DNA of 64,000 nucleotides from Candidatus Latescibacterota bacterium (GTDB taxonomy: Bacteria; Latescibacterota; UBA2968; UBA8231). The notes below the pieces were generated by a model. That model was given only the letters and a program-made list of their open reading frames with translations. It made no database searches and was not told the DNA's origin. The translations under genes were made by a program, and so were the position numbers. The stretch is from assembly GCA_965197905.1 (NCBI GenBank), contig CBDAOB010000004.1, forward strand, positions 1,408,001-1,472,000, read 5' to 3'. Positions 1 through 64,000 of the stretch are shown piece by piece (the first letter of the stretch is position 1; every line of letters begins with the position of its first letter).

Positions 1-345
1 CTGTAATTTCTGCGCCGAGGATTGCGCCGAAGACAAGCTGCTAAGAGCCATGATCTGAACGCGAAATACCGGGCCCTGTGGGACAGCCGCACTGTCCGGC
101 GGCGCCGCAGCGGCGATGGCTTCAACCGACGGGGGCCGGAAGCGGGGTTGGATCAACAACAACTCTTCCCGCAGCGTTTCTGGATCGAACGTCTCCGCCA
201 CCGCGTGCACCAACGCCAGCGGGTCGGACACCGAAACTCTGGCCAGCGTGGCGGCGGTGCCGCAACCCGACAGAGCACAGATCGCAAGCATACCTGCAAA
301 TATCGTTTTGAAGGTCAAATGCACGTGTCCGTCTCGCGGTGACAA
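1..345 (-). CDS. SPOR-domain lipoprotein, partial (runs off window start)
   Basis: Not in the ORF track. Manual translation: ...FKTIFAGMLAICALSGCGTAAT... (lipobox LSGC), then PVFRVQIMALSS, which resembles the SPOR 'YRVQVGAF' motif. Start is TTG 345 or GTG 324. Confidence 0.65.
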   Translation of the reverse strand, partial: MSPRDGHVHLTFKTIFAGMLAICALSGCGTAATLARVSVSDPLALVHAVAETFDPETLREELLLIQPRFRPPSVEAIAAAAPPDSAAVPQGPVFRVQIMALSSLSSAQSSAQKLQ

Positions 346-346
346 C

Positions 347-1390
347 CTATGACTCCTCCACCCAGTGCCGCAGTTGTTGTCCAAAGGGGGGCCGTGCGAC
401 CCCCTTTTCGGAGATGATGGCGGAAACCAACCGATGAGGCGTCACGTCGAAAGCAGGGTTGTAGATCCCTACCCCTTCAGGTGCCGTGGCAACTCCGAAG
501 CCACGGGATATTTCTTCAGCTTTGCGCTCTTCGATCGGTATCTGATCCCCGCTTTCGAGTTCCATGTCCAAGGTCGAAATCGGCGCTGCCACGTAGAAGG
601 GTATGCCGTGCTCCTTAGCGGCGATGGCCAATCCGTAAGTCCCGATCTTGTTGGCGACGTCGCCGTTGGCCGCTATGCGGTCGGCTCCGACGATAACACA
701 GTCGATCTGTTCCTTCCGCATAACCGCGGCCGCCATGCTGTCGCAGATCAACGTGACCTCCACCCCGCTCTCGTTCAGTTCCCAAGCCGTCAACCTGGCC
801 CCCTGCAGCAGTGGTCTCGTTTCGTCGGCGAAAACCTTGATTCTTTTGTCTTGCTCGGCCGCCGCGTAGATGACTCCCAGCGCCGTTCCATAGTCCGCCG
901 TTGCGAGGCTGCCGGCATTGCAGTGCGTTATCGCCGTTTGTCCGTCCTGCAATAGGGCGGCTCCGTGGTGACCCAGTTGCCGGCACACAGCTCGATCTGC
1001 TTCGAAGATTTCGTGCGCCCGCGCCAGCAACCGCGCGCAGATTTGATGATTGTCGGCGTCGGAGTTCGCCTCGAGAACTCGCCGCATCTGATTCAATGCC
1101 CAAAACAGGTTGACCGCTGTAGGGCGCGTCCCGGCGAGACGGTCCATCGAGTCGGCGACGTGAGTGCGGAATGCCGCCGGTTCGAGGTCGGCTCCTTCCT
1201 GGGCCCCAATCACAGCACCGTACGCAGCGGCAACACCGATGGCCGGAGCCCCGCGGACGCGCAGCTCGCGGATAGCCTCGGCAACGGTCTCCACGTCCTT
1301 GCATGAGAGGTAGGTGACTTCGCCAGGTAGACGGGTCTGGTCAAGGAGAACTAGAGCATCGTCTTCCCACTTGAGCGTTTGGATCGGCAT
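347..1390 (-). CDS. mtnA: S-methyl-5-thioribose-1-phosphate isomerase
   Basis: LLDQTRLP, VRGAPAIG, RPTAVNL, THCNAGSLAT, DETRPLLQGARLT, GADRIAANGD.ANKIGT, NPAFDVTP. Confidence 0.96.
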   Translation of the reverse strand: MPIQTLKWEDDALVLLDQTRLPGEVTYLSCKDVETVAEAIRELRVRGAPAIGVAAAYGAVIGAQEGADLEPAAFRTHVADSMDRLAGTRPTAVNLFWALNQMRRVLEANSDADNHQICARLLARAHEIFEADRAVCRQLGHHGAALLQDGQTAITHCNAGSLATADYGTALGVIYAAAEQDKRIKVFADETRPLLQGARLTAWELNESGVEVTLICDSMAAAVMRKEQIDCVIVGADRIAANGDVANKIGTYGLAIAAKEHGIPFYVAAPISTLDMELESGDQIPIEERKAEEISRGFGVATAPEGVGIYNPAFDVTPHRLVSAIISEKGVARPPFGQQLRHWVEES

Positions 1391-1393
1391 CTA

Positions 1394-1555
1394 GTGCCCT
1401 GTATCGGAAGTAGGCTTGTGAAATGAAGGCGCCGAGTCGCCCGGTCTGCAAGGCACGGGATCGAGGCGTATTGGTGAAATACGCCGAGTGAGCGTAACGC
1501 AGCAGATCGGGATAAATCGGCGAATTAATACAGGCATATTTTCGATACAGGGCAC
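1394..1555. mobile_element. MITE-like element, 162 bp, with imperfect terminal inverted repeats and a TA target duplication
   Basis: Left end TA-GTGCCCTGTATCGGAAGTAGGCTTGT; reverse complement of right end TA-GTGCCCTGTATCGAAAATATGCCTGT (24/28 identical including TA). TA at 1392-93 and 1556-57. Confidence 0.8.
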
Positions 1556-1977
1556 TATCTTCGTGCGAATTCGAATCCCCGACGGGCCTCGGGTGCCGGA
1601 TCCGGAGCAGTGCTGGATTCGAATTCGGTTCGGGGCGCATCGCCCCAGAGGCGCTCGAGGGCGTAAAACTCTCGCGTATCGTGCTGGAAAATGTGTACGG
1701 CAATGTCGACGTAATCCAATAGCACCCAACGTCGCTCTTTCAAACCTTCAACATGCAGGGGTCGTTCGTTCTCGAGTTTGAGCTCGCGCTCCACCGCTTC
1801 GGCCAGCACCTTTACATGCTGTGGCGAGGTGCCGGTGCACAAGAGGAAATAGTCGAGCAGATCGGTTACCTCGCGCAAGTCCAGGAGAACGATATCCATC
1901 CCTTTTTTCTCCTGGAGGGCCCCAACCATCCGCGGCATGTTCGGGCTCTCTATCGGCTTCGGAATTGTTTCGCTCAC
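1555..1977 (-). CDS. rsfS: Ribosome silencing factor RsfS (Iojap)
   Basis: KKGMDIVLLDL, WVLLDYVDIAVHIF, REFYALERLWGDA. Confidence 0.95.
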   Translation of the reverse strand: MSETIPKPIESPNMPRMVGALQEKKGMDIVLLDLREVTDLLDYFLLCTGTSPQHVKVLAEAVERELKLENERPLHVEGLKERRWVLLDYVDIAVHIFQHDTREFYALERLWGDAPRTEFESSTAPDPAPEARRGFEFARR

Positions 1978-2531
1978 TTGCCGTGCTCGAGTAGTTTGAG
2001 TTCTTTGTGGTCGTGGCCGATGATGATCGAAACGTCGGCTACGCTGTAGGAATCTACGGCGATCTGTTGGGCGTAGTTTGGCACTCCTAAAATCATCGCA
2101 ACCTGGAGCGCTTTGGACATGTCTCCGCGGCGATCCAGGACGATGGTTTCGAGGAAATTGAAACTTTCCGCATCACCTTCGTGGATTACGTCGATACCCA
2201 AATCGCGGGCTTTTCTCGTGAGTCGTGCCGCCGCCTTGGGCGCCCCGCAACCGTTCAGGACCTCGACCCGAATCGGGCGTTCTAGCTGCGGTGTCTTGAG
2301 CGGTACCTCACGGGGACCTGCTCCGCTTTCCAGATAACGCCAGGTAGAACCGGCCACCAAAACCACGCCGGCAACGCACCCCAATAGCCAAAGCGCCTTT
2401 CTCTGGACCGAACCCGCATTCAAGAGAAGGTCAACCGCCTGTTTTGTAAAGGAGGACGGCGGCCAAACGGCGAGAAGTCTGGCCTTGGAGACGGAGAGAC
2501 CTGCGGGAGATACCAAAAATATCGCCGGCAA
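1974..2531 (-). CDS. LytR C-terminal domain membrane protein (true start probably downstream of 2531)
   Basis: One TM segment followed by IRVEVLNGCG...ADVSIIIGHD (LytR_C signature); usual neighbour of rsfS. Confidence 0.8.
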   Translation of the reverse strand: MPAIFLVSPAGLSVSKARLLAVWPPSSFTKQAVDLLLNAGSVQRKALWLLGCVAGVVLVAGSTWRYLESGAGPREVPLKTPQLERPIRVEVLNGCGAPKAAARLTRKARDLGIDVIHEGDAESFNFLETIVLDRRGDMSKALQVAMILGVPNYAQQIAVDSYSVADVSIIIGHDHKELKLLEHGK

Positions 2532-2888
2532 CGTCGAATCTCAGCCGGCTGGCGGGATCGTCAGGGAATTAATTAAATGAAGCGTAAATAAGCTGTTAAG
2601 TCAACTAAAGAGAGGGCAATTCGGAGGTTGGTGCAGAAAGGCTGGCGCCGACGGCCGGGGGTGCGGAAAACGATTCGAAATCCGGCTTTTAGACGAATGA
2701 CAACCCGATACGCAGAAACAGGTAGGAAAAACTCGCGGCGGTAAGTACTCGGGCAAGCAGGTCGGAAGGGGTTTGGTGAGTCATGGTTTTTCGTTCGACG
2801 GTGAACAAATAAGCTACTGAACATTTGTATAATAGTGGACATTAATGCAGCTGCCAAGCGGGAAACGCGTCGGTAAGGATCGTCAGCG

Positions 2889-3842
2889 GTGGAACAGATA
2901 ACCGAGGAGGAGATTCGCCAGCACTTCGACATGGAGATGTTTCTCGACGCCTGTCATCGCGGATTCACCCTTTTTGGAACCGGTGAGCTGATCAATCCCG
3001 AACGCCGCGAATGGGTTGAAGCGGACAAGTCGTTCCACCTGGTAATGGAGGCGGAATGGAAAGAGCGCTACAAAGCGCGCAAAACCATCGACGAGCAGTC
3101 GGACGTGAGTACCGGGCGGTTGGGAGAGCGGCGCGCGATGATGACGCTGACGGATCTGCAGGCGGAGAGCGTGGTAGAGATGGGCGCGGACCTGGTCACG
3201 GATATGCGCACTGGGGCGGCCGCAGCATTGGGGCTGCAGTACCTTTGCCCCCCTTCTCTACGCCGCTTGGCAGTAATCGGCACCGGGCGAGTTGCCCTGC
3301 GTGCAGCACTTGCCTGCGACGAGCTGCACCAGCTCGAATGTATTGTGGTCACCAGCCGCAACCCGGAAAACCGCGAGCGTTTCGCCGCTCAAGCCAGCTC
3401 CGTCGCCAACGCCCGCATCGAACTCGCACCCGACGTCGACCGCTGCGTCGCCGATGCCGACGCCATCGTCGCGGCGGTGCCGACACCGCAGCCGGTATTG
3501 TCGAAAGCGCACGTGGAGGGAAAAATGCTGGTTGCGATCGGGGGAGATTCACGCACTCAGCAGCTTGCCCCGGAGATCCTCAGCGAGCAGATCATTCTGC
3601 CGGATCATCTGCAACAGACCATGAAGGCGGGCGAATTTCGCCGCGCGCAAGAAGACGGTCAGCTCGAGTCCGTTCGTTTTGCGCGAGATGAGAACGGGAC
3701 GGTTCTGAATATGGGCGATGCCGCCTGCGAACGATTGGGTGGCGTTCGACCCCAGGTGGTCTATTTGACCGGCGTCGCGGCCCTCGACCTGTGCGCTGCG
3801 GTCATGATCTACGAGGGGCTCAGAAAAGGGCGGAATATTTGA
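2889..3842 (+). CDS. Ornithine cyclodeaminase/mu-crystallin family protein
   Basis: LVTDMRTGAAAALG, AVIGTGRVA (Rossmann fold), TGVAALDL. Confidence 0.8.
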   Translation: MEQITEEEIRQHFDMEMFLDACHRGFTLFGTGELINPERREWVEADKSFHLVMEAEWKERYKARKTIDEQSDVSTGRLGERRAMMTLTDLQAESVVEMGADLVTDMRTGAAAALGLQYLCPPSLRRLAVIGTGRVALRAALACDELHQLECIVVTSRNPENRERFAAQASSVANARIELAPDVDRCVADADAIVAAVPTPQPVLSKAHVEGKMLVAIGGDSRTQQLAPEILSEQIILPDHLQQTMKAGEFRRAQEDGQLESVRFARDENGTVLNMGDAACERLGGVRPQVVYLTGVAALDLCAAVMIYEGLRKGRNI

Positions 3843-6546
3843 AGGTCATGATGTAGTCCTGAGTCCCTCTGCGTTTGGCTTTGGCGCGACTGTCGTAGAC
3901 GTCCCAGCCGAACCCGAAAAGGAACCGGTCTTTGTAGAGGGACAGAGCCAATCCCATGGATACGGCGATGGAATTGTCCGTGGACAAGGCCTCGAGGACG
4001 TTCCCGATCGCCGTCAAATGCACACCGGAAATCGAAGCGTTTTCGGAATTGTGCCAGCCGGCGAACGCCAATCCGGGCAATCCTATGAGGCGCTCCGTCT
4101 CGCCCTTCACCTTGTTGCCATTCTTGTCGGTGTAATTCCGTCCCGGCCGTACCGTCAAGAACGAGACCAGCGGTTTGGCCTCAAACTCCCACTTCCACCC
4201 TCCCGCCTCCAGAACCTGGGACACAGTCTGCGGCGGTGCGCCCGGATAACTGCTGGTGGTCACCTTGATACGCGCCCGTTTTATGGCAGCTTCCTCCAGG
4301 CGCAGGCTCAATCCGTCTGCAAACACGGTTCCATGGCTCGATTCGTGGAGCTGCAGCTGGGTCCGTTTGGCGCTCCCCCTGGGATCGTAGTTGGCGTCGA
4401 GTTTCACCCATTCGATGTTGATCTTGCGACCAACCAGGGCGCGACGAAGTGAGTCGTCCATGGCGATGCCCACCTCGATCTTAGTTGCATCGCGCACGAT
4501 CACCGGGGTTCGGTTCCATTCGACATCGAGGGTGTCTTTGCTCGTCTTCCGAGTGGCGGTCACCATCGCGATCTCGGCCAGGTCGATGTTTCCCAGAGCC
4601 CCTTTGCCTCTTATCGGAATCGGACGCGCCTTGTCTTTCAGGTCGTTGCTGATGAGCAATATCTTCCCCAGCCGGTTACCCAGCACCTGCGGAGAAAAAT
4701 AGATCTGCACCCTGGTGGACTCACCGGGACGCAGGGTAAAGTTGTTCGGTTCGGCGTGTGCTTCCGGGGTCAGGGACCGGGCTTCGACACGCGATTCGGA
4801 GTCACCGCTGTTGGTGGCAACGATGGTGCGGGCTTCGCGTTTACCCAGTTCCACGTACCCGAATTCCAGGGGACCGGAGGGATGCAGCTCGATTTCGGCG
4901 GCCACGCCCGTGCCGTTCAGCAGCACCTCCAGGGTTTCGCTACCGTCTTCCCAGAACCCCTTCAGTTTGAGGACTTCCGACACCGTTCCCCGGTCGGAGG
5001 GACTGAAAGCGAGGTTGAGGGGCAGTGAACGCAAACCGTTGGCGGGCAGAACGAACTTGTTGCTCTCGCTCACCTGGGTATAGACGGCGAAGGCGTCGCC
5101 GGTTGACTTAACTTCATCCACGGTGAAATCGACGTTGCCGATGTTTAGAATCTCCACTATCTGGCTGCTGCTTTCACCGACGGCGATGCGGCCGAAATCG
5201 ACGGTAGAAGGATTCAGCTTGAGAAACCTTCCCTCCCCGCGAAGCGGCAACCGACGAAGACCTGATGCGGTCTCCACGATCACGTCGGCGGTGCGAGCGC
5301 CCAGCTCCCTGGGCGTGAAAACGATTTCGACCGCCCGGCTTTCTCCTGGCTGCAACAGTATCGATGGTGATTCGATAACGAACTCCGCGGCCGCGACACC
5401 TTCCACGTTCATCTTAACGGTGAAAGGCACCCCACCTCGGTTCCACAACAGAAGGTTCTCCTTCTGCTGCCTGCCGAGACCTGCACTGCCGAAATCGATG
5501 CGGCGAACGTTCAGGATCTCGATGATCGCAGGACTCGTCTGCGCCTGTGCTTTAATGGGGATCACCGTCAGCGGCGAAACGGGATCATTGGTAGAGAGAT
5601 TGAGCTTGCCGGTGACCTTTCCACTCAAATCCGGTTCGAACACCACCTCGAGTTGTAGCTGCCCACCCGGTGGGACCGACCGCAATGAGTCGGGACTCCA
5701 TGCCGGCGCGAACCCTCCACCGGAAACGGATGCCTGCGAAATCGTCAGGTCGGACGAGCCGCGATTGAGTATGGTTGCGCGGCGCACTTGTCGACTGCCG
5801 ACCATGACCGTTCCGAAATCCAGTCCCACTTCCGACAGCGGCGAGTAGAGTGCTAGCGGCGCCTGACCGCCAGCCCGCAACTCCCATTCCATTATAGCTG
5901 GAGTTTGATCCGCCGACCGGAGCACCAGGGTCGTGTGATAGGTTCCGGCCTTCTGAGGCGCAAATTCGAGTGCCAGTTCGACGATTGCCGCCGGCTTCAA
6001 TACCGCGCTTGGCGGCTGCGGAATGCGAAACCCCATCGTGGGGTTGGTTAGGTAGAAGCTGTCGATGGCCACGGGTACGGGAGAGGTATTCTCCAGCCGG
6101 ATGGTTCGGCGGACCGTCTCACCCGCGGTCGCGGATCCGAAATCGAGGCCTTGGCGGGGCGCGGGTGAAAGCCCGAGAACGGGCTGGACCACCTCGACGC
6201 GGAGCGCCACGGAGTACCGCTCTGATGTGAAAAGTTTCTTGACGGTCAGTTGAAGGCGACCTTCGCGAACACCTTCAGAAGAGCCTTCGAACCTGATCCC
6301 TATTCTGCGCTCCGCCCCGCCCTGGAGGTAGACGGTATCGACGTCTGTCGCGAACGACGTTCCCTTCAGGCTCAGTTCGATCTCGAGATCATCGTCCGTC
6401 ACGTTGCCCAGGCTGACTTCACCGTTTGCCGATTGGGCTACTTTGACCACCCCGAGATCGAGTTTTTCGGGAGTCGTGGTTAACGATTGCGCGAACGCGG
6501 AGGCGGCCAGGAAAAGGCAGGAAAGGAAAGCAACTACGACTGGCAT
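3820..6546 (-). CDS. Secreted protein with six ASH/choice-of-anchor-D Ig-like repeats and a beta-rich C-terminal region
   Basis: Signal peptide (…AASAFA|Q). Repeats begin LDLG, LDFG, LDFG, IDFG, VDFG, LEFG, each followed by N.G/S and F.P motifs. Ends YSALF. Confidence 0.85.
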   Translation of the reverse strand: MPVVVAFLSCLFLAASAFAQSLTTTPEKLDLGVVKVAQSANGEVSLGNVTDDDLEIELSLKGTSFATDVDTVYLQGGAERRIGIRFEGSSEGVREGRLQLTVKKLFTSERYSVALRVEVVQPVLGLSPAPRQGLDFGSATAGETVRRTIRLENTSPVPVAIDSFYLTNPTMGFRIPQPPSAVLKPAAIVELALEFAPQKAGTYHTTLVLRSADQTPAIMEWELRAGGQAPLALYSPLSEVGLDFGTVMVGSRQVRRATILNRGSSDLTISQASVSGGGFAPAWSPDSLRSVPPGGQLQLEVVFEPDLSGKVTGKLNLSTNDPVSPLTVIPIKAQAQTSPAIIEILNVRRIDFGSAGLGRQQKENLLLWNRGGVPFTVKMNVEGVAAAEFVIESPSILLQPGESRAVEIVFTPRELGARTADVIVETASGLRRLPLRGEGRFLKLNPSTVDFGRIAVGESSSQIVEILNIGNVDFTVDEVKSTGDAFAVYTQVSESNKFVLPANGLRSLPLNLAFSPSDRGTVSEVLKLKGFWEDGSETLEVLLNGTGVAAEIELHPSGPLEFGYVELGKREARTIVATNSGDSESRVEARSLTPEAHAEPNNFTLRPGESTRVQIYFSPQVLGNRLGKILLISNDLKDKARPIPIRGKGALGNIDLAEIAMVTATRKTSKDTLDVEWNRTPVIVRDATKIEVGIAMDDSLRRALVGRKINIEWVKLDANYDPRGSAKRTQLQLHESSHGTVFADGLSLRLEEAAIKRARIKVTTSSYPGAPPQTVSQVLEAGGWKWEFEAKPLVSFLTVRPGRNYTDKNGNKVKGETERLIGLPGLAFAGWHNSENASISGVHLTAIGNVLEALSTDNSIAVSMGLALSLYKDRFLFGFGWDVYDSRAKAKRRGTQDYIMTFKYSALF

Positions 6547-6575
6547 ACGGTAGACGGACTATTAACTGGGAGAAT

Positions 6576-6689
6576 AAAAAAGAGCGACCAACTCACCAGA
6601 ATGCCTCGCGGATATTTGTCGAAGTTCCACATTCGGAAGTTGTGGAAAACTTCCAGAGGGGCATTCCTTCATGAATTCAGGTCACTCTT
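6576..6689 (-). ncRNA. Candidate ~114-nt rod-shaped structured RNA or leader
   Basis: 5' AAGAGUGACC pairs with 3' GGUCGCUCUU, followed by a U tract. Nested stems AAUUCA/UGAGUU, GGAAUGCC/GGCAUUCU, GAAGUU/AACUUC and CCACA/UGUGG. Begins at the predicted TSS. Confidence 0.55.
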
Positions 6690-6696
6690 AGGCGTC

Positions 6697-6725
6697 AAGA
6701 TACCGAAATTGAGAATGAGTGTCAA
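6697..6725 (-). promoter_or_regulatory. Sigma70-type promoter TTGACA-17-TATCTT flanked by two TTCATGAA palindromes
   Basis: -35 at 6720-6725, -10 at 6697-6702; TTCATGAA at 6668-6675 and 6729-6736. Confidence 0.7.
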
Positions 6726-6812
6726 GAATTCATGAAACGTAGCTAAATCACTGCATCTTCTGTATTTGCGCCTTCTCTTCGAAGCTGGGCGGAGGGTTTC
6801 TCGCAGGTCTAT

Positions 6813-7737
6813 TTATGCCTTTGCTTCGACGGTTTCTACCAGGGACAGGAGAAAATGTTTCAGCTCGGGATCGCCGGCGGCCATGTAGAGACCGAACTTG
6901 CGACGCGCCCGATAATACGGCATCCTACCTCGCCGCAAAAAGCAGGCGGCACCGGCTTCTTCGGCGATCAGGGAGGGGGGGGCCAACATCGTGAACCTCT
7001 ACCTGGCGCGTGAGGTAGGCGCAGAGTTCTCCTTCAGACATGAGGGTGAGCACCAGAGCGGCGCCGATGGGATACTCCCGTGGATCGAGACGGGGTTTCG
7101 CCCCTCGTTGGTATTCCCGCGCCTTGGAGGATATGAACGCTCGCTGGGTGACAGCAGTTTGCGGTAGTGTTAACCGGTGGCGGCGGGAACCTTGTTGAAG
7201 ATAGGCGCCTTTGCCGCGGGTTGCCGTGAACAGCTTGTCTTCGGTGGGTCGTGCTACGATCGCCGCAATCATGACTCCTCGGTACGCGAGACCAAGCGAG
7301 ACGTGGTAGGGTCCGTCGCCCTTTTGGAAATGTAAGGTGCCGTCGATGGGATCGAGGATCAGCGCATAGTCGGAACCGCCTCCCTTGAACCTGCGTTTGA
7401 GGGGCGTATTCTCCTCGGCGATACATCTCACGTTGGGAAAATGCTGCAAGGCGACACCGAGAATGATGTCCTGCACCGCTCCGTCGATGGCGGTAAACGC
7501 TGCGGACGCGGTTTGGGCCATCGTGCCGATAAGCGAGGTGTCGGCTGACTTGCCCAGATTTGCCACGCGCCCGTAGAAGATCAGCGACGCTTCCGCGCAT
7601 TGACGGACAACCGGAAGCATGCTTTCCACGAATCGCTGCGGATCTATCGTGCTCACTATCAGCTCGGATGTCGCTGGGTGTTGGAAGTCGTCCACCCGCG
7701 AACGCAGAACGCAAAAAGCCCGGTTGCCAATCTGCAA
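6813..7737 (-). CDS. Inositol monophosphatase family protein, frameshifted at a G8 run (start may be GTG 7656)
   Basis: IAEE and LILDPIDGT motifs. Removing one base from G8 (6975-6982) restores HDVGPPSLIAEEAGA (the WD.AAG.LI.EEAGG motif) and extends the ORF to TAA at 6813. Confidence 0.8.
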
Positions 7738-7778
7738 CCGGGCTTTTCAAGGAACGTCACGCACCTGCTCCTTGGATA

Positions 7779-10093
7779 TTATCCAGCCGCCTCAGGCATG
7801 GTCTCGGCCCGTTCTCGTAGGGCCGCAACCAGCTTGTCCGGCGTGATGGGCAGGTCGGTCATGCGACAGCCGGTAGCGTCGAAGATAGCGTTGGCGATGG
7901 CGGCCATGGGCGGCACGATCGGCACTTCACCGACGCCGCGGATTCCGTGTGGACTGCCCGGATTGGCCACCTCGACGAGGATGGTTTCCACCAACGGCAG
8001 GTCGAGTGTAGTCGGCATCCTGTAGTCGAGGAAGGTGGGGTTGGCCATGCCGCCGTCGTCGTTGTAGAAGTAACCTTCGGTCAACGCCCATCCGATCCCC
8101 TGCACCGCTCCTCCTTGAATCTGCCCTTCCACGTAGCTCGGATGAATCGCCTTGCCGACGTCCTGAACGGCGGTATACCGCAGGATTTTCACCTTGCCGG
8201 TTTCCGGATCGACCTCCACATCCACGACGTGATCGGCGAAGGCGTTGCCCGGCCCGCTACCGATTACCGATCCACACCCTTCCAGCGGACCTCCGGTGCC
8301 TCTCTGTTCGGCGGCCACTTCCGCGAAAGTAAGCTGCTTTCCCCGGTCGCTCTTGCAGCGGAATCGGTTATCGGCGAACTCGACCTCCCCGTCGTCCACC
8401 TCCAGCTGGCGGGCAGCGCGGATACGCATCTTTTCTTTGATGTCTTCCGCGGCGAGAAAACAGGCTTGTCCGGTGGCGTAGGTAACCCGGCTTCCTCCCG
8501 TGCCGTCGTGATACGCAATAGAGTCGGTGTCGGCCACGATGGGGTTCACCTGGCTCGCGGACAGCCCCAAGGTCTCAGCGACGATCATCGCCATCGAAGC
8601 ACGGCTGCCGCCGATATCCACCGAACCCTCCAACAGATTTACGGTCCCGTCGGTGTTGACGCTGATGGTCGACGCCGATTGACCCCCACCGTTTGGCCAG
8701 AATCCGGAAGCAACGCCGCGCCCGGAAAAGGGTGCCCGAGGCCGATCGCTTTGATAGTGGTCGCTGGACACGGCGGCCTGCAAGGTTTCTTCAAATCCGA
8801 TCTTCCCGTAGGCGGTACCGTCGGTGCGCCGGGTACCTTCGCGGGCGGCGTTTTTGCGCCGCAGCTCTAGCGGGTCCATCTCCAGGTTTACCGCAATTTC
8901 ATCGATGACGCATTCGGCAGCGAAAGCGGCCTGGGGGGCTCCAGGGGCTCGGTATGCCGTTGCCTTGGGTTTGTTGGTCACCACATCGTACCCGTCGATG
9001 GCCACATGTTCGATGTTGTAGGGTGCCAGCATGCACCTGGCACCGGCGCCGACCGATGATCCGGGAAAAGCGCCGGCGTCGTACGCCATGTTCACCTGGG
9101 CGGCCACGATCGTGCCGTCCCGTTTGGCTCCCATCTTGATTCTGGAGGAAGTCCCCGGGGCCGGACCGCTGCCCTCGAACTCCTCGGTTCGGTTCATGGT
9201 CATCTTCACCGGATGCCCGGTCTTGTGCGACATCACCGCGGCTGCCGGCTCCATGTAGATCGGAAACTTGCCGCCGAAACCGCCGCCGATTTCACACGGA
9301 ATCACCTTGATCTTGGAGATTGGTAACTGGAGCACATGCGCCAGCTGCGCGCGTATCTGGAAGGGTCCCTGGGTGCTCACCCAGACCGTTATCGTGCCGT
9401 CTCGCTTCCAAAAAACCGTCGTATTGTGGGGCTCTATATACCCCTGGTGCACCATCGCTGTGTTGAACTCCCGCTCGACGGTCACGTCTGCTTCGGCGAA
9501 CCCCTTCTCCACATCCCCTACCACGAGCTGAATGTGGCTGGCGATGTTGCTCTTCTTCCCCGTGTCTTCTCCCAGGGATTTGGTTGTTCTCGCTTCGTCG
9601 AGAAGCGGGGCCCCGTCCGCCATCGCCGCGCGCAACGCAATCACCGGCTGTAGCGGTTCGTACTCCACCTCGATCAACTCCAACGCCTCTTCGGCGATAT
9701 GCACGTTGGTGGCCGCCACCGCCGCCACGGCTTGTCCCTTGTAGAGTACCTTGCCTGAGGCAAGAGAATTCTGCGCGAGTTCGCGAATATTCACCTGCGT
9801 TTCGCCGATGTCGGAGATCTTGTCGACGGTGGCCACCAGATCGTCGGCGGTGGCTACGGCGCGTACGCCGGGAAAGCGCAATGCCTTGGAGGTGTCTATA
9901 GAGATGATGCGGGCGTGGGCATGGGGGCTGCGAAGCACCTTGCCGTGGAGCAGATCGGCAAGCCGCACATCGCCGCCGTAGATCGCCGTGCCGGTTACCT
10001 TGTCGACGCCATCGTGACGTACCGGTCGAGTTCCGATAACGCTGTTTTCCCATCGCTGGTGAAGTCGGGATAGTCTCCGTACTTTGTCACCAT
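7779..10093 (-). CDS. Xanthine dehydrogenase family molybdopterin-binding (large) subunit, frameshifted near the N-terminus
   Basis: LRSPHAHA, IGGGFGGK, AYRAPGAPQ, VEVDPETG, QIQGGAVQGIG, RGVGEVP. ATG 10093 follows AAAGGAG; adding one base at the T4 run (10045-48) joins it to SVIGTRPVRHDGVDKVTG. Confidence 0.9.
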
Positions 10094-10149
10094 TCCGATT
10101 GAGCTCCTTTTCCCTTTCCTCTGAAAAAACCGCGGTTTAGAAGGATTCG

Positions 10150-10178
10150 AGCGTAATGAACCTAGTCTTTCCTGTCAA
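10150..10178 (-). promoter_or_regulatory. Sigma70-type promoter TTGACA-17-TACGCT for the XDH-family gene
   Basis: Consensus match and 17-bp spacing; 12-bp palindrome AAACCGCGGTTT at 10127-10138 just downstream. Confidence 0.55.
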
Positions 10179-10219
10179 TTCGCAGGCCGGTGTAGGATGC
10201 CTCCGCGGGCGGCGCGAGC

Positions 10220-10963
10220 ATGGCTTCCTTTGAACCCGACTACCTGTCCTCTGTGGACTCTTTTCGACTACCCCCAACCGAGGTGCACCTGTGGGGGTGT
10301 CGGTTGGCCGAAGCGTTTGATGCGTGCGACGGATTGGCGGCCTACCTCGACAACGGGGAGATGGCGAAGGCCAATCGGTACCGGCGGCCAGAGGACACCA
10401 CCCGTTACATCGCCGGACGCGGTCTGCTCAGGCTGATGCTTGGCAAGTACCTGGACCTGAACCCGAAACATCTGCGGTTCGAGTATGGTGCCCACGGGAA
10501 GCCGTATCTGGAGCATGGAAACGGACTGCAGTTCAACCTGTCCCACGCCGGGGATCTCGCGATGTTGGCCTTTTCCCAGGGTCGGCCCGTAGGAGTGGAT
10601 GTGGAGTCTCGTGAACGCGGGATTCGCGGCGAGGAGATTGCCTTTCGTTTCTTTTCACCGGCTGAGCAGGCACAGATGAGGGGATTTCCGGCAAAAGATC
10701 GTCCCGCCGCTTTCTTGCGTGGTTGGACGCGAAAAGAAGCTTTTATCAAGGCACGCGGGGAGAGCATTCTCAAAGAGCTCGGAAGATTCTCCGTCTCGTT
10801 GTCGCCCGGGGACCTTGCGCCAATTCGTGAGATCGAGTGCAATCACGGCGCACCGACCCGCTGGCGGATGCACACCGTCGAAACGGACAAATACTTGGCT
10901 GCCGTGTGCTGGGAGGGAACCGCAGATCTCAGCTGCCGACAGCTGTTTGACGGACCCCTCTGA
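10220..10963 (+). CDS. Sfp-type 4'-phosphopantetheinyl transferase
   Basis: HGKPYL, FNLSHAG, VGVDVE, WTRKEAFIKARG. Confidence 0.92.
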   Translation: MASFEPDYLSSVDSFRLPPTEVHLWGCRLAEAFDACDGLAAYLDNGEMAKANRYRRPEDTTRYIAGRGLLRLMLGKYLDLNPKHLRFEYGAHGKPYLEHGNGLQFNLSHAGDLAMLAFSQGRPVGVDVESRERGIRGEEIAFRFFSPAEQAQMRGFPAKDRPAAFLRGWTRKEAFIKARGESILKELGRFSVSLSPGDLAPIREIECNHGAPTRWRMHTVETDKYLAAVCWEGTADLSCRQLFDGPL

Positions 10964-10987
10964 CCTCCTCGCTGAGGCCATTTTTTC

Positions 10988-11016
10988 TTGACTTCCGCAT
11001 CCGGAACTCATATTGT
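10988..11016 (+). promoter_or_regulatory. Sigma70-type promoter TTGACT-17-TATTGT
   Basis: Upstream of the GGAGGAGG SD and GTG 11104. Confidence 0.55.
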
Positions 11017-11103
11017 ACCGAGTGGATAAGACTCTATTTTTAAAGAACCTTATTCACAGGTTCACCGGCTTCGAAGTGAGTGCCCCATCGGAGGAGGTGA
11101 GTC

Positions 11104-11624
11104 GTGCCCGAGAAGATGACAGAGTTATCAGCACAACAAGCCGGCATTGCCGCCAATGCGCTAGCACTCGCTGCAGGCAATTCCACTCAGCGTCGACAGG
11201 CTCAAGGTCAAATGGAGAGTCTGGTCAGCCGGATGGAGTCCGTCGCTCAGCGTATCTCTGCGCGAAATACGAGCGCCAGTCAACGATCCGTCCTGGTCTC
11301 GCGTTTCAACGATTTGACCCGGCGGGTCAACCTGATGGACGGGATTGTCGCCGGCGAGGGACAGGAAGGCGGGGTCGCCGGGCTTTGCGCCTGGGTAACG
11401 GACTAAGCCAGACGGCCGACGGCCCGGCCACAGGCACTGCCCGACCCACCAAAAGCGCTTCAAAAGCTGCGCTGTTCGCACGGGAACGCGGTCCAGGTGG
11501 TGGCCACGACATAGCGATCGCCGCCCAAACGGTGAAGGATGTGCGCGATGGCATACAACTCCAAGGGTTGGCGGTGATTGGCGCGCGCCGGAGTGCGGGC
11601 GCTGTGCTCGACATTCTCGCTTAG
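11104..11624 (+). CDS. Small flagellin-like helical protein (~173 aa if a 1-nt frameshift near 11371-11374 is corrected)
   Basis: Strong SD. N-part ...LVSRMESVAQRISARNTSASQRSVLVSRFNDLTRRVN resembles the flagellin N-terminal helix. The other frame ends DIAIAAQTVKDVRDGIQLQGLAVIGARRSAGAVLDILA, followed by a terminator. Confidence 0.55.
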
Positions 11625-11660
11625 GCCTGGCGGTAAACCCGACAGATACACTGCTTCGAG

Positions 11661-11685
11661 AGGACCCGGCTCCGGGTCCTTTTTT
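11661..11685 (+). terminator. Rho-independent terminator
   Basis: AGGACCCGG-C-TCCGGGTCCT hairpin followed by a T run. Confidence 0.85.
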
Positions 11686-11761
11686 AGTGTACGCGGTGGT
11701 GACTTGCCACCGGTGGCGCCGACATCGTCAGGTATTGGCTATTCAACTACTTGGAGGTCCA

Positions 11762-12700
11762 GTGAAACACCGAGTTCTTGCAGACGAACCCTTACCCGAC
11801 GACATCATGCAGCAACTGGATGCATCGTATACCGTTGACATATGGCTCCCGGAGCAAAGCGCCGATCTGCCAGCCTATGAGGCGTTGATAACCTATGGTC
11901 ACCCTCCTATTGACGGTGCGTTCATGGACCGGATGACCCAGCTGCGGCTGATCAGCAATTTTGGGGTGGGGGTGGACCATATAGACCTTGCTGCCGCCAA
12001 GGAGAGAAGTCTTCCCGTAGGGTTTACGCCGAATCTGATGAATGGCGCCGTCGCGGATATGACCTTCGCGTTGATGCTGGCAGCCGCGCGCAACCTTGTG
12101 GTCGGAGATCAGTACGCCCGCGGTCCGGAGTATCTCCACCTCGATCCAAGAATCCTGATCGGCCAGGAGGTTCACGGATCAACTCTGGATATCATCGGTT
12201 TGGGAAACATTGGATACGAGGTCGCACGCCGCGCCCACGGATTCGACATGACCGTCCTCTATCACAATCGCCATGCGCAAGCCGGCGTTGAAGCCGAATT
12301 GGGTGTGTCTTATGCGACATTGCCCGAGTTGTTGGCCCAAGCCGATTTCGTCGTCTTGACGGTGCCGCTGACGGAGGAGACGAGGCACCTGATATCGGCG
12401 GCGGAACTGGCGCAGATGAAAGCCTCCGCTATCTTGATCAACATTGCCCGCGGAGGGGTTGTGGATAAGGACGCCCTGCTAGATGCCCTGCAAAATGGAA
12501 CGATCGCCGCTGCCGCGCTAGACGTTACCGAGCCTGAACCGCTGCCTCGGGATCATCCCCTGCTGAAACTGGAAAACCTCGTGCTGACACCTCACTTGGG
12601 TAGTGCCGCGGGGGCCACGCGACGTGCCATGGGGAGAATGACCGTGGACAATCTCGAGGCCGGGTTAGCGGGTCGAGAGTTGCTGCAGCGGGCAATCTGA
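11762..12700 (+). CDS. D-isomer-specific 2-hydroxyacid dehydrogenase (glyoxylate reductase-like)
   Basis: FGVGVDHID, IIGLGNIG, LINIARGGVVD, ALDVTEPEP, LTPHLGSA; GTG after GGAGG. Confidence 0.9.
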   Translation: MKHRVLADEPLPDDIMQQLDASYTVDIWLPEQSADLPAYEALITYGHPPIDGAFMDRMTQLRLISNFGVGVDHIDLAAAKERSLPVGFTPNLMNGAVADMTFALMLAAARNLVVGDQYARGPEYLHLDPRILIGQEVHGSTLDIIGLGNIGYEVARRAHGFDMTVLYHNRHAQAGVEAELGVSYATLPELLAQADFVVLTVPLTEETRHLISAAELAQMKASAILINIARGGVVDKDALLDALQNGTIAAAALDVTEPEPLPRDHPLLKLENLVLTPHLGSAAGATRRAMGRMTVDNLEAGLAGRELLQRAI

Positions 12701-12758
12701 ATCCTTTTGTTTGGCACCGCATCCCACCTATTGACATCACCACGGACCGGTTACCGAC

Positions 12759-13694
12759 ATGGTTGAATCAACCCACTACAAGGTCATAATCATTGGCTCG
12801 GGACCCGCCGGCCTTACAGCAGCACTCTATGCCGCACGCGCCGACCTGGCCCCATTGGTATTGGAAGGCACCCAACCTGGTGGCCAATTGACCATCACCA
12901 CCGATGTGGAGAACTACCCCGGCTTCCCGGAAGGGATCATGGGGCCGGAACTTATGGACAAGATGCGCGAGCAGGCTGTCCGATTCGGCGCCGAATCCCA
13001 GTTCCAAACGGCAAGCGCCGTGAATCTGAGCGAACGACCCTTCCGAGTTACCGCGGGAGGGAACCAGTTCACCGGCGATACGGTGATCGTTGCCACCGGA
13101 GCTTCGGCTCGTCTGCTGGGTTTGGAATCGGAAACGAGATTGATGGGACACGGCGTCTCTGCCTGCGCCACCTGCGATGGCTTCTTCTTCCGCGATAAGG
13201 AGATCGTGGTAGTGGGCGGCGGCGACTCCGCCATGGAAGAAGCCACCTTCCTCACCAAGTTTGCGTCCAAGGTGAGCGTCGTTCACCGGCGGGATGAATT
13301 TCGCGCCTCGAAGATCATGCTCAAACGGGCCCAGGAGAACGCGAAGATCGACCTGGTCACGAATGCAGTTGTGGAAGAGATCCTGCAACCGAACGGCGCG
13401 TTGACCGTGTCTGGAGTACGGCTTCGCAACACGACCACCGACGAAACCTGGGAGCATCCATGCGAGGGTGTCTTCATGGCTATCGGGCATACACCCAACA
13501 CGGAGCTGTTTCAGGAGATCTTGGATATGGATGACCAGGGCTATATCGTCACCAAAGCCGACAGTACGGCGACGAATATCGACGGCGTTTTTGCGTGCGG
13601 TGATGCGCAGGACCATGTCTACCGGCAAGCGGTGACGGCGGCGGGAACCGGCTGCATGGCCGCCATTGAAGCGGAACGCTACCTATCCCACTAG
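12759..13694 (+). CDS. trxB: Thioredoxin-disulfide reductase
   Basis: [45 protein letters not shown]. Confidence 0.97.
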
Positions 13695-13722
13695 AACCTG
13701 GCGCCGACCGCGTCGCCAGGTT
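13695..13722. terminator. Hairpin between convergent genes
   Basis: AACCTGGCG...CGCCAGGTT 9-bp stem; no long U tract. Confidence 0.45.
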
Positions 13723-13733
13723 GGAGCAAACGG

Positions 13734-15173
13734 CTAGGCCCCTAGGTCTTTGTAGAGTTCCGCAAACGCTGCGACGATGATGTCGACGGTGTCCGCCGTG
13801 GGCGGCGCCGAGATGTGGTAGGATTTCACCGCAGAACTAACAGACATGCCTCCCTGTTTCACCGTCTGCGCCGATGGCCAATAGGCCAGCACCCCGTTGC
13901 AGTAGCCGGCGAACAGCGTGACCAGGGTGTCCGACAACGCCTTCACTCCCAGGCCGATCTCCACAAAAGGCTCGCCCGGCATTCCGGCGAAAACGAAATC
14001 GTCAATCCGATAGCCGACGATCTCGAAATTCAGGTGTTCGCTGGTAATGCCTGCCTCGACCTTGTCGAGGACGGTTTTGGTCCAGCTCTGGGTCATCAGG
14101 GCAGGATAGGTCTGTCTCGGGGGTGCCCCGGAGGTTTCGAGCTCCTTCAGTGCATTCTCCGCCGCGTCAAATTGCGCCCTAGCTTCTGTCGCCGTTGGAA
14201 GCGGTTGCAACGGCACCTCTATGTTTCGCTGCGCCACCCGAAAGAGATCGTGCCCCGGACCGTCCTGAAACTCCTTGTGATATAGGGCCAGAGCCGAGAG
14301 CGAAGCGCCGACCTCGCGCACCACTTCGTGAGGGCGGGTTTCGATCTCGAAGAAGGCCTTGGCGGCGGCGGCTCCCACCTGCCCGCCCATACGTTCCATT
14401 TCCGAACTATCGTGTTGGAGGAACGACAGGGCCGCCTGATTGCCGGCGGCCCCTGTGAAATAGAGACATGTTGCTCCCGTCGCGGCCTCCACGACACGAC
14501 GGGTCACGCCGGGAAAATCCTGACTGATCTGATACCAACGCTGACCCATCACCACCGGGTGGGCGGCGTATCCGGTTACCACCGCAACCGGATTTCCGTC
14601 CAGATCGTCCACTCGCAACACCTCCACGTTGTGATCGGTGGTACCATCCGGATTGCGCCCTACCAGCACGCGACCGTCGTCGTTCAGTTCCTCGCGATTG
14701 ATGGCCACAGCCGCACAGCTGCGGCCGCTGCCGACCCGCGCCGGCTGCGCACTGCGATCCGCATCGGCGGCAGCGGCGGCCAGTTGTCTCTTGAGATTCG
14801 CGATATAAAAATCCAGCGCGGCTCTTTCATTGGTGTCGCCTCCAACGTCGTGCACGCCTCCCAGATTCCCGCGCGAGGTGCATGGACCGTTGTGGGTGTG
14901 GGTGCATCCCACCGCCACCTGTGCAGGAGGTACCCCGACTGCGGCTCCGATTTCCTGGCGGATCTTTGCCACTAAATCCATGTCGAAGCCGATCAGATCG
15001 CAGTCTACCAGGACGACCTTCGTGCTTTCGTCGGCGAGAACGAGAATCGTCGCCAGCAGATTGGACTCGACACCCCGCGCACCTTCGATTCGGCTCATGA
15101 TGCCTTGCATGCGAAATCCTGCGGGTGGCGTTATGTCGATACGTGCGATTCCGGCTTTCAACATTGAACTCAT
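13734..15173 (-). CDS. Neutral/alkaline ceramidase-like metal-dependent amidohydrolase
   Basis: LKAGIARIDITPP, CTHTHNGP, GYAAHP, GAAGN, MPGEPFVEIG, GYCNG..AY; ATG 15173 after GAAAGGAG. Confidence 0.8.
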   Translation of the reverse strand: MSSMLKAGIARIDITPPAGFRMQGIMSRIEGARGVESNLLATILVLADESTKVVLVDCDLIGFDMDLVAKIRQEIGAAVGVPPAQVAVGCTHTHNGPCTSRGNLGGVHDVGGDTNERAALDFYIANLKRQLAAAAADADRSAQPARVGSGRSCAAVAINREELNDDGRVLVGRNPDGTTDHNVEVLRVDDLDGNPVAVVTGYAAHPVVMGQRWYQISQDFPGVTRRVVEAATGATCLYFTGAAGNQAALSFLQHDSSEMERMGGQVGAAAAKAFFEIETRPHEVVREVGASLSALALYHKEFQDGPGHDLFRVAQRNIEVPLQPLPTATEARAQFDAAENALKELETSGAPPRQTYPALMTQSWTKTVLDKVEAGITSEHLNFEIVGYRIDDFVFAGMPGEPFVEIGLGVKALSDTLVTLFAGYCNGVLAYWPSAQTVKQGGMSVSSAVKSYHISAPPTADTVDIIVAAFAELYKDLGA

Positions 15174-15327
15174 CTGCCATCTCCTTTCACCCGTTCCAGC
15201 CTCTCTTTTCTTCGCCCGTCGATCCCCGCCGAATGCGGTCTCAACCATAACCGTCCCGCCGCTGCACACAAGGGCACCAATGCTACCCGGCCGCAGCGAT
15301 CTGACCGCCGCCGGCCGATTTGCAAGC

Positions 15328-15356
15328 TTGTCAACCGGAATGGGAGTACTTAAGCT
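15328..15356 (+). promoter_or_regulatory. Sigma70-type promoter TTGTCA-17-TAAGCT for the E2/CoA-ligase operon
   Basis: Consensus-like boxes with 17-bp spacing, 42 nt before ATG 15398. Confidence 0.45.
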
Positions 15357-15397
15357 TTCTTCCCTTTTCAGATCCCGCTTTTCCAAACCTCATCCCC

Positions 15398-16516
15398 ATG
15401 CAAAAAAACGTTCGCCTACCGCAGGTCGAGCTGAACATGGAACGGGTCCAGGTCGCTCGCTGGCTTGTCGATGTCGGCGAGAGGGTAACGGTCGATCAGC
15501 CCATTCTGGAGGTGGAAACACAGAAGGCGACGGTAGAGGTACGCAGCATGGACGCCGGGTTCGTGCGTCTGAAATGCGTAAGCGATGCAAACGAGATTGG
15601 GGAAGGAGCATTCCTCTGCGTGCTTACCGACAACGCAGAGGAACCCTTCGAGGGTCCAGCCGCTGCGCACCCGCAGACCTCGGCAAAGGTGCCCACGGCA
15701 CCAAGAAACGCAGGCGCGATCGAGCTGGTCGCGAAGCCGACGAGAATCGTGCCCGCTGCGCCGGCGGCACGACGGCTGGCCAAGGAACTCGGCATCGACT
15801 TGACCGCCGTGGCTGGTAGCGGCCCCGGAGGGCGGGTGACGGAAGCGGATGTGCACGCCTTCGATCAGAGCTGCGACGACAGCACAACCGGCGCATGGAT
15901 ACCGATCGATCCGGTGCGACGAGCCCTGAACGATCAGATGGAGCGATCGTTGCGTGCGATTCCGCAGTTCCACCTGCGCCGCGAGATGGACGTGACTGCG
16001 CTGATGGCGGAACGGTCGAGCACTACCTTTACCCATCGACTCATTGAATGCACCGCTGCGGCGTTGAAACGACACCCAGCATTGCGCACTAGCATTGCCG
16101 ACAACAAACTCAAGGAACAGCCGATCGACGTCGCGGTTGCGATGCAGTCGCCGACCGGTTTGGTGGCGCCGGTGCTGCGCAACGCGGATCAACGCAGCCT
16201 GACGGAGATCGCCGCTGGGGTCAGAAGCCTGGCGCAGCGTACCGATGAGCTAACGCGCGAGGAACTCTCCAACGCTCCGTTTGCCATTTCCAATTTGGGC
16301 ATGTTCGGGGTCGATTCCTTCGACGCCTTCGTCTTCCACGGTCAAACGGCGGTTCTCGCCGTCGGCAAGACGCGACGTGAGGAGGACAACAACGCGGTCG
16401 CGTCCTTCAGCCTGGCGTTGGACCACCGTGTTGTGGACGGCGTGGAGGGCGCCAAGTTTCTGGCCACGCTGCAGGAAGAAATCAACGATTTTGAAGTTCC
16501 TCGAACATCAAAGTAA
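15398..16516 (+). CDS. 2-oxoacid dehydrogenase E2 dihydrolipoamide acyltransferase
   Basis: Lipoyl domain LEVETQKATVEV, E3-binding PAARRLAKELGIDL..GSGPGGRV, catalytic DHRVVDG. Confidence 0.9.
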   Translation: MQKNVRLPQVELNMERVQVARWLVDVGERVTVDQPILEVETQKATVEVRSMDAGFVRLKCVSDANEIGEGAFLCVLTDNAEEPFEGPAAAHPQTSAKVPTAPRNAGAIELVAKPTRIVPAAPAARRLAKELGIDLTAVAGSGPGGRVTEADVHAFDQSCDDSTTGAWIPIDPVRRALNDQMERSLRAIPQFHLRREMDVTALMAERSSTTFTHRLIECTAAALKRHPALRTSIADNKLKEQPIDVAVAMQSPTGLVAPVLRNADQRSLTEIAAGVRSLAQRTDELTREELSNAPFAISNLGMFGVDSFDAFVFHGQTAVLAVGKTRREEDNNAVASFSLALDHRVVDGVEGAKFLATLQEEINDFEVPRTSK

Positions 16517-17684
16517 ATCGATCCTCTCCCAGTTCGGGCTGGAGTTTACCCAACCGGTGGTCGTGGCAACGGCGGCGGCAGCTGCGGTAAGCCGGTTGAA
16601 CGCCAAGGCGGTGCTCAAAGCCCAGGTCCCCGTGGGGGGACGCGGCAAAGCCGGAGCGGTCAAGATCGTTGAATCGGTAACCACCGCCGAGACGGCCGCT
16701 GGCGAGCTCCTAGCCATGCAGTTGGGCACGCAACCCGTACGCGAGGTGTCGGTGGAACCGTTCGTCCCGATCGAGCGGGAGTTCTACGTCGGCGTCACCT
16801 GGGACCTGGCGGCGAAACGACCCATCGCCCTATTGAGCACGAGCGGCGGCATCCACGTCGAGCAGGAAGCGGCCGGTTCCTTTGCCACCAGACACCTGGA
16901 CCCATCAGCGGGACTGGCCCCCTATCAGGGACGTCAGATGGCGCACGAAATCGGCTTGTGCGGGCGGGTCTTAGCCCAAGTTGGCGCCACGATCTCGCGC
17001 CTGTCCCACGCGTTTGTGGCGTTGGATGCGGTAACGGCGGAGATCAATCCCCTGGTCATCGACCCCGATGATCACTTAATAGGTCTCGACGCGCGATTGG
17101 AGATCGACGACGACGCCGGATACCGGCAGACGAAAACGGTGGAACGGTTCGGTCACGCGGGCACCGGGGCCGGCGATCGACCCCCGACCCCGCTGGAGAC
17201 CGAAGCGGAACGGATCGACGCCATGGATCACCGCGGCGTCGCCGGCCGTTTGGTGGAATTCGACGGCAATCTGGGACTTTTGATCGGCGGTGGTGGAGCC
17301 AGCCTGACCGTATTCGATGCGGTTTTGCACCACGGCGGTCGTCCAGCCAACTATTGTGAGATCGGCGGCAATCCGACGGCGGAAAAGATCGCCGCCCTGA
17401 CCACCCTGTTGTTTTCCAAGAAGGGGATTAAGAAACTCGGGGTGATCATGAACGTGGTGAACAACACCCGGGCTGACGTCATAGCAGAGGGTGTCGTCGC
17501 CGGCATTCGCGCCGCCGGGTTGGAGCCCAAGGAAGCGATTGCGGTGTTTCGGGTGCCCGGGTCCTGGGAGCCGGAAGCCCAGAAGATCATGGCCGCGGCA
17601 GGGGTCGCGGCTCAAGGCCGAGAGGTTTCTCTCGATGGGGCAGCTCGACTCGCGGTCGAAGCGTCGGTTGCCGATGCTGCTTGA
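16491..17684 (+). CDS. ATP-grasp CoA ligase beta subunit (citryl-CoA synthetase/ACL-like rather than canonical SucC)
   Basis: TTG start MKFLEHQSK, KAQVPVGGRGKAG, AEINPL, IGGGGAS (ACL-type; SucC has NGAGL), PANYCEIGGNP. Confidence 0.8.
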   Translation: MKFLEHQSKSILSQFGLEFTQPVVVATAAAAAVSRLNAKAVLKAQVPVGGRGKAGAVKIVESVTTAETAAGELLAMQLGTQPVREVSVEPFVPIEREFYVGVTWDLAAKRPIALLSTSGGIHVEQEAAGSFATRHLDPSAGLAPYQGRQMAHEIGLCGRVLAQVGATISRLSHAFVALDAVTAEINPLVIDPDDHLIGLDARLEIDDDAGYRQTKTVERFGHAGTGAGDRPPTPLETEAERIDAMDHRGVAGRLVEFDGNLGLLIGGGGASLTVFDAVLHHGGRPANYCEIGGNPTAEKIAALTTLLFSKKGIKKLGVIMNVVNNTRADVIAEGVVAGIRAAGLEPKEAIAVFRVPGSWEPEAQKIMAAAGVAAQGREVSLDGAARLAVEASVADAA

Positions 17685-18549
17685 CCCCGAGGCTGAGGTC
17701 ATGGTTCAGGGTATTACCGGTCGCGAAGCCAGCAGCATGGTGGAGGATATGCTTGCGTATGGCAGCCGTGTTGTCGCCGGAGTAACCCCGGGCAAAGGCG
17801 GTCAGAAGGTGTTTGGGCTTCCGGTATACGATACCGTCGCGGAGCTGATGGAGCATCATAGTCCCTCTATCACCGTGATCTCCGTCCCGGCGCCAGCGGT
17901 TCTCGACGCGGCGTTGGAGGCGTTCTGTTTTCCTCTAGAGGTATGCTTGGTAATGTCGGAGCGGGTACCCCGCCTCGACACCTGTAAGCTGGTAGTTGCG
18001 GCTGAGGTGGGCGGGTGTACGGTGATCGGTCCCAATTCGTTGGGGCTCATCCGGCCCGGCATCGCCAAGCTGGGCACCGTGGGTGGCCGGCTCGACAACG
18101 TGCAGCGCTCCTACCGCCCGGGACAGGTCGCCGTGCTTTCCCGCAGCGGCGGCATGACCACCGAGATCGCCAGCTTCCTCACCAGCCGGGGCATCGGCCA
18201 GAGCATCGCCGTGGGCATTGGCGGCGATTCCATTGTAGGCGCCAATTTCCTGGAGCTGATCGAACTGCTCGAAAGCGATGAGCAAACCAGCTCGGTGGTT
18301 ATCTACGGCGAGCCCGGCGGCACCGCAGAGGAAGACCTGGCTGCAAGGCTCATCGAAAAGGGAAGCCGCCTTAAGGTGAACGCCTTTCTTTCCGGAAACT
18401 TCGTCGACGACCTGGAGGGGGTACGTTTCGGCCATGCCGCGGTCATAGTTGAAGGCGGCCGCGGTTCGGTGGCGGGTAAAAAGGCAGCGCTACGGGAGGC
18501 GGGGGTATTTGTGGCCGACGAGTTCGAAGACATAACTAGGGGGCTTTGA
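17674..18549 (+). CDS. CoA ligase alpha subunit (citryl-CoA synthetase small subunit/SucD-like)
   Basis: VQGITGREAS, VAGVTPGKGG, IGPNSLG, SRSGGMTTE, GIGGD, RFGHA phosphohistidine. Confidence 0.85.
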   Translation: MLLDPEAEVMVQGITGREASSMVEDMLAYGSRVVAGVTPGKGGQKVFGLPVYDTVAELMEHHSPSITVISVPAPAVLDAALEAFCFPLEVCLVMSERVPRLDTCKLVVAAEVGGCTVIGPNSLGLIRPGIAKLGTVGGRLDNVQRSYRPGQVAVLSRSGGMTTEIASFLTSRGIGQSIAVGIGGDSIVGANFLELIELLESDEQTSSVVIYGEPGGTAEEDLAARLIEKGSRLKVNAFLSGNFVDDLEGVRFGHAAVIVEGGRGSVAGKKAALREAGVFVADEFEDITRGL

Positions 18550-18550
18550 T

Positions 18551-19306
18551 ATGAGCGACTTTTGGAAGACCTCCATATCTCGAGTGCAGCCGGGAGAGAT
18601 TCTCGTTCGTGGGTATCCAATCGAGCAGCTGATGCAGCGCTGTTCGTTCGGCGATGTCGTCTACCTTCTGTTGAAAGGCGAGCTGCCCGCCGGCGCCGAG
18701 GGCAAGATGGTGGGCGCGTTGTTGGTCTCATGCTGTGAGCACAGCCTTGCTTCACCCAGCGTCGACGCTGTTCGATTCGTGGCTTCCTGCGGCGTTCCGT
18801 TGCAGACCGCCGTGGCTGCCGGCGTGAGCGCCATCGGCGATGTTCATGGGGGCGCGATGGAACCGTGTGCCGTCATTCTCAAGCAAGCGGTGGCCGCCGG
18901 AAAGGACGCGGATGAAGTCGTTAAGGAGTTCCGCGCGAGCGGTAAACGCATGCCGGGATATGGACACCCCGTGCACCGCCAACAGGACCCGCGGGTCGTC
19001 GCCTTGTTGGAACTGGCAGCGAAGTGGAGTATATCCGGTCCGCACACGGCGTTGGCGCGCGACCTCGAACGCAGTCTGGAGCGGGAACTCGGTCGGCGCT
19101 TACCGATGAATGTCGACGGTATCATTGCCGCCTTGCTCTGCGACATGGAGATCGATCCGGCGTTGGGCAAGACCTTCTTTATCGTCAGCCGTGCCGCCGG
19201 ATATGCCGCTCACGCTCATGAACAGACCACCGCCGAGCGGCCCTTCAAGGCACCGGGCATTGAAGAGATCACCTATACCGGACCCGAGAAAAGAGACGTT
19301 CCCTAA
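18551..19306 (+). CDS. Citryl-CoA lyase family protein (short citrate-synthase fold)
   Basis: 251 aa; WKTSIS...ILVRGY, HGGAME, PGYGHP, DPR, MNVDG, SRAAGYAAH. Confidence 0.85.
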   Translation: MSDFWKTSISRVQPGEILVRGYPIEQLMQRCSFGDVVYLLLKGELPAGAEGKMVGALLVSCCEHSLASPSVDAVRFVASCGVPLQTAVAAGVSAIGDVHGGAMEPCAVILKQAVAAGKDADEVVKEFRASGKRMPGYGHPVHRQQDPRVVALLELAAKWSISGPHTALARDLERSLERELGRRLPMNVDGIIAALLCDMEIDPALGKTFFIVSRAAGYAAHAHEQTTAERPFKAPGIEEITYTGPEKRDVP

Positions 19307-19357
19307 GACAGAACGGGAATCGAACCCAGAGGAAGGCGACCAAGCCAAGGAGTAGCG

Positions 19358-20335
19358 ATGAGTGCGCGTGAACTGACCATGGCCGAAGCCATCAACGAGG
19401 CGATACGCCACGAGATGCGCCGCAATCCCGAGATCATGTTGCTCGGCCAGGACATCGGCGCCTACGGGGGAACCTTCGGGGTCTACCGCGGGATCTTCGA
19501 CGAGTTCGGCGAGGACCGGGTCAAAGACGGCCCGCTGTGCGAGGCTGCCACCGTCGGTTTCGGCATAGGACTGGCGTTGAGCGGAATGCCCACCATCGTG
19601 GAAATCGAATTCTTCGACTTCATCACTCTCGCCTCTGACGCCCTGGTCAATCAAGCGGCAAAGATGCGGTACTTCTACGGGGGTCAGGTGAGTGTGCCGC
19701 TCATTTTGCGGGCGCCGATCGTCAATCGCTTGAGTCTCGGTGCGCAGCATTCCCAGAGCCTGGAAGCCTGGATGATGCACATTCCCGGTCTCCGTGTGGT
19801 TATTCCGTCCAATGGCGCCGACGCCAAGGGACTGCTACTGACGGTGATGCGGGAAAACAACCCCACTCTCTTCATCGAGAACGTCCGCCTCTACGCCGGC
19901 AAGGATGAGGTGCCCGAGGCGGATGAGGCGATTCCGCTGGGAAGGCTGAGAGTGGCGCGGGAGGGTGACAACCTGTCGATCGCCTGTTACAGCGGCATGG
20001 TCAAACCGTGCCTGGAAGCAGCCTCGGTGTTGGAGCAAGAGGGAATCCGATGTGACGTGCTCGATTTGCGCACCCTGTCTCCCCTCGATACCGACGGCAT
20101 CTGCGAATCGGTGCGCAAGACCGGGCGCCTCGTGGTAGCCCACGAAGCGGTCAAAACCTGCGGACCGGGCGCAGAGATCGCGCAGGTTGCGATGGAAGGA
20201 GCCTTCGATTACCTGCAGGCACCTATTGCTCGAGTCGCCGCCAAGGACCTTCCAATTCCGACGGGAGAGCTGCAGAGCGAAGTATTCCCCGACGCAGATG
20301 ATGTGGCGGCAGCGGCGCGGTCGGTGATGGCCTGA
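19358..20335 (+). CDS. TPP-dependent 2-oxoacid/acetoin dehydrogenase E1 beta
   Basis: LGQDIGAYGG, GAQHSQSLEA, DAKGLL, DLRTLSPLD, FDYLQAP. Confidence 0.92.
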   Translation: MSARELTMAEAINEAIRHEMRRNPEIMLLGQDIGAYGGTFGVYRGIFDEFGEDRVKDGPLCEAATVGFGIGLALSGMPTIVEIEFFDFITLASDALVNQAAKMRYFYGGQVSVPLILRAPIVNRLSLGAQHSQSLEAWMMHIPGLRVVIPSNGADAKGLLLTVMRENNPTLFIENVRLYAGKDEVPEADEAIPLGRLRVAREGDNLSIACYSGMVKPCLEAASVLEQEGIRCDVLDLRTLSPLDTDGICESVRKTGRLVVAHEAVKTCGPGAEIAQVAMEGAFDYLQAPIARVAAKDLPIPTGELQSEVFPDADDVAAAARSVMA

Positions 20336-21318
20336 TGACGAACGAAAGGAAAGAGATGAGTGAGGACCTGAGTCTCGATACCCTGCTGGAGTGGTACGAG
20401 CAGATGTTGAACATCCGGTATTTTGAGGAGAACGCGGTCAGCAGTTTTCGCAAGGGGTTGTTCGGCGGCAGCACGCATCCGCAGATCGCCCAGGAAGCCA
20501 CGGCGGTCGGCGCTGCCGCGGCGCTTCAACTCACCGACCAGGTTCTGGCCACCTATCGCGGCCACGGTCACGCCATCTGCCGCGGCCTGTCGCTTGGCTC
20601 CATCATGGCCGAACTGTTGTGCAAGAGCACCGGTTGTTGCGGCGGCCGTGGTGGTTCGATGCACCTGTGCGACACGGAGCGCGACTTCTGGGGCACCAAC
20701 GCCATCGTCGCCGCTCACATCCCCATCGCCGCCGGCATCGCCCTGGCCAACCAGCGGCGGAAAGACGGTCGAGTGGTGGTTGTTTTCTTCGGCGACGGAG
20801 CCACCTGTGAAGGCGCGTTCTTCGAGACCCTCAACATGGCCACCCTGTGGAAGGTACCGCTAGTGCTGGTCTGTGAGAACAACGGGTACGCCATCTCCGT
20901 CCCCACCTCCAAGGCACACTCGGTTTCGGAGATTGCGGATCGCGCGTTGGGATTCGGCTTGCCCGGAACCTCGGTGGACGGGAACGACCCGATCGCGGTC
21001 TACGAAGCGGTGGGCGCAGCGGCCGAGCGCGCCCGCAACGGCGAGGGGCCTTCACTGGTTGAATGCCGCACAATTCGCTGGGAGCGACACAGCGCCATCT
21101 CGTCGGGCGCCTACGACAACGAGGAGGAGGCGCAGAAATGGAAGACGGTGGACCCGATTCCCCGCTTTGAGAAGTTGCTTGCCGAGCGCGGCGCGCAGGG
21201 GGTGGTGTTGGAGGAGATCCGGCAGCGCGCCAAAGCCAGAAACGATGAGGCTTTGCAGTTTGCCATCGACAGCCCGACGCCGGCAGCGGAAACCGTGGGA
21301 GATTTTGTGTTCTCATGA
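20335..21318 (+). CDS. TPP-dependent 2-oxoacid/acetoin dehydrogenase E1 alpha
   Basis: TYRGHGH, GRGGSMH, FFGDGA...ENN TPP motif, VDGND. Confidence 0.92.
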   Translation: MTNERKEMSEDLSLDTLLEWYEQMLNIRYFEENAVSSFRKGLFGGSTHPQIAQEATAVGAAAALQLTDQVLATYRGHGHAICRGLSLGSIMAELLCKSTGCCGGRGGSMHLCDTERDFWGTNAIVAAHIPIAAGIALANQRRKDGRVVVVFFGDGATCEGAFFETLNMATLWKVPLVLVCENNGYAISVPTSKAHSVSEIADRALGFGLPGTSVDGNDPIAVYEAVGAAAERARNGEGPSLVECRTIRWERHSAISSGAYDNEEEAQKWKTVDPIPRFEKLLAERGAQGVVLEEIRQRAKARNDEALQFAIDSPTPAAETVGDFVFS

Positions 21319-21414
21319 TGGAAACGGTCACTACTGTGCCGGCAATGTGCCGCCTTGACCGGGGCTGCCTAAAGTCGCTTAATCAGGCCGACATTCTTGT
21401 GGAGGATAACTGAG

Positions 21415-22803
21415 ATGAGCGAATCATCGACGGCGGCGGCCAAACTAGCCGCCTTCTGTGCCGATATCCGCTGGGACGACATACCGTTGGAAGTACGGGA
21501 ACGGACGAAAGACTTCCTCCTCGACTCCCTGGGTGTGACGTTCCGGGGCACCCTCGAGGCCTCTAGCAAACCGGGCGTCGACTACGTCCGCGGCTTACAG
21601 ACCGACGGTCCCTCGTCCGTCATCGGCGAGGGGTTCCGCACCAGCGCGCCGTGGGCTGCTCTTGTCAACGGCACCGCCGCCCACGCCATCGAAATGGACG
21701 ATGTCACCAGCGAATCTTCACTGCATCCGGCGGTTTGTGCCATACCGGCCGCAGTCGGTGTCGCAGAAGAACGGGGCGCTGATGGGGCAGCGTTGGTGGC
21801 GGCGATCGTTGCCGGTTACGAGGTCACCCTGCGGGTTGGCAACGCCCTGAATCCCTCCTCCGCATATCAGCGAGGGTTCCATCCCACCAGCGTTTCAGGC
21901 GTTTTTGGAGCTGCTACCGCCGCCGCCCATATCATGGGGCTGAATGCCGCTCAACTTACCGACGCCCTCGGCATTTGCGGGTCCATGGCCTCTGGCTCTA
22001 TGGAGTATCTAACCGACGGCGCCTGGACGAAGAGAATCAACGCCGGATGGGCGGCACACGCCGGTACGGTCGCCGCCGGTCTCGCCGCCGCCGGTTTTAA
22101 CGGGCCACCCACCATTTTCGAAGGACCTCATGGGTTTCTCACCGGATTCACGGACGAGCCGAAAACAGCGCGCCTGTTGGATGATCTCGGCGACTTCTAT
22201 CAGATCCAAAAGGTGTCGATCAAGCCCTACGGTTGTTGCCGCTACAACCACGGTATCATCGACTGCATGTTCGCCTTGAGGGAAGAGCACGGCATCACGC
22301 CGGAGCAAGTCGAGAAAATCCGCTTTTCCGTGTTGTCTGCGGGCAGAGACATCGTCGCCGAGCCCATCGAGCAGAAACAGGCGCCCGAGAACGTCGTCGA
22401 TGCCCAGTTCTCCGCCCACTTCGCCGCCGCGGTCGCCCTGGCGCGCGGGGTCGCCGACGTCAATCAATTCACGCCGGAGAGTATCCAGGATCCGGTCCTC
22501 CGCGACCTCACCGCCAGAACGGAGCATCACTTCAATCCGGAGATCGACCGCCTCTATCCGCTGCAGTGGCGAACTGAAGCCGAGATCGAGCTGCGCGACG
22601 GACGTGTTGTGGCCACCGAAATCGACCACGCCACCGGTGAGCCCGAGAATCCGGTTCCCCGCGAGGACCTAGTCGAAAAGTTCATTCTGCTCGCGGAACC
22701 ACTCCTCCAAGGAGTCGCGGCTCAAGACCTGACCCGTCAGATCCTTACCATCGACCGCGAACCGGGCGGTTTCGAGATCGTCATGAGCACCCTGCGGCGT
22801 TGA
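21415..22803 (+). CDS. MmgE/PrpD family protein
   Basis: NGTAAHAIEMDD, LHP, GFHPT, FEGPHGF, KPYGCCRYNH, AQFS. Confidence 0.92.
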   Translation: MSESSTAAAKLAAFCADIRWDDIPLEVRERTKDFLLDSLGVTFRGTLEASSKPGVDYVRGLQTDGPSSVIGEGFRTSAPWAALVNGTAAHAIEMDDVTSESSLHPAVCAIPAAVGVAEERGADGAALVAAIVAGYEVTLRVGNALNPSSAYQRGFHPTSVSGVFGAATAAAHIMGLNAAQLTDALGICGSMASGSMEYLTDGAWTKRINAGWAAHAGTVAAGLAAAGFNGPPTIFEGPHGFLTGFTDEPKTARLLDDLGDFYQIQKVSIKPYGCCRYNHGIIDCMFALREEHGITPEQVEKIRFSVLSAGRDIVAEPIEQKQAPENVVDAQFSAHFAAAVALARGVADVNQFTPESIQDPVLRDLTARTEHHFNPEIDRLYPLQWRTEAEIELRDGRVVATEIDHATGEPENPVPREDLVEKFILLAEPLLQGVAAQDLTRQILTIDREPGGFEIVMSTLRR

Positions 22804-22977
22804 AGAGTTGCGACGGTTGTCCATGCGTGCCGGACTCGGGGCTCTGAGGCGGCACGTAGGCATTCCGAGTCTTGTGGCACCGACGTGGATTAGTCTATCT
22901 TTTGTGGTTTTCAAATTAGCATCGATGAAGTGAGTCCGATTCCGGGCTCTTGGTCAAAATCGACGGAGGCGTTAAGA

Positions 22978-24108
22978 ATGGCATTACACGAGGCGGTCAA
23001 GAGAGTGCTGGCTGCGAAGGGCGACAGAAAAAATGACTTCGAGCGGTTAAAAACCACACTGGCACTAAAAGAAGCCGATTGCGTCCCTGCCTTCGAGATG
23101 AGCATCGAGCCGGAGATCAAAGAACTGTTCATGGGACGTACACTAAAAGGTCACGCCGATGAGATGCAGTTCTTCCAGCAAGCGGGTTACGATGCCTACC
23201 CGGTGGCCCTAACAGTCATCAGCGTGCATCACAAACGCCGGGAGACGGAACGGACCGAGCAGGTGGATGTCACCCACACGAAAACGCGGACCTACAAGGC
23301 CGAGCTCGAGGCCTACACCGAACGCTATTGGGCGGAAATGCATAGGGGTGTAATAACCACCAAGGAAGAGTTCGCCGAATTCGACTGGCCCGACCCCGAC
23401 AACCTCGATTTCTCCGTCCTCGACGAAGTTGCCCCACTGCTTCCCGACGGCATGAAGATCAGCGTCATCATCGGCAAGATCTTCACGGGCGTCTGGTTCA
23501 TGATGGGACTGGAGACGTTCATGCTCGCCTGCATCGACGATCCCGAGCTCATTGAGATGATGTACGAGAAGGTCATTCCATTACAGCAACGCGCCATGGA
23601 AGCCGCCATGGCACATCCGGGGGTGGGCATGAGCTTCCACGCCGATGACCTGTCCGGCAAGAACGGGCCTCTCGTCCACCCGGACCACTACAAAAAGTAC
23701 GTGTTTCCCGCCTACACGAAGATGGCTGAGATGGCCAAGGCCGCCGATAAGCCGATGGTGTATCACACCGATGGCAAAATCGATATGATCATCGAGGAGT
23801 TGCTGGCCACGGGCATCGACGGGTGGCATCCGATCGAGAAGCAGGCACACGACATCAATGAGGTGAAGGCGGAGTACGGCAACCGCATCGCCCTCCTGGG
23901 CAACATCGATCTGCAGTATACCCTCACCAAGGGGACCCCCGCAGAGGTCGATGCCGAAGTGCGCGAGCGCATCCGCGACCTGGGGCCGGGAGGCGGTTAT
24001 TGTGTCTCCTCGGGAAACTCGATTCCGGAGTATGTCCCCATCGAGAACTATGCGGCTATGCTCGAGGCGACCTACAAATATGGCAAATACCCCCTATCAC
24101 TGAGCTAG
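22978..24108 (+). CDS. Uroporphyrinogen decarboxylase / MtaA-CmuA methyltransferase family protein
   Basis: WPDPD, ADDL, YHTDG, LLGNID, GPGGGY..SSGNSI. Confidence 0.85.
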   Translation: MALHEAVKRVLAAKGDRKNDFERLKTTLALKEADCVPAFEMSIEPEIKELFMGRTLKGHADEMQFFQQAGYDAYPVALTVISVHHKRRETERTEQVDVTHTKTRTYKAELEAYTERYWAEMHRGVITTKEEFAEFDWPDPDNLDFSVLDEVAPLLPDGMKISVIIGKIFTGVWFMMGLETFMLACIDDPELIEMMYEKVIPLQQRAMEAAMAHPGVGMSFHADDLSGKNGPLVHPDHYKKYVFPAYTKMAEMAKAADKPMVYHTDGKIDMIIEELLATGIDGWHPIEKQAHDINEVKAEYGNRIALLGNIDLQYTLTKGTPAEVDAEVRERIRDLGPGGGYCVSSGNSIPEYVPIENYAAMLEATYKYGKYPLSLS

Positions 24109-24116
24109 GACCGGCA

Positions 24117-24854
24117 ATGGCGATCGAGAACGAAGGAATAGAAGAAGAACTGGAGTGGGTCGAGGACCCGACCGAGAACGCGGATCTACGGGCGATCTTC
24201 GAAAGGGCGGATCCCATAATGCAAAATATCGCCTATGGCGTGATCACGGGCGAGCAGGAGACCTGCGATACCTTGACGAGAAAGGCCATTGACGACGGTC
24301 TTGATGTGCACACCATCCTCGACGATGGCCTGATCGCCGGAATGTCGGTGGTGGGGGTGAAGTTTCGCGACAACATCGTCTTCGTGCCCGAGGTGCTCGT
24401 CTCCGCCCGCGCCATGAAGGCGGGTATGGCCCACATCGACCCGATTCTTTCAGACTCCGGTATCGAGAAGATCGCCATCGTCATCATGGGCACAGTGAAG
24501 GGCGATCTTCACGACATCGGCAAGAATCTGTGTATCATGATGCTTAACGGAGCGGGTTTCGAGGTTCACGACCTGGGCGTCGATACGGGCTCTGAAGAGT
24601 TCATCGAGGCGGTGAAAGAACACGACGCCAAGATCGTCGGCATGTCAGCTCTACTGACAACGACGAGTATCAACATCGGCAAGACCATTCAAGAGTTCAA
24701 AGAAATCGGGCTTGGAGATGTGAAAACGATGGCCGGTGGTGCCGCCTTGAATCAAGAGCTAGCGACTGAAATGGGCTGCGACGGGTACGGCAGAGACGCC
24801 ATCGCCTGCGTCGAGAGAGCCAAGGAGTTCGCGGGAGTTCGCGAGCCTGGGTAA
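24117..24854 (+). CDS. Corrinoid (B12-binding) methyltransferase protein
   Basis: GTVKGDLHDIGKNL (DxHxxG), DLGVD, GMSALLTTT, AGGA. Confidence 0.93.
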   Translation: MAIENEGIEEELEWVEDPTENADLRAIFERADPIMQNIAYGVITGEQETCDTLTRKAIDDGLDVHTILDDGLIAGMSVVGVKFRDNIVFVPEVLVSARAMKAGMAHIDPILSDSGIEKIAIVIMGTVKGDLHDIGKNLCIMMLNGAGFEVHDLGVDTGSEEFIEAVKEHDAKIVGMSALLTTTSINIGKTIQEFKEIGLGDVKTMAGGAALNQELATEMGCDGYGRDAIACVERAKEFAGVREPG

Positions 24855-24933
24855 CCTGGGCGGTCGGCACCGATAGCTCCGGTTACTCGCATCCAGGATG
24901 GAGTCGTCCCACAAAGTGCGAGGATAACCGCTG

Positions 24934-25761
24934 CTACAGAAGTGGTGCGATCGCATCCCGCATCTTGATCGATTCGGTCATGACGTCGCATTTGTCCATC
25001 TCCAACCAGTGCGGTTCGTGCTCGTATTCCAGCGTTAGGTACCCTTTGTATCCGGCGTCCTTCAGCATGCCCACCGCCGCCGGGAAATCGATCTCTCCAT
25101 CCTCCCAGCGAGCCTGGATCTGGGTGCTGGACCCCTGGCGCAGGTGAAAGTGCCCGGTAAACGGCACCAACGGGTCCACGTCCGCCATCTTGTATCCTTG
25201 CACCGTGAAGTGGGCGTAGTCGAGGGCCAGGCGCAGGTCGGGGTTCTGCTGCATGAATTCCAGCACTTCCCGTGGATTCTCCAGCAACCCCTCCACGTGG
25301 GGTTCGAAGGTGAGCGGGATCCCCGCTGCCGCCGCTACCGAAGTCATCTCCGACAACACCTCTGCCGCTAGGGACATCGAGTCTTCGTGGCTCATCCCCT
25401 CCTGATCCACACCGGGAAGAATGAGGAGTGATTTGATGTCCGCGGAGTTGCAGCAATCGAGAACCTTCCTGAAGGTCTCCATGTTGCGCTCGCGCACCGA
25501 TACATCCTTCGAGTTGATGGCTCGATCGGCGAAATCCTCTCCAAAGAGATAGAGCAGATTGCTCAATTCGATTCCAGGCTCCTTGAAGCGACGGGCTTGA
25601 CCGGCCGGATCCTTTTCAATATCCGCGGGGTCGATCTGGGTGCCGGTGATCGCGAGCAGATCGATCGCTTCCACGCCCAGGGCGCGCCAGATGTTGGCTG
25701 ACTCAACCAGGTTGGTACCTACAAAAGACCAGGCCGCTCCTGACAGTTTGATATCACCCAT
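24934..25761 (-). CDS. Sugar phosphate isomerase/epimerase (xylose isomerase-like TIM barrel)
   Basis: FEPH, LDYAH, FHLR, GEIDF, LTLEYE. Confidence 0.85.
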   Translation of the reverse strand: MGDIKLSGAAWSFVGTNLVESANIWRALGVEAIDLLAITGTQIDPADIEKDPAGQARRFKEPGIELSNLLYLFGEDFADRAINSKDVSVRERNMETFRKVLDCCNSADIKSLLILPGVDQEGMSHEDSMSLAAEVLSEMTSVAAAAGIPLTFEPHVEGLLENPREVLEFMQQNPDLRLALDYAHFTVQGYKMADVDPLVPFTGHFHLRQGSSTQIQARWEDGEIDFPAAVGMLKDAGYKGYLTLEYEHEPHWLEMDKCDVMTESIKMRDAIAPLL

Positions 25762-25812
25762 CGCCTATTCCTTTCTATTGGTAGATCCACGGATAGTTCG
25801 CAGAAACCCCGT

Positions 25813-26619
25813 TTACTCTGCGGTGCCGGGAACCGCTGCGGTAGTGCTCAACAGACCCCCTTCCACATCCAGGGCGACGCCCGTGATAAAATCCGAAGCG
25901 TCTGAGAGCAAGAACATGATTGCGTTGACGATGTCCGCTTCGGTTGGGTTTCTGCCGAGAGGGATCTCGGACGCTGTTGCGGCGAGGATATCCTTCGGAT
26001 TTTTGCCCGAAGAACCTTCTTTCCAGTCCAACACCGTCTTGCCCATCCCGGTAGTGGAGACCCCCGCTGGGCAGACGCAATTCACCGTAACGCCGGCTGG
26101 TGCCAATTCGCCGGCGATCGATTTGGTCAGTCCGACGACGCCGAACTTGGCCGCGGTGTACGCCGTGATGATCGGCCAACCGATCTTCGACGCGTCCGAG
26201 CCGATGTTGACGATGCGTCCTCTCCGGCCGCTCTCTCGCAACAAAGGCGCGGCTGCCTGACAACAGAGAAATACGCCCTTGAGATCGACGGCGATGACGC
26301 GATCCCAATTCTCCTCTTTGACCTCGTCAAGCGGGGCGAAATCTATCACGCCGGCTGAGTTCACCAGCGAATCCAGCCCCCCAAAGGCGCGGCCACAGGC
26401 GGCCACCGCCTCCTGAACAGACGTTTTCGAGGTCACGTCCAGCTCCAAGGGAAGCACGCTGTCGCTCGCAAGCTCTGTTTTTGCTTTTTCCAGCTGGGCA
26501 GGATCGATGTCGCCGATGGCCACCTGCGCCCCTTCTTCCAACAGGGCTTTGGTGGTCGCCAGGCCAAAACCATTGGCTCCGCCGGTGACCAGGGATTTGC
26601 GTGGTTCGGATTCAGACAT
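25813..26619 (-). CDS. SDR family oxidoreductase
   Basis: VTGGANGFG, LVNSAG, YTAAK, VNCVCP. Confidence 0.93.
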   Translation of the reverse strand: MSESEPRKSLVTGGANGFGLATTKALLEEGAQVAIGDIDPAQLEKAKTELASDSVLPLELDVTSKTSVQEAVAACGRAFGGLDSLVNSAGVIDFAPLDEVKEENWDRVIAVDLKGVFLCCQAAAPLLRESGRRGRIVNIGSDASKIGWPIITAYTAAKFGVVGLTKSIAGELAPAGVTVNCVCPAGVSTTGMGKTVLDWKEGSSGKNPKDILAATASEIPLGRNPTEADIVNAIMFLLSDASDFITGVALDVEGGLLSTTAAVPGTAE

Positions 26620-26673
26620 TTTCTCACGTCCTCTACTAGCGTGGGACAAGTCCGTATTCACGTTCAATTCTGC

Positions 26674-27804
26674 TCAGCTATCGAAATAATATTTCTCTAC
26701 CGCACTGTCCAGAATGGTAACGCCTAATCCCGGCGATTCTCGCACCGACAGATATCCGTCTTGTTGAACCCATGGATCGGACACCAGCTCGTGCTGCATG
26801 GGTGACTCGTGGGGTTTGAAGTCCATGGACGCGGCATGGGTGGAGTTCGCCATCAGGTGGACGCTGGCGGCGGTATTGAGCGCGCTGCTCCAGGTATGGG
26901 CACTCCATTCGAGGTTCTCTGCTTCGATCAGTTTTATAACGTGCCGACAACCGGTGATTCCGTGACAGCGCCCCGGATCCATCTGTACGACGTCGACCCC
27001 ACCGGATTGGAGCAGCCGCCGGTAACTCTCTACGTTCCACTCGTCTTCTCCGGTGCCGACGTTGGTGGCAACGGCGGCGCGCAACCGGGCGTGCCCCTCC
27101 AGATCGCTGGGAAAAAGCGGTTGCTCGATCCACCGGAGGGCATACGGTTCTAGGTCCCGAAAACGTTGAATCGCCGTGGGCACGTCCCAGATGTTCCACA
27201 CCCCAGGGGTATCCACCACCAGGTCGATCTCTTCGCCGATAAGGTTACGCACCTTGCCGACGACTTCGATATCCTTTTTGCGGTCCAGGCCGAATACCGC
27301 TTCCGGCTTCATGCCCCACCCGGCTTTGACGATCTGATACCCTTCATCCACCATGAAGCGGAACTCGTCGAGAGTCCAGTTGAAATCCTCCATATCGAAG
27401 ATGATCGAAGCCATGGCAAGGACGCGATCATGGAGCTGACCACCAAGAAGATTGCAGACCGGCAATTGAAGCAGCTTTCCTTTCAGATCCCACAGAGCCA
27501 TGTCCACGGCGCTCACCGCGAAGGCGGCGATCCCCTCGGGACCATACCACCAGATCCGTTCGAGCATCTTGTTCCACAAACGCTCGACCTCAAGCGCCGA
27601 CTCACCCACGAGCAAAGGGGCGTAACCCTGTTCGACGATGATCTTCGTCGCCAACGAGGACTCGCGAAATTGCGAAATGCACTCGCCCCATCCCGTCGTA
27701 CCGTCTTCCGCTTCCACCCGCGCCAGGGTTATGTAACGCTCAATTCCCTTGTAGTGCGGCTCGGGGTACGCCAGCGGGAAAGCCTGAATGCTCTTGATTT
27801 TCAT
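26674..27804 (-). CDS. Mandelate racemase/muconate lactonizing enzyme family protein
   Basis: GWGE, SAVDMALWDLKGK..LPV..LLGG, WIEQP, TGEDE. Confidence 0.9.
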   Translation of the reverse strand: MKIKSIQAFPLAYPEPHYKGIERYITLARVEAEDGTTGWGECISQFRESSLATKIIVEQGYAPLLVGESALEVERLWNKMLERIWWYGPEGIAAFAVSAVDMALWDLKGKLLQLPVCNLLGGQLHDRVLAMASIIFDMEDFNWTLDEFRFMVDEGYQIVKAGWGMKPEAVFGLDRKKDIEVVGKVRNLIGEEIDLVVDTPGVWNIWDVPTAIQRFRDLEPYALRWIEQPLFPSDLEGHARLRAAVATNVGTGEDEWNVESYRRLLQSGGVDVVQMDPGRCHGITGCRHVIKLIEAENLEWSAHTWSSALNTAASVHLMANSTHAASMDFKPHESPMQHELVSDPWVQQDGYLSVRESPGLGVTILDSAVEKYYFDS

Positions 27805-27809
27805 CGGGT

Positions 27810-28847
27810 TCACTCCTGGTGATGAGTGTATTCCTTAGCGCCGGGCCGGCAGTGGGGCAAGGGAAGATCTGCGATGGTCAAAAACCCGGCCGCGGCCTGC
27901 ACGACTCGAGGGATGCAGCTGGCCAGCATGCCCGCAGTACCCAGCTGCGGATTGCAGCCAGGGTTCAAACGCAAGCGCAGCGGATTCGAACCTTCGATGT
28001 CGATGGTGTCCTCTGCTTGGAGGCCGAGCGACGGCAAATCCACGTGCGCCACAAACTCAGCTTCTATCCAGGGACGATCGTCCAGAAATCCGGTGACGCG
28101 CTGAGTAAAACCTGCCGTTTGCCCGCGCTCAATCCGTAGCTGACTGCCGGATGTGGCGCCAGTAGCGAGATGGGGTTCGAACTGTTTCGTTATTCGTTTC
28201 AGATCGCATCCCAAACACTTGGCCACCATATTGAAGGTTTGCGGGAACCCGATATTCCTACGGACGGTACCGTTGGCTACACCCGCGTCGAACTCTTCGC
28301 TCGAATACCCCAAACCGAGGCGGCGTTGGACCGTCGCGCTGAATCCGGAGACGTCGACCACGCGGCGGAAAGAGATCTTCTCCACATCCCAGCTGATAGC
28401 GCTGGCGGTCAAAAACAGCGCATCGAAGATGAAACCGGGGTTTAGGCCGGCACCCAGGACACTCACACCGCGTTGGCGCGCAGCGGCGTCGATTTCGTCG
28501 CTTAGCTGTTTATCGGTAGACCAGGGATAAGCCGCTTCTTCAGCGGTGGTGAGCACGTTCAATCCGCCCTCGATACCCTGGCGAATGTCGACGGCTACCT
28601 CGCGGAGAAATGAAGTGGTAGCGATGAGCAGAATTTCCGCGTCCTGACCGAAGACGAGATCGCGTTCGGTGCTGATCGCCACGCCCAGTGGTTCGCTACC
28701 GGCGTGGATGCCCAAGTCTACTCCCGCGTAGTCGGCGTTCCGCGTCAAGGCGCCGACAATAAGGATTTCTTCTCTTTTTTGCAGGAGGCGGGTGAGGTTT
28801 TTGACAACACCTCCCACGCCTGAAAAGATGAGTCGCGTCTGTGACAT
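27810..28847 (-). CDS. 2,4-diaminopentanoate dehydrogenase / DapB-like NAD(P)-dependent oxidoreductase
   Basis: GLNVLTTAEE.AYPW, LGAGLNPGFIFD, IPRVVQAAAGFLTIADLP. Confidence 0.75.
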   Translation of the reverse strand: MSQTRLIFSGVGGVVKNLTRLLQKREEILIVGALTRNADYAGVDLGIHAGSEPLGVAISTERDLVFGQDAEILLIATTSFLREVAVDIRQGIEGGLNVLTTAEEAAYPWSTDKQLSDEIDAAARQRGVSVLGAGLNPGFIFDALFLTASAISWDVEKISFRRVVDVSGFSATVQRRLGLGYSSEEFDAGVANGTVRRNIGFPQTFNMVAKCLGCDLKRITKQFEPHLATGATSGSQLRIERGQTAGFTQRVTGFLDDRPWIEAEFVAHVDLPSLGLQAEDTIDIEGSNPLRLRLNPGCNPQLGTAGMLASCIPRVVQAAAGFLTIADLPLPHCRPGAKEYTHHQE

Positions 28848-28921
28848 TTCAACCGTGGTGATGGCCTATCAACCTTGCGAATGGGTAGTTATCGTGCCCT
28901 TCGATGTCAACCGAGCGCGGG

Positions 28922-29746
28922 TCACCTCGAATCTGCTTCGAGAACGCGATGTTCCTTCAGCCAGTCTGCCAGCGGGAGATTCTTAGCCCACGTGCCCTCG
29001 GGATTAAACAGCGCCCTGCGAACCGGATCGCACCGATCGAGCAGATGATCGACGGTCATCGACCCGCGAGGTCGCAGCCAACGATAGCTGTAGCCGCAGA
29101 ACAGTACCTTCCGTGTCAGCTGGGACCGATTGGGGCTGGCGGCATGCCAGAGTCTGCGGTCGAAAATGACCGCCGAACCAGCCGGCAATTGGAGCTCCCG
29201 GGCAACGTGCCGCTCTTCGCTCAAATCGTCGATGGAAAGGTCGTTGGTCAGATGACTGCCGGGAAGAACCATGAAGTTCGCGGACCCGGACTCGGTGGTA
29301 TCGGTCAGAAAAAATGCCACCTTGAGCGAAAGACGCGGCCGCGGGACAGTCTCCAGATCGGGATTGATTTCGGCACTGTCCTGATGCCAGTTCAAAGCCG
29401 CTTCCAACTCCGGATCGCCAGCCGGCAACGGCGGAGTCACGGTCATCGCCGTGTAGTAGAGCTGGACGTTCCAACCCAGAAGGTCCCACACCTTGGGGAA
29501 GGTGCGCGGCCAATCCACCAACTCGAGGAAAATCTCATCCTTGCCGACAAAATCCAGCTGTTGGACCCGGTCGTGGGGATTGGAACCCGCTTCGTCGCGG
29601 TGCGCAGCATCGACCCGGTCGACGGCCGCTTCCAAACGCTCCGCGAGCGACGGCGGCACGGCCTCGGGCAATACGAGAAAGCCATCCGCCTCGAATCGAC
29701 GAACTTCCTCCGCTGTAGCACGATGATTGAGAGACTCGAGGTCCAT
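28922..29746 (-). CDS. Phytanoyl-CoA dioxygenase (PhyH) family Fe(II)/2OG oxygenase
   Basis: FEADGFLVLP, WHQD, LPGSH, AGSAVIFDRRLWH..N.S..R. Confidence 0.9.
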   Translation of the reverse strand: MDLESLNHRATAEEVRRFEADGFLVLPEAVPPSLAERLEAAVDRVDAAHRDEAGSNPHDRVQQLDFVGKDEIFLELVDWPRTFPKVWDLLGWNVQLYYTAMTVTPPLPAGDPELEAALNWHQDSAEINPDLETVPRPRLSLKVAFFLTDTTESGSANFMVLPGSHLTNDLSIDDLSEERHVARELQLPAGSAVIFDRRLWHAASPNRSQLTRKVLFCGYSYRWLRPRGSMTVDHLLDRCDPVRRALFNPEGTWAKNLPLADWLKEHRVLEADSR

Positions 29747-29749
29747 TAC

Positions 29750-31198
29750 CTAACCCGCCGTCAATCCTGCATATACCTCGCGTCCACGGCGAAAAAGCTC
29801 GCTTACGTTCTGGCGCTGTTCGTCATTGTTGTACCTGCCAACGGAATCGATCCACGCGATGGATTCGTCAATGGAACCGAGGAAGAAGCGTGCCGCTTCG
29901 GCGCGCTCGCTCGCAACCTTGCCCCCTCGCATATAGATCGGGCTCGAGTGGGCGTAGAGGGCATGGCCGAAGCTGTCTCGCGCGCGCCCCCACAACCGAG
30001 CCGCTACCCACCCATCGCTCTCTTGGTCGAACTGGTGCCGCAACTGTCCTTCCCGTTGTCCCACTTCCCACTCCCAACCCTCAACGACGGTGCCGTTCAC
30101 CACTAATTCGACCCGCTCCACCGGATAGTGGGAGCGGAAACCAGCTTCTATCTCCACGGTTTTCGTGCCGCTCAAATCGACGGTATCTCCCATGGCAGCA
30201 CCGTTGGCGCTGAGCTCGATCGCCGGTCCGTTGGTGATGAAGGTCCGACCGGCCTTCATGCCCGCGATCCAGTTGGCGTAGGAGAATTGCTCTTTGCTCT
30301 CCACGTAAACCCGGTTGTTGGAGCAGACGAACCAATCGGTGCCGGTGGAGGCGGGCAGCTTGAAACCACAGTTCAGGAGCTTGTACCACAGGTCGTATTC
30401 GGGGTCCATCCAGAACGGATCGAACAGATTGAACGCATCCAGCTTGCCCAGAGCCGCCGCCACCGGCGCTTCCATTCCGCGTCCGTTGTGACACCAAATC
30501 ACAATACCTCCCTGATCGCGGGCCTCGTCGCAGCAGAAGCAGAGCGGTGGATAATCCGGGTCGAACTGCGCCGCCAGTATGTGTCCCCTCGAGACCGGCT
30601 GCACCAAGTTGCGGATGTTGAGGAACATGACATGCCCGTAGCCCATGGTCCACGGAGATTTTTCGCCGTAGTGACGATTCTCCTCACCGATGTCGAGCAC
30701 GTGGTGGGCGGTGGTAAACTCGTTCATTACCCCGATCGGATATTTGTTGCTGGCGTACGGCAGCTGACGTCGGTCGAGCACGCTTACGACGGTCACATTG
30801 TACCCCTCGACGCTGCAGTCCACCGCCAGGCGATCATCCGGGCGGGTTTCGTGTTCGTTGTAGTGGATATGGGTGTTCCCTGGGTACCAGTTCTTCTCCT
30901 GCGGAAAATACCAGCGCTTCAGCGGGATCTCCACGTCGACGATACCGTTGGCCGGGACCTCGACCACGAGCCGTTGAGGTTCGTATTCGGTGCCCCGCTC
31001 CACCAAAACGTCTGCCCTGCCGCGGTCCGCCTTGACCTCGAACTCTCCCGAGGAAAAGAAAAACGAGGTGCCCGGACCCTCTTTTAGAAGCGCTTCTTGC
31101 GGATGCGAAAAAACGCCTCTCGAGGTCAGGACGTGCACCTTGGCGTCGATCGGCTCGCCGGTCCCGGTGTCTACAATCGTTCCGTGAATCCTACCCAT
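29750..31198 (-). CDS. CehA/McbA family metallohydrolase
   Basis: ERGTEY, WYPGNTHIH, WCH, WYKLLNCGF..ASTGTD, GRTFITNGP, AHSSPIY. Confidence 0.85.
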   Translation of the reverse strand: MGRIHGTIVDTGTGEPIDAKVHVLTSRGVFSHPQEALLKEGPGTSFFFSSGEFEVKADRGRADVLVERGTEYEPQRLVVEVPANGIVDVEIPLKRWYFPQEKNWYPGNTHIHYNEHETRPDDRLAVDCSVEGYNVTVVSVLDRRQLPYASNKYPIGVMNEFTTAHHVLDIGEENRHYGEKSPWTMGYGHVMFLNIRNLVQPVSRGHILAAQFDPDYPPLCFCCDEARDQGGIVIWCHNGRGMEAPVAAALGKLDAFNLFDPFWMDPEYDLWYKLLNCGFKLPASTGTDWFVCSNNRVYVESKEQFSYANWIAGMKAGRTFITNGPAIELSANGAAMGDTVDLSGTKTVEIEAGFRSHYPVERVELVVNGTVVEGWEWEVGQREGQLRHQFDQESDGWVAARLWGRARDSFGHALYAHSSPIYMRGGKVASERAEAARFFLGSIDESIAWIDSVGRYNNDEQRQNVSELFRRGREVYAGLTAG

Positions 31199-31380
31199 GT
31201 GTCCTCGCTCTCGTAGTGTCCCGCCAAGGGACGTTGACGATGGACGAATGGCCCGCTGATTCTAGTGCGAATCGTGATCTTGCGACCCGGTGCATACGGT
31301 GGCGGATATTCACCTTTGGGGCAAGTGCGATGGCAGCTGTTTGTCCACGCGGATCGCCGACGCTATTTTCCCTTGTTGTT

Positions 31381-31833
31381 ATGGAAGGAATCCCAGGGGC
31401 CAATTCGGGGTTGGTTCGTTTGCGCCTATTCTCGGATCCCGCCTGCCCGCTGTGCCGCCAGTTTCGAAAGTGGATCGATCACCTCGATCGCGAGGGTCTG
31501 ATAGAGATCGTGGCTCTTGATGATCCGCGGCTCCCTGAGCGTTTCCCCCAACTCGACCTAGAAAGAGCGAAAGAATTCTTGACGGTTTGCGACCGCCTCG
31601 GGCGCATGCACGAAGGGGTTGAAGCGATGCGGCAGCTTACCCGTCATTTGCCGGGGCTCAGGCGACTTCAATGGGTCTACCGCCTTCCCGGCGTCACACC
31701 CACCTTGCGCGGCGTCTACCGCACGGCCCATCGCCACCGCAAGAAACTCTGTCTCAGTTGCGGGGAGAAGTGGATGCCCTCTCTCAAGTACAGCCGTCGC
31801 AAGAAGAATTCCCGCAGCCGGCGATCTCGCTGA
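31381..31833 (+). CDS. DCC1-like thiol-disulfide oxidoreductase (DUF393)
   Basis: FSDPACPLC (DxxCxxC) motif; start uncertain. Confidence 0.7.
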   Translation: MEGIPGANSGLVRLRLFSDPACPLCRQFRKWIDHLDREGLIEIVALDDPRLPERFPQLDLERAKEFLTVCDRLGRMHEGVEAMRQLTRHLPGLRRLQWVYRLPGVTPTLRGVYRTAHRHRKKLCLSCGEKWMPSLKYSRRKKNSRSRRSR

Positions 31834-31934
31834 CTCTTCGCGGCGCAGCACCACAGTCACCAGCAGACGATCTTGATCGCAGATACCTTACCGGCTAGAT
31901 TCCCCGGTCCGAATTGCGACCTAGACATCAGGCA

Positions 31935-32447
31935 ATGATCAATATAGAAATCAAAGCGCGGTGCACCGACCGCGAGCGGGCGGAAGAGAGTTTGACTGCG
32001 CTGGGCGCGGGCCCTGCGGGCATGTTCGATCAGAAAGACACCTATTTCAACGTGCAGGAAGGCCGCCTCAAGCTGCGGCTCATCGGACCCGACGACGGCC
32101 ACCTCATCTTCTACCGCCGAGAAGACATCTCCGGACCGAAGCGCAGCGATTACGAGATCGCCTTTACGACCGACCCGGAAGCCCTGGGTCTCATGTTACG
32201 CCAGGTGCTGGGATCGTGGATCGAGGTCGAAAAAAGACGAGAGGTCTGGCTGTGGGAGAACGTCCGCATCCACCTGGACGAGATAAGGGACCTGGGTACC
32301 TTCGTTGAGCTGGAGGCGGTCACCGACGAGAAAGGGGTTCAGGAGAGCCATCAACGGGTCGAAACCCTCATGCGCGCCCTGGAGATCCTGCCAGATCATC
32401 TCATCGCCTGTTCCTACGGCGACCTGCTCGCCCAAAAGCGGGGTTAG
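31935..32447 (+). CDS. CYTH domain protein / class IV adenylate cyclase-like
   Basis: NIEIKAR, QKDTYF, RLKLR, VEKRR, LGTFVELE, SYGDLL. Confidence 0.9.
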   Translation: MINIEIKARCTDRERAEESLTALGAGPAGMFDQKDTYFNVQEGRLKLRLIGPDDGHLIFYRREDISGPKRSDYEIAFTTDPEALGLMLRQVLGSWIEVEKRREVWLWENVRIHLDEIRDLGTFVELEAVTDEKGVQESHQRVETLMRALEILPDHLIACSYGDLLAQKRG

Positions 32448-32535
32448 CTCACCTCGGGTCCAGGCGTCTAAGCCCTCTTTTCTTGCCGCAACGTAACTTG
32501 CTTGAGCGTGTGATTTACGCTTATATTGATGCATC

Positions 32536-32934
32536 ATGGCCACAGACGACGAACAAATCAAAGGCGTTCTCGTTCAAATCTTTGGGGACGAATATCAGAT
32601 AGCCAGCGATGGCGACGACGTAGCCGATATTCAACGGGTTGCGTCATACGTCGACCAGAAGATGCGGGAATTGGCTGGGAAACAAGGGGGGTCCGTTTCC
32701 AAGGGTCGTCTCGCTGTCTGGACGGCCATGGAGATCGCCGCCGAATTGTTCAGCACTGCCCAAGAGAGGAACATGCTCACCGCAAAGGCGCACGAAAATC
32801 TCGACCGCCTCACGAAGCTGGTCGAAGAACGCGCCGACATCTCCTCAGGGTTGGGAAAGCGGGAGACCGTGCCCGACGAGCAGCTGTTGCGCTCGCCAAG
32901 GATTCGCCAGCGAGATCCGTCCCGCGTAGGATGA
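32536..32934 (+). CDS. zapA: Cell division protein ZapA
   Basis: VQIFGDEYQI, VASYVDQKMREL, LAVWTAMEIAAEL. Confidence 0.88.
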   Translation: MATDDEQIKGVLVQIFGDEYQIASDGDDVADIQRVASYVDQKMRELAGKQGGSVSKGRLAVWTAMEIAAELFSTAQERNMLTAKAHENLDRLTKLVEERADISSGLGKRETVPDEQLLRSPRIRQRDPSRVG

Positions 32935-33320
32935 AGAGCGTTGCCGGCCTCGCCGCGCTCATCCTGATTGCCCATTGCAGCTGCGCCACCACTCCTAAAT
33001 ATGACGAGAACGACTGCGCTCTCTTTACGGAGATCGATCCCGTCCGCGTAAATCCGGCCGGGGCCCTCGATCGACATCTACGGGTTGAGGCTGCCTTTAA
33101 GGTGTGTCCTCCCGGCACAGGTCTGGATGAGATCAAACGCAAGCGCATCGAACTCAAACACAACCTCGTCGCGCTGCTGAGCAGCACCTCCACGGTGCAG
33201 TTGGAAGATCCGCTCCGGGTCGAGAAACTGCGTCAGGCGATCAAGGAGATGTCGAACGAGAAGGTGATGAAGAAGGGCCGCGTAGTCGACGTGCTGATAA
33301 CCGCATTCGAGTTGGAGTAA
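32931..33320 (+). CDS. FliL-like protein with a lipoprotein-type signal
   Basis: MKSVAGLAALILIAHCSC; VNPAG..RHLRV...LLSS...L....EKLR..I...N....G.VVDVLIT.F matches the FliL C-terminal pattern. Confidence 0.7.
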   Translation: MKSVAGLAALILIAHCSCATTPKYDENDCALFTEIDPVRVNPAGALDRHLRVEAAFKVCPPGTGLDEIKRKRIELKHNLVALLSSTSTVQLEDPLRVEKLRQAIKEMSNEKVMKKGRVVDVLITAFELE

Positions 33321-33324
33321 TATC

Positions 33325-34704
33325 TCACCTGCCGTAGGCCGCGGCGTTCAAAAAGTCCTCCACCGCGTCACACAATGCCATCGCTTCAGCGGCGTTGGCA
33401 CTTTCCGCACATACCCTGATCACCGGTTCGGTGTTGGATGCCCGCAGATGAATCCACGGGCAGGACAGCGTACCGTTGAGATACAGTTTGGTTCCGTCCT
33501 CGACGGGATGCTCGTAGGCATCCGGATGGGTCTCTCGCAGCCACGAAATGGCCTGCTCCATGACACCTTCAGTGCAGCTCAACTTGCGTTTGCTCAGATA
33601 ATACCGCGGCAGCGCGCCGATCAGGAGCGATAACCCGGTACCTGCACGTGACAATGCTTCGAGGGTAAGCGCTATGCCCAAAGCGGCGTCGCGCCCCGGC
33701 ACGACATCGGTGATGATGACACCACCGTTTCCTTCGCCGCCGACAATGGCTTGCAGCTCTATCATCGCTTCCGTCACGTGCACTTCGCCCACCGCCGTGA
33801 GCACTACCGAACACCCTTGCGACTCGGCCACATCGCTGACAGTTTGGGAGGTCGACAACGTCGTTACTACGGGTCCCCGCCGCGGTGCCGTCACCGTCTG
33901 CACCGCCAGCGCCAGCGTGTAGTCCTCCCCCACCGGGTTCCCATGCTCGTCCACCAGTGCCACCCGGTCTCCATCGGGATCGACCGCGAATCCGGCCGCG
34001 GCCGCGTGAGCGCGTACCGCGTCGCCGAGAGCGCTCAAGTTCTCAGGCAACGGTTCCGGATCGCGGGCGAACTGTCCGTTGGGTTCGGCGTTGATCGAGT
34101 CGACTCTCACGCCTAGCTCGTCAAACAGATAAGGGACCAGAATGCTGCCCACGCCGTTGCAGTAGTCGATGGCGACTCTGAGCTCTGCACGGCGGATCCG
34201 TTCAACGTCCACCTGGTCAAGGATACGCTCGATGTGGGCACGATTGCACTCGCTTCGCGGGTACGAGCGCGATTCTCCGTTTTCCGCTTCGCGAAAATCT
34301 TCTGCGTCGAAGATCTGCTCTACTTGCTCCCCCTCCGTTGCGTTCAAAAACACACCGTCCCCGCGGACCATCTTGAGCCCGTTCCACTGACCGGGATTGT
34401 GGCTGGCAGTGACGATCAACGCGCCGTTGGCCCGCAGCTTACCCACCATCAACTTGGTGGTGGGCGTGGAGCAGATTCCCAGGTCCACCACAGCACAGCC
34501 GGTCTGTTGCAGCGCCGCCACGCAGACGGCTCCGAACTCTTCTCCCGACAGCCGTGTGTCGCGGGCGATAAGCACTGTACTTTGGGCGGGCATCCAGGTG
34601 CCGAAAGCGCTCGCAAAACGAGCCACGATCTCTGCAGTAAGCCCGGCTCCGACGATCCCGCGGATTCCGGAGATGCCGACGATAAGCGGTGTTTCGGACG
34701 TCAT
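33325..34704 (-). CDS. glmM: Phosphoglucosamine mutase / phosphomannomutase family
   Basis: SGIRG, VTASHNP (phosphoserine), DPDGDR, GEGNGG, RASNTEP. Confidence 0.75.
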   Translation of the reverse strand: MTSETPLIVGISGIRGIVGAGLTAEIVARFASAFGTWMPAQSTVLIARDTRLSGEEFGAVCVAALQQTGCAVVDLGICSTPTTKLMVGKLRANGALIVTASHNPGQWNGLKMVRGDGVFLNATEGEQVEQIFDAEDFREAENGESRSYPRSECNRAHIERILDQVDVERIRRAELRVAIDYCNGVGSILVPYLFDELGVRVDSINAEPNGQFARDPEPLPENLSALGDAVRAHAAAAGFAVDPDGDRVALVDEHGNPVGEDYTLALAVQTVTAPRRGPVVTTLSTSQTVSDVAESQGCSVVLTAVGEVHVTEAMIELQAIVGGEGNGGVIITDVVPGRDAALGIALTLEALSRAGTGLSLLIGALPRYYLSKRKLSCTEGVMEQAISWLRETHPDAYEHPVEDGTKLYLNGTLSCPWIHLRASNTEPVIRVCAESANAAEAMALCDAVEDFLNAAAYGR

Positions 34705-34707
34705 CTG

Positions 34708-35484
34708 TCAGCGATACTCCACTGTAACCGGATCCCCGACCTGGAGCCCTAGCTGGGAGGCGGCGCTGCCCTGGTTGACGGAGATCTCGAGTCGGTCGGA
34801 ACTGCCGAGCAGGGCCAAGACAACGCCGGGTTCCGCGTCACCATACGTGTGGCGCAGTCCCGTCACCGTGCAGCTTCCGACGCGAATCTCGAGCGGCCGC
34901 CTCACCTCTCTCAAGTTGGCCCGGGCAATATTTGTGATCAGGTTGCCAAAGCGATCGACCGAAATAATCTCCCCGCGGATCAGATTGCCCTCTTGCACCA
35001 GTGGCGCGATGTCCAGACGGGCGGGGTCGGCAATGGGGGGACCCACCTCTCGAGGTTCGATCCCCTGCGTCAGATGGGCGGCTATGGGAGCGAAGATATC
35101 CCGACCATGAAAGGTTGAGCTGACGGTACCGGGGATCAGCTCCGAAGCCGCAATCTCGAAGGCCTCGCACGTAGGGTCGGATAGTGCAAAGTGAAACAGA
35201 CCGTTGTCCGGCCCCACCCAAAACACCTCGCAGGCACGCAGGACCAGTCCGCGCCGCGGACCCCCGACCCCCGGATCCACCACCGCCAGATGCACAGTTC
35301 CGGGAGGAAACTCGCGGGCGGCATGCCAGAGCGTGAAGGCCCCAGCCTGGATGTCACACGTTGGAATCGCGTGGGTGAGATCGATGACGGCGGCCTGCGG
35401 ATTGATTGCCAGGATCGCGCCTTTCATGGCGCCCACGTAGTGGTCGCGGTAACCGAAGTCAGATGTCAGTGTTACCAGGGACAT
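34708..35484 (-). CDS. SAM hydroxide adenosyltransferase (DUF62; chlorinase/fluorinase superfamily)
   Basis: TSDFG, VVDPGVG, GPDNGL, STFHGRDIFAP, DRFGNLITN. Confidence 0.9.
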   Translation of the reverse strand: MSLVTLTSDFGYRDHYVGAMKGAILAINPQAAVIDLTHAIPTCDIQAGAFTLWHAAREFPPGTVHLAVVDPGVGGPRRGLVLRACEVFWVGPDNGLFHFALSDPTCEAFEIAASELIPGTVSSTFHGRDIFAPIAAHLTQGIEPREVGPPIADPARLDIAPLVQEGNLIRGEIISVDRFGNLITNIARANLREVRRPLEIRVGSCTVTGLRHTYGDAEPGVVLALLGSSDRLEISVNQGSAASQLGLQVGDPVTVEYR

Positions 35485-35495
35485 CAGCCGCTGCG

Positions 35496-36152
35496 TTACT
35501 GGGACGCAGTGGAACCGGATTCCGCATCGGCGGACTCCTCCCCGCCTCCTTCTTCTGCGGCACCCTCTCCTGTGACACCTCCCTGCTCGTCGCCACCTTC
35601 GCCCGCAGAGCCGTTTTGCCCGCTCTGGCCTTCTCCCTCCGAGCCGGTCTGACTCCCGCTCTCATTGGAACCTTCCGCTGCCGGCTGCTGACTGCCATTT
35701 TCTCCCTCGCCCGAGGAATCCGATGTTTCGCCTGTCGTGGTCAGCTCGAGATCGATCGACACCCTGGTGGTGTCACCGGCGGCAATCGTAATGTTTTGCT
35801 GCATCCCGCGGAACAACTCGTTGCCGTCCAGATCGTAGCCAACCAGGAACAAGACATACCCGCGGCCGGGCGGAATGGTGCCAATGGTTCCGGTCGCCGG
35901 TCCCAACGGTGAGATATGAAGCTCCTTGACCACCGAATCCATTTCCGTGCTCACGAGAATAGCTTCCACCCGATGAACCACGCTCAGGAGTATCTTCGAC
36001 AGCGGAATGGTGAGAGTTATGCTGGAACTCGACGACGCGGCGCCTGCGGTTGGATCAACGGGGTTGTCGCGTTCCAGATCGCTGCAGCGAAAGAAGACAA
36101 TCCACGTAAACAGAGCTAGAACACCAGCTGTTTTCCAGGTCAATCCTATCAT
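35496..36152 (-). CDS. Hypothetical exported/lipoprotein with an acidic Gly/Ser/Glu-rich tail
   Basis: Hydrophobic N-terminus, then FRCSDLERDNPVDP; ~80-aa low-complexity C-terminus. Confidence 0.65.
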   Translation of the reverse strand: MIGLTWKTAGVLALFTWIVFFRCSDLERDNPVDPTAGAASSSSSITLTIPLSKILLSVVHRVEAILVSTEMDSVVKELHISPLGPATGTIGTIPPGRGYVLFLVGYDLDGNELFRGMQQNITIAAGDTTRVSIDLELTTTGETSDSSGEGENGSQQPAAEGSNESGSQTGSEGEGQSGQNGSAGEGGDEQGGVTGEGAAEEGGGEESADAESGSTASQ

Positions 36153-36231
36153 CCGCGGGTCAAATCCGTTTTCGGTATGGAGTCCTGTTGCAAATGTAAT
36201 GGTAATCGCCACGCTCAACCACCAGGGTTGC

Positions 36232-36260
36232 TTGACTTCCGGAATGGGCACCAGTAACCT
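36232..36260 (+). promoter_or_regulatory. Sigma70-type promoter TTGACT-17-TAACCT, probably giving a leaderless mRNA
   Basis: GTG at 36267 lies 6 nt after the -10 box; no SD. Confidence 0.5.
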
Positions 36261-36263
36261 TCG

Positions 36264-37508
36264 GTGGTGTCTGCTTTCCTGCTTCTCCTCGCGCTCTCCA
36301 GCTTCCTATCCTGTTCCCGCTTCGATCCCACCAAGAAGACGTCCGCTGCCGAACCGCCGGCCCTCCAGGCTCGTTTCGAAAGTGAGTGTGCCTGCGCCCG
36401 TCTGTCATGGATTCGATCTCGAGATCCGGAGTTTCGCGCCTATCAAGTTCAGCAGTATGTAGAAGATGAATGGACAACCTTCGAATCTGCGGAATCGATC
36501 GACGACACCACCCTTCGCGCCTTCGGACTCGAGGCGAATCGTCCGTACCAGTACCGCGTTCTGACGCAAACCGAGAAGAAGAACATCCCCACCAACCCTG
36601 TGCGAGGGCGGATCCATGGTTTCGCCAATACGTGGCCGGCAGCCCCCCCCAGCGTCAACTTTCTGCCCACTCGGCTCGCAGTCGACGACGAGGGCGTCGT
36701 CTTGGTGGTGGGTGCGGGGACGGGGATGGTGCTACGGTTCGACCGGGCAGGCAACCCCCTGAACTCCCTGCGGTTTGCAGATGCGCGGCTGGCGTGCCTG
36801 GGTTTGGGCGCTCTGGATGGACCCGGTTTGGCGCTGGACTCGAAGCAGAATGTCTACGTCGTCTACAACGTGCTGAAGAAAGGCACTACCCCTGAAGCCT
36901 TTTGGGCAAAGTTCGACGCGGCAGGGTCGCAGGTCTGGAACCGCCCGCTCGAAGGGCTGTTTGCGCGCCATGTCGCCATTGACGAGAGCGATCACATCTT
37001 CATCGAGAGCCTCGGTCAAATCCGTCGTTATGATGAAAGTGGGAAGCTTCTGTTTCAGGGGTTGCTTCCGCCGCTGATGGTCTCTCGAATGCAACTTTGG
37101 GATGGGAAGTTTGCCGTCCTCGTTCATTCCTTTGAAGGAAACTCTCAGATGAAGTTGCAGCTGTACGAGGATCCGGTTAGATCGCCCGCGAAAAGCACGT
37201 TGACTCATGAGCTTCCCGTTCCTGTGGCTGCTGATTTTTCCATGGAGCATGCGCATTCTCGCATCTTCGTAGTGAATTCGCGCGCCGATCGCATCGAGGT
37301 TTTTCGCGACGGACAAACTCACACCTGGTGGGGATCCAGCGGCAAAGGCGAGTTCGCGTTCTCTGGCAAGGCCGCCGTTATAGATAATCTTGAGTCGGGC
37401 AGGCTGCTAGAAAGAGAGGTTGTCGCCGGTGGCATCGCGCGCGACGCATCCGGTTCGGTGTACGTCGCCGACACCTTCAACAACCGCATTCAGAAGTTCT
37501 GGCCATGA
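36264..37508 (+). CDS. Lipoprotein with an FN3-like domain and NHL-type beta-propeller repeats
   Basis: Lipobox FLSC; GLEANRPYQYRV (FN3); GIARDASGSVYVADTFNNRIQKF (NHL). Confidence 0.8.
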   Translation: MVSAFLLLLALSSFLSCSRFDPTKKTSAAEPPALQARFESECACARLSWIRSRDPEFRAYQVQQYVEDEWTTFESAESIDDTTLRAFGLEANRPYQYRVLTQTEKKNIPTNPVRGRIHGFANTWPAAPPSVNFLPTRLAVDDEGVVLVVGAGTGMVLRFDRAGNPLNSLRFADARLACLGLGALDGPGLALDSKQNVYVVYNVLKKGTTPEAFWAKFDAAGSQVWNRPLEGLFARHVAIDESDHIFIESLGQIRRYDESGKLLFQGLLPPLMVSRMQLWDGKFAVLVHSFEGNSQMKLQLYEDPVRSPAKSTLTHELPVPVAADFSMEHAHSRIFVVNSRADRIEVFRDGQTHTWWGSSGKGEFAFSGKAAVIDNLESGRLLEREVVAGGIARDASGSVYVADTFNNRIQKFWP

Positions 37509-37532
37509 TCCGCTTGTGTCTCCGCTCGGTCG

Positions 37533-37561
37533 TTGACATTGGCAAGTACTATTCGTAAAAT
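37533..37561 (+). promoter_or_regulatory. Strong sigma70 promoter TTGACA-17-TAAAAT for infA
   Basis: Near-consensus boxes with 17-bp spacing. Confidence 0.75.
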
Positions 37562-37650
37562 ATTGAACGTGCAATAGCGTTTGTAAGGCAGGTTTTCGGA
37601 TTTTGTGGAGCATGTATGGGTCGCTGAGAACAGTCCTTTCGTAGCACTGT

Positions 37651-37698
37651 AGAGCGAGTGAGAATCAAGGGCTGTTTTGAGTGACTCACTCGCTTTTT
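37651..37698 (+). terminator. Terminator/attenuator hairpin inside the infA 5' leader
   Basis: AGAGCGAGTGAG...CTCACTCGCTTT followed by TTATTTT. Confidence 0.6.
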
Positions 37699-37749
37699 AT
37701 TTTCCGCCGAACGACCGAGACTTGCCAGAACCCTTCGAATTGGAGAGAA

Positions 37750-37968
37750 ATGGCGAAGGAAGAATCGATCGAGGTTCAGGGCGTGGTCAAGGAGGCGTTG
37801 CCCAATGCCTACTTCAAAGTCGAAATGGAGAATGGTCACGAAATCCTGGCACACTTGTCCGGCAAGATGCGCAAGTACTACATTCGCGTGCTGCCGGGCG
37901 ATCAAGTGACCGTAGCCCTGTCTCCGTACGATCTGAGCCGTGGACGAATTACGTTTCGCAATCGTTAG
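37750..37968 (+). CDS. infA: Translation initiation factor IF-1
   Basis: [18 protein letters not shown]...[16 protein letters not shown]...[13 protein letters not shown], 72 aa. Confidence 0.97.
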
Positions 37969-38123
37969 TTTTTCTGCGGTTCGATTCGTCTGACGCAGAT
38001 TAACGCCTCTTTTCTGTCCCCTGCTTTAGCTCGAAGCTCCCAGCGTTCGGGCGCTGAGGCATGGCGGCCCACCGCGAAGTACCCTTCACATCGCCCAAAG
38101 GCTCCCGATACCGAGTAGCGACG

Positions 38124-39683
38124 ATGCGCGAATACAAAGCATGGCCTTTCCAAGAAGCCCGAAAGATTCTCGAACAGCGCCCCCACCGCGACGACCGCCC
38201 GGTCCTGTTTGAAACCGGCTTCGGTCCCAGCGGACTTCCGCACATCGGCACGTTCGCGGAGGTTGCAAGGACGACCTTCGTGCGCCAAGCCTACACCTAT
38301 TTGACCGACGCCCCTTCACGTTTGGTGGCGTTTAGCGATGACATGGACGGCTTGCGCAAAGTGCCACTGAATCTTCCCAATGCGGAGATGCTCGCCACGA
38401 ACCTGGGCGTGCCGCTGCACGCCATCCCGGATCCGTTCGGAAAGTGCGACAGCTATAGCGCTTATATGAACGGCAAGCTACAGGAATTCCTCGATGCGTA
38501 CGGCTTTGACTACGAATTCCAAAGCTCGCGCGAAGCCTACGTCAGGGGCGATTTCGACGCAGGCCTTGCGATCCTTCTGCGCGAAGTAGAGAAGGTCAAG
38601 AATCTGATCCTTCCCACCCTGCGACAGGAAAACCGCGAAGGTTGGTCGCCGTTCTTTCCCATCTGTCCGCAGTGCGGTTCGGTCTACGCCACCAGAGTTG
38701 TCGACTATCACGTCGACCGGCAGAGCGTCGATTTCGTCTGTGACCGCCAGCTTGAGGGCGCGGCCGGCTGCGGTGCGTCGGGAGAGCAGTCGATCCTAGG
38801 GGGTCAGGCCAAGGTAAACTGGAAGGTAGACTGGGCGTTGCGTTGGTACACCTATGAGGTGGACTACGAGATGTACGGCAAGGACCTGATCGACTCCGCC
38901 AAACTATCGGGCCGAATCCTACGGCTTATGGGCAAGGTGCCTCCCGTGGGATTGACCTACGAGCTCTTTCTGGACGAAGAGGGCGGCAAGATTTCCAAGA
39001 GTGTGGGTAGAGGCCTGACCGTGGATGCATGGGTCGAGTACGCGCCCATCGAATCATTGTTGTATTACATCCTGCAAAACCCCAAACGCGCCCGTCGGCT
39101 CTACTGGGATGTGGTGCCCAAGTGCGTAGACGATTACCTGGAAGCCCTGCGCCGCTTCGACCAGATCGACGCAGACGATCGCCCGGAGCAGGATATCTGG
39201 CACATCTTTGGACCAGGCTCCGCCGCACCCCGTTACGACGCTGCGGTTAATTTCAGTATGGTGAACAACCTGATCGCTGCCTTGGGATCGGATTCGTTCG
39301 AGTTGCTGCTCGATTACCTGGTGCGCTACGACGACCAAGCCCTGAAGTACCAGGATGTGGTGCGAGATCTGGTGGAGAAGGGGTTGAACTACTACCGGGA
39401 TTTTGTGCTCCCGAACAAGAAGTTCAGGCATGCTACATCCGATGAACGAAATCTTTTCGGTACTATGCGCGACCTCCTGGCTGGCGTCGGCGCCGAAGAT
39501 GAAGAGACCCTGCAGGCCATCCCGTTTGAGGTCGCCCGCCACGCCGGCGTGGAGCCGAGGGAACTGTTTCGCTCGTTCTACGAAGTAATGCTGGGACAGG
39601 AAAGGGGTCCGCGATTCGGATCGTTCGTCAAGCTGGTTGGAAGAGAGCGGGTCTTGACGATGCTGGCGGAAAAATCGAGCTGA
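38124..39683 (+). CDS. lysS: Lysine--tRNA ligase, class I
   Basis: ETGFGPSGLPHIG (HIGH), DDMDGLRKVP, WKVDWALRW, GKDL, KISKS (KMSKS), GPRFG. Confidence 0.93.
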   Translation: MREYKAWPFQEARKILEQRPHRDDRPVLFETGFGPSGLPHIGTFAEVARTTFVRQAYTYLTDAPSRLVAFSDDMDGLRKVPLNLPNAEMLATNLGVPLHAIPDPFGKCDSYSAYMNGKLQEFLDAYGFDYEFQSSREAYVRGDFDAGLAILLREVEKVKNLILPTLRQENREGWSPFFPICPQCGSVYATRVVDYHVDRQSVDFVCDRQLEGAAGCGASGEQSILGGQAKVNWKVDWALRWYTYEVDYEMYGKDLIDSAKLSGRILRLMGKVPPVGLTYELFLDEEGGKISKSVGRGLTVDAWVEYAPIESLLYYILQNPKRARRLYWDVVPKCVDDYLEALRRFDQIDADDRPEQDIWHIFGPGSAAPRYDAAVNFSMVNNLIAALGSDSFELLLDYLVRYDDQALKYQDVVRDLVEKGLNYYRDFVLPNKKFRHATSDERNLFGTMRDLLAGVGAEDEETLQAIPFEVARHAGVEPRELFRSFYEVMLGQERGPRFGSFVKLVGRERVLTMLAEKSS

Positions 39684-39720
39684 ACGCCGGTGCGGCCGCC
39701 CCGATCGCGAAGACGGTTGT

Positions 39721-40017
39721 TCAGGGAAGCTGGATAGCGGGGGTTTCTTCGTTCGCTCGGTAGAGCAGCACCGTTTGACCGAGAATCTGCACCAGATGAG
39801 AAGCGGTTCGCCGCGCCAGAACCGGGCCCGCCTCCTTGCGATCGATCGGGCAACCTCGCTCCAGCTTGATTTTGATCAGTTCGTGGTTAGAGTAGGCATC
39901 CTCGATGGATCGCAGCAATTCCGGCGACACACCTTCTTTGCCCACGTTGACGGACGGTTTCAGGCGATTGCCCAAGCCCCGCAGAAACCTCCGCTGTTTG
40001 CCGTTCAGGTCATTCAT
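39721..40017 (-). CDS. yhbY: Ribosome assembly RNA-binding protein YhbY (CRM domain)
   Basis: LNGKQRRFLRGLG..LKP...VGKEG, HELIKIK, VQILG..VLLYR. Confidence 0.93.
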   Translation of the reverse strand: MNDLNGKQRRFLRGLGNRLKPSVNVGKEGVSPELLRSIEDAYSNHELIKIKLERGCPIDRKEAGPVLARRTASHLVQILGQTVLLYRANEETPAIQLP

Positions 40018-40067
40018 TTCACCGTAAGATAGAGTTCCGGTTTCCGGGCGTCGAGGAGGAACGGTTT

Positions 40068-42536
40068 TTGCCACCTCCGCTCATGACGTTTACCCCCCTC
40101 TGCTTCAAACGCCGGCCGGCCCTGTGGTCGGCGGGTGCGTTTTCCTTCGGGATTCTGCTGGCCGATCCCCTGGCGTTGGACGTCATCGCCGTCTGGTTGG
40201 CAGGAGTGACGTTGTTCGTGCTGGGCCTGTTCCTTGGTCGCAGCTCCGGCTCTAGAGCTCTGGCACTGGATCTTTCCCTTTTTTCGCTGGTTTTCGCCTG
40301 CGGCGCTCTGCGCTACGAATCGCACACAGCTCTGTTACCCGCCAGTCACATCGGCCGGACTGACCTCTTCGGCGCCAAAGCGATGATCACGGGTACCATC
40401 CTCGAAGAACCCCAGCGCGGCAGCGACCGGACCCGAGTTCTCTTGGCTCTTGAAGAGGTGGAAAACGACAGCGCGCGATTCCGCGTGAGCGGGCGCATCA
40501 TGGTCACCTTCAGCGATCTTGAGATCGCGGCGGACTACGCCGATCGAATCGTCGTTTCAGGCCGCCTGCAAAAACCGGCACCGGCCCGGAATCCGGGAGC
40601 GTTCGACTATCGCCGCTTCCTGAAGCTGCGCGACACATGGGCCACTGTGAGCGTGCGCAAACAGGAACAGATCGTTCGGGTGGTAGGCAACCCGGGAGAT
40701 GCGCTGTACGAGTATCTGATCTTGCCGATTCGCGCCTCGGTACGGCGCAGTATCGAACGCAATCTCTCCGGAGCTCCGAGCGGTTTGTTGAGAGGCATGT
40801 TGTTAGGTGAGAAACACCGCATCCCCAGCGAGGTGGCCGACGCCTTCAGAGGAACGGGGCTGGCACACGCGCTGGTCATAAGCGGTCTGCACGTGGGGTT
40901 GGTCGCGGTGTTCTTCCTGACCGCCTTCAAGCTGTGCCGCATGTCCAGTCGCACGACAACCGTAACGACAGTGGCCGTTCTGGCTTTATACGCGTTTGTG
41001 ACCGAACTGCAACCTCCGGTCGTGCGCGCCGTAATCATGGTCAGCGTCGTTCTTCTGGGCCGCGCCCTGGGACGGGTCGGAGACATCTACAACTCGCTGG
41101 GCTTGGCCGCGCTGATTATCCTGGCCGTATGGCCCACAAGCTTGTTCACATTGAGCTTTCAGCTGTCGTTCGGGGCCACCCTCTCCATTGTCGCTCTCTA
41201 CGGTCCTCTCACCTGTTGGGTTCCGGCAACCTGGAAAGATGGCCTTTGGGAGAAGTGGGTTGTGGGCCCCGCGTGTGTATCCCTGGCCGCCCAGCTGGGC
41301 ACTGGACCGCTGATCGCCTACCACTTCCAACAAGTGGCGCCGCTCTCGCTGCCCGCCAATCTGCTGGTGGTACCTATCCTGGGATTGGCCGTCGGCCTGG
41401 GCCTCCTGAGTGCCATCACCGGCTGGATCTTTCCCCTGCTGGCCACCGCCTTCAATGGCTGTAATTACCTGGTGCTGGTCTTCCTCACCGAAGTAGTCGG
41501 TACGATCAACTCCCTACCCGGATCCTCGTTGACCTGTCCCAAGCCAGGTATGGGGTTTCTAACCGTCTGCGTCGCCTGCGTGGTCCTGCTCGCCCACTGC
41601 GACAGCCGTCGGTGCGCGCGCCACGCGTTGGTATACACGGTCTTGCTCTACGCCAACCTTTCGCTCTGGAGCTCCCAGCTGCGCGAGGGTCGGCTGCAGA
41701 TCACCTTCCTCGATGTGGGTCAGGGGGATGGGGCGTTCGTCGAGTTCCCCAACGGGCGCACGATGATCGTCGACGCGGGGATCCGCAGCGCCCATTTCGA
41801 CTACGGCAAGCGCGTGCTTGTTCCGTTCTTACGCCACCGCGGCGTCAGACATATCGACATGGTTGTTGCTTCCCATCCTCACAGCGACCACATCGGCGGC
41901 CTCGTTTACCTCCTGGAGCATGTGCGGGTGGACCATTTCATCGATTCAGGACAGGCTTACGATTCCTGGACCAGCAGACGGCTGCACGAACTGATACGCG
42001 CCAATAAGATCCAGTATCATCGGGTCGCCGCGGGCGATTCGTTGGTTGGCCTTGGAGGTGTCGGAGCGATCGTCCTGCACCCGACCTCCGCGTTCGTTAC
42101 GGCCGTAGGTGAATCGCCCCACGATCTCAACAATGGCTCGGTGGTGCTGCGGTTGGAAGCGGGATCGAACTCGGTGCTGTTCACCGGCGACATCGAAGTC
42201 GAGTCGGACCCGGCCATGCTGGGGTGGGGAGAACGTTTGCAATCCACCATTTTGAAGGTCGCCCATCACGGCTCCAAGACCTCTTCTAGGCCGGCGTTCG
42301 TCGATGCGGTGAATCCTCGAATCGCGATCATCTCCGTGGGATCGTTCAACAAGTTTGGACACCCCTCCCAACAAATATTGGCGCGGTTAAACGCCAGGTG
42401 CCGCGTCTATCGCACCGACAGGGACGGCGCCGTCACAATTCGTGTGGACGAGTCGATCTCGCTGGAATCGATGATTGGAGACCAGCTCCAAAGACCACGC
42501 AACGATTATGTCGCCAAGGCGTTGGGAATTATGTGA
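40068..42536 (+). CDS. comEC: DNA internalization competence protein ComEC/Rec2
   Basis: RNPGAFDY, GLAHALVISGLHVG, FQLSF, FLDVGQGDG, SHPHSDHIGG, LFTGD, KVAHHGS. Confidence 0.93.
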   Translation: MPPPLMTFTPLCFKRRPALWSAGAFSFGILLADPLALDVIAVWLAGVTLFVLGLFLGRSSGSRALALDLSLFSLVFACGALRYESHTALLPASHIGRTDLFGAKAMITGTILEEPQRGSDRTRVLLALEEVENDSARFRVSGRIMVTFSDLEIAADYADRIVVSGRLQKPAPARNPGAFDYRRFLKLRDTWATVSVRKQEQIVRVVGNPGDALYEYLILPIRASVRRSIERNLSGAPSGLLRGMLLGEKHRIPSEVADAFRGTGLAHALVISGLHVGLVAVFFLTAFKLCRMSSRTTTVTTVAVLALYAFVTELQPPVVRAVIMVSVVLLGRALGRVGDIYNSLGLAALIILAVWPTSLFTLSFQLSFGATLSIVALYGPLTCWVPATWKDGLWEKWVVGPACVSLAAQLGTGPLIAYHFQQVAPLSLPANLLVVPILGLAVGLGLLSAITGWIFPLLATAFNGCNYLVLVFLTEVVGTINSLPGSSLTCPKPGMGFLTVCVACVVLLAHCDSRRCARHALVYTVLLYANLSLWSSQLREGRLQITFLDVGQGDGAFVEFPNGRTMIVDAGIRSAHFDYGKRVLVPFLRHRGVRHIDMVVASHPHSDHIGGLVYLLEHVRVDHFIDSGQAYDSWTSRRLHELIRANKIQYHRVAAGDSLVGLGGVGAIVLHPTSAFVTAVGESPHDLNNGSVVLRLEAGSNSVLFTGDIEVESDPAMLGWGERLQSTILKVAHHGSKTSSRPAFVDAVNPRIAIISVGSFNKFGHPSQQILARLNARCRVYRTDRDGAVTIRVDESISLESMIGDQLQRPRNDYVAKALGIM

Positions 42537-42575
42537 GGAAGGCGGCTGACCCACCACCCCTGGTCAAGCGAGCGG

Positions 42576-43343
42576 CTAACCTTTGGACTGGCGGCGCGCC
42601 TGCAGCGTGGCCGGATCGAAGACGGCAGGTTCCGCCGGGACAGCTGCTACGCCGCCGGAGCCCAAGCCGAGGGATGGCGGCACCACGACCCCCGCCGACA
42701 CGATCATCTTCAGGGCTTCCTCGACGGTGAGGTCGGTGTCTCGAAGCTGGTCCGCGGGAACGATGAGCATAAAACCGGTAGTCGGGTTGGGGGCGGTGGG
42801 CACGAAGATGCTGTGGGCCAGTTCCCTCCCCCCGTCCACGGGGACGTCGCCGGCCATGAATCCGAGCGTCCAAACAGTTTTGCGCGGGTATTCCAGCAGC
42901 ACGACTTTGGTGAACCCCGCCTTCTCCGGTGAGGCCATGGTTTCCATCAGCTGGTGAATCGGTGCGTAGATGGTGCGCACCACCGGAAGCCGTTCCAGCG
43001 CTTCCCGGGCGCTGTGCAGCAAACGCTTGCCCACGACGTTGGCGGCAACGGCACCGACACACCACAGAATGAGAAAGGTCAGCAGGACCCCCAAACCGGG
43101 AATGTGGAATTCCGGATCGCCAAGTCGCCGGGCGAGTTGCCGGATGAGCGGGGCCGAAAAGCCGTCGGCCCAGCGAAAGAGGGTCAGCAACACCCATACG
43201 GTAATCCACAGCGGCGCAATAATCGTGACCCCTGTCATGATCGTAGTGCGCAGCTTGCCGATGCGACCGCGTAGGCGCCGGCGAGGTTTCTTGTCCTTGG
43301 GAGAACCCGAAGGGTCGTCCAGTCCTGATGTCGGCAGTGCCAT
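42576..43343 (-). CDS. DUF502 domain membrane protein
   Basis: PLWITVWV, LERLPVVRTIY, VLLEYPRK, FVPTAPNPTTGF, EEALKMIVSAG. Confidence 0.9.
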   Translation of the reverse strand: MALPTSGLDDPSGSPKDKKPRRRLRGRIGKLRTTIMTGVTIIAPLWITVWVLLTLFRWADGFSAPLIRQLARRLGDPEFHIPGLGVLLTFLILWCVGAVAANVVGKRLLHSAREALERLPVVRTIYAPIHQLMETMASPEKAGFTKVVLLEYPRKTVWTLGFMAGDVPVDGGRELAHSIFVPTAPNPTTGFMLIVPADQLRDTDLTVEEALKMIVSAGVVVPPSLGLGSGGVAAVPAEPAVFDPATLQARRQSKG

Positions 43344-43511
43344 GGTGTCTCCGGAAAAATGGCCGCCCAAATATCCCTGAGCCGGAGGGCAGTGTCAAGA
43401 ATTCCCCATTGCCTGCGGCTGGTCAAATCCGGTTCTTATCATCGGCCGGAGACGGTTTATCCTGCACTGTCACCTTATCCCGATCTAGTCGACTGCTGGA
43501 GAGTGACTTCG

Positions 43512-44192
43512 ATGCCCGGTGAAGCAGTTCTGCTTCTGAGCGGTGGCATGGACTCGGCCACTTGCCTGTGGTGGATGGCCGCCAAGCGCCGGCTCCCCGT
43601 TTGCACGGTGAGTTTCGACTATGGGCAGCGCCATGCCGTGGAGTTGCAATACGCCGAACGTTTGAGTCAACGCTCTGGCGTGGGGTGTCACAAGGTTTTG
43701 CCGATGGATTTGCGCTCGGTCGGTGGTGGCCCGCTCGTTGACCGTAGCCTCGATATGCCGCCGGCCCGGGATCGGCAGCAGGTCAAAACCGTCGTGCCCC
43801 TGAGAAACATGCTGATGGTCACCCTCGCCGCCGCCTATGCTGAAACCCTGTCGGTGGATGAGCTCTACATCTCGCCCGTGCGCGACGACTACGAAAGCTA
43901 CCGCGATTGTCGCCGCGAGTTCTACGATAGCATGGAAAGCAGTTTGAGCCTGGGATCTACCAAAGAGCGAGCGATCAAACTTCATACACCGTTTGTGGAC
44001 AAGTGGAAGACCGAGGTGATTGAGATCGGGCTGTGCCTCGGGGTTCCCTACGAGCTCACCCACACCTGCTACGAAGGCCGGCGCCCGGCGTGCGGCATCT
44101 GCGACGCTTGCGTCGAACGGATCGCAGCCTTCAAAGCGAACCAATCCCAGGATCCCCTCGAATACGAAATCGATATGACCTGGTCCCCATGA
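43512..44192 (+). CDS. queC: 7-cyano-7-deazaguanine synthase
   Basis: LLSGGMDS, FDYGQRH, VPLRN, YRDCR, TCY..CGICDAC..R. Confidence 0.93.
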   Translation: MPGEAVLLLSGGMDSATCLWWMAAKRRLPVCTVSFDYGQRHAVELQYAERLSQRSGVGCHKVLPMDLRSVGGGPLVDRSLDMPPARDRQQVKTVVPLRNMLMVTLAAAYAETLSVDELYISPVRDDYESYRDCRREFYDSMESSLSLGSTKERAIKLHTPFVDKWKTEVIEIGLCLGVPYELTHTCYEGRRPACGICDACVERIAAFKANQSQDPLEYEIDMTWSP

Positions 44193-44827
44193 ATGTCCTG
44201 GAAGAAATACCCCAGGCGGCTGCGGATCGGTTGCCGCTCTGGCGCGAGTCGGGGAGAACGCTGCAGGTCAACGAAATCTTCTATTCGATAGAAGGAGAGG
44301 GGATGCGCGTCGGGCAATCCACAACCTTCGTGCGTCTGGCCAGATGCAATCTTCGCTGCCGGTTCTGCGATACCGAGTTCGACAGCTTTTCGGAACGTAC
44401 CGTCGACGACATCGCCGCGGAGGTCGAGCGCCATCCGGCTGCTTGGGTTTGTCTAACGGGAGGCGAACCTCTTGGACAGAACATTGGGGACCTTTGCCGG
44501 GTCTTGGTGGAGAAGGGCTACCGGATCCACATCGAGACCAACGGTACGATTGGTCCGGATCCCATCCTCTACGAATGGATCGAGCACTGGACGGTGTCGC
44601 CGAAGTGTTTCCCAGTGGTAGACGGATTTCGCCGCATCGACGAACTGAAATACGTTGTCGGGAAATCGTTCAAGGAAGAGCGGGTAGAGGAAAACCTGGC
44701 AGGGTGTATCTATCTGCAGCCGGAGTCGTCAAATCCGGAATATGTGCAGAAGGCGTTGGAGATTCTCAAGTGCCATCCCCACTGGCGTCTGTCGAGCCGC
44801 ATACACAAAACCCTGGGTTTGCCTTGA
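44189..44827 (+). CDS. queE: 7-carboxy-7-deazaguanine synthase (radical SAM)
   Basis: EIFYSIEGEG, FVRLARCNLRCRFCDT, LTGGEP, IETNG, VSPK. Confidence 0.93.
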   Translation: MNVLEEIPQAAADRLPLWRESGRTLQVNEIFYSIEGEGMRVGQSTTFVRLARCNLRCRFCDTEFDSFSERTVDDIAAEVERHPAAWVCLTGGEPLGQNIGDLCRVLVEKGYRIHIETNGTIGPDPILYEWIEHWTVSPKCFPVVDGFRRIDELKYVVGKSFKEERVEENLAGCIYLQPESSNPEYVQKALEILKCHPHWRLSSRIHKTLGLP

Positions 44828-44830
44828 GCA

Positions 44831-45421
44831 TCATCGGGCGACCGGCGTGAGGCCTTCGGCGTCCTGGCGATATTTCTTGGCGCATGTCCGACAGCTCAGC
44901 TGGGGCGCCGTCTCATCGTCGGGCAACAGCACACCGCACTCGCATACCCACCCCTTCCGCCGCGCCGGTACCCCGTATACAACGGCGTACGGCGCTATGT
45001 CCCGGGTGACCACCGCACCGGCGCCGACGAATGCGTAGGCTCCGATCGTGACCCCACATACGATGGTGGCGTTGGCACCCAGACTGGCCCCCTCGCCGAT
45101 CACGGTCGCTTTGAATTCGTGTTTGCGCTCGATGCGAGCCCGCGGGTTGATCACGTTCGTGAACACTACGGACGGTCCGCAGAACACCCCGTCTTCCAGC
45201 ACGACGCCGCTGTAGAGCGAAACGTTGTTCTGTATCTTGCAGTCGCGGCCGACGACCACTTCCCGATCGACGAAGACGTTCTGCCCCAATATGCAGCTCG
45301 GGCCGATGCGGGCCCCGGACATGACGTGGCTGAAGTGCCAGATACGGGTGCCTTCGCCGATCTCGCACGGCTGGTCGATACAGCAGCTTTCATGGGCGAA
45401 GAATCCAGTGGCATCAGTCAT
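44831..45421 (-). CDS. Hexapeptide-repeat N-acetyltransferase (WbpD-like)
   Basis: IGEGTRIWHFSH, CKIQNNVS, VFCGPSVVFTNVINPR, GWVCECG. Confidence 0.88.
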   Translation of the reverse strand: MTDATGFFAHESCCIDQPCEIGEGTRIWHFSHVMSGARIGPSCILGQNVFVDREVVVGRDCKIQNNVSLYSGVVLEDGVFCGPSVVFTNVINPRARIERKHEFKATVIGEGASLGANATIVCGVTIGAYAFVGAGAVVTRDIAPYAVVYGVPARRKGWVCECGVLLPDDETAPQLSCRTCAKKYRQDAEGLTPVAR

Positions 45422-45535
45422 GTGCGCACAGGGGATAGTCTAGGGGTGAATCGACCGTGGCGAGGTATGAAGTGTTGCGAATATACGCCTGAGCGAACGA
45501 TCGAGCCACTTGCGCGCGTCCGCGCGCGCGTTCGA

Positions 45536-45564
45536 TTGACATGCCCCAGTGAGCGGTTTAGACT
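45536..45564 (+). promoter_or_regulatory. Sigma70-type promoter TTGACA-17-TAGACT
   Basis: Upstream of the AGGAGG SD and ATG 45617. Confidence 0.65.
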
Positions 45565-45616
45565 ATCGCTCTACTTAAACTCAAAACGGTTTTGAATTAC
45601 CCCTCAGGAGGATTCC

Positions 45617-46591
45617 ATGAAACTTGCAACCTATTACACAAAAAAAACGGAAGCTGTTGGCGCCGTCGTCGACAACGACAGAATCATAGTCGATCTCGTG
45701 GCCGCGGATCGAGCGCTCGCCCGCAGAGAAAAGCGCAAACCTCATCCGTTTTTCACGGATATGATTTCGCTACTGGAGGCAGGCGGCAAAGGGATGAGCG
45801 CCGCAAAGAAGGCGGCTAACCTCGCCGCGGAGAAGCTCGGCTCCCCGGCGAAAGCGGATGGCAAGACGAGCCACAACGTAAGTCGTGTAAAGTTGCGCGC
45901 CCCCGTCCCCAACCCCCGAAAGGTCTTTTGCCTGGCGGGCAATTATCAAGACCACATCGAAGAGGGTGGGGGCAAGATGTCTGTGCAGGACAAAGAGACC
46001 CCTCGCGTGTTTATGAAACCGCCCACCACCACCGTCATCAATCCTGGCGACGCTATCTTGATCCCGCCGGTAGCTCGCTCCATCGATTGGGAAGGGGAGC
46101 TTTGCGTGGTGATGGGACGCAAGACCAAGGGCGTAAAGGCAAAGGACGCGCTCAGATACGTCGCCGGTTACACCGTGATGAACGACGTCTCCGAACGCGA
46201 CCTGGTCATTCGAAACCGGACTGAGAGCCGGCCGCAGGACAAGTGGTTCGACTGGCTCAACGGAAAATGGCTGGACACCTTTGCTCCGCAGGGACCGTGG
46301 ATTACCACGACCGACGAAATTCGCGATCCCCAAACGCTAGATATCAGCACCTACATCAACGGGGAGCGGCGTCAGCACAACAACACTGCCCAGATGCTCT
46401 ACCCGGTCAGAATGATCATCGAGTACATCTCCGCAATCATCACCCTCGAACCCGGTGATCTGATCAGCACGGGCACGATTTCCGGCGTCGGCGCCACCAC
46501 GGGGGAGTTCATGAAACCCGGCCATACCGTCGAGATCGAGATTTCCAAGATCGGTGTCCTGCGCAACAAGGTGGCAAAGAGCAAGAAGTAA
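45617..46591 (+). CDS. Fumarylacetoacetate hydrolase family protein
   Basis: KVFCLAGNY..H, DWEGEL, GYTVMNDVSERD, GK..DTF.P.GP, LEPGDLISTGT. Confidence 0.92.
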   Translation: MKLATYYTKKTEAVGAVVDNDRIIVDLVAADRALARREKRKPHPFFTDMISLLEAGGKGMSAAKKAANLAAEKLGSPAKADGKTSHNVSRVKLRAPVPNPRKVFCLAGNYQDHIEEGGGKMSVQDKETPRVFMKPPTTTVINPGDAILIPPVARSIDWEGELCVVMGRKTKGVKAKDALRYVAGYTVMNDVSERDLVIRNRTESRPQDKWFDWLNGKWLDTFAPQGPWITTTDEIRDPQTLDISTYINGERRQHNNTAQMLYPVRMIIEYISAIITLEPGDLISTGTISGVGATTGEFMKPGHTVEIEISKIGVLRNKVAKSKK

Positions 46592-46690
46592 GCGAGCCGC
46601 TGGCTCATCCGGCGCGTACGCGATGAGCCGACGGTTTCATGCCGGACATTCGGAACGGGAAGCGACCACCGAGCCGGTGTGATCATCTTT

Positions 46691-46730
46691 GGGCGAGAGG
46701 GAGTCCGCTTGACTCCTTCCCGCCCTTTTT
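46691..46730 (+). terminator. Rho-independent terminator-like hairpin
   Basis: GGGCG-AGAGGGAGTC/GACTCCTT-CC-CGCCC followed by T5. Confidence 0.65.
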
Positions 46731-46743
46731 CTGGTAGACACAC

Positions 46744-47898
46744 GTGCAGAAACTGCGTCTGTTCTTGACCGCTCTATGTCATTTTTGTGTCGACAGCTAT
46801 GCCACACTGTTGGCGCCGATTCTGCCGCTGGTCAACGAACGCCTGGGACTGAGTTTGGCCTACGCCGGCCTGCTCGGCACCATCGTTTCCCTGTGCAATC
46901 TCAGCCAGCCGTTGATGGGTTTGTGGGCCGACCGCATGTCGCGGCGCTACCTCGTCCTTTTGGGGGCCTTGCTGACCGCCGTGTTCTGTCCGCTCATTGG
47001 AGTTGCTCCCAATTACACCGTGCTGCTCATCGTGCTCGCGCTCGGAGGCTTGGGAGTTGCGGCCTTTCATCCCCAGTCGTTCTCGCTGGCGGGAGATCTG
47101 AGCGGTAACCAGCGTTCGTTCGGGCTTTCCCTGTTTATCTTCGGGGGCACCATGGCGCTGGGCATCGTACCCCTCTGGGTGCCGTATTACACCACGGTGT
47201 TTGGACTGGAGAGCTTACCGTGGCTCAGCTTGCCTGGGATCGCGGCCGCCATTCTAGTTTTCCGCTTCGTGCCACTAGAGAATCCAACGGTCAACAGGAG
47301 CCGGAGCATCGGCGTGCGGGAAAGTCTGGGCCCCCAGGCCGTACCCCTCCTGTTGATCACTCTAGTTGTCATCGCCAGGTCGGCGGCGGGATTGGGGTTC
47401 GGGTTTTACCTGACCATCTTGGCACAGGAACGCGGGCTCTCCCTGGTGCAAGGCGGCGGCATGTTGGCGATCTACAACGTCTCAGGTGTCGTGGGCAGTT
47501 TGGCGGTAGGTTATCTCGCGGATCGGATTGAACCGAAACCGATGGTTTGGGGCGGGCTGCTCCTGGCCGGTCCCGCGCTGTACTACTTCGTCGGCTCGAC
47601 GGGATTGCTCAGCTACGTACTGCTCTTTATCGGCGGCGGATTGATGATGTCCTCGAATTCCGTGCTCGTCGCCGTCGCCCAGGAACTGGCTCCGGACAAC
47701 TCCGGTTTGGCTTCCAGCCTGCCGCTGGGATTCAGCTGGGGTATTGCCAGCCTCAGCCTGCCGTTCGTCGGGCATCTGGCCGACCAGATCGGCGTGGCGG
47801 AAACCTTGAAGTATGTCTCACTGGTTACGGTGCCAACCGGTATTCTCGCTCTATGGCTGCCCAAACGACCTAGAAATGCCGTCACGGCGGCGGCGTAA
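46744..47898 (+). CDS. MFS transporter (Fsr-like)
   Basis: HFCVD, SQPLMGLWADR..RR, AAFHP, about 12 TM segments. Confidence 0.88.
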   Translation: MQKLRLFLTALCHFCVDSYATLLAPILPLVNERLGLSLAYAGLLGTIVSLCNLSQPLMGLWADRMSRRYLVLLGALLTAVFCPLIGVAPNYTVLLIVLALGGLGVAAFHPQSFSLAGDLSGNQRSFGLSLFIFGGTMALGIVPLWVPYYTTVFGLESLPWLSLPGIAAAILVFRFVPLENPTVNRSRSIGVRESLGPQAVPLLLITLVVIARSAAGLGFGFYLTILAQERGLSLVQGGGMLAIYNVSGVVGSLAVGYLADRIEPKPMVWGGLLLAGPALYYFVGSTGLLSYVLLFIGGGLMMSSNSVLVAVAQELAPDNSGLASSLPLGFSWGIASLSLPFVGHLADQIGVAETLKYVSLVTVPTGILALWLPKRPRNAVTAAA

Positions 47899-48015
47899 AA
47901 AAATCTCCTGCCGAGTCAGACCCGACAGGAGATACCTTACCCCTAAGGAGGATTTAGGAGACCTGGGACCAATACCTGGCCCACATTTTAATGATCGGCA
48001 CTGACCGTAAAATGT
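47897..48015 (-). ncRNA. Candidate four-hairpin sRNA or structured 3' UTR ending in a terminator
   Basis: Minus-strand stems ACAUUUUA/UAAAAUGU, GGGCCA/UGGUCC, CUCCUAA/UUAGGGG (loop AUCCUCC), and AUCUCCUGUCGGGUC/GACUCGGCAGGAGAU followed by a U tract. Confidence 0.5.
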
Positions 48016-48064
48016 TGAGAGAATTCTGCGCTCCGTACAAGAGTGTGAACGCCAGCGCCGGAGG

Positions 48065-50290
48065 TTACCCCGTGCCTCTGGCGAAGTTGGCGAACGAATG
48101 TGTGGTGCCGGTGCGACGGCCGACGTATTTGTCGAGCAGAAATTCGTATATGGACACGAAGTCTTCTCGCCCGTTGTCTCTATTGTAGAAGTAACAAAAC
48201 GGGTTGGGATTCAGTTCCAGTATGCTGAATCCGTCCTTGCCGTCGATGAAGTCGATCGCATAGAACCCCAGGTCGATCACCTCCGACACCCGGCGGGCCA
48301 ACTCTTCCATTGCACCTCGACGTTCTGGGTTCGTCACCTTGACGGCGCGCCCGCTGGTTTGATGCAGGGGGTTCAAACGGCCCGGGGAAAGGCCCTCCTC
48401 GCACTTCTTCTCGTACGCCAGCAGGAGTTCCCCCTGGCTGGCCACGACGCGGTATTCGGGGCCGTGCACAAACGATTGGATCAACAGGATGTTGTCCAGG
48501 TAACCGCTGTTCTCGAACAGCATCCGCATCCTTGCTCGCAGAGACCCTCCGTCGCTTTCGAGGAAAACACCCTGAGACACAGAGCTGCGGTAACGTTTCA
48601 CCAGCAGGGGATAGGAAAACCGAGATTCGATATCATCTACCGCCTGGTCAACTGACTGGTGGTTTTTGTAGCGGTTAAAACGATCGTCGGCAAACGGATT
48701 GAAGATTTGCTCTGTCTTCGGCGTCGGCAGGCCAGACCGGGTGAACAGCTCGAATTGATATCCCTTGTCCTCAGCGAGGCGAGCGCTGACGTAGTCATTG
48801 AACGGGTGTTTGTTGCGCAGAAAGTAGAGTGGTCGCTCGCGGGTCCTGACCATGAAGACGTTGTCGTTGTCGGATACGCGCTGGCATTCGAAACCGCTGC
48901 GCTGACTGGCCATGGCAATGCAAGTCAGGCTCTCCAACGGCACCTCTTCGCTGATGCCCTCGCGTTCCATAGGGAGATTGAAGAATTCCCGCGCCCGCGC
49001 GACCAGGTGCAACGAACCGGTCACACAGAGAAACTGCTCGGGGCCGAGGCCGTCGAGCGCTTGTCGCAACGCCTGCGTCCAGGTACCGACCTTTAGATGG
49101 TCCAACCCGGTCGGCACGGCCTCTTCCAGCGCGTCGACATCGTAGGCTTTGGGGTGATCCGACGAGGTGAGGATAACCTGGTTAGCCGACGGTTTCAGCG
49201 CCGCCAGGATGCCTGCCGGGTCGTGCCCATCGTTGACTCCCACGACGAAGGTCCAGCGCGACGAGAGTGTGCTCAGGTCAGCGACCAGAGCTTCGGCAGC
49301 GGCTGGATTGTGGGCTCCGTCCAGCAAAACGCAGGGCTTGTCGTGAGCTTTCTCGAAGCGCCCCGGCCACCGGTGGCCGGCTATCACCTGCCTAGCCCGC
49401 TCGTGGTCGAAACGATCGTCCATGAGCAACCGAACCGCGCTAACAGCCAGCGTGGCATTCTCGATGTAGTAGCGAGGACGCTGGAAACCTCCCGTCGACA
49501 CAGCGGTCGACGGCGCCACGTCGTTTGCGGGAAACGCCCGCGGGCGAAACTCCGCCTCCTTCTTGGCATCTGGCGGTCGGACGCAGGGATCGACACTCTG
49601 AGAAATCTGCAGATCCACCTTTTCGCGCTCACAGTAAGCGCGGAGAAAATCCAGTACAATCGGGTTTTGCACAGGAGTGGATACCAAGGTGTGGCCCGGC
49701 CGGGCAATGTTAACCTTGTCGGCCGCGATGCTCAAGAGATCCGCGCCCAGAACCTCTACGTGATCCAGAGCAACCGGCGTCAAGACAGCCAATTCGGAGT
49801 CCCACGCGTTGGTTGCGTCGAAACGCCCTCCGAGTCCCACCTCGAAAACGCCGTACTGCATCTCCGCTTTGCTGAAAAGGTGGGCTGCCAGTGCGGTCAC
49901 CGCTTCGAATTTGCTGAAGGAGCCGAATCCTTCGGTTTCGAATTCCCGGGTTTGATCGTAGAAGAAACTCGTGGCTTCCGCCCACCCGTCTCGGTCTACA
50001 AGAGAGCCTTGAATCTGAATTCGTTCGCGCACGGTGTGCAGATGTGGTTGGGTGTACAACCCGACAGTGCACCCTGAAGCCTTCAATATCGCCGCTACCA
50101 GGCTGGCCACTGTGCCTTTGCCGTTGGAACCGCCGACGATCACCGAACGAAAGCTTTGTTGCGGGTCCCCGAGACGCTTCAGCAATTGCCGCATGCGCGG
50201 CAGGTACCCGTTAAGCGGCCCCAACTGCGGACGGCCTGTCTCCCAGTCGGGCAGGGTGTCGAGGTAGCGTCTGCTGTGGAAGTAGTCCAC
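48065..50290 (-). CDS. folC: FolC-type folylpolyglutamate/dihydrofolate synthase fused to a C-terminal RimK-like ATP-grasp domain
   Basis: N-part: GSNGKG, PHL..VRERI, EVGLGGRFDATN, LDH..LG, WPGRFE, LDGAHNP. C-part: AEDK, YPLLVK, IQSFV.G.EYRV, ILELNPNP. GTG start at 50290. Confidence 0.85.
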   Translation of the reverse strand: MDYFHSRRYLDTLPDWETGRPQLGPLNGYLPRMRQLLKRLGDPQQSFRSVIVGGSNGKGTVASLVAAILKASGCTVGLYTQPHLHTVRERIQIQGSLVDRDGWAEATSFFYDQTREFETEGFGSFSKFEAVTALAAHLFSKAEMQYGVFEVGLGGRFDATNAWDSELAVLTPVALDHVEVLGADLLSIAADKVNIARPGHTLVSTPVQNPIVLDFLRAYCEREKVDLQISQSVDPCVRPPDAKKEAEFRPRAFPANDVAPSTAVSTGGFQRPRYYIENATLAVSAVRLLMDDRFDHERARQVIAGHRWPGRFEKAHDKPCVLLDGAHNPAAAEALVADLSTLSSRWTFVVGVNDGHDPAGILAALKPSANQVILTSSDHPKAYDVDALEEAVPTGLDHLKVGTWTQALRQALDGLGPEQFLCVTGSLHLVARAREFFNLPMEREGISEEVPLESLTCIAMASQRSGFECQRVSDNDNVFMVRTRERPLYFLRNKHPFNDYVSARLAEDKGYQFELFTRSGLPTPKTEQIFNPFADDRFNRYKNHQSVDQAVDDIESRFSYPLLVKRYRSSVSQGVFLESDGGSLRARMRMLFENSGYLDNILLIQSFVHGPEYRVVASQGELLLAYEKKCEEGLSPGRLNPLHQTSGRAVKVTNPERRGAMEELARRVSEVIDLGFYAIDFIDGKDGFSILELNPNPFCYFYNRDNGREDFVSIYEFLLDKYVGRRTGTTHSFANFARGTG

Positions 50291-50297
50291 TGGTGGC

Positions 50298-51350
50298 CTA
50301 GCCTCCCCGCGTGTGCATCTCGCGGTGGGGGTACTTCTGCAGCTGCTCAATCTGATAGAGCGCTCCCCGCTCGGAAGTGGAACGCCGCAACTCGGCCCCG
50401 CGGTCCTGGCGTTTGTTCCAGGCCTTGCGAATGAGGTCCGCCAAGCCGGCATCTGCCCCCTCCTTTCGCAGAACCTGGCGCAGGTCGATTCCGTCTTGCG
50501 CATAAAGACAGAGGTACCAGATACCGTCAGCGGTCAGACGACTGCGATCGCAGGCGCTACAGAAGGGTTCGGTCACGGAGGCAATGACCCCGAACCGTTG
50601 CCCGTTGGAAAGCTCAAATCGGCGGGCAGGTGCGTGACCCTGATTCCCCTGCGCGCGGACTGGTCCACATCGCTTCTGGATATGTTCGACGATCTCCGCA
50701 CTGCTCACCACCTGATCCGCGCTCCACCTTGTCGCTCCGCCCACGTCCATGTACTCTATAAACCGTATTTCTGCCCCGACCCGCTCCCCGAACTCCACCA
50801 GGTCAACCAGCTCGTCGTCGTTGAATCCACGCATCACAACCACATTTATCTTTAACCCCGTGAACCCCGCGGCCTTCACACCTTCGATCCCGTCGAGTAC
50901 CTTGGACAGGTCGGCACGCCGCGTGAGGTGAGCAAAACGGTCGGGACGCAACGAGTCGAGACTGACCGTTACCCGATCCAATCCGGCGTTGCGCAGGCGT
51001 TCCGCCCAGCGCGCCAACTGGGTTCCGTTGGTGGTAAGCGCGATTTCACGTATGGAAGGGATTTGTCGCAGGCGGCTCACCAGCTGGTCGAGGTCGGCGC
51101 GAAGCAGGGGTTCACCCCCGGTTATGCGCACGCGGCTAACACCCAACCCGGCGAAGGTTTCCGCAAGCGTTGATATCTCGTCAAAGCTGAGGATGTCGCT
51201 TGAAGGGAGCCAAGAATACTCGGGCTCCGGCATACAGTAGGAACAGCGCAGATCGCAACGGTCGATGACCGACACCCGCAAGCTGTGCAACGGACGACCC
51301 AGTTCGTCTAGCAATTGTTCCGAGGAGGGGGCCGACACTTCAGTCGTCAT
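50298..51350 (-). CDS. moaA: GTP 3',8-cyclase
   Basis: LRVSVIDRCDLRCSYCMP, ITGGEPLLR, FCSACDRSRLTADG..YLCL, C-terminal GG. Confidence 0.95.
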   Translation of the reverse strand: MTTEVSAPSSEQLLDELGRPLHSLRVSVIDRCDLRCSYCMPEPEYSWLPSSDILSFDEISTLAETFAGLGVSRVRITGGEPLLRADLDQLVSRLRQIPSIREIALTTNGTQLARWAERLRNAGLDRVTVSLDSLRPDRFAHLTRRADLSKVLDGIEGVKAAGFTGLKINVVVMRGFNDDELVDLVEFGERVGAEIRFIEYMDVGGATRWSADQVVSSAEIVEHIQKRCGPVRAQGNQGHAPARRFELSNGQRFGVIASVTEPFCSACDRSRLTADGIWYLCLYAQDGIDLRQVLRKEGADAGLADLIRKAWNKRQDRGAELRRSTSERGALYQIEQLQKYPHREMHTRGG

Positions 51351-51727
51351 GTAAGACACTTCTGCGCCGATTCGACGCCTCGGTAGAATGGTTCGGGATC
51401 GCGAGCGGTGGTTGAGCTGGGACGATCAGGAGAAACTCAGCGGTTGCACAAAACTCCCGATTCTGCGGTGATCAGGCGGGCAGTCGACTATAGTGAACGT
51501 GCCGTAAAGCCAGCATTAATATAGGGATTGGTCCAACCGGAGCAATCCTGGACCGTACTCCGATTCCTTGCAAGTGCCGTTAGCTGGATTCATATTAATA
51601 GGTTTGTCGCTGACCACCCAGCGACCGTTCGGTGGGACCTGTCGAGAAGTCGGCGATGGCGATGGACCTGTGTGTGACCCGACGGCGAGAATTATGAACG
51701 GCTCATGGCAAGATCAGGACTCACAGA

Positions 51728-52882
51728 ATGAAGGAGCTACGGCATATTCTCGAGACCGTCGGCCGGATCCGGACCGGCGAGCGATTGGCGATGGCTACCG
51801 TAGTGGAGACCACAGGCTCCTTCTATCGTGCCCCTGGAGTTCGTATGGTGGTAGACGCGCGCCAGCAAACCGCCGGCACCATGGGTGGGGGATGTCTTGA
51901 AGGCGATCTGTTGGAACATGCCCATGAGGTGCGCGAATCTGGCCGGTCCCAACTGCTGACCTACGATTCCACCTCGGACGACGATGTTCTGTGGGGTACC
52001 GGCCGGGGGTGTGCCGGGGTTACCAAGATATTGCTTGAAGCGTTGCCCCAGGCCGGAGGCGTTGAATTCATGGAGTTTCTCGGGTCATGCGTGACGTCCC
52101 GCACATCGGGGGTTCTGACCACAGCCTACGAATGGGAGGGTCGAGACGATGCGGCGGTGCCACGGCGATTGATCTTGAGAGAAAACGGTTCCATAGAGGA
52201 CGACTTCTGCGAAAGCGAGGTGCGGAAGGTTGTGGAGCGCGAAGCGAGGAGTGAATGGGAACATCTCGCTTCTCGGCAGGCGCCGTCGGCACGACCCTAT
52301 TCCCGCTCGTGTGACTACCCGGGTGGCCGCGTCCGTTTCCTGGTTGAGCCGGTGCAACCGCCGACGCGGCTGGTGGTTTTTGGCGCCGATTCCCACATCG
52401 CGCCCCTGGTGCGTTTCGCCGTTGAATTGGGATGGGACGTGGCTGTGGTGGACCACCGGCCATCGCGCGCCCGGCCGGAGCGGTTTCCCGAGGCGAGCAC
52501 CGTACTCCTTTCGACGGCCGATGAAACAGCCGACAAGGTCGCGCTGGACTGGCGATCGGTAGTGTTGGTCATGACCCATGACTATCTGAACGACCTCGCT
52601 CTTCTCCGGCATCTGGTAGGAGTAGACCTGGAGTACCTGGGCATTCTCGGACCTCGTGAACGCACCGGTCGCCTTATGAGCGACTTGAAACGGGAGGGAG
52701 TGGACCTCCGCAAAGAAGCGGCGCACCGGGTGTTCAGTCCGGCCGGTCTGGACATCGGTGCCGACACCTCCGAGGAGATCGGGCTCTCGATCATTGCCGA
52801 GATTCAGGCATTTCGTAGCGGACGCCAGGGCGGTTATCTGCGCGACCGCAGTGGCCCCATTCATGACCGCGAGCTGAACTGA
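51728..52882 (+). CDS. xdhC: XdhC/CoxI family molybdenum cofactor insertion protein
   Basis: GSFYRAPG, GGGCLE, GCAG, MTHDY..D, YLGILGP, PAGLDIGADTSEEI. Confidence 0.9.
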   Translation: MKELRHILETVGRIRTGERLAMATVVETTGSFYRAPGVRMVVDARQQTAGTMGGGCLEGDLLEHAHEVRESGRSQLLTYDSTSDDDVLWGTGRGCAGVTKILLEALPQAGGVEFMEFLGSCVTSRTSGVLTTAYEWEGRDDAAVPRRLILRENGSIEDDFCESEVRKVVEREARSEWEHLASRQAPSARPYSRSCDYPGGRVRFLVEPVQPPTRLVVFGADSHIAPLVRFAVELGWDVAVVDHRPSRARPERFPEASTVLLSTADETADKVALDWRSVVLVMTHDYLNDLALLRHLVGVDLEYLGILGPRERTGRLMSDLKREGVDLRKEAAHRVFSPAGLDIGADTSEEIGLSIIAEIQAFRSGRQGGYLRDRSGPIHDRELN

Positions 52883-53142
52883 TGGACGAGTTGACCTTCG
52901 ACATTCAGAATATCGCCGCCGGTCAGGGATCTGACCTCGCCATTACCGGGATGGTTATCGTATTTGTCGCCCTGACACTGATCAGCCTGTTCATCCGCTT
53001 GTTGCCGCGGGCCCTGGAACTGGTCGGCCGGTTGCTGCCTGCTATGGACGACCCGCATCAGGTTGTCTCGCCATCGGTGCCAGATGCTGCGGGCCGCATC
53101 GCAGCGATCGGTTTTGCCCTACACCAGGAAACGGTTTCGTGA
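52882..53142 (+). CDS. oadG: Na+-transporting decarboxylase gamma subunit
   Basis: TGMVIVFVALTLI TM segment followed by IAAI. Confidence 0.8.
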   Translation: MDELTFDIQNIAAGQGSDLAITGMVIVFVALTLISLFIRLLPRALELVGRLLPAMDDPHQVVSPSVPDAAGRIAAIGFALHQETVS

Positions 53143-54266
53143 ATATTCTCCTGGACTTTTTCGGAACAACCGGATTCGCCAACATGACCTGGGGCAATCT
53201 GTTGATGATCGCGATCGGCATTATTTTCGTCAGTCTCGCGATCGTCAAGGATTACGAACCGCTACTGCTGCTGCCCATCGGATTCGGCATGGTCGTGGGC
53301 AACATCAACTCGATCCCCAGCATGGCGTTGGGGGTCTACGACCAGGGCAGCGTTCTGAGCTATATCTACTTCGGTGTATCCCAGGGCATTTTCCCACCGT
53401 TGATCTTCCTCGGCATTGGCGCCATGACCGATTTTTCCACCATGCTCGCCAATCCGAAGCTCGTTCTTTTGGGCGCCGCCGCACAGATTGGCATTTTTCT
53501 AACGCTTATTGGAGCACTGTACCTCGGCTTCACCCCCGCCGAGTCCGGCGCCATCGGCATCATCGGCGGCGCAGATGGGCCTACGGCGATATTTCTGTCA
53601 GCTAAGCTGGCACCCCATCTGCTGGGTGCCATAGCGATAGCCGCCTATTCCTACATGGCGTTGGTGCCGGTGATTCAGCCCCCCATCATGAACCTGCTCA
53701 CAACCCGGCGGGAACGTCTGATCCGGATGCAAACGCCACGGCGGGCAACGCAGCGGGAGAAGATCATATTTCCGATCGTCGCATTCCTCATAGCGGCCCT
53801 GATCGCGCCGGGATCGATCGCACTTGTGGGCATGTTGTTTTTCGGAAATCTGTTGAAGGAGAGCGGAGTGACTGAGCGCCTCGCTGCTACCGCGCGCACC
53901 GCCATGGTCGACATCGTCACCATACTGCTTGGTTTTTCTGTCGGAGCCAGCACTCAGGCGCAGACCTTCCTGAAACCGCAATCCGTGCTCATCTTCGCCC
54001 TTGGCGCGTTGTCGTTTGCCATCGCCACGGCAGGTGGGGTCCTCTTCGCCAAATTCATGAACCTGTTCCTCAAGGAGAAGATTAACCCACTGGTTGGCGC
54101 CGCGGGAGTGTCCGCGGTGCCGGATTCCGCACGTGTGGTACAGATGGTTGGGCAGAAAGAGGACCCGCACAATTTTCTCCTCATGCATGCCATGGCACCC
54201 AACGTAGCCGGGGTGATCGGCTCGGCCATTGGTGCCGGGGTGTTATGGTCGGTTCTGGTGGATTAG
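53139..54266 (+). CDS. oadB: Na+-transporting decarboxylase beta subunit
   Basis: YEPLLLLPIGFG, GAMTDF, GIIGGADGPTAIF, AYSYMALVP, SAVP.SARV, HAMAPNVAGVIGSA. Confidence 0.95.
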   Translation: MNILLDFFGTTGFANMTWGNLLMIAIGIIFVSLAIVKDYEPLLLLPIGFGMVVGNINSIPSMALGVYDQGSVLSYIYFGVSQGIFPPLIFLGIGAMTDFSTMLANPKLVLLGAAAQIGIFLTLIGALYLGFTPAESGAIGIIGGADGPTAIFLSAKLAPHLLGAIAIAAYSYMALVPVIQPPIMNLLTTRRERLIRMQTPRRATQREKIIFPIVAFLIAALIAPGSIALVGMLFFGNLLKESGVTERLAATARTAMVDIVTILLGFSVGASTQAQTFLKPQSVLIFALGALSFAIATAGGVLFAKFMNLFLKEKINPLVGAAGVSAVPDSARVVQMVGQKEDPHNFLLMHAMAPNVAGVIGSAIGAGVLWSVLVD

Positions 54267-54289
54267 CGAGGTAGAAGAAAGAGATTGAC

Positions 54290-56161
54290 TTGAGCAAAAA
54301 AGTCAGATTTATGTGCACTGCCTTTCGGGACGGTCTCCAGTCCACCTATGGTGGCCGGGCGTTCCGAGAGGACTATCTACCGGCGGTCGAAGCGGCCCGG
54401 GACGCAGGCATCGATTATTTCGAGGCGGGCGGGGGCGCCCTGTTTCAATCGCCCATCTTCTACTGTCGCGAGAATTCGTTCGAAACTATGGATGCCTTTC
54501 GCGCCGCCGCCGGCCCCGACGCCGAGTTGCAGACCCTGGCGCGCGGCGTCAACGTGGTCTGTCTCGATTCCCAGCCCAGCGATGTGATCCGCATGCACGC
54601 ACAGCTGTTCAGGAAACATGGGGTCGACACGATTCGCAACTTCGATGCCCTCAACGACGTGGAGAACCTTATCTACAGCGGTCAGTGTATCGCCGATGCC
54701 GGGCTCAAGCACCAGGTGTGTGTCACGATGATGGAGTTGCCTCCAGGCTGCGAGGGGGCCCACGATCCAGAGTTCTACGTCGCCACCGTGAGCAAGATTC
54801 TCGATTCCGGGGTGCCGTTTCACTCCATCTGTTTCAAGGATGCCTCCGGGACCGCGGTGCCCCTCAAGGTGCACGAGACCATTCAACAGGTGCGGCGGAT
54901 GGTTCCGGGAGAAACCACGATCCACTTTCACACCCACGAGACCGCCGGCATAAGCATCGCCGCCAACATGGCCGCATTGGATGCGGGAGCGGACGTGATC
55001 GATCTGTCGATGGCTCCCTGTTCGGGAGGAACCTGTCAACCGGACATTGTTATCATGTGCCACGCATTGCGCGAAGCGGAGCACGAACTAGACGTGGATA
55101 TCGACAAGGTGCGGGAAGCTGAACAGGTGTTTCAAGACTGCATGAGTGAGTACCAACTTCCTCCGGAGGCACTCAAGGTAGACCCTCGCATTGTCTGGAG
55201 TCCCATGCCCGGCGGTGCGTTGACGGCAAATACTCAGATGTTGCGCGACAACGACATCCTCGATCGGTATTCGGACATGATCAAAGCGATGAGCGAGGTC
55301 GTGCAGCGGGGTGGGTACGGAACCTCGGTAACGCCGGTTTCTCAGTTCTATTTCCAGCAGGCGTTTAACAATGTGATGTTCGGTCCCTGGGAGCGAATCG
55401 CCGAAGGCTACGGCAAGATGGTACTTGGATACTTCGGCCAGACACCGGTGCCGGCAGACCCCGAGATAGTCAACCGCGCTGCCGCCGCGTTAGAACTGCG
55501 ACCCACGGATCGCTCACCGCGGGAGATGGATGACGAGGACCCGCAAAAAGGGATCGAGGCCGCGCGCGGGCAGCTGCGGTCGGCGAACATCCCGGATACC
55601 GACGAGAACATCTTTATCGCTGCAGCGTGCGGCGACAAGGGGATCGCGTTTCTCCGCGGTGAAGGCGAGCTGGGCGTTCGCAAAGGGGGCGCCGAACCGG
55701 TCGTCGTCGTTGCCCCGCCCACGACCGAACCGCCAGCAGCGGCGCCCGTAGCGGAGCAACCATCGAGCGAGCCCGTGGCAGAGAAACCAGAAGGACCAGC
55801 GGCGTACACCCTATCGGTGGACGGAAAAGAATATCGCCTAGTGGTGGATGGGAACACCGTTCAGGTTGATGACGAGGCGTTCGAGGTTCACCTGCGAAGC
55901 GCGGAAGCGACCGCCGTCACGCCGTCTCAGCCCGACCGGGCGCTCGAGGGTTCTCCAGTCAACGCACAGATGCCGGGCAAGGTTATTCGGCTCAATGTGG
56001 GTGTCGGTGACCGCGTCGAAGCGGGGCAGGCATTGATGATCGTGGAAGCGATGAAGATGGAGATGCCGATCAACGCTCCAGTCAGTGGCAAGGTGAGCCA
56101 CCTGGCCGTTCAAAGTGGCGACCAGGTCGCTACCGGTCAGCTGTTGGCTTCCATCAGCTGA
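54290..56161 (+). CDS. oadA: Oxaloacetate decarboxylase alpha / carboxyltransferase with a C-terminal biotinyl domain
   Basis: FRDGLQS, FDALND, FKD.SG, HTH, PGG, VTPVSQ, Pro/Ala linker, EAMKM. Confidence 0.85.
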   Translation: MSKKVRFMCTAFRDGLQSTYGGRAFREDYLPAVEAARDAGIDYFEAGGGALFQSPIFYCRENSFETMDAFRAAAGPDAELQTLARGVNVVCLDSQPSDVIRMHAQLFRKHGVDTIRNFDALNDVENLIYSGQCIADAGLKHQVCVTMMELPPGCEGAHDPEFYVATVSKILDSGVPFHSICFKDASGTAVPLKVHETIQQVRRMVPGETTIHFHTHETAGISIAANMAALDAGADVIDLSMAPCSGGTCQPDIVIMCHALREAEHELDVDIDKVREAEQVFQDCMSEYQLPPEALKVDPRIVWSPMPGGALTANTQMLRDNDILDRYSDMIKAMSEVVQRGGYGTSVTPVSQFYFQQAFNNVMFGPWERIAEGYGKMVLGYFGQTPVPADPEIVNRAAAALELRPTDRSPREMDDEDPQKGIEAARGQLRSANIPDTDENIFIAAACGDKGIAFLRGEGELGVRKGGAEPVVVVAPPTTEPPAAAPVAEQPSSEPVAEKPEGPAAYTLSVDGKEYRLVVDGNTVQVDDEAFEVHLRSAEATAVTPSQPDRALEGSPVNAQMPGKVIRLNVGVGDRVEAGQALMIVEAMKMEMPINAPVSGKVSHLAVQSGDQVATGQLLASIS

Positions 56162-56176
56162 CGGTACGCTTAAATC

Positions 56177-56977
56177 CTACCCCTGCTGACAACCTGCATT
56201 CAGATCACCCGACCAGATCTCGGTGAGTCTTCCGTCAGGTAAACGCAGGCAGAGCTGGCCGCGGTCGCCGAACCCTTCCATTACTCCGCGAATCGCAGAT
56301 CCTTCGTCTCGAATTTCGACCTTGCTATCAAGACCCTCGCAGCGACTACACCACGTGGACTTCAAGGTTGCAAATCCGCCCTGCCGCCACCGGCTGCACC
56401 AGTACTCTAGTTTGCTTAGCAGCGGTTGCAAGACCGATTCGACCGGGCGTTCCTCACCGGTCGCCAGCAGGATGGAGGTAACCGGCCGGTCTATGGAAGC
56501 CGCCATTTCCGCACCCATGTTTACATTGAGGCCGACCCCAAGGACCACAGGGAGGTCGAGGGTCTGCGTCTCCATATCGACTCGACTGGGGGGGGTGCCG
56601 GGGCTCTCACGGACGTTTCGCTTGGGCGGCAATTCAGCGAGAATTCCGCAGATCTTCCGCCCCCCCACCAGCACGTCGTTGGGCCATTTGGTGCGTCCCT
56701 CGAGTCCGATCTGCTCCAGGAGATCGGCTACCGCCAGCGCCGCGGCCATGGGCAGGCTGGTCAGGTGGCCGCTGTCAACGCAGCGGATAAGGCAGGAAAA
56801 GGCCAGATCCCGTCCGGCTGCGCTTACCCATTGCCGGTCGAAACGCCCACGACCGGCCGTTTGCTCACGCGCGGCGAGCACATACCCGTCCGGGGCGTGG
56901 CCCCGTCCGAACCGTTCGAGCACGGCCGCGTTGGTCGACGGCAGTCCAGCGCACCACTCCGGTTGCAAGAATTTCAC
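56177..56977 (-). CDS. birA: Biotin--protein ligase (no HTH domain)
   Basis: PSTN, EQTAGRGR..R.W.S, KWPNDV, KICGIL.E, GVGLNV. Confidence 0.92.
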   Translation of the reverse strand: MKFLQPEWCAGLPSTNAAVLERFGRGHAPDGYVLAAREQTAGRGRFDRQWVSAAGRDLAFSCLIRCVDSGHLTSLPMAAALAVADLLEQIGLEGRTKWPNDVLVGGRKICGILAELPPKRNVRESPGTPPSRVDMETQTLDLPVVLGVGLNVNMGAEMAASIDRPVTSILLATGEERPVESVLQPLLSKLEYWCSRWRQGGFATLKSTWCSRCEGLDSKVEIRDEGSAIRGVMEGFGDRGQLCLRLPDGRLTEIWSGDLNAGCQQG

Positions 56978-56984
56978 CGCAGAC

Positions 56985-58670
56985 TCAATCCCGAGTCATC
57001 TGACGGTATTTGATGCGATGCGGATTCGCCGCTTCCTCGCCCGGATTCTTGCGCTGTAGCTCCTCGTATTCGGAGTAGTTGCCCTCGAACCATTTGACCT
57101 GGCTATCCCCTTCGAACGCCAGGATATGAGTGGCGATGCGATCGAGGAACCAGCGATCGTGGCTGATGATGACGGCACATCCGGCGAAGTTTTCCAACGC
57201 CTCTTCCAGGGCCCGCATTGTGTTTACGTCCAAGTCGTTGGTGGGCTCGTCCAGGAGCAGAACGTTCGCTCCTTGCTTGAGCATCTTGGCCAGATGAACG
57301 CGGTTGCGCTCCCCCCCGGAGAGAGTCCCCACCTTCTTTTGCTGATCGCCGCCGGCGAAGTTGAAATGGCCTACGTACGCCCGCGAGTTGACCCGCCTGT
57401 CCCCCAGAGAAATCTCGTCTTCTCCACCGGAGATCTCTTCCCAGACCGATTTGTCGCCCACAAGGCTGTCGCGGCTCTGGTCGACATAGGCCAGCTCAAC
57501 CGTATCCCCAATCTTTAAGGTTCCGCTGTCCGGCTGTTCTTGCCCGGTAATGAGCCTGAAGAGGGTGGTTTTTCCCGCTCCGTTGGGACCGATCACACCG
57601 ACGATGCCGCCGGGCGGCAATAGGAACGACATGCCTTCGAAGATGATGCGATCCTCGTAGTTCTTGCCGAGCTTTTCCGCTTCAATCACCAGATCCCCGA
57701 GTCGAGGTCCTGGCGGAACGTAGATCTCCAGATCAGCGGCGCGCTTCTCCGCCTCTTGATTCAGCAAGTCTTCGTAGGCTCGTATGCGAGCCTTGCTCTT
57801 GGTCTGACGCGCCTTGGGAGCCATGCGAATCCAATCGAGCTCCCGCTCTAACGTATTCTGTCGTTCGCTTTCTGCTTTTTCCTCCTGCTTCAGCCGTGCC
57901 TGTTTCTGTTCCAGCCAGGAGGAGTAATTTCCCTTCCACGGGATGCCTTCGCCGCGATCCAGCTCCAGAATCCAGCCGGCCACGTTGTCCAGAAAATAGC
58001 GATCGTGGGTGACTGCGATGACCGTGCCCTGGTACTGCTGTAAGTGGCGCTCCAGCCAGGCTACCGACTCGGCATCAAGGTGGTTGGTTGGTTCGTCCAG
58101 CAGCAGAATGTCGGGTTTGCGCAGCAACAGCCGGCACAGAGCGACCCGTCTGCGTTCACCGCCGGAGATCACGTCTACCGTCGCATCCTCTGGAGGGCAG
58201 CGCAAGGCGTCCATCGCCATCTCCAGCCGGCTGTCCAGGTCCCAGGCGTTGAGGGCGTCCAGCTTCTCCTGCACCGCGGCCTGGCGCTCGATGAGGGCGT
58301 TCATTTCATCGTCTGACATGGGTTCGGAAAACCGGTTGTTGATCTGGTCGAACTCCTTGGCGAGATCCACCGTTTCCTGCACCCCTTCTTCGACGACCTC
58401 GCGGACCGTTCTCCCCGCCTCCAACTGCGGTTCCTGCTCCAGGAACCCGACGGTATACCCCGGCGCCAGCACGGTCTCACCTTCGAATTCGGAGTCGACG
58501 CCGGCCATGATGCGGAGCAGGGAGCTCTTTCCCGAACCGTTCAGACCCAGAACGCCGATCTTGGCGCCGTAGAAATAGGAAAGGTAGATCCCCTTGAGCA
58601 CCGGCTTTTTGTCGTGGTTCCGGCCGACGCCGATCATCGAATAGATCACCTTATCTGGGGCGTCACTCAT
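56985..58670 (-). CDS. ettA: Energy-dependent translational throttle ABC-F ATPase EttA
   Basis: [20 protein letters not shown], two ABC cassettes, [26 protein letters not shown]. Confidence 0.95.
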
Positions 58671-59644
58671 GATATCTCCGTTCTTGCCGAATCAATGAGC
58701 GAGGAGGAATGATCGCTGTAGGCGCGAAACACCACCTTCAGATCTCGGCGTGCCCTGGCAAAGTTTGAATAAGGCTGCGCCGATCGATCTTCGAGGCAGC
58801 GCAGAAAATCATCCGTCATCCTGCCAAACCCCATCAGGTCGGACAGATCGGGAGGCACCAGCCCTCGGCGTTTCCCCTTGAGCACGGCGTATAACCCGTT
58901 GCTCTCGAAAACGATAGATCCGGCAGCGCCGATGAGCCTGGAATGCTGCAACAACCCCTTGGTGAAGCTGGGCGCATCCCAGGCGTACCGCAAAACGGCG
59001 CTTACACCACGGCTGTAGGTCAACTGCAGCTCGCAGCGGCGCTCAGGCTCGTTCACGTCGCGCCAACCGGGAAAGCTCGCAGCAATACCGGTGGGAGCAT
59101 CATCGACCAGATCTCCGATCAGCGCCACGAAATGTATACCACCCTCGAGCAGCGCCCCATAGCCAGTTCTCCAACCTTTTGGCGACTGCGTAAACAGCTT
59201 TTGAACCTCCACGCGCTCAATAGCGCCGATGGCGTCGTCTTCAATCAAACCCTTCAAACGTTCCACCGAAGGTTTGTAGTAGTAGTTTTCCGCCACCATC
59301 AACAGGGGGTGATCTTGATCGTTTTGCGCCGTTTCAATCTCCATCAATTCCGTTGGAGAGGTGCAGAGCGGTTTTTCGGCAAGAACGGCTTTTCCGCTCC
59401 GGAGTGCTCTGATGGTCTGGTCACAGTGAAACTGGGGAGGTGTCGCTAGCACGATCCCGTCGATCGCATCGCTGGACAGCACCTGCTCGAACTCTTCGAT
59501 AACACCGGCCCCGTCCATGCGGTCGCACAACAAACGCGCCGAGGCGGCGGAACGACTGTTGAAGTAGAGCCTCGCCCGGCCCCTCAGGTTCCGGGCGTGC
59601 ATGCCGCCGATCTTTCCGCAGCCCGAGATACAGATGTTTTTCAT
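58667..59644 (-). CDS. Gfo/Idh/MocA family oxidoreductase
   Basis: [26 protein letters not shown]. Confidence 0.9.
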
Positions 59645-61146
59645 CTCAGTGTCCGGTTTCGGGAGGTAGCGATGTCCGCCACTCTAAGCGAGTTGGCGGC
59701 GATGGTGAGGCTGGGGTTAACGCCACCCGAGGTAGGCATGAAACTGCCGTCCACCACAAACAGATTATCGAACCCCCGAAGGCGGCAGCTGGGATCCAAA
59801 ACGCTTTCATCTTCTTCGCTGCCGAAGCGCAAGGTGCCCACGGCGTGAGAAAAGGAATCGATGGCGTGCGTAAACGGAATCAGACCGCCGGCCGCGCGCA
59901 ACACCCGCCTCGCTTTGCCGACCAGGTAATCGCGGCGAGCTAGATCGAGCGACGAATACGCGTGGTGAACCTCGGAGAGCTGCAGACCGTGCTCGTCCTT
60001 GGCTGGAGCCAGGGTCACTCGATTCTCGAACCGGGGTTCGTCTTCGGCGATACAGAGGAGGTTTTGCAGTCGCCGCGCCGCAGCTGCAGCCAATCGTTTC
60101 AATCCCGCGGGGGCAAAGTGATGGAGGACCTCCGGCGCGGGGGTGTAGATATCCTGAATGACACCTACGGCGGTTCCGTGCGCGGTGCGAAGATCTTCGT
60201 AAAAGTCGGTGAAACACAACTGCTTGTGGAACACATTCTCGGGATTGGTGACGCCCGGGAAGAGGTAGCCGGCCACCGCGTTGCAATGTCGCATGAGGCA
60301 ACGCCCAAAGAAGCGGTGTTCGGTGCCCAGATGTGAACGCCGCAGCAAACCAGGGCTGTAGAGCGCGCCGGCCCCCAAAAACACGACCTGTGCGCCGATC
60401 GAAAACATCTCCTTGGTTTCCTTGCTGACGCAAATAAGCTGCTCGACCTTTTCGCCGGCGGTCTGCAATTCGGCGACGATAGTGCCGGCCACGATCTCGA
60501 GTCCGAACTCCTGGGCTTTCCGCAGAACCGTGGCCGTGAGATCGTTTTTCGCCTCGATGCGGCAGGGGAATCCGTCGCAGGTGTTGCATTTGATGCAGAT
60601 GTTTCTGGCGTTGTCGGTGAAGTTGATCGCCAGGGGAATCTTGAACGGATTGTATCCGACTTTCCGGGCGGCCGCGAGGATACGTTGCGCCGGTGCCGTG
60701 AGTGGCTGGGCGGGTTGCGGATATCCCCCGGACCGGCGGGGCTCGAAGGGGTCTTCGCCGGAATCCCCGTGGACTGCCAGCAAGCGTTCGGCTTTGGTGT
60801 AGTAGGGCTCCAGGTCTTCGTAGCCGATGGGCCAGTGGTCGAAGTCAGTCTCGCGCAGACGTAAGGACGCCCCCCCGTAGAAAACCGAAAGTCCGCCTAC
60901 GGCTTCGTTGGAAAAGAGCGGTTTGAACTCTCGGGCGCCGTACTGTTTGACCAGGAGCGGAGCGCTGTTGCGATAACGCTGTTCGAGCAGAATCGCTTCC
61001 TGGTTCCAATCGAGCTCATCCCGTCTCGCCCAACCTCCGCGCTCGATCAATACCGTGCTTAGCCCCGCCTCGGCGAGGGCGTAGGCTGCTAGGGCTCCGC
61101 CAAAACCGGATCCGACAACGACCGCGTCATAAGACTTGGATTTCAT
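59641..61146 (-). CDS. GMC family FAD oxidoreductase
   Basis: VVGSGFGG, VGGLSVFYG, LEPYY.KAE, C..C..CDG..C, H.VGTLRFG, NLFVVDGSF, NPSLTI.AN. Confidence 0.92.
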   Translation of the reverse strand: MKSKSYDAVVVGSGFGGALAAYALAEAGLSTVLIERGGWARRDELDWNQEAILLEQRYRNSAPLLVKQYGAREFKPLFSNEAVGGLSVFYGGASLRLRETDFDHWPIGYEDLEPYYTKAERLLAVHGDSGEDPFEPRRSGGYPQPAQPLTAPAQRILAAARKVGYNPFKIPLAINFTDNARNICIKCNTCDGFPCRIEAKNDLTATVLRKAQEFGLEIVAGTIVAELQTAGEKVEQLICVSKETKEMFSIGAQVVFLGAGALYSPGLLRRSHLGTEHRFFGRCLMRHCNAVAGYLFPGVTNPENVFHKQLCFTDFYEDLRTAHGTAVGVIQDIYTPAPEVLHHFAPAGLKRLAAAAARRLQNLLCIAEDEPRFENRVTLAPAKDEHGLQLSEVHHAYSSLDLARRDYLVGKARRVLRAAGGLIPFTHAIDSFSHAVGTLRFGSEEDESVLDPSCRLRGFDNLFVVDGSFMPTSGGVNPSLTIAANSLRVADIATSRNRTLR

Positions 61147-61924
61147 GTAGATATACGATGGCCAGCACCGCTACAATCGCCAATGCCATGTAATGAAATT
61201 TTTCGCGACGGTCGACGAATTCCTGGATCCGTTGGAGATCGGGTCGGAATTTTCCCGACATGTTGCGCTGGATGAAGGTCTTGTAGTACTCGATCGCGAA
61301 GCGTTCGAGGCCGCCGTTCATGTATATGAGGAAACCGACGTGGAGCGGGTCGAGAGGGTCGCCGAGAAGGTAGAATAGAGGTGACAGCACGGCAAGAACC
61401 AGACCTGAACGCTGGAACTTCAGCCATCTGAATCCCTCGAAGGGCGCATCCTTGTAGGCCCCGCCCAGGGCAACCAGGAGCCCGGTTCCGTAGGCCACGA
61501 GCAGATATCCCCAACTGCTGACCTCAACCTCGATGAGCAGGAAGCTGAACACTGCGGCGACGATGAGAGCGCCTGCCGCGTAACGCAAGAGATCGCTTTC
61601 CACGTATCTGCCAAAGAAGGTGATCCGCGACGGGACGAAATATTTCGATTGGTCCTCAGTTCGAAAGAACCCCTTGTAAAGCTCGGCGACGAAACGTTCG
61701 ATGCCCATGATCAGGAAGAAAACCTGTACGATGCCGAGGCGAGCCAGGTTCTCGCTGAAAAACGGGATGAAGTAGAGGGCGACCAGGATCGCCACGTTGA
61801 AATAGATGCTGCGGGGAAAGGTTTTCGCTTTGAAGGTCTCGAAGGGAGAATCTTTGAACGCCCCCCAAAGGGATGTATAGAGACCCGAGAATAGGGTGAC
61901 GACCAGTGCGACCGCGAAGCTCAT
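61127..61924 (-). CDS. Uncharacterised polytopic membrane protein with an internal duplication
   Basis: GAFKDSPFETF..TFPRS...GIERFVAELYK is repeated as GAYKDAPFEGF..KFQRS...GLERFAIEYYK. Confidence 0.8.
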   Translation of the reverse strand: MSFAVALVVTLFSGLYTSLWGAFKDSPFETFKAKTFPRSIYFNVAILVALYFIPFFSENLARLGIVQVFFLIMGIERFVAELYKGFFRTEDQSKYFVPSRITFFGRYVESDLLRYAAGALIVAAVFSFLLIEVEVSSWGYLLVAYGTGLLVALGGAYKDAPFEGFRWLKFQRSGLVLAVLSPLFYLLGDPLDPLHVGFLIYMNGGLERFAIEYYKTFIQRNMSGKFRPDLQRIQEFVDRREKFHYMALAIVAVLAIVYLHEIQVL

Positions 61925-62117
61925 GGGTTCATTTCGTTTACGGCGTCGCCCGGCGGCGGCTGACGGCAACAAACATCCAACCGGCGTTGACCCTAAAATC
62001 GAGAGCGACAATAGTACTGTCATCGCTGTTTGCTAGCAACCAACAGCGGTCACCTCCGCCGTTCCTTGCCAAACGAAGGGGAAGCTCTATTTTTGCTGCC
62101 CGTCGAGAGGAGAAAAT

Positions 62118-62978
62118 ATGCGTTTGGGTGTCGTCGGAATGGTACCGTCCGACCTATCGATGATTCGAGCGGAACACCTGGAAGCGGTCCGCAAGTTGGA
62201 TCTTTCCGGTATCAGTGTTGGACAAGGTCGCGAGCAGCTGTTTGATGTGGATCCGTCCGCCTGCAAGCAGGTGCGATCGCTCTGCACCGAAATGGAGATG
62301 GACCTGGTCCAATTCAATGTGGGCTATGGCGAGTGTCTCTTTCATCCGGACCAGGAGATTCGCGACCGGGCGCTGGAGACGATCGAGCGCGGCATCGAGG
62401 TCGGCTCCGCGGTGGGTGCTCACGTCTGTCTCATTCGTCCGGGAAGCATGGGAGACAGCCCGTACGCCATCTCCATGGAGAACATGCGGCCCGAGTGCCG
62501 CGAGCGACTCGTGGAAACCCTCGGGAGGGTGGCGAACAAAGCGGAGGCAGAAGGGGCGGTCATCATGATCGAAACCCATGCGGTAACCGCCATGGACTCT
62601 CCTGAAACCAACCGGGAGATTCTCCAACAGGTAGGCTCTGATTCGATGGGCGTGGTCATGGACTACGTAAACCATTTCCAATCGTTGGAGCAGGTCTATA
62701 ACAACACCGAGCGTCTAAAGCATATCTATGCCGTCATGGGATCCCTGGCGTCGGTGGGACACTGCAAGGACATCAAGTTCGGCCAGGGGCTTGTCATTCA
62801 CATCGACGAGGAGGTACCCGGCGATGGTGTTCTGGATATGGAAACCGCCCTGCGCTGCTGGCACGAGCTTCGTCCGGACGGGTACATGCTGCTGGAGCAC
62901 CTTCCCGATGAGCTCTATCCCCGGGCAAGCGCCAATGTGCATCGGATCGCAGCAGAGGCGAAGATCGAAATTCACTGA
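62118..62978 (+). CDS. Sugar phosphate isomerase/epimerase (TIM barrel)
   Basis: IETH, MDYVN, HCKD, PGDG.LD, LLEH. Confidence 0.85.
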   Translation: MRLGVVGMVPSDLSMIRAEHLEAVRKLDLSGISVGQGREQLFDVDPSACKQVRSLCTEMEMDLVQFNVGYGECLFHPDQEIRDRALETIERGIEVGSAVGAHVCLIRPGSMGDSPYAISMENMRPECRERLVETLGRVANKAEAEGAVIMIETHAVTAMDSPETNREILQQVGSDSMGVVMDYVNHFQSLEQVYNNTERLKHIYAVMGSLASVGHCKDIKFGQGLVIHIDEEVPGDGVLDMETALRCWHELRPDGYMLLEHLPDELYPRASANVHRIAAEAKIEIH

Positions 62979-62990
62979 TTGGAGAGATTG

Positions 62991-64000
62991 ATGATTGAAC
63001 CGCACAGCGCGAAGGAGCTCACTCCGCTTTTCGTAACCGACGCATCACGGCGACAAGAGCTGATCACGGAAGCGGCAAACCTGCCCACCGTCCTCATCTC
63101 ATCGGGAGCCGCGGCGTCGGCAGTCATGCTCGCCTCGGGATATTTCACCCCTTTGTCCGGGTATATGAACGTGGCGACTGCCCTCACCGTCGCGTCGGAG
63201 ATGAAGCTGGATGACGGTGTCTTGTGGCCGGTTCCGGTTCTAAATCTGATTCCAGCTGCAGACCTGCCGTCCAACGTAGAGGTGGAGACCAGGGTCGCGC
63301 TACTCGATCCAAACGTAGAGGGTCATCCGCCCGTTGCCATCCAGACCGTAGCAGGCATCGACACCCTTCCGGACAGCGACCGAGAGACCATCGTTCAGAG
63401 TACGTTTGGAACCACCGATTCCCAGCATCCGGGTGTTGCCGCCTTTAAGGCTATGGGCGATGTAGCGCTCTCCGGCCCCATCGAAGTATTGAGCTACTCC
63501 TACTTTCGCGATGAGTTTCCGGACACCTTTCGCACGGCACCCGAGATCAGGGAGGAGTTCAAACAACGAGGCTGGGACACGGTGGTCGCCTTCCAGACAC
63601 GCAATCCGATGCACCGCGCCCACGAGGAGCTTTGCCGGATGGCCCAGGAAGCCGTTGATGCCGACGGCATCCTAATCCATATGCTGCTGGGCAAATTGAA
63701 GGCCGGAGACATCCCGGCGCAGATTCGGGATGCCTCCATTCGCAAAATGGTGGAGCTGTATTTTCCCAAGAACTCAGTCATGATCGCAGGTTATGGATTC
63801 GACATGCTTTATGCCGGACCGAGGGAGGCAGTGCTGCACGCGATCTTCCGGCAGAACTGTGGTTGCAGCCACCTGATTGTGGGTCGGGATCACGCCGGCG
63901 TCGGGGACTACTACGGACCGTTCGATGCCCAGACCGTCTTCGACGACATCCCGTCCGGAGCATTGCGGATAGAGATTTTTCGCGGTGACCACACCGTCTG
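62991..64000 (+). CDS. sat: Sulfate adenylyltransferase (ATP sulfurylase), partial (runs off window end)
   Basis: Not in the ORF track. MIEPHSAKELTPL...GYFTPLSGYM...VAFQTRNPMHRAHEEL...YAGPREAVLHAIFRQNCGCSHLIVGRDHAGVGDYYG. Confidence 0.95.
   Translation, partial: MIEPHSAKELTPLFVTDASRRQELITEAANLPTVLISSGAAASAVMLASGYFTPLSGYMNVATALTVASEMKLDDGVLWPVPVLNLIPAADLPSNVEVETRVALLDPNVEGHPPVAIQTVAGIDTLPDSDRETIVQSTFGTTDSQHPGVAAFKAMGDVALSGPIEVLSYSYFRDEFPDTFRTAPEIREEFKQRGWDTVVAFQTRNPMHRAHEELCRMAQEAVDADGILIHMLLGKLKAGDIPAQIRDASIRKMVELYFPKNSVMIAGYGFDMLYAGPREAVLHAIFRQNCGCSHLIVGRDHAGVGDYYGPFDAQTVFDDIPSGALRIEIFRGDHTV

Follow-up and report, generated by a model that had tools for sequence, protein, structure and literature searches.

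A conserved predicted operon in uncultured bacteria that may activate and cleave a malate- or citramalate-type acid

We describe a predicted operon conserved in uncultured bacteria of several phyla, which likely represents the final part of a sugar-acid catabolic pathway. The operon was recognized in a 64,000-nucleotide stretch of a Candidatus Latescibacterota genome (contig CBDAOB010000004.1; the whole stretch is termed the window). In the reading to which we give roughly an even chance, a malate- or citramalate-type dicarboxylate would be activated with CoA at the expense of ATP and cleaved in a retro-Claisen reaction, and a 2-oxoacid dehydrogenase (E1/E2) would oxidize the 2-oxoacid product; the reactions, their direction and the substrate class are what we infer from the genes described below. 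The configuration of the acid would first be fixed by a PrpD-family protein (an enolase-family racemase elsewhere), and a class I fumarase would serve as hydratase. The ATP-dependent ligase would then convert the 2-hydroxy-1,4-dicarboxylic acid to its CoA ester, the citrate-synthase-fold lyase would split this ester into acetyl-CoA and a 2-oxoacid, and E1/E2 would oxidize the latter with an E3 encoded elsewhere. The same order of activation, cleavage and oxidation was proposed in the initial annotation, which also suspected an undescribed pathway; we found no description of this route. The genes concerned are as follows.

15398..16516, + strand: E2 acyltransferase of a 2-oxoacid dehydrogenase (Pfam; alignment with 7 orthologues)
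16491..17684, + strand: beta subunit of an acid-CoA ligase from a separate clade (TTG start at 16491)
17674..18549, + strand: acid-CoA ligase alpha subunit (phospho-His254 in the motif FGHA; SRSGGM)
18551..19306, + strand: citrate-synthase-fold acyl-CoA lyase, Ccl family (catalytic set plus Lys233)
19358..20335, + strand: E1 beta subunit of a dedicated 2-oxoacid dehydrogenase (NCBIfam/Pfam, orthologue alignment)
20356..21318 (alternative start 20335), + strand: E1 alpha subunit (GDG...NN motif intact)
21415..22803, + strand: MmgE/PrpD-family protein of the two-base, epimerase-like type (H105, Y151)
13734..15173, - strand: divergent neutral-ceramidase-like hydrolase (Pfam; orthologue in 8 of 30 genomes)
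24934..25761, - strand: xylose-isomerase-like TIM barrel
25813..26667, - strand: short-chain dehydrogenase
26674..27813, - strand: enolase-family (MR/MLE) protein, a predicted acid-sugar dehydratase (hereafter the first enolase)

All seven plus-strand reading frames were found in the order originally claimed. The first six are joined by overlaps or short gaps (-26, -11, +1, +51 and +20 nt), the +20 nt gap between E1beta and E1alpha becoming an overlap if the ATG at 20335 is used, and PrpD follows after +96 nt. The motifs GGGAS, SRSGGM, FGHA, EHS and GHP are each present in the window translations. A promoter and terminator scan gave signals at chance level, and the 109 records of a plasmid search were all below 60% (best, approximately 35%).

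The homologues of the ligase are named succinate--CoA ligase in databases, and the best solved relatives of the alpha subunit were alpha chains of succinyl-CoA synthetase (SCS), as would be expected if the ligase were a spare SCS and the other genes chance neighbors. We regard this explanation as very improbable, as it is contradicted by both phylogeny and synteny. The scores against the SucCD models TIGR01016 and TIGR01019 fell below both cut-offs (231.8 versus 375.55 bits and 251.4 versus 353.2 bits), and the SucCD motifs NGAGL, NIFGG, SRSGTL and MGHA were not matched; NGAGL, SRSGTL and MGHA, named as the SucCD equivalents in the initial annotation, do occur in the SucCD of relatives of the source genome. 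The ligase was analyzed in a 37-row quick tree and a 23-row tree, the latter for AU tests, in which the grouping of the ligase clade with SucC was rejected (p=0.008). Furthermore, canonical sucCD genes are encoded elsewhere in the source genome, and the operon is conserved across several phyla. Thus, the proposed distinction of the ligase from SucCD holds. The beta subunit did not reach the cut-off of the MtkA model NF010647 either (182.1 versus 604 bits). On the other hand, it bears a CcsA-like DHRG insert, GGG, GGNP and an NNT acid loop, and its acid-binding domain matched CcsA (79.2 bits) better than the best SCS (61.1 bits). The ligase forms its own branch beside the CcsA-like ligases.

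The acid site separates this branch from CcsA. All 120 ligase homologues share the motif FR[VI]PG, corresponding to VRRNG in Hydrogenobacter thermophilus CcsA and VRLEG in Escherichia coli SucC; the second Arg of CcsA is replaced by Val or Ile throughout (Val355 in the window), while a representative clade of 25 ligases keeps RR. This residue, equivalent to human ACLY Arg379, presumably binds the third carboxylate of citrate. With the second Arg missing, a dicarboxylate is a more likely substrate than the tricarboxylate favored in the initial annotation. A sister branch with the same acid site adjoins C4/C5-dicarboxylate genes; in its 51 loci, the neighbors include CitE-type lyases (21 loci), PrpD (11), mesaconyl-CoA-hydratase-like proteins (8), SDH-like flavoproteins (8) and fumarase (3). 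As the site is half SucC-like and half CcsA-like, the clade makes the evolution of citrate cleavage from SCS testable.

The lyase has a short citrate-synthase fold with all catalytic residues (H64, H99, H139, R148, D189 and R214) and nearly all oxaloacetate-site residues retained. It passed the subfamily model NF004869 (PRK06224.1-6; 245.6 versus 212 bits) but not the equivalog model NF004864 (227.9 versus 261 bits). Lys233 aligns with the C-terminal active-site Arg of Bacillus subtilis citrate synthase, Chlorobium limicola ACL and a PrpC-like protein, albeit with an ambiguous alignment to H. thermophilus Ccl at this position and a monomer model of low confidence at the C-terminus. The Arg-to-Lys change, a conservative substitution, is shared by 113 of 120 homologues. 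EHS and GHP, taken earlier as hints of an altered substrate, prevail throughout the clade (EHS in 96 and GHP in 87 of 120 homologues), but neither contacts a catalytic residue and same-operon orthologues carry DHG or GHR. The Arg loss in the ligase and the Arg-to-Lys change in the lyase seem the better markers.

The ligase and the lyase travel together, as claimed: the ligase alpha gene lies immediately upstream of the lyase gene in 12 of the 13 metagenome loci retrieved with the lyase, and the remaining locus begins inside the lyase gene. Among the 30 ligase-bearing genomes, a Ccl orthologue was found in 14 and a CitE-type hit in 15, with no genome possessing both. Most of the CitE genomes are related to one another: 12 of the 15 are Poribacteria, the CitE of which scored below both CitE and RipC cut-offs. 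Of the three remaining hits, one adjoins a MaoC gene and is perhaps part of a different pathway. Since enzymes of the CitE family can cleave citryl-CoA as well, the Ccl/CitE swap is compatible with citrate.

The possibility that the window encodes a true CcsAB/Ccl pair, or a pair for a similar tricarboxylate (homocitrate or 2-methylcitrate, for example), has to be weighed against these data, and we consider it distinctly unlikely. H. thermophilus Ccl (6hxp) was the best match of the lyase by both sequence (41% identity) and fold, and the nearly intact lyase site would fit a tricarboxylate, including citrate, equally well. The CcsA-like acid-binding domain, DHRG insert and NNT loop point in the same direction, and CcsAB (6hxq) plus Ccl likewise comprise a two-subunit ADP-forming ligase and a stand-alone citrate-synthase-fold lyase. 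Against this stand the second Arg missing from all ligase homologues and the rejection of a topology that unites the clade with RR-type ligases but leaves the sister branch outside (AU test, p=0.003; RR-type ligases represented by 6 motif-chosen proxies among the 23 rows, CcsA itself being absent from the tree). The recurring neighbors of the core loci included no recognizable aconitase- or IDH-family gene; the neighbors are catabolic (E1/E2, enolases and sugar dehydrogenases). To our knowledge, oxaloacetate is not a substrate of E1.

A more serious alternative, albeit still unlikely, is that E1/E2 acts first. A dehydratase would yield a 2-keto-3-deoxy sugar diacid of the 4-hydroxy-2-oxoglutarate type, which E1/E2 would decarboxylate to a malyl-type CoA ester; this ester would be cleaved by the lyase, or the ligase would run in reverse as in sucABCD to give ATP and the free acid. 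Oxidative decarboxylation of a 2-keto-3-deoxy acid would produce a 3-hydroxyacyl-CoA, the type of substrate expected for the lyase, and the E2-beta-alpha gene order mirrors sucB-sucC-sucD of the sucABCD operon. In two metagenome loci (L163 and L164), an orthologue of the first enolase lies directly upstream of E2, and genome G088 has a second E1/E2 set accompanied by sugar dehydrogenase, lactonase-like and prpBC genes without the ligase; both fit E1/E2 acting upstream and count against the preferred activation-first order. In E1alpha, the Phe preceding the conserved His of human PDH E1alpha is replaced by Ser (7 of 7 orthologues), which suggests that the substrate is larger and polar. In two genomes (G075 and G089), E1/E2, ligase and fumarase are retained with no lyase next to them, but G089 has a CitE-type gene next to a second, racemase-type enolase elsewhere. 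No locus with E1 and lyase but without the ligase was found in a lyase-based scan. E1 was found in only 9 of the 30 ligase-bearing genomes, and the other 21 include complete chromosomes with the upstream sugar genes, ligase, lyase, fumarase and racemase-type enolase; E1 is cleanly absent from three close relatives retaining the ligase, lyase and upstream genes. With the ligase and the lyase kept together and E1 often missing, the gene distribution marks the dehydrogenase as the dispensable end of the module.

E2 comprises one lipoyl domain (Lys43 in ETQKA), an E3-binding domain and a shortened catalytic domain with SNLG and DHRxxDG, and scored under every NCBIfam E2 cut-off (193.6 versus 445 bits for the PDH E2 equivalog). 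E1alpha fell below the PDH equivalog cut-off (334.5 versus 393.85 bits), and E1beta passed a subfamily model. The reported lack of an E3 gene in the cluster was confirmed, with three E3 genes over the TIGR01350 cut-off elsewhere in the genome, and wherever an orthologous locus has both E1 subunits, beta precedes alpha. An Arg in an E1beta loop was dropped as a marker of dicarboxylic substrates, paralogues carrying Arg nearby. Other loci have a conserved gene (469 aa) upstream of E2, which was considered as the missing E3 but rejected: its product is L-arabinose-isomerase-like, and the source genome has only a 24% match.

PrpD of the window shows residues (H90, E93, H105, Y151, H156, K206 and K270) corresponding to the two-base epimerase set of His, Glu/Asp, His, His, Lys and Lys plus Tyr. 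Its PDB matches were iminodisuccinate (IDS) epimerase (2hp3, best, 139 bits), a distant relative sharing the two-base His/Tyr arrangement, and IRG1-like proteins only. According to PMC12290011, a 1,4-dicarboxylate backbone is common to all PrpD-family substrates, and the epimerases possess an additional Tyr, which is present in the window protein and absent from the housekeeping copy. By residues, this PrpD belongs to the two-base epimerase type, with epimerase activity predicted. An epimerase would require malate or a 3-substituted malate as precursor because citramalate has no epimerizable C-H. A role as methylcitrate-cycle dehydratase, suggested by a tblastn search showing no other copy, was ruled out by a Pfam search that found a second copy in 5 of 5 genomes; the score against the curated 2-methylcitrate dehydratase model was 44.1 versus 950 bits, and prpBC and the housekeeping PrpD lie elsewhere in the source genome. 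Only 2 of the 30 ligase genomes have PrpD in this slot, the usual occupant being a mandelate-racemase-type enolase (KxK plus His), often with class I fumarase. A split fumarase alpha occurs in 10 of the 30 genomes, and class I fumarases form (S)-citramalate by adding water to mesaconate (PMC12290011).

Several known systems resemble the module in part. SucCD/sucABCD shares the fold, the phospho-His and the gene order noted above but differs in motifs, cut-offs and clade, and the E1 of the window is of the alpha/beta PDH type, not the SucA type. MtkAB and malyl-CoA lyase of the serine cycle activate a malate-type acid with ATP before cleaving it; that lyase is of another fold, and the MtkA cut-off was far from reached. 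According to PMC12290011, the itaconate/methylsuccinate/citramalate cluster of Pseudomonas and Cupriavidus (Ict, Ich, (S)-citramalyl-CoA lyase, Msi and class I fumarase) also proceeds from CoA activation to C-C cleavage into acetyl-CoA and a 2-oxoacid, fed by a PrpD-family isomerase and class I fumarase. That cluster, as described there, employs a CoA transferase and a CitE-family lyase in place of the ATP ligase and citrate-synthase-fold lyase and has no dedicated E1/E2; no acyl-CoA dehydrogenase adjoins PrpD of the window. CCS and CCL are reported from autotrophic Aquificaceae and Leptospirillum (PMC13147460), and their genes serve as markers of reverse-TCA autotrophy (PMC9802188, PMC13147460). 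A catabolic look-alike could therefore give false autotrophy calls; the missing Arg and the neighboring genes separate it from true CCS/CCL.

The initial annotation expected the seven genes to be conserved together within 15398..22803. The six-gene core from E2 to E1alpha recurs in 6 of the 30 ligase-bearing genomes and in metagenome contigs, but the full seven-gene set was found only here, and the system reaches past this interval, with sugar-acid genes as recurring neighbors. We tentatively suggest, with somewhat less than even confidence, a route that handles a branched-chain or deoxy sugar with neither kinase nor aldolase in Latescibacterota, Verrucomicrobiota, Planctomycetota, Lentisphaerota and Poribacteria. 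It would end in a new 2-substituted-malate:CoA ligase, a living intermediate between SCS and ATP-citrate lyase, and a citrate-synthase-fold lyase for a non-citrate substrate, with two convergent swaps (Ccl/CitE and PrpD/mandelate-racemase family). If true, this would add new ligase and lyase specificities and also a new way in which abundant uncultured heterotrophs complete sugar-acid catabolism. The swaps, pairing enzymes of unrelated folds expected to share a substrate, narrow the assay. The first enolase also occurs outside the module, in 12 of 55 relatives that lack the ligase. The short-chain dehydrogenase is a probable member of the pathway, as is the TIM barrel, which is approximately 30% identical to the copies in the Verrucomicrobia/Planctomycete operons. 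The neutral-ceramidase-like hydrolase likely acts in an upstream step of the same pathway; its gene adjoins the short-chain dehydrogenase and TIM-barrel genes in a Verrucomicrobium and a Planctomycete.

The seven co-directional genes of the initial annotation were found in the window with the order, junctions and motifs claimed, and the domain assignments agreed with the seven-gene reading. The features considered here are as follows.

15398-22803, + strand: module of E2, ligase beta, ligase alpha, lyase (Ccl family), E1beta, E1alpha and MmgE/PrpD
15398-16516, + strand: cluster E2
22978-24854, + strand: URO-D-like methyltransferase and corrinoid protein, downstream of PrpD
26674-27813, - strand: first enolase (window-type)
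53139-56161: two ORFs 30 kb from the cluster, which by eye we take to resemble sodium-pumping oxaloacetate decarboxylase beta and alpha

The 6.7-Mb genome containing the window (G000) separately encodes a canonical sucCD and two citrate synthases. Besides those of the cluster it has five E1 pairs and three full E2s, along with three E3 genes and a second PrpD. Thus, the cluster is additional to the central metabolism of G000. In the cluster E2, Gln replaces Asp before the lipoyl Lys (8/8 aligned orthologues), and the catalytic domain has deletions relative to the other E2s of G000. A URO-D orthologue adjoins the module only in genome G061 among the loci seen.

Both ligase subunits scored under the cut-offs of the SucC, SucD and MtkA models. 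In the FastTree phylogeny of 168 rows, the ligases of the window type formed a clade with a support of 1.0, nested in a wider branch (0.999) separate from both SucC and a 25-member branch of ligases with Arg-Arg at the VRR position of CcsA (RR-type). An IQ-TREE topology test on 23 chosen rows rejected the grouping of the clade with SucC (p = 0.008), in agreement with the proposed distinction from SucCD, as well as that with the RR-type ligases (p = 0.003), which served as proxies, the named CcsA not being among the rows. The acid-binding domain was nearest to CcsA of Hydrogenobacter thermophilus (79.2 bits vs. 61.1 for the best SCS), with which it has the DHRG insert, GGNP and the NNT loop in common. 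At the position of VRRNG in CcsA, all 120 clade homologues, the window ligase counted, carry FR[VI]PG, which resembles VRLEG of SucC. The Arg missing from the clade presumably corresponds to ACLY Arg379, which we take to bind the third carboxylate of citrate. In PMC9504748 and PMC13670275 we found support for the residue numbering of ACLY Arg379 alone.

The lyase exceeded the cut-off of the Ccl subfamily model, matched 6hxp best by both sequence and fold, and retains every catalytic position. EHS and GHP, which had been contrasted with DHG and GHR, are indeed the majority states among the lyase homologues (96/120 and 87/120), and the more distant Ccl proteins mostly have DHG (52/67) and GHR (58/67), but the contrast breaks down within the same operon, where orthologues with DHG or GHR were seen. 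Lys233 (Lys in 113/120 homologues) stands at the Arg position of citrate synthases and ACL, with Arg in 51 of 68 distant loci; judged from sequence, this change is conservative and would be compatible with citrate. We regard true citrate cleavage by the pair as improbable.

A ligase orthologue was detected in five of 60 relatives. Of the best 80 of 199 GTDB loci found with the ligase, 29 showed 51-84% identity and are called core loci here; the remaining 51, at 41-49%, are sister loci of the neighboring ligase branch. Together with G000, the core loci make up a core set of 30 genomes. The order E2-beta-alpha-lyase-E1beta-E1alpha occurred in six of them (G000, L022, L037 and L040; L047, which has an insert; and G088, split between two contigs), and L035 and L057 have this order minus the lyase. 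Among the best 80 of 490 metagenome loci found with the lyase, 13 held lyase orthologues (62-72%), 12 of these with ligase alpha directly 5' of the lyase, and L160, L163 and L164 carried all six core genes. The six-gene core recurs, but within these best 80 of 199 and best 80 of 490 loci the full seven-gene set was found only in the window. In the G062 copy (L022:9403-15899), the reading frames of E2, ligase alpha and beta, E1alpha and the second, racemase-type enolase are broken, reflecting either assembly error or decay. Of E1, G084 (L044:8365-12595) retains fragments only, and a transposase lies upstream of the ligase.

Many core genomes are drafts, so that gene misses below mean 'not found' only. 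A Ccl orthologue was found in 14/30 and a CitE-type match in 15/30 core genomes, the two together in none of the 30, and neither in the draft G081. Twelve of the CitE-type genomes belong to Poribacteria, and in six of these the retrieved ligase locus itself contains the CitE-type gene; a TonB-dependent receptor lies downstream of the ligase pair in 8 of 12 Poribacteria loci (L026-L030, L032, L036, L038). PrpD orthologues were found in two core genomes and the KxK/His enolase in eight, with no overlap albeit in small numbers. This enolase fills the PrpD slot in G062, of the same genus as G000, and in L031, L034, L035, L040, L047, L163, L164 and L166, mostly 3' of a split class I fumarase. E1alpha orthologues were found in 9/30 and fumarase alpha in 10/30 core genomes.

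Altogether, the constant pair is the ligase plus a lyase, and E1/E2 is the part lost. We therefore favor a reading that runs from stereochemistry through activation and cleavage to 2-oxoacid oxidation: the stereochemistry of the acid would be set, the acid activated with ATP and CoA and cleaved to acetyl-CoA and a 2-oxoacid, and the latter oxidized. That E1/E2, the dispensable part, acts ahead of the ligase and lyase seems rather unlikely, though less so than citrate cleavage. In the favored order the module would work like CcsAB/Ccl, yet we do not class it as a member. CCS/CCL appears as an rTCA marker in PMC9802188 and PMC13147460. Our literature search, conducted mostly outside subscription journals, found nothing on a sugar acid with a CoA ligase and citryl-CoA lyase, nothing on citryl-CoA in Latescibacterota and nothing related in Poribacteria. 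The module is real and conserved, and represents an apparently undescribed catabolic variant of CoA-dependent acid cleavage in two steps.

As to the substrate, we speculate that a branched sugar acid would suit the module, for instance one derived from apiose, hamamelose or aceric acid. The Verrucomicrobia and Planctomycete ligase operons additionally carry genes for a cupin regulator, Gfo/Idh/MocA dehydrogenase, TIM barrel, enolase, SDRs, glyoxalase and an arabinose-isomerase-like protein, and the window enolase shares 65-70% identity with their enolases. Window-type enolases occur in 21/30 core genomes, but since 12 of 55 relatives that lack the ligase have them as well, and since they adjoin a ROK kinase in Poribacteria, this enolase belongs to a pathway wider than the module. 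In two other phyla, the divergently oriented ceramidase-like gene of the window is linked with those for the SDR and the TIM barrel. Outside the window, G000:C5:993089-997888 encodes glyoxalase, MlrC-like peptidase, SDR, TIM barrel and enolase (51-73% identity to the Verrucomicrobia/Planctomycete ligase-operon genes), and probably forms the pathway's upstream half. In G088 (L141:1-8817), lactonase-like, Gfo/Idh/MocA and SDR genes accompany another orthologous E1/E2 set, the second in that genome. This set directly adjoins genes for methylisocitrate lyase and a methylcitrate-synthase-like protein, which hints that propionyl-CoA is a product.

Among the sister loci, 17 of Chloroflexota, mostly Tepidiformaceae (L049-L056, L058-L064, L066, L068), have ligase beta without an adjacent alpha subunit, and an ORF without a Pfam match recurs 3' of it. 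In Chloroflexota sister loci within L067-L095, the ligase pair is accompanied by genes for a CitE-type lyase, a mesaconyl-CoA-hydratase-like protein, methylmalonyl-CoA mutase and acyl-CoA dehydrogenase; ten loci have a small ORF of 87 aa 3' of the alpha subunit.
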